Virus record (IMG/VR): IMGVR_UViG_3300044950_001783 | From: an uncultured virus (IMG/VR IMGVR_UViG_3300044950_001783) | Taxonomy: Duplodnaviria > Heunggongvirae > Uroviricota > Caudoviricetes | Reading direction: 5' to 3' (one strand) | DNA length: 20,000 nt | In this document: positions 1 to 20,000 of the stretch, one piece after another | How positions within the stretch are numbered: position 1 is the first letter of the stretch | How the letters are laid out: each line of letters begins with the position of its first letter | Made by a program: the position numbers and the translations under genes | The notes under the pieces: model-generated | Told to the model about the DNA's origin: nothing | The model's input: only the letters and a program-made list of their open reading frames with translations | Databases searched by the model: none

Positions 1-321
1 CAGGGCCAGCAGTTCCTCGTCCCAGCCTGCCTGCAAGGCGAGTTGGTTGTCGCCGATCACGTAGGCCCGTTTCTGGGTTGGGCTCAGATGGCCCAACTCA
101 ATCACCGGCACTTCGGCCAGCCCCAACTTGCGAGCGGCTGCCAGACGACCGTGGCCAGCGATGAGGCCGTTGTTGCCATCCACCAGGAGGGGATTGGTCC
201 AGCCGTATTCCACGATGCTGGCGGCGATCTTGGCCACCTGCGCCTCGGAGTGGGTCCGGGGATTGCGGGCAAAGGGGATGAGCGTCTCGACCTTGCGGTA
301 TTCGACGGCGAGCGTGTTCAG
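1..321 (-). CDS. ParB/Srx N-terminal domain protein, probably a phage ParB-DNA methyltransferase fusion (3' part outside window)
   Basis: Manual translation from CTG at 321: (M)NTLAVEYRKVETLIPFARNPRTHSEAQVAKIAASIVEYGWTNPLLVDGNNGLIAGHGRLAAARKLG...GDNQLALQAGWDEELLAL, with the ParB-N 'IAGHGRL' motif. GGAG lies 8 nt upstream. Not in the ORF track. The MTase domain is inferred from family context, not seen. Confidence 0.85.
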   Translation of the reverse strand, partial: MNTLAVEYRKVETLIPFARNPRTHSEAQVAKIAASIVEYGWTNPLLVDGNNGLIAGHGRLAAARKLGLAEVPVIELGHLSPTQKRAYVIGDNQLALQAGWDEELLAL

Positions 322-355
322 ATCAAGGACTCCGAATTGGCGCGTGCTGCGCTGG

Positions 356-395
356 AAACGACAAAGCCCGCCGACGAGCAGACCGTGGGCGGGCT
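356..395 (-). terminator. Terminator-like hairpin upstream of the ParB-N gene
   Basis: AGCCCGCC (365-372) / GGCGGGCT (388-395) stem, followed on the minus strand by TTGTCGTTT. Confidence 0.5.
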
Positions 396-414
396 CAGGA
401 AATCAGTTCGGGGT

Positions 415-456
415 GCAAACCTGCAAACCCCGCAAACCCTGCAAACCTCGGTTTGC
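415..456. repeat. GCAAAC x4 direct repeats plus one inverted copy
   Basis: GCAAAC at 415, 423, 432, 441; GTTTGC at 451. Confidence 0.85.
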
Positions 457-469
457 AGTCGGACACTAT

Positions 470-520
470 CGAAAGGCCGCGCTCTCGCCTCCCGCATGGC
501 GGAGGCGACAGGAAGGACCC
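470..520 (-). other. Candidate lambda-like cos site (cosQ/cosN-like)
   Basis: Minus strand reads GGGTCCT-N20-GGGAGGCGAGAG-CGCGGCCTTTCG; lambda reads GGGTCCT-N23-GGGCGGCGACCT-CGCGGGTTTTCG. Confidence 0.55.
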
Positions 521-549
521 GTTGAATATCTGCCGACCATCTGACACTC

Positions 550-599
550 AAAAAATGACCACCCGAAGGTGGTCAGAAAAACCTTCCGTTGCGGAAGGT
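550..599 (-). terminator. Two tandem intrinsic terminators
   Basis: Minus strand: ACCTTCCG-CAA-CGGAAGGT-TTTT (599-577), then TGACCACC-TTCG-GGTGGTCA-TTTTTT (575-550). Confidence 0.75.
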
Positions 600-747
600 C
601 AGGGAGCTTGTGCGTCTGGTCGACGATAGCGAAATCCTACGGGAAAACCGCCCGAAATGTTGCAGCTGGCGAAAGCCGCTTCGACCCGCATCCATCCTCG
701 GAATCTCCTATTGACCTGCGATTCCCGGCAAATTGCCGCAACTCCCC

Positions 748-1167
748 TCATAGAGTCGGTGCACTCGCGAAACGTCCAGCTCGAAGTGGGATGTGTTGAT
801 TCAGGTTGTCGGCGACGACCCGCAATGCCCGCTGCCAGCGCCGCCACGCCGTGGTGCGATCGCAGCCGAAGCGCCGGCAGACATCCTTCCACTCGTACTC
901 CTTGGCTCGCATCCAGATAAGGTGGCGCTGCTCCTCTTCCAGCCACTGCACCCAGCGCATGGCCTCCAGCATCCGCTCGATGGCCTCGGGGCTGGGCGGC
1001 AGGGGCCGCAGTTCGATGTCCTCGCCGGACATGGCCTCCCACTCCTGGCGGGCGAACAACGGCCAGACGGTGAAGTATCCCTGCACCCGCACACGGGGCA
1101 GTCGCCGGCTGGTGTGCACCGTCTCCTGGAAGCGAGCGGCCACGTCCTCGATGGTCCATTCAGCCAT
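748..1167 (-). CDS. DUF6362-like protein with C-terminal sigma-region-4-like HTH; putative late transcription regulator (139 aa)
   Basis: MAEWTIEDVAARF...EQRHLIWMRAKEYEWKDVCRRFGCDRTTAWRRW. GGAGG RBS before ATG 1167. Last gene of the replication operon. Confidence 0.8.
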   Translation of the reverse strand: MAEWTIEDVAARFQETVHTSRRLPRVRVQGYFTVWPLFARQEWEAMSGEDIELRPLPPSPEAIERMLEAMRWVQWLEEEQRHLIWMRAKEYEWKDVCRRFGCDRTTAWRRWQRALRVVADNLNQHIPLRAGRFASAPTL

Positions 1168-1375
1168 GGTGGCCTCCCTTCCCCGACTCGCCATAGAGCC
1201 GCTCGCCGATGCGCCGGATGAACTCGCGTTCGACGAAATCCAGGCGATCGTCGGCCTCGGCAACCACCAGGATGTGTTGGCCGCGCCAGCCGTCCCGCTT
1301 CACGGCTTCCAGGTCGGTGGCCTCGGGCAGGTGACGGGCCAGGGGGCTGCGGTAGCGTGGTTCCGGGATCTTCAT
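1160..1375 (-). CDS. Small phage hypothetical protein (71 aa)
   Basis: MKIPEPRYRSPL...; the ATG overlaps the RuvC-like stop (ATGA), with GGAGG upstream. Confidence 0.75.
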   Translation of the reverse strand: MKIPEPRYRSPLARHLPEATDLEAVKRDGWRGQHILVVAEADDRLDFVEREFIRRIGERLYGESGKGGHHG

Positions 1376-1842
1376 GCGCCCACCTCCTGAGTCTCGATGG
1401 CGAAATGGAGTAGCGCCAGGGCATCCGCCTCGTTGTCGTCGCGGGGGGTGTAACCACGCGCCGTGGCTGCCGCGACCATGTCGGCCTTGCCGGCGTTGCC
1501 CTTGCCCGTGGCGTGCTTCTTGATCGTGCCCACCGGCACGCCCTGGTATGGGATGGCGTGGTGTTCGCACCAGGACGTCAGTGTGGCCATGAAGCCGCCG
1601 TAGGCGTGGGCGGCATCGATGCCCGCGTGCCGACGCACCTCCTCGAAGTAGACGACATCAATGCCGTCGCCGCTGTGCTTGATCTCGGTGAGCCATTTAC
1701 GAAACCGTAGGTAGCGCATGCCGCCGCCCTCGAAGCGCTGCGGCTTGAAGTCCTCGGTGTCGCTGATGATCTGGCCGTCCTTGAGGCGGATGGCCCAGCC
1801 GGTGTGGGTGCCCAGGTCCAGGGCAAGGATGGCGGTGTTCAT
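1372..1842 (-). CDS. RuvC-like Holliday junction resolvase, phage type (156 aa)
   Basis: ILALDLGTHTGWA, VYFEEV, IKKHATGKGNAGK and DDNEADALAL motifs; GGAGG RBS before ATG 1842. Confidence 0.85.
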   Translation of the reverse strand: MNTAILALDLGTHTGWAIRLKDGQIISDTEDFKPQRFEGGGMRYLRFRKWLTEIKHSGDGIDVVYFEEVRRHAGIDAAHAYGGFMATLTSWCEHHAIPYQGVPVGTIKKHATGKGNAGKADMVAAATARGYTPRDDNEADALALLHFAIETQEVGA

Positions 1843-1883
1843 CGTCCAACCTCCATCTGGCCACCCAGACCAGACTGCCCTCC

Positions 1884-2115
1884 ACGTAGGAGAGAGGGAG
1901 TCTGTGCTCCCTCTCCTACGTAGTAGGAGGGGGTCCGCATGCAAACATATGGAGCAAGGTAAATCGTTGATTCATCGGAAAATACGGAAGATTGCGGAAG
2001 CTTGCCGCAAACATCCGCATGCAAACTTCCAGAACACGGAGAATCCTTGTAAATCAATGACATTTGTTTGCAGTCAGTTTGCAGTTTGCGGAAGTTTGCG
2101 GGACTTTCCGCAATC
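1884..2115. other. Putative replication origin: hairpins, GCAAAC/GTTTGC repeats and an IHF consensus site
   Basis: Directly downstream of the primase-helicase. TCCGCATGCAAAC at 1934 and 2014; GCAAAC at 2007; GTTTGC at 2066, 2077, 2084, 2094; WATCAANNNNTTR match at 1960-1972 (minus); inverted repeats at 1884-1929. Confidence 0.55.
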
Positions 2116-2134
2116 ATCCTGAGCAGGGATTTCA

Positions 2135-4303
2135 TCAGGCAACGCATGTGTTTTCCTCCTCCTGGTAGATCCAGATTTCGGGGTTTTCGACAGGGAGTGG
2201 CGCCCCGGTCTGGGGGCACTTGTAGTGGGTGGGCAAGACCCGGATCGACTCGGTTAACATTTCGCCCGTGGCCTCATCCGGCGGGCCGATGGCGCGGTTG
2301 AACACCATGCCATCGACGCAGAGATAGCCGTTCCTGCTGCGACCGACCGAGGGCAGGCCATAGGGCTGGTGGTCGCGGAAGTATTTGATGTAGCCCTTGC
2401 TCGCCAGCACGGCCAAGCGCTCGTTGATGGTGCGGGAAGCGCCCAGCCCTGCCTGGCTCTCGAAGGTCTCGGCGAACTGGTTGGCCGTGTAGCAGCGGCC
2501 CTGGCCTGCCTCATCGAACAGGATCTGCAGGATCACGTCATGCTTGCGCCGCCGCTCCGCATCCAGGCGCTCACCGTAGTCCTTCATCACCAGGCGGTCA
2601 CTGTCGTCGACCTCGCGCCAGACGCCCTGAATCTTGTCGACGTGCTTGAGTGGGATGCCCGCGCCGTTGCGCAGCTCGAAGATGAGTTGCCGAGTCGTCC
2701 GGGACTCATCGGGGCGGTACAGGATCATCCCGCTGCTGTAATAGCCGCGCAGGCTGCCTGCGCCCGCAAGCGCCTGGAACGGATCTTCCTCGAACTGCTT
2801 CTTGGCGAGCTTCCGGGTGTGGTGGACCAGGATCACGCCGGCATCCGGGTTCACCTCTTGGCGTAGTCGTTCCACCCGCTGCGACAGGAAGTACAGCATG
2901 GCACCGTTGTCGTTCTCGCCACCGGCGTCGCCGCCGTCGAACACGTTGCGTATGGGATCGATGGCGATGATGTCGGGCGGCTCGCCGCCGAAGGCACGCT
3001 GGATGGCCGGGATCACCTGCGCCAGGCCTGCGTCGTCGAGGATCAACCGCAGCTGCGGTGTGGCGACGAAATTCACCCGTGCATCCAGTACCCGATGCGA
3101 GGGCAGCCGGATGCCTTTCACCCGCTCGCGCAGGTAGTAGTACTGCACCTCGGCCTGCAGATAGAAGACACGCAGGGGGCGCGCTGGATGCATGCCGAGG
3201 AAATCTGCGCCCGCTGCCATGTGGGTCAGCCAGGCGAGCAGGAAATCGCTCTTGCCGACCTTTGGCGCGCCGCCGAACACCAGTAGGCTGGCCGGAGGCA
3301 GCACACGAGGCGCAATGAGGTCCAATGGCATCGGCGAATCGTCGTCAAGCATCGCCCCCAGGCTGAAGGTGGGCAGCAGGACCGGGGCCGCCTTGATCAC
3401 CCGCCGCTCGCCTTCGCGCAGGAAGCTCGCGACGTCGAACCCCTGCTCGAAGGCATCGGCCGCATCCCAGCCGATGGGCTGATCGGCCGGCGGCACCAGG
3501 ATGGCGACCGAGGCAGCTCCCGCCGCCACGCTTGCCCGTGCGGCGGCTTCGGCGTAATCCCAGCCCGGAGGATCACGATCCGGCCAGATCACCACGTCCT
3601 TGCCGGACAAGGGTGACCAGTCGGTCTTGTCGATGGGCGCCCGCGCGCCGTTCATCGCCGTGGTCGCAGTGATGCCCTGGCGGATCAGCGCATCGGCGCA
3701 CTTCTCGCCTTCTGCCAGGATGACGGTTTCGGCCTGGGCGACGTCTGGCAGGTTGTAGAGTGGCCGGGGGTCGGGGGCGCGGCACATCCGGGCGCGCACG
3801 TCCCAGGGGCGGAACTCCTTGCGGCCCGGTTCCGGATCGTAGCGATAGACGCAGGCGATCAGTTCTCCGGTGGGGCTCAGGTAGTCCCACTTGGCGGTAT
3901 GGGGGCCGAGTTCGTCCCTGGGCGCCTCTGTGCGTGCAGGCGTCGGCTGGGCCAGGGACTGACCTGCCAACCGGGCAGCGGCCTCCATCACCGCGCCGAA
4001 GTCGCGCCGGCTGTCCAGTCCGTGGCAGAGTCCGATGAGCTCGAACACATCACCGCCCTGACCCGTGGCGTGGTCGAGCCACAGCCCCGCCTTGTCGCCG
4101 TCGAGCGCCACCTCCAGGCTGTCACCCGGATCGCCGTGGAGGTTGCCCACAACGAATTTGTGGCCGCGCATCTTTCCTGCTGGAAACAGCGCATGTAACA
4201 CCGAAGGCAGCCGGGCGAGCAGTTCGGCGCGCAGGATTTCGCGTTGTGCGGTCAGGTCGACCCGGATGCCAGTGATCGGTGGCACCTCGTTGAAATCAAG
4301 CAC
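2135..4303 (-). CDS. Primase-helicase fusion (TOPRIM + RepA/AAA_25-type SF4 helicase), 722 aa
   Basis: TOPRIM motifs ILAEGEKCADAL and VIWPDRD; Walker A GGAPKVGKS; Walker B IIAIDP; LVHHTRK. GTG at 4303 has GGGAGG upstream. Confidence 0.9.
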   Translation of the reverse strand: MLDFNEVPPITGIRVDLTAQREILRAELLARLPSVLHALFPAGKMRGHKFVVGNLHGDPGDSLEVALDGDKAGLWLDHATGQGGDVFELIGLCHGLDSRRDFGAVMEAAARLAGQSLAQPTPARTEAPRDELGPHTAKWDYLSPTGELIACVYRYDPEPGRKEFRPWDVRARMCRAPDPRPLYNLPDVAQAETVILAEGEKCADALIRQGITATTAMNGARAPIDKTDWSPLSGKDVVIWPDRDPPGWDYAEAAARASVAAGAASVAILVPPADQPIGWDAADAFEQGFDVASFLREGERRVIKAAPVLLPTFSLGAMLDDDSPMPLDLIAPRVLPPASLLVFGGAPKVGKSDFLLAWLTHMAAGADFLGMHPARPLRVFYLQAEVQYYYLRERVKGIRLPSHRVLDARVNFVATPQLRLILDDAGLAQVIPAIQRAFGGEPPDIIAIDPIRNVFDGGDAGGENDNGAMLYFLSQRVERLRQEVNPDAGVILVHHTRKLAKKQFEEDPFQALAGAGSLRGYYSSGMILYRPDESRTTRQLIFELRNGAGIPLKHVDKIQGVWREVDDSDRLVMKDYGERLDAERRRKHDVILQILFDEAGQGRCYTANQFAETFESQAGLGASRTINERLAVLASKGYIKYFRDHQPYGLPSVGRSRNGYLCVDGMVFNRAIGPPDEATGEMLTESIRVLPTHYKCPQTGAPLPVENPEIWIYQEEENTCVA

Positions 4304-4709
4304 ACGCAGCCTCCCGCAGAGCCTGGGCACGAGGCTGGCTGCGACTGGATTTGGCTGACTTTATGGGCTTCCAGAGCGCATCCTCGTTCACCAGATAGCC
4401 GGCCTTGGCCGCCACCTCCCGCACGAAATCGAGATCGATGCCGATCAGGTCGCACCAGAAACCGAGGCCCGAACCGCTTACCAGGAAGCGTCGTGCACGG
4501 TGGCGCTGGTTGTCGTCGCGGCCGATGGCATCGCCAATGGCCTGGGCAATCATCGCCACCCAAAGTTTCGTTTCCGGGCAGACCGTGACCACATGGCGCA
4601 GCAGGACTCGCTGAACCGCCTGGATGCCGATGTGGGGCCGAGCCGGCGACCACATCTCCATGCCGCCCTGCGCGTTGAAACGGATCTTTGCTTTGGTTTT
4701 TGGTTTCAT
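4296..4709 (-). CDS. Phage hypothetical protein (137 aa)
   Basis: ATG 4709 overlaps the nuclease stop (ATGA) and its own stop overlaps the primase start; helical core PETKLWVAMIAQAIGDA...FWCDLIGIDLDFVR. Confidence 0.75.
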   Translation of the reverse strand: MKPKTKAKIRFNAQGGMEMWSPARPHIGIQAVQRVLLRHVVTVCPETKLWVAMIAQAIGDAIGRDDNQRHRARRFLVSGSGLGFWCDLIGIDLDFVREVAAKAGYLVNEDALWKPIKSAKSSRSQPRAQALREAACA

Positions 4710-5440
4710 TGGGTTCTCCAACAACGGTTAGCCCAGGCGCACATGCGGCATTCGACGTGCGATGGTTCGGTGGTCATGCGAGGGAGTTGGTCGCCAGCCT
4801 CTGTGGCGGAGATCACCTTCACCGCCCGGTCCGACATGCGTTGCGCCAGGGCGGCATCGAATGGAACACGCTCGGCGTAGATCTCCATCGTGTCGGCGTT
4901 TACCGCAGTGAATAGGGCCGGGTGCTTGTAAAGTTCGAGATAGGCCTGGTAGATCGCCACCTGGGCGGCGTACACGGGTTTGGAAACGGCGAGATGCCGC
5001 TTCTCCAGATCGCGCCAGGATTTGCCACCGAGGCACTTTGACTCCCAAAGCGCCGGGTAGGCGAAGCCCTCCGGGCCGCCGACGATCACGCCATCGATAT
5101 GCCCCTGCAGCCGGCCATCGAGCAGGCTGAAGCCGAACTGCTGGCCATCCCGGCCATGGGTGCGCAGGTCGAACCCAGCCAGACGCAGCCAGTTCACCAT
5201 CTGCGCTTCGTTGTCGTGACCACGCTCGAAGATTCGCAGGATGCGCCCGGAGAATTCCTTGCCTGGATCCACCGGCGCGGCGGCGTACTCGAACTGCAGG
5301 GCGCGCTCGCAGGCCACCCCGAGCCGCGAGGCCCCGAGGTAGGCGCGGCGCTCCTGCTGCCGGGCCTTTGCCTGCATGCCGGCATCGACCAAGGCGGTGA
5401 TCTGGCCGGAGAGGGAGGAAGTGGAATTGAAGTCGAGCAT
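4706..5440 (-). CDS. PD-(D/E)XK exonuclease, Cas4/AddB-like (244 aa)
   Basis: GHIDG...WESK catalytic motifs; YAAQVAIYQ; one N-terminal Cys (ACER) plus C-terminal CRMCAWANRC. Confidence 0.85.
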   Translation of the reverse strand: MLDFNSTSSLSGQITALVDAGMQAKARQQERRAYLGASRLGVACERALQFEYAAAPVDPGKEFSGRILRIFERGHDNEAQMVNWLRLAGFDLRTHGRDGQQFGFSLLDGRLQGHIDGVIVGGPEGFAYPALWESKCLGGKSWRDLEKRHLAVSKPVYAAQVAIYQAYLELYKHPALFTAVNADTMEIYAERVPFDAALAQRMSDRAVKVISATEAGDQLPRMTTEPSHVECRMCAWANRCWRTQ

Positions 5441-5847
5441 CAGGCTGTCCTCCCTACAGGCCGAACGGGTGCGGACAGCGCCTGCTCATGGGTGGCGACC
5501 ATGGCCTCGGTCCAGGCCGTGACGATGGCGTTGACCACCGCCAGGGCCTCGGCCTCGCTGTAGTGGCCCAGGGGCTTGTCAAAGCCGATCTCGGCGGCCG
5601 CCTCGCCGAATGGGCGCAGGCAGGCCCGCATGGCGGCAAGTTCCATCTCGGTCGGATCAATCATGAACACTTCCTCCAGTTCGGGGTCCTTGTCTTTCCA
5701 GGATCCATAGAGGGCATGGAAGGCGGCCTGACACCGGCGCGAGCAGAAGACCCAGTTGCGCGGAACGGAGCGGAGATCGCTGGGCCGGTAACGGGTGTCC
5801 ATGTGCCCGAACCCGAAGGTTTGTCGTGTGCAGATGAGGCATTTCAC
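5440..5847 (-). CDS. DUF6511-like protein with N-terminal Zn-finger (135 aa)
   Basis: CLIC...FCSRRC, then MIDPTEMELAAM...IGFDKPLGHYSEAEAL; overlaps both neighbours. Confidence 0.75.
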   Translation of the reverse strand: MKCLICTRQTFGFGHMDTRYRPSDLRSVPRNWVFCSRRCQAAFHALYGSWKDKDPELEEVFMIDPTEMELAAMRACLRPFGEAAAEIGFDKPLGHYSEAEALAVVNAIVTAWTEAMVATHEQALSAPVRPVGRTA

Positions 5848-7547
5848 GCCACCTCCTGCATCAGGACCGCGTCGTTGGCAGAGTGGCTGGCTTGCTCACC
5901 GGCGCGCAGCACCAACTGCTGGATCGCACGCTTGTTGAACTGGAAGGTCAACAAGACCGAGGCCTGGTAGCGGGTTAGACCGAAATCTGCTCGCTTTTCG
6001 GGGGGCAGATAGTTGAGTTGCTTCTCCGTGGCCGGCTCGTTGATCCAACGGCGCGTCTTATGCGCGGAGCCCTCCGACTCGTGGTCGTTGAGCCAGTCGT
6101 CGGCCTTGGCCAGGCACACCGTGCGCTCCCCGATGGCCAGGAGGTGGGGGCGGCTTTCCTTGGCCCCGCCCACGGCATACCAGCGACCCGCAAGGAAATA
6201 GACGCCGCCCCAGGCACTGAAGCCGGTGGCCATCATGGTGTCGTCGTTCCCGAACAGATCAATCCAGCGGAAGTTCGAGCGCTTGAGCAGGTCGATCTCG
6301 CTCATTACGAAGTTGGTCAGTGCCTCCACGGCGCGCACTTCGCGTTCCCAGACATGACCACACAATGGACATTCCATGACGGCGAGCGGGACGATGGCCC
6401 CGCAGTCCGGGCAGTCCTTGGTCGGTGCCTCACCCTCCGTCAGGTGGCCGTCGAGGTTAACCTCCTGCTCCAGCGAGCCATGCATCAGGCTGGCCGTACC
6501 AAAGTCCAGGACGATACAGTCGGCCTTGATGACGCCGGGGAATTCCTCAGGGTCGATGGTGCGCAGTCCGCGACCGACCATCTGGATGAAGGTGGACTTG
6601 TAGGAACTGGGGCGCAGCAGCACTACACAACTGGTCGGCGGGTAATCGTAGCCCTCCGTGAGCACGGCCACGTTGACCACAACCCTGGCCTGGCCCCGTT
6701 CATAGTCGGCCAGACGTGCGCGGCGCTCGGTATCGGCCAACTCGCCATGGATCAGCACGGTGGGAATGCCCGCCGCGTTGAAGGCCTGGCAGACGCTGTC
6801 GGCGTGCGCCACTGTTGAGCAGAACACGATGGTCTTGCGGTCGCCGGCCTTTTCCCGCCACCGGGCGATCACCGCGTCGGTGATCAACTGCTTGTTCAGG
6901 ATGGCCGCCACCTCGTCCATGTCGAAGTCGATGGCGGTGCGGCGGACATTGGAGAGTGCATCCTGCACGCCGACGTCGATGACGAAGGTGCGCGGCGGCA
7001 CCAGGTGGCCGGCGGCGATCATCTCGCCCAGGGAGATCTGGTCGGCGACGTTGTCGAACACCTCGCGCAGGCCCTTGCCATCCCCCCGGTTGGGGGTGGC
7101 GGTGAGGCCGCAGATGCCGGCCTTCGGATTCCTGGCCAGCACCTGGTCGATGACCGCGCGGTAGCTGGGCGACGCGGCGTGGTGCGCCTCGTCGATCACC
7201 AGCAGGTCGAGCGTGGGCATCTGCTCGAGATGGAGTCCTCGCGAGAGGGTCTGCACCATGGCGAAGGTGGCGTGGCCCGCCCACGATTTCTCGGTCGCGT
7301 CGAACACCGAGGTCGTGAGGCCCGGGTTGACGCGGGCGAACTTGGCGCGGTTCTGGCCGGTGAGTTCCGTGCGGTGGGCGAGGATGCAGACCTTTGCGTC
7401 CGGTTCTGCCAACAGGCTACCGGCAACCGCCGACAACATGATGGTCTTGCCGCTGCCCGTCGGGGCCACCGCCAGGGTGTTGCCATGCTGATCGAGTGCA
7501 TCGAGCGTGCGCTCGACCAGCAGGGTTTGTCGGGGACGAAGCATCAT
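5844..7547 (-). CDS. SF2 DEAH-box helicase (RadD/YejH-like, phage) with C-terminal Zn finger (567 aa)
   Basis: APTGSGKT, DEAHH, GLTATP, QMVGRGLR, CPDC...CPLC. Confidence 0.93.
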   Translation of the reverse strand: MMLRPRQTLLVERTLDALDQHGNTLAVAPTGSGKTIMLSAVAGSLLAEPDAKVCILAHRTELTGQNRAKFARVNPGLTTSVFDATEKSWAGHATFAMVQTLSRGLHLEQMPTLDLLVIDEAHHAASPSYRAVIDQVLARNPKAGICGLTATPNRGDGKGLREVFDNVADQISLGEMIAAGHLVPPRTFVIDVGVQDALSNVRRTAIDFDMDEVAAILNKQLITDAVIARWREKAGDRKTIVFCSTVAHADSVCQAFNAAGIPTVLIHGELADTERRARLADYERGQARVVVNVAVLTEGYDYPPTSCVVLLRPSSYKSTFIQMVGRGLRTIDPEEFPGVIKADCIVLDFGTASLMHGSLEQEVNLDGHLTEGEAPTKDCPDCGAIVPLAVMECPLCGHVWEREVRAVEALTNFVMSEIDLLKRSNFRWIDLFGNDDTMMATGFSAWGGVYFLAGRWYAVGGAKESRPHLLAIGERTVCLAKADDWLNDHESEGSAHKTRRWINEPATEKQLNYLPPEKRADFGLTRYQASVLLTFQFNKRAIQQLVLRAGEQASHSANDAVLMQEVA

Positions 7548-7561
7548 GTCGGCGTCCTCCC

Positions 7562-8191
7562 TTACTGCGCCCAGGCGGGTTTGCCGCCGGGAATTCCCGA
7601 GGGTCGGGCTGCGGGCGCGGCAGGCTGCGGATAGGAAGGCATCGCCGGGGCTCCACCTTGGCCGCCACTCGACGGCCCCGTCCTGGCGGCCACTCCCATC
7701 AACGCCGCATAGTCCTTGTGATCCGGCTCGATCACTGCCTTGATGGTGTTCTTGTCGTTGCCCTTGGCATCCTTTTCGATATCGATGCGGGCTGCAAACT
7801 CCATGCCGTCGAGTTCGGCAAAGCCGCCGATGCGCCGGGCTGCCACGGCTTGCGGGCTGTTGTCACCCGGATGCACGTTGCGGGCGCTGTTGAGGGCTGC
7901 ACGCACGAAGGTGCGGCCCATGGCCTGCCAGGTGGGGCCCTTGGAAGAATGCAGCCCCACGTTCCACCAGATCTTGCGCCGGGCATAGGGGCCTTCCATG
8001 ACCACGCCCTCGAAGGCGAGATAGATGGAACCCGTGTCCTGGGAGTAGGTGGCCCATCCGCCGGTCCAGCCCTGCGCGGGATCATCGTAGCCACCCGGCT
8101 TGATGGCCGTGCGGATGCGCGCCAGGGTGCCTTTCGGGATCAGATCGAAGGAGGTTTGTTCTGCGGCGTCGTTGTAATCGAAGAAACTCAT
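7562..8191 (-). CDS. Putative phage ssDNA-binding protein (209 aa)
   Basis: Follows the Sak4-like ATPase; beta-rich core with a G/P/A-rich tail ending KPAWAQ; AGGAG RBS. Confidence 0.65.
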   Translation of the reverse strand: MSFFDYNDAAEQTSFDLIPKGTLARIRTAIKPGGYDDPAQGWTGGWATYSQDTGSIYLAFEGVVMEGPYARRKIWWNVGLHSSKGPTWQAMGRTFVRAALNSARNVHPGDNSPQAVAARRIGGFAELDGMEFAARIDIEKDAKGNDKNTIKAVIEPDHKDYAALMGVAARTGPSSGGQGGAPAMPSYPQPAAPAARPSGIPGGKPAWAQ

Positions 8192-8193
8192 GG

Positions 8194-9072
8194 TCAGGAC
8201 TCCTGAGAAAGGGATTCGGTGCTGGATGCGGGGGTGGGGGCCGGGCGTGTGAAGTCGAGCCGCTGGGCGGCGGGCCGGGCGGGGCCGGCGATCTTGTCCA
8301 TGAGGCGACCGAGGTGCGGCTCCTCGATGGCATCGAGCCGCCCGGAACGATCCTTAGCCGGATAGCCCCATTCGTTGAGGGTGTGGCAGACGAAAGCGCG
8401 ATACGCGGTGCCGTCGTCAGCCTTGAGTTCGGCCAGCGTCACCACCTCGTCGACGATGCCCGGCAGTTCGAGCCCGGTCTTGGAGCCGTCGATCTGCAGT
8501 TGGAAAATCCGCCGATTGAAATCGTCGAGCCGTTCGTCGAGGATGCCGACGAACCAGACGTTCTTGCGCCGGGTGTGCTGCAGATGGGTGAGCCAGGCGA
8601 TCATTTCCTGGCCCATCAGGCCATAGGCGCCCCGGCTGTCCGGCTTGCCGGTCTTCTCGGAATAGGCCTGCGGCTGCCCCTTGCACCATTGCAGGCAGAA
8701 GCGCCCTGCCACGGTGATGGAGTCGACGAAGACGGTGTCGTATTTGTCCAGCGCGGCGGGGTCACCGAAGCGCTGGCAGACGGCTTCGAAATGGGCATGA
8801 CTGAACGGCTGGTCGTCGCGCAGCGCTGGGTTGGGACCGCCGATGAAGACCGCGAAGTCACGGCATTCCTGCCATGTGCGGGGACGGATGGTGTCGCTCG
8901 CATTTCCCTCTACGGCCAGGTCGCCCGCCTCGAGGTCAAGAAACAGGGTAGCCACGGGATTGAGCGTCCACAGCTGCGAGGTCTTGCCGATGCCGGATTT
9001 GCCGACGAGCACGCCCTTGACGCCGCGACGCTCGGCCAGCCGTTGCTCGGCGGAGATGATGGGAAGTGCCAT
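8194..9072 (-). CDS. AAA_24/Sak4-like phage ATPase (single-strand annealing family)
   Basis: Walker A GKSGIGKT, LFLDLEAG, Walker B VFVDSIT, C-terminal AKDRSG. Confidence 0.85.
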   Translation of the reverse strand: MALPIISAEQRLAERRGVKGVLVGKSGIGKTSQLWTLNPVATLFLDLEAGDLAVEGNASDTIRPRTWQECRDFAVFIGGPNPALRDDQPFSHAHFEAVCQRFGDPAALDKYDTVFVDSITVAGRFCLQWCKGQPQAYSEKTGKPDSRGAYGLMGQEMIAWLTHLQHTRRKNVWFVGILDERLDDFNRRIFQLQIDGSKTGLELPGIVDEVVTLAELKADDGTAYRAFVCHTLNEWGYPAKDRSGRLDAIEEPHLGRLMDKIAGPARPAAQRLDFTRPAPTPASSTESLSQES

Positions 9073-9602
9073 CACATTCCCTCCTCGCCACGACGCAGGG
9101 TGAACTTCGGCGCCTTGGGCTTCATCGTGCGCGCGGCCTCGAAAGGCTGGCGCAAGGTGTCCGGCCAGGCTTTGAACTTCGCCTCGCTGACACTGTATTT
9201 CGTGACAATGTATTGGGCGGGGTCTTCACCGCTGGCGGCGATCTGGCTCCAGATGGCCTGGAGTTGCCGCTGATCCCACTGCGTGTCCTTGCCGATCTCG
9301 ATGGCGATGTCGTATTCACCATCGGTGATGTGCGTGGTGCCGGTATCCCTGCCCAAGGCGTGCAACTGCGTCCGGGCCTGCTCGGCAAAGCGCAGATCCA
9401 GACCGCCCTGGATCATGGTGGCTAGGGCGGCGAGCCCGGATTTCAGATTCGCCTCGAAGCGCTGCAGGTCGGCCACGCATGCCAGAGGCAGGTCACGAAT
9501 GACCTGTGCCGACAAGCCGAGGTAGGGAACTGGCAGATCGATGCCGCTGGTAGCAAACGCCACTTCCATAGGCATGCTCAGGTTGGGGGAGGAAGTGTTC
9601 AT
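9072..9602 (-). CDS. Phage hypothetical protein (176 aa)
   Basis: ATG 9602 overlaps the HTH stop (ATGA); its stop overlaps the ATPase ATG (TGATG). Confidence 0.75.
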   Translation of the reverse strand: MNTSSPNLSMPMEVAFATSGIDLPVPYLGLSAQVIRDLPLACVADLQRFEANLKSGLAALATMIQGGLDLRFAEQARTQLHALGRDTGTTHITDGEYDIAIEIGKDTQWDQRQLQAIWSQIAASGEDPAQYIVTKYSVSEAKFKAWPDTLRQPFEAARTMKPKAPKFTLRRGEEGM

Positions 9603-9811
9603 GCCATTTCCTCCGCCGTGGCGCGCTTCGAGGTGCTGGTCTTGAGGCACTGGACTTCATAGGCCTCGATGTCCTCCTGCCGATACAACACTCGGCCATG
9701 GATCTTGAGATGGATGGGACCGATGCCCTCGGAACGCCAGCGTTCCAGGGAGGCTTCGCTGATGCCCCAGCGGTCGGCCAGTTGGCGTTGGTTGAGATGT
9801 TTGATGCTCAC
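9599..9811 (-). CDS. Excisionase/AlpA-like HTH protein (70 aa)
   Basis: LNQRQLADRWGISEASLERWRSEGIGP..KIHGRVLY is a MerR-like winged HTH; GTG start with AAGGAG RBS. Confidence 0.85.
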   Translation of the reverse strand: MSIKHLNQRQLADRWGISEASLERWRSEGIGPIHLKIHGRVLYRQEDIEAYEVQCLKTSTSKRATAEEMA

Positions 9812-9849
9812 GTTTGACTCCTTTCGGTGGTTGCGGAAACGTGAGGCGG

Positions 9850-9908
9850 ATTGTGGAAATCAGGGGGTGGGCAAACCGGTGGGCAAGGTGGACGGAACCT
9901 GTGGGCAA
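9850..9908 (-). promoter_or_regulatory. Putative activator-dependent promoter of the replication operon, with GTGGGCAA direct repeats
   Basis: GTGGGCAA (+ strand) at 9867, 9879, 9901 and degenerate GTGGACGG at 9888. -10-like CACAAT on the minus strand at 9855-9850; the -35 position reads CGGTTT. Confidence 0.55.
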
Positions 9909-9943
9909 ATCAGGTAATCGATTCCTGCCAAGGGATCACAGAC

Positions 9944-9970
9944 AAAAAAAAGCCCGGCGATCAACCGGGC
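9944..9970 (-). terminator. Intrinsic terminator after DUF2188
   Basis: GCCCGG / CCGGGC stem (9952-9970) followed by T8 on the minus strand. Confidence 0.85.
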
Positions 9971-10004
9971 AGGAGAGCAATCTGCTCTGGGGCATCGATC
10001 GTTA

Positions 10005-10229
10005 TCAGCCCTTGGGCGGGAACGGATCGTTGCCGTAGCTGTTGCGTTCGCGGATGCGTCCGTTCTCACCGTGGATGAGCACTTCGCTTTGCTGGTTGAT
10101 CGCGATGTCACGCGCCGCACGTTCGGCATCAGCCTGCGTGCGGTGATGCGAGGTATCGCGTTCGTTGCCTTCGCCGCGAACGGCCCATCCGTCTTCACGG
10201 GGTACTACATGCTGGTTCTTGCCTGCCAT
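10005..10229 (-). CDS. DUF2188 family protein (74 aa)
   Basis: HVVPREDGWAVRGEG...TQADAERAAR...SEVLIHGENGRIRERNSYGNDP; AAGGA RBS. Confidence 0.88.
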   Translation of the reverse strand: MAGKNQHVVPREDGWAVRGEGNERDTSHHRTQADAERAARDIAINQQSEVLIHGENGRIRERNSYGNDPFPPKG

Positions 10230-10291
10230 ATCGGTTCCTTTCGGAAATAGAGTTTGTGATCAGGGAATGATTGGGGACGTTATCTGTGCGT

Positions 10292-11248
10292 TTACCTCCT
10301 CACTAGGGTTGCGAATTCAGGTTTCAGCCAGTAGTGACCCTTCTGGTCTGCCTCGGCGAAGACCTCGAAGATCAGCCGGTGACGTTTGATGATGTCGGCA
10401 AGACGGAACTTCTCTGGTTCGATACCCAGCCGCTCGGCCAGATGGCGTTTATGTACTTCATCGCCGTCAAACTCTTCCAGCACCGTGAGAAGTCCATGAA
10501 GTTGCGGCGGAACTTTGTGTTCCAGCCCCTCGATGAGCGCGACCCGTTTGCTGTGCAGCAGGCGCAACGAGGTTTCCCTCGTATTGACAGTCGGCACCAT
10601 CCCGGTGAGGTAGGCATCCAGGTTCTCGACGACCAGCCCCGCCTTCCTGAGATGCGCCACTGCGCGCAGGGGCACGGTCAACCGGTCTCCGAGTACCGTT
10701 TTCGTCAAGGCCACAGGATCGCTGGAGGTGATGATGACCTCGGCGCCCGGCGCGACCTGTCTGTCGAGTTCATCGCGCACTATCGCCGCCGACGGCACCA
10801 GGTGCCGCCCAAAAAACAGAGTAAGCCGCCTGCGCCTGTATTCGGCTTCGCCCAGACGCCAGAGAACATCCGGCACGACGGCATCGGGTGGGCTACGTGA
10901 CGTCAGGTGCAATGCACTTGCCAGCCAACCGGCAATTTTGGCCGAATGGGCAAGCCAGAGACGGGCCTGATCGGGCCGCAAGCGGATCCAGCCACAATCC
11001 GGGCAATAGCCCCGGTACGGGAAGGCGCCCCTGTCGTCATCGGTGTTCGCGTTGGGCTCGATGACCGGGCCGCAGCAGTCCGGACAGACGATGCCGGCGG
11101 TCAGGTCGTTCGACAGGGACAATGCGCCCACCTCGCGCAGATGACGGTACACGTCCATTCTGTCACCCCGCCAGATGGCATCCGGCTCCAGGCGAGGGTC
11201 AGGCTGTTCGAGCAGCCAGCACAGTTCAGTGAATGCCTGATCTCTCAC
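10292..11248 (-). CDS. Uncharacterised 318-aa protein with Zn ribbon and probable C-terminal winged HTH
   Basis: CPDCC...YCPDCG. The C-terminus LHGLLTVLEEFDGDEVHKRHLAERLGI...KGHYWL is OmpR-type wHTH-like. GTG overlaps the upstream stop (GTGA). Confidence 0.75.
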   Translation of the reverse strand: MRDQAFTELCWLLEQPDPRLEPDAIWRGDRMDVYRHLREVGALSLSNDLTAGIVCPDCCGPVIEPNANTDDDRGAFPYRGYCPDCGWIRLRPDQARLWLAHSAKIAGWLASALHLTSRSPPDAVVPDVLWRLGEAEYRRRRLTLFFGRHLVPSAAIVRDELDRQVAPGAEVIITSSDPVALTKTVLGDRLTVPLRAVAHLRKAGLVVENLDAYLTGMVPTVNTRETSLRLLHSKRVALIEGLEHKVPPQLHGLLTVLEEFDGDEVHKRHLAERLGIEPEKFRLADIIKRHRLIFEVFAEADQKGHYWLKPEFATLVRR

Positions 11249-12501
11249 GCAGGCATTTCCAAGGACAGATCAGTCGAGGCAGGCGTGCCAGCGCTGCTTG
11301 CCGGGGTCTGCATCACCCCCCACGCCTGCAACAGTGCCTCGACCAGCTGGGCATCTGCTTCGTCCATGTCGCGCAGATTGCTGATTCCTGCCTGCTTGAT
11401 CTCGATATGCAGCACTCGGCCTGATTTGTCACCATCCCTTGGCAGGAAATACAACGAGACAACCGCTTCCAGGATATTGAAACCCTGACTCATCAGGACA
11501 TGGTCAAGCCGCTGTGCCTTCACGCAGTCGAGGACGTCGGGTGCGTTCTTTTGGCCGGGCGGCTTGATGATGTGGTCACAGTGTGGTGGCAGGTTGGCAT
11601 GAAGCCTGGCTTGGGAGAGCCGGATTTTTTCGACACCATGTGCAGCCAGGTCGATCTGACTGTCATCGAACAGCTCGAAGCCATCGCGTAAGCGATTGAG
11701 AAAGAACATCGGCGCGTCGATGTTTTCGACCTGCAAAGGTTTCTGGAAGATGTGCTTACCCAGGAGAGGCAATAACTTTTTCAGGGTTTTCTCGCCCCCA
11801 GACGCGAGGATGTCCATCACACCGGTTGCCGGGTAGATGACGGCATCCATCTTCATGGGGGGCCTGATGTCCCGCCAGCGTGCGCGATCGTCATCTCCGA
11901 ATTCCAGCTGGCGCTGGACGTTGTCCTCAATGAGCAGTGCCAGCTGCACGCCACCGTCGAGATGGCGGTCGACAGGTTCGATCTCGCAGGCGCGGGGCCG
12001 GCCTTTTCGAGGTGTGAATGCCTCGCCTACCGCCAGCTCAAGTGCCCGAATGTCCTCGGTACTACGAAACAGTACATCGCACGGTGGGAACTTGAATCGT
12101 TTCCACCCGCGTATGCCGGTGCGCAAGTTGGCGTCGAGGATGGCCGCAGCAGCTTTGAACAACTCAGGCCAGTTGGCCATAGTCCACAAGGCACGCTCGG
12201 CATCACATGAAAGCTTGGTGAAATCGTCGTGCAACGCCGCGTCTGGCTTGGCGACATTGCGAATGGCATCAATGCCGCGCCGGTTGGCAAAGGCATGAAC
12301 CTGTCGCAACTCACCAAGGACCATTCTGGTCAGACTCGCGTCGAGTGATTCCGTGATCGCGATCAGGGATTTTGTCAGTTTGTCCGCTGGCACGCCCCAG
12401 TCATGACCGTCGGGAAGCGCGATCGCACGTGACTGGAAGTAGTACTGCCAGGAACGGCCTGGCACCTGATGGATCAAACGGCGGTAGTTGAAGGCGGCCA
12501 T
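11245..12501 (-). CDS. Uncharacterised 418-aa protein
   Basis: ATG 12501 (MAAFNYRRLIHQ) with AAGGA RBS; long open frame coupled to the next gene; no motif recognised. Confidence 0.8.
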   Translation of the reverse strand: MAAFNYRRLIHQVPGRSWQYYFQSRAIALPDGHDWGVPADKLTKSLIAITESLDASLTRMVLGELRQVHAFANRRGIDAIRNVAKPDAALHDDFTKLSCDAERALWTMANWPELFKAAAAILDANLRTGIRGWKRFKFPPCDVLFRSTEDIRALELAVGEAFTPRKGRPRACEIEPVDRHLDGGVQLALLIEDNVQRQLEFGDDDRARWRDIRPPMKMDAVIYPATGVMDILASGGEKTLKKLLPLLGKHIFQKPLQVENIDAPMFFLNRLRDGFELFDDSQIDLAAHGVEKIRLSQARLHANLPPHCDHIIKPPGQKNAPDVLDCVKAQRLDHVLMSQGFNILEAVVSLYFLPRDGDKSGRVLHIEIKQAGISNLRDMDEADAQLVEALLQAWGVMQTPASSAGTPASTDLSLEMPA

Positions 12502-12637
12502 CTTGGTGTTCCTTTTCGAGATAGGCCACAGTCCATCCGACATTCGTCCGGTGTGCGTGAGGCCGGGTTGCGTCAAAGCACCCTTTAGTGGCGCATATAA
12601 ACAAATATATTCGTTCGCTATATCGGGTGTTTGCGGC

Positions 12638-12666
12638 AAGTTAACAGCCGATGATTGTCTTGTCAA
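12638..12666 (-). promoter_or_regulatory. Sigma70 promoter for the leftward operon
   Basis: TTGACA (12666-12661), 17-nt spacer, TAACTT (12643-12638). Confidence 0.7.
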
Positions 12667-12764
12667 GTCGGTGCTATTTCGTTCGGAATAATGTATGTTT
12701 CCACCAGTGAAAAACCTTTGCAGCCACTGCAAATCCGGTACATAGAGGAAATCAGGAGAAACCT

Positions 12765-13091
12765 GTGGCAACCCCATTGGGCGAGAAAATCCGCAAGCTG
12801 CGTCGCGACAAGAAGTTGAGTCTGGAGGCCCTCGCGGCCGCAGCGGAAATGAGCAAGAGTTACTTGTGGGAGTTGGAGAACAACGACGACGCCAACCCCA
12901 CCATGGACAAAGTGTCACGCATCGCTGCCGTACTTGAAGTCACACCGGAGTTCCTGGCTCATGACAAGCAGGCCGATACGCCCCAGGATGCGTTCGACAA
13001 GGCATTCTTCAGGAACTACAAATCCCTCAGGCCTGAAACCAAGCAGCAACTGCTAGAAATTCTCAAAACTCTCAAGAAGACGCAAGGATGA
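12765..13091 (+). CDS. XRE-family HTH repressor, CapH-like (108 aa)
   Basis: LGEKIRKLRRDKKLSLEALA...SKSYLWELEN...NPT HTH; F81-F82-R83-N-Y motif before the C-terminal helices; GTG with AGGAG RBS. Confidence 0.9.
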   Translation: MATPLGEKIRKLRRDKKLSLEALAAAAEMSKSYLWELENNDDANPTMDKVSRIAAVLEVTPEFLAHDKQADTPQDAFDKAFFRNYKSLRPETKQQLLEILKTLKKTQG

Positions 13092-14047
13092 CGGCAGCTG
13101 ATCTCGGCCCGATCCCTTGGGCAAATCGGCTTAATCGTCTGCTGGATCAGTACCATGGTATCCATGGCGGCCTGCGATATCCGGTCGACGTCGAATTTCT
13201 TGCTCAGCAGATCCCACAGCAGTTCAACACGGGTGAACCGATTCTGGTTCGGGGTGAAGAAATCAGCCCGGACTTCGAGGGCTGCCTGCTCAAGCTGGAC
13301 GACGAGACAGGTGGACCACCCTCCTGGGCGTTGATCTACAACAAGGGACTTCCTTCGCCTGGTCGTATCCGCTTCACCCTGGCACACGAGTTAGGGCACT
13401 ACCTCTGCCATCGACAACTGCAAGAGGGCTTCAATTGCAATGAATTCGATACCCTGCACTGGGAATCGCCAGAGCGCCAGCTGGAGGTGCAGGCCAACAA
13501 GTTCGCTGCCTATCTGTTGATGCCGCGCCCGGACTTCGAAGCACAAATCCGTTCTGCCCCGGTTGATCTCGAAATTCTGGGGGCTTGCGCTGAACGATAT
13601 GGCGTATCGCTCACCGCTACCGTGCTGAAATGGCTGGAATTCACCCCAATGCGTGCCCTGTTGGTGATGTCGCGCGATGGGCGCGTGCAATGGGCGCGCG
13701 GCAGCGAATCGGGCAAATGGCTGGCTATTGCAATGAATAAGCGGCTACCAACCGGGCAGCGAAGGTCATTGCCGGCGCAGTCCACCACCATGCTGAATAC
13801 AACGAGCAACGTTGATCGGCAAGGTACGGAAGGCTCTGCACGAATCTGGTTCGCAGACGAGCCCGAGGACATGTCCCTTCGTGAGATGAAGATCGTCTCG
13901 GATCAATACCGGCAGACCATGACCCTGCTGGTCCTGCCGCCGGAGGTTAAGCCATGGGAGCGCGACAAACGCGATGGGGACGATGACGAAGAACTGGAAA
14001 ACACCTTCGATCATTTCGTTCGCAACGGCCAGCCACCCGTGCGATAA
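13088..14047 (+). CDS. ImmA/IrrE-family Zn metallopeptidase, CapP-like (319 aa)
   Basis: RIRFTLAHELGH, then GFNC, EVQANKFAAYLLMP, HTH (AERYGVSLTA) and a GAF-like C-terminus; ATGA overlap with the repressor. Confidence 0.92.
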   Translation: MTAADLGPIPWANRLNRLLDQYHGIHGGLRYPVDVEFLAQQIPQQFNTGEPILVRGEEISPDFEGCLLKLDDETGGPPSWALIYNKGLPSPGRIRFTLAHELGHYLCHRQLQEGFNCNEFDTLHWESPERQLEVQANKFAAYLLMPRPDFEAQIRSAPVDLEILGACAERYGVSLTATVLKWLEFTPMRALLVMSRDGRVQWARGSESGKWLAIAMNKRLPTGQRRSLPAQSTTMLNTTSNVDRQGTEGSARIWFADEPEDMSLREMKIVSDQYRQTMTLLVLPPEVKPWERDKRDGDDDEELENTFDHFVRNGQPPVR

Positions 14048-14064
14048 GGACTGGTAGGTCGAGC

Positions 14065-15279
14065 ATGAGCAAGTACAAGTGGCAGTTCGCACCGCGCTTT
14101 CGCCGCCATGCCTTTGGCTGGCGTTCAGATACGCCCATCCAGCGTATCAAGGAAGCTCTCACGGAGATCAAGCAGATCGCCCGGAAAGAGCCTGTCACCG
14201 CCGCAGAGGGTGCGGTGACCTTGCTGGAAAAGCTATCGCCTGCCCTGGAGCAGGTCGATAGCTCGTCTGGATCCTTGGGCTCGGCGGTGAACCGGGCCAT
14301 CGATACGCTGGTGCCGATCATCGCCAATGCTGAGGTTGATCAGCGCGTTCGGCAGCGCTGGCTGGAGCGTCTGTGGAACGCCGTTCAGGAAGATGCCATC
14401 CCCTACATCGAGGTTCTCGGCGACTACTGGGGCGAACTGTGCGTGACCACAGAACTGGCGTCAGCCTGGGCCGATGAGTTGTTGCCATTGGTGAAGCATG
14501 TCTGGAGCCCACAAGCGTCTGGGCATGGCTTCTTCAAGGGGACGACCGCCTGTCTGGCCTCCCTGTATGCCGCCGGTCGTCACGATGAATTGCTGGCGCT
14601 GATAGAGAAAGCGCCCTTCAAGTGGTGGCATGACCGGCGTTGGGGGGTGAAGGCGTTGGCCGCCATGGGCAAGAAAGCCGAAGCCATCCGCTATGCGGAG
14701 GAATCGCGCGGACGCAACGATCCGTCCTGGCAGATTGCGCAGGCCTGTGAAGAGATCCTGCTGTCGTCCGGCCTGCTCGACGAGGCCTACCGTCGATATG
14801 CACTGGAAGCCAATCAAGGCACGACGAACCTGGCTACATTTCGCGCCATCACCAAGAAGTATCCGAACAAACCGCCGGAGGAAATCCTGCGCGACTTGAT
14901 CGCCAGCACGCCCGGCGCCGAAGGCAAATGGTTCGCCGCTGCCAAGGATGCCGGCCAGTTTAATGTAGCCATTGAGCTGATCACGCGTAGCCCGACTGAT
15001 CCCCGCACGCTGACCCGCGCCGCCAGGGATTTTGCTACAGAGCGGCCAGACTTCGCCGTTGCCTCCGGGTTGGCTGCCTTGAGCTGGATTTCACAAGGTG
15101 CTGGCTTCGACATTACGGGCGCGGATGTACTCGCTGCATACACCGCCGTGATGCAGGCAGCTTCCGGAGCCGGAGTCGATGCTCTGCATATCAAGGCGCA
15201 GATCCGCGAGATGACATCCGGCTCGCACCCTGGAAACCAGTTCATGAATTCGATCCTGGCACATCATCTGTCGACCTGA
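14065..15279 (+). CDS. Uncharacterised alpha-helical repeat-like protein (404 aa)
   Basis: Long ORF starting 17 nt after the peptidase; Ala/Leu-rich amphipathic helices, TPR-like segments (CLASLYAAGRHDELLALI). Confidence 0.8.
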   Translation: MSKYKWQFAPRFRRHAFGWRSDTPIQRIKEALTEIKQIARKEPVTAAEGAVTLLEKLSPALEQVDSSSGSLGSAVNRAIDTLVPIIANAEVDQRVRQRWLERLWNAVQEDAIPYIEVLGDYWGELCVTTELASAWADELLPLVKHVWSPQASGHGFFKGTTACLASLYAAGRHDELLALIEKAPFKWWHDRRWGVKALAAMGKKAEAIRYAEESRGRNDPSWQIAQACEEILLSSGLLDEAYRRYALEANQGTTNLATFRAITKKYPNKPPEEILRDLIASTPGAEGKWFAAAKDAGQFNVAIELITRSPTDPRTLTRAARDFATERPDFAVASGLAALSWISQGAGFDITGADVLAAYTAVMQAASGAGVDALHIKAQIREMTSGSHPGNQFMNSILAHHLST

Positions 15280-15404
15280 GTCGTCATCAGGGTTTGCAAG
15301 AACCCGCAGCCATACTCATGCGCCAGTAATTCCCTCATGTCGTCTGTAGCGCCCCATCCGGACAATTTCGCATCAAGCGAGTTGGACAAACAGGAGCGAT
15401 ACCG

Positions 15405-15623
15405 ATGCATGACATCAACCATCTACCCCCCGAGCGGATGACCCCGCAGCAGCGTCGGCACGAGATCGCGTCGTTGCTGGCCAGAGCACTCGTGCGCCTT
15501 CGCTGCGGGAAGCCTCGGCAGTCCGCAAACATGGCTGCGGAGAACGAGTTTGACCTTGGCTTCACTGGTAACCAGCGCGTTCATTCAGACCCCGTCAACA
15601 ATAGAAAAACGGAGCCAAGATGA
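15405..15623 (+). CDS. Small hypothetical protein heading the recombinase operon (72 aa)
   Basis: AGGAG RBS; the stop overlaps the DUF2924 ATG (ATGA). Confidence 0.7.
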   Translation: MHDINHLPPERMTPQQRRHEIASLLARALVRLRCGKPRQSANMAAENEFDLGFTGNQRVHSDPVNNRKTEPR

Positions 15624-16120
15624 GCACGCCCACCAGAATTCCTGCGACACCTCCTTCAATCGTTTCGCAGATCGCCAGATTGCCCGACGTCCCTATGGCC
15701 GACATCCAGGCCCTTTGGCAGAAACTGTTCGGTGCCGATACGCCGAACCACAATCGGCAATTCCTCGAGCGCCGCATTGCCTACCGGTTGCAGGAGGTGG
15801 AGTTCCGCAAGGTGAACGCCAGTCTGCTGGATCGAAACAAGCGCCGAATCGCATCTCTACTGGAGACCGGCAAGATCAAGAAGCGCGATCGTGATTACCG
15901 GCCCACAGCAGGTACCGCGCTGACCCGTGAATACCAAGGTGTTGCATATCACGTGGTCGCCACCAGCGACGGCCAGTACGAATTCGAAGGCCGGATGTAT
16001 CCGAGCCTGTCCATGATCGCGCGTGAGATCACCGGAACCCGGTGGTCAGGGCCACTATTCTTCGGAATCAAAGCCCCTGCCAAACCGAAAGCATCGGTCA
16101 AGAAGGGAGGCCGGCGATGA
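15620..16120 (+). CDS. DUF2924 family protein (166 aa)
   Basis: LWQKLFG...FLERRIAYRLQE...GTALTREYQG...YPSLSMIAREITGTRWSGPLFFG. Confidence 0.88.
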   Translation: MSTPTRIPATPPSIVSQIARLPDVPMADIQALWQKLFGADTPNHNRQFLERRIAYRLQEVEFRKVNASLLDRNKRRIASLLETGKIKKRDRDYRPTAGTALTREYQGVAYHVVATSDGQYEFEGRMYPSLSMIAREITGTRWSGPLFFGIKAPAKPKASVKKGGRR

Positions 16121-17472
16121 GTGAGGTTCTGAAACGACGCATGCGCTGCGCCGTCTACACCCGCAAGTCCAGCGAGGAAGGGCTGGACCAGGAATACAAC
16201 TCCATCGATGCCCAGCGCGACGCCGGCCATGCCTACATCGCCAGTCAGCGTGCTGAAGGCTGGATTCCGGTGGCGGATGACTACGACGACCCCGCGTTCT
16301 CCGGTGGCAACATGGAGCGACCGGCACTCAGGCGCCTGATGGTCGACATCGAAGCCGGCAAGGTCGACATCGTGGTGGTCTACAAGATCGACCGTCTGAC
16401 CCGGAGCCTGGCGGACTTCTCCAAGATGGTGGAGGTGTTTGAACGTTACGGGGTGTCGTTCGTTTCGGTGACCCAGCAGTTCAATACCACGACCTCGATG
16501 GGGCGGTTGATGCTCAACATCCTGCTGTCCTTCGCCCAGTTCGAGCGGGAGGTCACCGGCGAACGCATCCGCGACAAAATTTCCGCCAGCAAGCGCAAGG
16601 GTATGTGGATGGGTGGCATTCCACCTCTTGGATACGACGTTGAGAATCGACGACTGGTGCTCAATGAGCGAGAGGCCAAGATCATCCGGCACATCTTCCA
16701 GCGCTTCGTCGAGCTCGGTTCCAGCACAAAACTGGTCAAGGAACTGAAGCTGGACGGTGTGACTTCAAAATCCTGGACCACCCAAGATGGCAAGATTCGC
16801 GAAGGCAAGCCCATCGACAAGAGTCTGATCTACAAACTGCTCAACAACCGGACCTACCTCGGTGAGTTGCGCCACAAGGAATTGTGGTACCCGGCCGAGC
16901 ACACATCCATCGTCGAGCGCGATCTTTGGGACAACGTCCATGCGATCCTGTCCAGCAATGGCCGGGTACGAGGCAACGCCACCCGGGCGACAGTGCCATT
17001 TCTGCTCAAGGGCATCGTGTTCGGCCACGACGGACGCGCGTTGTCTCCGTGGCACACCACCAAGAAGAATGGCCGCCGTTACCGGTATTACCTACCTCAA
17101 CGGGATGCCAAGGAGCACGCCGGGGCATCTGGGTTGCCACGTCTGCCGGCCGCAGAACTGGAATCGGCTGTGCTCGACCAACTGCGCGCGATCTTGCGTG
17201 CCCCTGATTTGCTTGGCGACGTGCTGCCGCACGCAATCGAACTCGACCCGACACTCGATGAGGCCCAGATTACCGTGGCCATGACGCGCCTCGACGCGGT
17301 TTGGGACCAGTTATTCCCAGCCGAGCAGACCCGGATCGTCAAACTCATGGTCGAGAAGGTGATCGTGTCACTCAACGACCTCGAAGTGCGTCTGCGCGCC
17401 AACGGCATCGAACGTCTGGTACTGGAACTGCGTCCTGAGACAGCCGCGCAGGACGAGGAGGCAACAGCATGA
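16117..17472 (+). CDS. Large serine recombinase (resolvase + recombinase domains), 451 aa
   Basis: CAVYTRKS (catalytic Ser), SGGNMERPAL, VVYKIDRLTRS, FAQFERE, PPLGYD, NRTYLG. ATG 16117 overlaps the DUF2924 stop and has a GGGAGG RBS. Confidence 0.95.
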   Translation: MSEVLKRRMRCAVYTRKSSEEGLDQEYNSIDAQRDAGHAYIASQRAEGWIPVADDYDDPAFSGGNMERPALRRLMVDIEAGKVDIVVVYKIDRLTRSLADFSKMVEVFERYGVSFVSVTQQFNTTTSMGRLMLNILLSFAQFEREVTGERIRDKISASKRKGMWMGGIPPLGYDVENRRLVLNEREAKIIRHIFQRFVELGSSTKLVKELKLDGVTSKSWTTQDGKIREGKPIDKSLIYKLLNNRTYLGELRHKELWYPAEHTSIVERDLWDNVHAILSSNGRVRGNATRATVPFLLKGIVFGHDGRALSPWHTTKKNGRRYRYYLPQRDAKEHAGASGLPRLPAAELESAVLDQLRAILRAPDLLGDVLPHAIELDPTLDEAQITVAMTRLDAVWDQLFPAEQTRIVKLMVEKVIVSLNDLEVRLRANGIERLVLELRPETAAQDEEATA

Positions 17473-17897
17473 GTGAGACGCTTATCCACAAAACAGGAAC
17501 ACCCGATGTCATCGCATCCAGCGATGGCAGGTTGACCCTGAAGGTGCCCATTCAGATCAAACGCCGCAGTGGACGCAAACTGGTCACATTGCCGAACGGC
17601 GAAACCGCCAAGCCACGGCCCTGGGATATTGCCGCCACACCACTGCAGTTGGCTCTGGCCCGTGGTCACCGCTGGCTTGCCATGCTGGAGTCGGGTGAAG
17701 CGAAGACCCTGAAAGAGATCGCCGTGCGCGAGGGGATCGACAACAGCTACGTGAGTCGGATGGTCAACCTGACCACGCTCGCGCCCGACATCGTGGCCGC
17801 CATTTTGGACGATGCACTGCCGAACCACTTGACGCTATTCGACCTGGCAGTCGATCCGCCGGCGCTGTGGGAGGAACAGCGGGCCCGGATCGGATAG
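17469..17897 (+). CDS. Recombinase-associated HTH protein (142 aa)
   Basis: IKRRSGRK...ALARGHRW...TLKEIAVREGIDNSYVSRMVNLTTLAPDIV; ATGA overlap with the recombinase. Confidence 0.8.
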   Translation: MSETLIHKTGTPDVIASSDGRLTLKVPIQIKRRSGRKLVTLPNGETAKPRPWDIAATPLQLALARGHRWLAMLESGEAKTLKEIAVREGIDNSYVSRMVNLTTLAPDIVAAILDDALPNHLTLFDLAVDPPALWEEQRARIG

Positions 17898-18080
17898 AAA
17901 TCTGTACCAATCAGGGCGCCGAAGATAAAATGGCAGCAGGTGCCCACCTTACTTGCACACGAGTAAAAACAGGCGTTCTGATTCCATAGTCGTTGAAAAC
18001 CTCTCTTTGAGCCTCGTCGTCGGGGTCTTAAACGTGTGCGTCTGACCCGAAATCGACGTGGTATTCAGGAAAGGTTTGTC

Positions 18081-19211
18081 ATGACAATCAAAGCCCTCGC
18101 TTACTCCGCGCAGCAACACCTTCAGGCCAGCACGGGTGGCTCATTCAAACGAGCTCACATCTACGAGTTGCTGGCAGCCTCGTTTGGATTCAACTCCAAC
18201 GCTGCACTCGGCGCAGACGCCGTTTTCACCGAACAATCGTTATCCAGCCGAAGGGCATCCAGCTATGGTTCGCTCGTTCGAAATCGCTGCATCGAAATTG
18301 GGTATCAGCCCGATGTTGCAGATGCGGTCTCCATCGCGCTCCCTGCCTATTTGAGTGAGCGGCAGATCGGTGTCATCACGATTGCTGATTTGGTGGCGCA
18401 TCTTCGCTATGAAGCGGGGCACCAAGATGATTATTCGGACGACGACGAAGAGCCGGACGATAGGGACGACACCCTAGATGACCAGTGGGTAGATTCTGTC
18501 GCGCTGGAGTCACCAATCCTGCTAGATGGGCTCGAAGATGCGGCCTGTAAGGGGAATGCTCTTGCCCACTATGCGTTAGCACTGATCCACGTACCGGAAG
18601 AAGACGAGGAACGGAACGTTGGAAGCGATTACTGGCATTCCCAGGCTCAACAGGGGCGGCTCCTGACCGGTGTTGAAAAGGAGTGGGCTGATGACTACGT
18701 GACGAGCCTCGCCCGATCGGAGAAGCATGCTCACCATTTGCGCGAAGCTGCGCGACTGGGGCAGCAAGACGCTCTTCTAGAGTTGGCCGACAGGTTTGAA
18801 GATCCGGCTTTCTTTGAACAAGCTGCCCCCCATTCCAATGCGGATCCCACCGTTGTCGCCGAGATTGCGCAACGCCTCGGTCGGCATGGCGACGCCAAGA
18901 AGTGGCTGACGATAGCTGCCGAGGCTGGTGACACCGAGGCCATGCGTCAATTGATCGAGGAGTATGACCAGCGTGATCTGGTGCGTTGTTGGACTTGGGT
19001 TTACTTCGCCAAGCTGAAGGACGTGGATCTGACCATGGACGAGCACTACGCAATTAACGAAGATGGCTCGCCCTATGACGATGACGTCGGGGGGGCTGCC
19101 TACGTCGGTGGCCGCGACGGCGTGGTCATCGATCCAATCAGTGCGGAACAAGACGCCACTGCCCGAGATGCTGCGCAGAAGCTTTTGGGAAAAACTCTGC
19201 TGGCTAGGTAA
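18081..19211 (+). CDS. Acidic Sel1/TPR-like repeat cargo protein (376 aa)
   Basis: ATG 18081 after AGGAAAGG. Sel1-like units AACKGNALAHYAL, AARLGQQDALLEL, AKKWLTIAAEAGDTEAM; N-terminal KRAHIYELLAASFGF helix motif. Confidence 0.75.
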   Translation: MTIKALAYSAQQHLQASTGGSFKRAHIYELLAASFGFNSNAALGADAVFTEQSLSSRRASSYGSLVRNRCIEIGYQPDVADAVSIALPAYLSERQIGVITIADLVAHLRYEAGHQDDYSDDDEEPDDRDDTLDDQWVDSVALESPILLDGLEDAACKGNALAHYALALIHVPEEDEERNVGSDYWHSQAQQGRLLTGVEKEWADDYVTSLARSEKHAHHLREAARLGQQDALLELADRFEDPAFFEQAAPHSNADPTVVAEIAQRLGRHGDAKKWLTIAAEAGDTEAMRQLIEEYDQRDLVRCWTWVYFAKLKDVDLTMDEHYAINEDGSPYDDDVGGAAYVGGRDGVVIDPISAEQDATARDAAQKLLGKTLLAR

Positions 19212-19495
19212 GGACAGAAACGGCAAGCATGGCCCCGGAGGGTTCATTTCTCGCTACAGATGTTCCCTCCGGGTAGCCAATGCTGCAATCCAACCGCTCG
19301 ATTCGTCCGCGCGCAACACCTTGATCTATAAGGGCACTCACGACGTCCTTTGCGGACTTCCTGCCTTTCCGGGAGAGTCGCTTCGGAGAGAATAATGGCG
19401 GGAAGAGAGAATAAACGGCCCGAAATCAGGGAACCCACGAACTGGCGAAGTCCGCAAGAACACGCGTGAACCCGCGCAGACACACGGGAGTGGGC

Positions 19496-19528
19496 AAAAA
19501 AAAGACCAACCGGATAAAGGGTTGGTCT
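19496..19528 (-). terminator. Intrinsic terminator directly after tmRNA
   Basis: AGACCAACC (19503-19511) / GGTTGGTCT (19520-19528), followed by a T run on the minus strand. Confidence 0.85.
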
Positions 19529-19535
19529 CGGGTAC

Positions 19536-19896
19536 TGGTGGAGGCGGCGGGAATCGAACCCGCGTCCGAAAGTCCTCTACAGCAAGTTCTACATACTTAG
19601 TCTGGTCGTTTAGTTTTAACCTGAACCCCGCCGGCCAGACAGGCTGAGTTCAAGCGAGCCACCTTAATTTAACGTTGATCCAAGCGGCCCGAATCAAAGC
19701 GAGTCCATGTTAATGACTCCACTGCTGGTTTCCCAGCCCGGCCCATGGACCATCCGGTGTGGAGCCTAGCCGTCAAGCGGCTAGGGCGTAGGTTTCGTCG
19801 TTGGCGACTACTAGATTCCAGATGTATTTACGAGGTAACTGGTCCTCGGTATGCCCTTGTCTGCTTCGCGACCCCCGTCGAAGCCAGGTCGCCCCC
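19536..19896 (-). ncRNA. ssrA: tmRNA
   Basis: 5' GGGGGCGACCTGGCTTCGACGGG; 3' GGACGCGGGTTCGATTCCCGCCGCCTCCACCA; tag frame ANDETYALAA* at 19805-19773; 361 nt. Confidence 0.97.
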
Positions 19897-20000
19897 GTTA
19901 TTGGTAAAGTGGAGACTCGCATAGAAAGTTCAAGCGAGAGAGGGCAATCTACGCGGCGATATTGTGACAGTCAAGCAGATGGCTTGAGGGATTGTTAAAG

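Follow-up and report, generated by a model that had tools for sequence, protein, structure and literature searches.

A probable CapH/CapP-controlled induction cascade with a two-gene putative activator in a temperate phage

The window analysed here, a 20-kb (20,000-nucleotide) prophage end that adjoins a tmRNA gene, probably carries the switch by which a temperate phage is induced in two steps: a damage sensor releases an activator encoded by two genes, denoted A and B, that acts on the replication operon. Protein fold, synteny and the co-variation of promoter repeats with A/B, all of them comparative, lend good support to this cascade, which leads from CapH/CapP through a two-gene activator to an early promoter bearing repeats. 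We take it to be an induction cascade of the SetR/SetCD kind whose activator family is new. A first-pass annotation of the same DNA had proposed such a cascade with a dedicated activator. That proposal drew support from the same three lines, while it had overlooked a DUF2188 gene and a published listing as a defence system, and linkage between B and the repeats is possible. All genes lay where the annotation had placed them, based on the ORF coordinates. The features are as follows.

748..9602, minus strand: early operon (Sak4-like AAA_24, helicase, DUF6511, Cas4-like nuclease, primase/helicase, RuvC-like resolvase, DUF6362)
9599..9811, minus strand: HTH_17 excisionase-like gene, first in the replication/recombination operon
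9850..9855, minus strand: weak -10 CACAAT of the early promoter
9867..9908, minus strand: phased direct repeats TTGCCCAC, the last copy overlapping the -35 position
9944..9970, minus strand: intrinsic terminator of the A-B-DUF2188 operon
10005..10229, minus strand: DUF2188 protein, 74 aa, PADLOC candidate PDC-S16, between gene B and the terminator
10292..11248, minus strand: gene B, 318 aa, proposed activator; putative four-cysteine zinc ribbon, putative middle alpha/beta domain and predicted C-terminal OmpR/PhoB-type winged helix
11245..12501, minus strand: gene A, 418 aa, proposed partner of B; helical N-terminus and predicted TBP-like domains resembling RdgC/CENP-N/YejK
12611..12685, no strand assigned: two CGAAC(G/A)A boxes (12685-12679 and 12617-12611) on either side of the A-B-DUF2188 promoter, conserved in kin
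12638..12666, minus strand: A-B-DUF2188 promoter (TTGACA, 17 bp, TG+TAACTT), layout kept in kin
12765..13091, plus strand: capH, XRE repressor, 108 aa (PADLOC capH E 2.9e-26; 7T5U E 3e-13)
13088..14047, plus strand: capP, 319 aa, M78 zinc peptidase with cysteine switch, linker and GAF region (PADLOC capP E 1.7e-66)
15405..17897, plus strand: integration module (72-aa gene, DUF2924, large serine recombinase, 142-aa gene)
19536..19896, minus strand: tmRNA gene, whose 3' end is, from its position, the likely attachment side of the prophage

The sensor and the divergent operon

The XRE/peptidase pair, which the first-pass annotation had described as CapH/CapP-like, is by homology CapH/CapP. Residues 8-292 of CapP aligned to residues 10-285 of PDB 7T5T (E 3.4e-63), the zinc site is HELGH 100-104 (H100/E101/H104) with E133 as the third ligand, C117 aligned with the switch cysteine of 7T5T, and F81-F82-R83 of CapH matched the cut site F82|R83 of E. 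coli CapH. As in CapH/CapP systems, the pair diverges from the A-B-DUF2188 operon, and a 4-bp overlap is present within both capH/capP and A/B. The cysteine switch occurs in a third of CapP proteins, and in CBASS the CapH-bound site is 22 bp and lies upstream of the -35 (Lau et al. 2022, 10.1101/2022.04.27.489752). In agreement with the annotation, which had seen no cI/S24 autopeptidase, no S24 domain was found among the 23 window proteins scanned, nor in provirus record G002 (26.9 kb), which is about 46% complete, covers only that part of the phage, and has terminase genes after the early operon. Across kin, the slot upstream of A was filled by a cleavable-repressor type in 105/114 loci, LexA-like S24 repressors (8/114) among them, and 9/114, the fused A-B lineage included, had no recognised sensor there. 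Since LexA-like repressors fill this slot in some kin, the RecA independence that had been proposed does not apply family-wide.

The leftward promoter consists of a perfect TTGACA (12666-12661), a 17-bp spacer and TG + TAACTT (12643-12638). Its description as near-consensus holds for the -35 only, because the -10 matches at 3/6 positions and a consensus promoter scan of 9000-15000 returned 0 promoters, thus missing it. The two flanking boxes are putative CapH operators. While the annotation was right that two genes behind this promoter are coupled, it had overlooked the third, encoding the DUF2188 protein. The strong terminator that it reported was recovered as a stem at 9970-9952 with a U tract (-13.8 kcal/mol, z -3.4); when a longer stretch was folded, a competing structure captured the left arm. 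A terminator-like site upstream of the repeats was present in 90/104 loci versus 50/520 random stretches. In RNA contigs of depth 2-8, which come from 4 runs of a single study and represent no more than 2 samples, coverage of the replication operon was below that of capH/capP, DUF2188 and the 5' part of A. These contigs were left out as evidence, since they do not allow genes to be ranked and may contain DNA carry-over.

Fold and conservation of A and B

Pfam, NCBIfam and PADLOC gave no name for A or B. The structure model of A (pLDDT 86.9) resembles an RdgC/CENP-N-like fold, with fold matches to CENP-N (Z 9.3) and RdgC (Z 6.3) and a Foldseek match to RdgC at E 5.5e-6, yet at a whole-chain TM of 0.19. 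A profile of A had no match among PDB sequences, and A matched phrog_37634, annotated as of unknown function. The model of B (pLDDT 90.6) bears a C-terminal OmpR/PhoB-type winged helix, in which residues 226-311 matched the VicR DNA-binding domain (Z 8.8, rmsd 2.3, 85 aligned), and the best 30 rows of a wide fold search were all OmpR/PhoB/ToxR/SARP-type domains. At the sequence level, B matched response regulators by profile at E 0.001, and Pfam PF00486 was found in just 1/78 members of the wide B alignment. No receiver domain (Response_reg) was matched in 110 or 78 members, the N-terminus being the four-cysteine ribbon, and G133, C55, C58, C82 and W130 are invariant. One locus, L268 (a match in G203), was left out, as it is probably an ordinary response regulator. 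The A-B complex prediction scored 0.00, which counts neither for nor against an interaction.

Using AAA_24, a gene unrelated to A/B, to pick loci with at least 2.9 kb upstream, we found A and B in 49/49, a count made with an HMM iterated on the same loci; a second kin sample had both in 25/30. Genes of the same phage family were present in 59/61 A loci with at least 4 kb upstream, and the other two look like broken remnants. Judged by this gene content, A/B are core to the phage and not cargo. The two proteins are fused in Gp6 of phage AcaML1 (HMM E 6.5e-16 and 2.3e-8; hhalign 95.8% and 68.8%) and also in the kin of L098. A tblastn search for A relatives in annotated phage records returned none, the AcaML1 fusion having come up by profile only, and the parts of PMC5567305 and PMC3826726 consulted say nothing on AcaML1 regulation. 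Among kin without A/B, L241 and L243 are also without the repeats, and L239 has a sigma-70-like gene in the A/B place.

Lau et al. 2022 (10.1101/2022.04.27.489752) list the exact gene set as a known or likely defence system, under the name 'DUF2188 + hypothetical protein system', in Extensimonas perlucida; its proteins WP_144728457.1 and WP_144728459.1 are the A/B pair (locus L070). A-B-DUF2188 could be a DNA-damage-induced anti-phage system on a prophage, perhaps with ring and nuclease subunits like GAPS4, as CapH/CapP head defence operons, DUF2188 is itself a PADLOC candidate, the nearest named atlas cluster to A is GAPS4b_N (0.80, a lead only, with no NCBIfam/PADLOC match), and the middle domain of B has weak nuclease-fold matches (Bax1, VC1899, Z 5.4-5.5). 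We consider this improbable, since A/B hold a fixed core position, the winged helix of B is activator-type and its clade predicts the promoter repeat, and most other A/B clades are without DUF2188, which mainly accompanies the clade of the window. Moreover, neither an HGxD-SxK-like set nor other conserved acidic/lysine residues were found in the middle domain in 78 sequences; between residues 100 and 215, E208 is the sole position acidic in at least half of them, and no lysine is so conserved. DUF2188 alone may have a defensive role.

Phased repeats at the early promoter

The -10-like hexamer, missing -35 and phased direct repeats that had been noted before the replication operon were all confirmed. 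Copies of TTGCCCAC lie at 9908-9901, 9886-9879 and 9874-9867, with a degenerate copy at 9893-9888, and the -10 lies 11 bp past the last repeat, with A at position 2 and T at position 6 each in 53/54 clade loci. An 8-mer in three copies arose by chance in 71/5000 shuffles and occurred in 12/994 windows over the 20 kb, 5 of the 12 being the repeat site at 9908-9867. In their geometry the repeats sit over the missing -35, as in FlhDC/SetCD/AcaCD sites, and are a predicted binding site. A distant second copy of the clade repeat was found neither in the loci scanned, nor in the window, nor among the matches listed for five genomes, so there is no sign of late-promoter activation, and only one target promoter with the clade repeat was found.

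Winged helices can also bind iterons and operators, and A resembles the DNA-encircling RdgC as well as RexA, so B (with A) might bind the repeats as a replication origin, an excision-complex site or a repressor lowering the early promoter; further repeat clusters around HTH_17 in one lineage would fit such a role. This reading seems unlikely, because the last repeat lies 11 bp before a conserved xAxxxT hexamer without a -35, which is class II activator geometry, the terminator stands before the repeats, and different iteron-like repeats come after the primase gene. A damage-induced repressor of the replication operon would also be a poor fit.

For B as an activator at these repeats, we compared repeats with proteins across kin. 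Repeat similarity correlated with the B winged helix at rho 0.72, and still at 0.72 with HTH_17 held fixed, versus 0.19 with the adjacent HTH_17 protein and 0.52 between the last 45 bp and HTH_17, all computed on pairs that are not independent; it correlated equally with A and B (partial 0.29 each). In 93 pairs whose HTH_17 was at least 90% identical but whose B was below 30%, the median repeat similarity was 0.08. The repeats of A/B clades include TGCCCAC, GCCCGTACA and CCTACC, and using patterns derived from the same loci, a clade's own repeat was present at least twice in 96/104 loci and another clade's in 0/104. Recognition-helix changes accompany repeat changes (L002; L132, L144 and L160; L107 versus L152), and trees of the second A/B clade are compatible with one or two origins of such a change. 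In G001, each of three co-resident kin prophages has a repeat of its own. In 18/19 inverted loci the repeats remain beside HTH_17 and lie kilobases away from B. A single B type occurs in the main inverted clade, and a search with the AAA_24 of that clade yielded no other B type among inverted loci. L276, the second inverted case, does have another B type, but no clear -10 after the repeats, and it does not separate B from HTH_17, since both are new there. Because B lies next to the repeats, both would travel on a swapped cassette, and physical linkage may also be the cause of the co-variation.

Excisionases bind phased repeats, the competing RNA fold can capture a terminator arm, and no remote second target was found to break linkage, all of which would suit repeats that serve HTH_17 autoregulation or are linkage passengers. 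A/B would then have another mode of action, such as antitermination at 9970-9944 or modulation of the switch in the manner of RexA, which lies in the lambda immunity region and biases the lambda switch, favouring the lytic state (PMC11077077). This is the least probable of the alternatives, given that identical HTH_17 N-termini precede three different repeats (L030, L122/L124, L173), that the A-B operon faces away from HTH_17 in 21/96 loci, so that read-through into the HTH_17 operon cannot be needed, and that no cross-clade mismatch was seen in 104 loci although the stretch from B to the repeats has taken up insertions and lost DUF2188 in some of them.

Known systems and the proposed switch

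In SXT/R391 ICEs, damage-cleaved SetR releases the two-subunit activator SetCD, which binds over a missing -35, and class II activators have their site before the -10, in place of the -35 (PMC4542580). A repressor predicted to be cleaved upon damage, a proposed two-subunit activator and a missing -35 are the likeness to SetR-SetCD/AcaCD/FlhDC. In contrast, A and B differ in size from the subunits of these activators and have an OmpR-type DNA-binding end, a separate peptidase serves as sensor, a phage carries the system, and only one target promoter was found. FlhC/FlhD had no Pfam match in A or B and were not among the listed fold matches, although these Pfam models miss SetC and AcaC too; sizes and folds point to a family other than FlhDC/SetCD/AcaCD. 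The PhoB box is made up of direct repeats in tandem that recur about every 11 bp and reach over the -35, and the repeat spacing of about 11 bp here is alike. While the C-terminal winged-helix fold of B is common to OmpR/PhoB/ToxR/SARP proteins, B has a zinc ribbon, a middle domain and a dedicated partner gene in place of a recognised receiver domain or kinase. A shares the split TBP-like fold family of lambda RexA/RdgC/YejK, and RexA is likewise an immunity-region protein, whereas the partner of A, whether coupled to it or fused, is a winged-helix protein, and whole-chain similarity is low; there is no RexB-like membrane partner, the neighbour B being modelled as a soluble winged-helix protein.

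In the case of GAPS4, two genes, sometimes fused, with a ring-forming subunit and a DNA-damage link have been described (PMC13748975). Gene number, fusion and damage link recur in A/B, but with the opposite gene order, no catalytic motif in B, an added activator-type winged helix and a core phage position. ImmR/ImmA of ICEBs1 and phi105 share the HTH repressor and the M78 peptidase, which cuts the repressor in trans and mobilises the element in a RecA- or RapI-dependent manner; the parts of Lau et al. 2022 consulted describe no separate activator step, which is proposed for the A/B element. The pair here has both proteins of CapH/CapP as described by Lau et al. 2022, with their divergent arrangement, switch cysteine and residues at the cleavage site. 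The A/B gene set is listed there among known or likely defence systems, whereas here it is a fixed prophage part upstream of an activator-type promoter.

Based on CapH homology and the conserved boxes, CapH in the lysogen would occupy the boxes flanking the TTGACA promoter and keep A-B-DUF2188 low. DNA damage would generate ssDNA, on which CapP would cut CapH at F82-R83 and free the operon, as ssDNA-triggered cutting was demonstrated for the E. coli and Thauera homologues. The terminator would block read-through, so that the signal would be handed on as protein. The winged helix of B would bind TTGCCCAC, with the last repeat standing in for the missing -35, and B would recruit RNA polymerase as a class II activator onto the HTH_17-headed replication/excision operon. 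A, with its RdgC/RexA-like DNA-binding fold, is most likely a DNA-holding co-activator with B, which is the least certain step.

A wider reading, to which we give an even chance, is that A/B are an undescribed two-part activator family in which an OmpR-type winged helix is joined, as a separate partner or by fusion, to an RdgC-like DNA clamp, and which controls when a widespread group of serine-recombinase prophages (AcaML1 kin) and some AlpA-type islands are induced. Damage sensors would be interchangeable (CapH/CapP, LexA-like, XRE-M78), at least nine activator/repeat specificities would keep co-resident prophages from cross-inducing, and CapH/CapP would first have been a phage induction sensor, later reused by CBASS. 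In the literature searched, we did not find an activator built from a clamp-like subunit and a winged helix; A/B may already be discussed by Burroughs and Aravind 2020, to whom Lau et al. refer for DUF2188. As the activator/repeat pairs are matched, the claim is directly testable with reporters, and such pairs could serve as orthogonal damage-inducible switches. The A/B phage also offers a setting for asking whether CapP needs RecA in vivo. Taken all together, if the cascade is true, a published candidate defence system would turn out to be what switches on induction in a group of prophages that is common but little studied, and two conserved hypothetical proteins would gain a function.

Sensor and setting of the prophage end

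The window is one end of a temperate phage; in the provirus record G002, which matches it, terminase genes follow to the left.

Genes and sites of the prophage end
leftward operon: HTH_17, Sak4-like AAA_24, helicase, Cas4-like nuclease, primase/helicase, RuvC
9867-9908: phased direct repeats before HTH_17
10292-11248 (-): B, 318 aa
11245-12501 (-): A, 418 aa
12765-13091 (+): capH, XRE repressor
13088-14047 (+): capP, M78 zinc peptidase
15620-17897: large serine recombinase and DUF2924
19536-19896: tmRNA gene, at the prophage end

By AAA_24 (67%), the nearest annotated phage is the Acidithiobacillus phage AcaML1, whose attB is printed as 'srrA', probably ssrA, in PMC3826726. Behind capP and on its strand, an accessory slot (14065-15279, +) holds a 404-aa gene of no known function found only in part of the kin; in the kin prophage L276, the accessory slot lies between capP and the recombinase module and carries a class A beta-lactamase gene (10241-11176). 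A 376-aa cargo gene with a weak TPR-like match (18081-19211, +) lies between the recombinase module and the tmRNA gene, and is also present in the kin locus L096. Short CGCAAAC/TGCAAAC-type repeats at 1950-2110 (after the primase gene) and 410-460 (before the methylase gene) could serve as an origin and as packaging or promoter sites.

The XRE/peptidase pair was identified as CapH/CapP by PADLOC and by alignment to solved proteins. CapP has HELGH (100-104), the cysteine of the switch (C117) and Glu133, and CapH has F82-R83; these match residues that Lau et al. (10.1101/2022.04.27.489752) describe. In the window and its kin, a TTGACA promoter is flanked by CGAAC(G/A)A boxes, which are candidate CapH operators. 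Across 114 loci, the sensor slot upstream of A holds CapH/CapP in 91, a LexA-like S24 protein in 8, an XRE-M78 fusion in 4 and XRE plus M78 in 2, with 9 lacking an assigned type. In locus L222 (933-3744), close to a phage region, CapP/CapH, DUF2188 and a SMODS nucleotidyltransferase make up an operon of CBASS type, which shows that DUF2188 accompanies CapH/CapP in a defence setting.

Every feature named by the first-pass annotation is present in the window. No S24 repressor turned up there or in G002, a record only about 46% complete. In the leftward promoter, which that annotation called near-consensus, the -35 is perfect and the -10 matches at only 3/6 positions; for this reason a consensus scan missed it. 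The two coupled genes also stood, but a DUF2188 gene between B and the terminator had been overlooked.

Conservation and spread of the A/B module

A and B are conserved unnamed families with 114 and 126 homologues, respectively. The first-pass annotation had called for a synteny survey of homologous elements, and A/B were looked for in two sets of 80 loci that we fetched with AAA_24, a query chosen so that there was no selection on A. The first set contained A and B homologues in 49/49 loci with 2.9 kb or more of sequence upstream of HTH_17, where the profile was iterated on the same loci and initial values were weak or missing for some; the second contained them in 25/30 loci with at least 7 kb upstream. 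Among the five of these without A/B, L241 lacks phased repeats, and L239 has XRE and an M78 peptidase opposite a sigma-70-like gene.

In an A-based sample (96 loci, not dereplicated, including the window's own record; denominators count loci with enough flank), B is next after A in 91/93, capH is divergent in 82/84 and capP in 79/81, DUF2188 follows in 82/86 and HTH_17 in 62/80. The module is inverted, facing away from HTH_17, in 21 of the 96. One clade (L003-L010, L014, L050-L055, L061-L064, L078, L091, L093) has the whole recombinase-capP-capH-A-B-DUF2188 block inverted relative to the replication operon, and L276 is a second, independent case. Decayed copies include L052 (promoter repeats deleted), L044 (no sensor), and L056 and L065 (isolated modules, capP or B broken).

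The B profile matched 9/201 genomes in the class of genome G001, one match being probably false; most are of the window's phage type, and two are AlpA/tyrosine-integrase islands with a shorter B. In L274 (6588-9026) and L275 (7477-10100), A/B-like pairs with shorter B sit upstream of an AlpA gene, within islands that have a tyrosine integrase and type I R-M genes.

Early-promoter repeats and their putative reader

The repeat analysis used 104 of 149 loci, dereplicated and each holding A, B and HTH_17. A phased 6-mer pair precedes HTH_17 in 103/104 loci versus 619/2080 random stretches, and two or more pairs in 71/104 versus 21/2080; a terminator-like hairpin lies upstream of the repeats in 90/104 versus 50/520 controls. 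In the window's clade, an A base and a T base at the -10 positions are kept in 53/54 loci, 11 bp past the last repeat, which places that repeat over the -35. In L071 (5950-6620), L015, L020, L021 and L024, an additional terminator-plus-repeat unit precedes HTH_17, and the following gene has a repeat cluster at its start.

B sequences group into nine clusters, and every cluster has a repeat of its own; altered recognition helices accompany altered repeats. The similarity of the repeat regions follows that of B's winged helix (rho 0.72) and of A (0.72), and hardly that of HTH_17 (0.19), while the last 45 bp track HTH_17 (rho 0.52); p-values are not given because locus pairs are not independent. 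With patterns drawn from these same loci, at least two copies of the own clade's pattern were found in 96/104 loci, the other 8 having fewer or an own variant, while another clade's pattern was found in 0/104. In G001, each of the three kin prophages has a different repeat. Since B and the repeats adjoin each other in most loci, joint inheritance could mimic such specificity. However, the modules on either side exchange freely, the B-repeat interval tolerates insertions and DUF2188 loss without any mismatch, and after inversion the repeats remain with the promoter (18/19 inverted loci, the exception being a deletion). No remote target of the clade repeat was found in the loci scanned.

The correlations do not separate A from B, but the modeled fold singles out B rather than A as the likely repeat reader. 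In the B model (pLDDT 90.6), residues 226-311 resemble the DNA-binding domains of OmpR/PhoB-type proteins, the best match aligning 85 residues at Z 8.8 and rmsd 2.3, and a wide B profile reached response regulators at E 0.001. B has four invariant cysteines; its middle domain gave weak nuclease-fold matches, and no conserved catalytic set was found there. A, modeled via the homologue P0001 (99% identity to the A protein of the window), appears similar to RdgC, CENP-N and YejK domain by domain, with a whole-chain TM of only about 0.2; lambda RexA belongs to this fold family (PMC11077077). A and B are fused in Gp6 of AcaML1 and in L098 and its kin. A fused A-B lineage (L278-L285) has its own GAGCGTCT repeat, and L278 and L283 have no repressor gene upstream.

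A proposed two-step induction switch

By homology to tested proteins, CapH would hold A-B-DUF2188 repressed and CapP would be switched on by damage. Comparative evidence suggests that B, aided by A, would then bind the repeats and bring polymerase to the early operon, the helping role of A being suggested by fold and fusion only. PrtR/PrtN of pyocins follow a similar logic, with no family membership implied. The same likeness, again in logic rather than in family, holds for SetR/SetCD as described in PMC4542580.

In Lau et al. (10.1101/2022.04.27.489752), Extensimonas perlucida has an entry under known or likely defence systems that comprises CapP, CapH, two hypothetical proteins and DUF2188. 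The accessions for the hypothetical pair are A and B of locus L070, which has the same phage context as the window's kin. The literature covered, which did not include Burroughs and Aravind 2020, yielded no function for A/B and no account of the switch. Overall, the feature in the window is real; the proposed switch follows a known logic, and its putative activator family, A/B, is apparently new.
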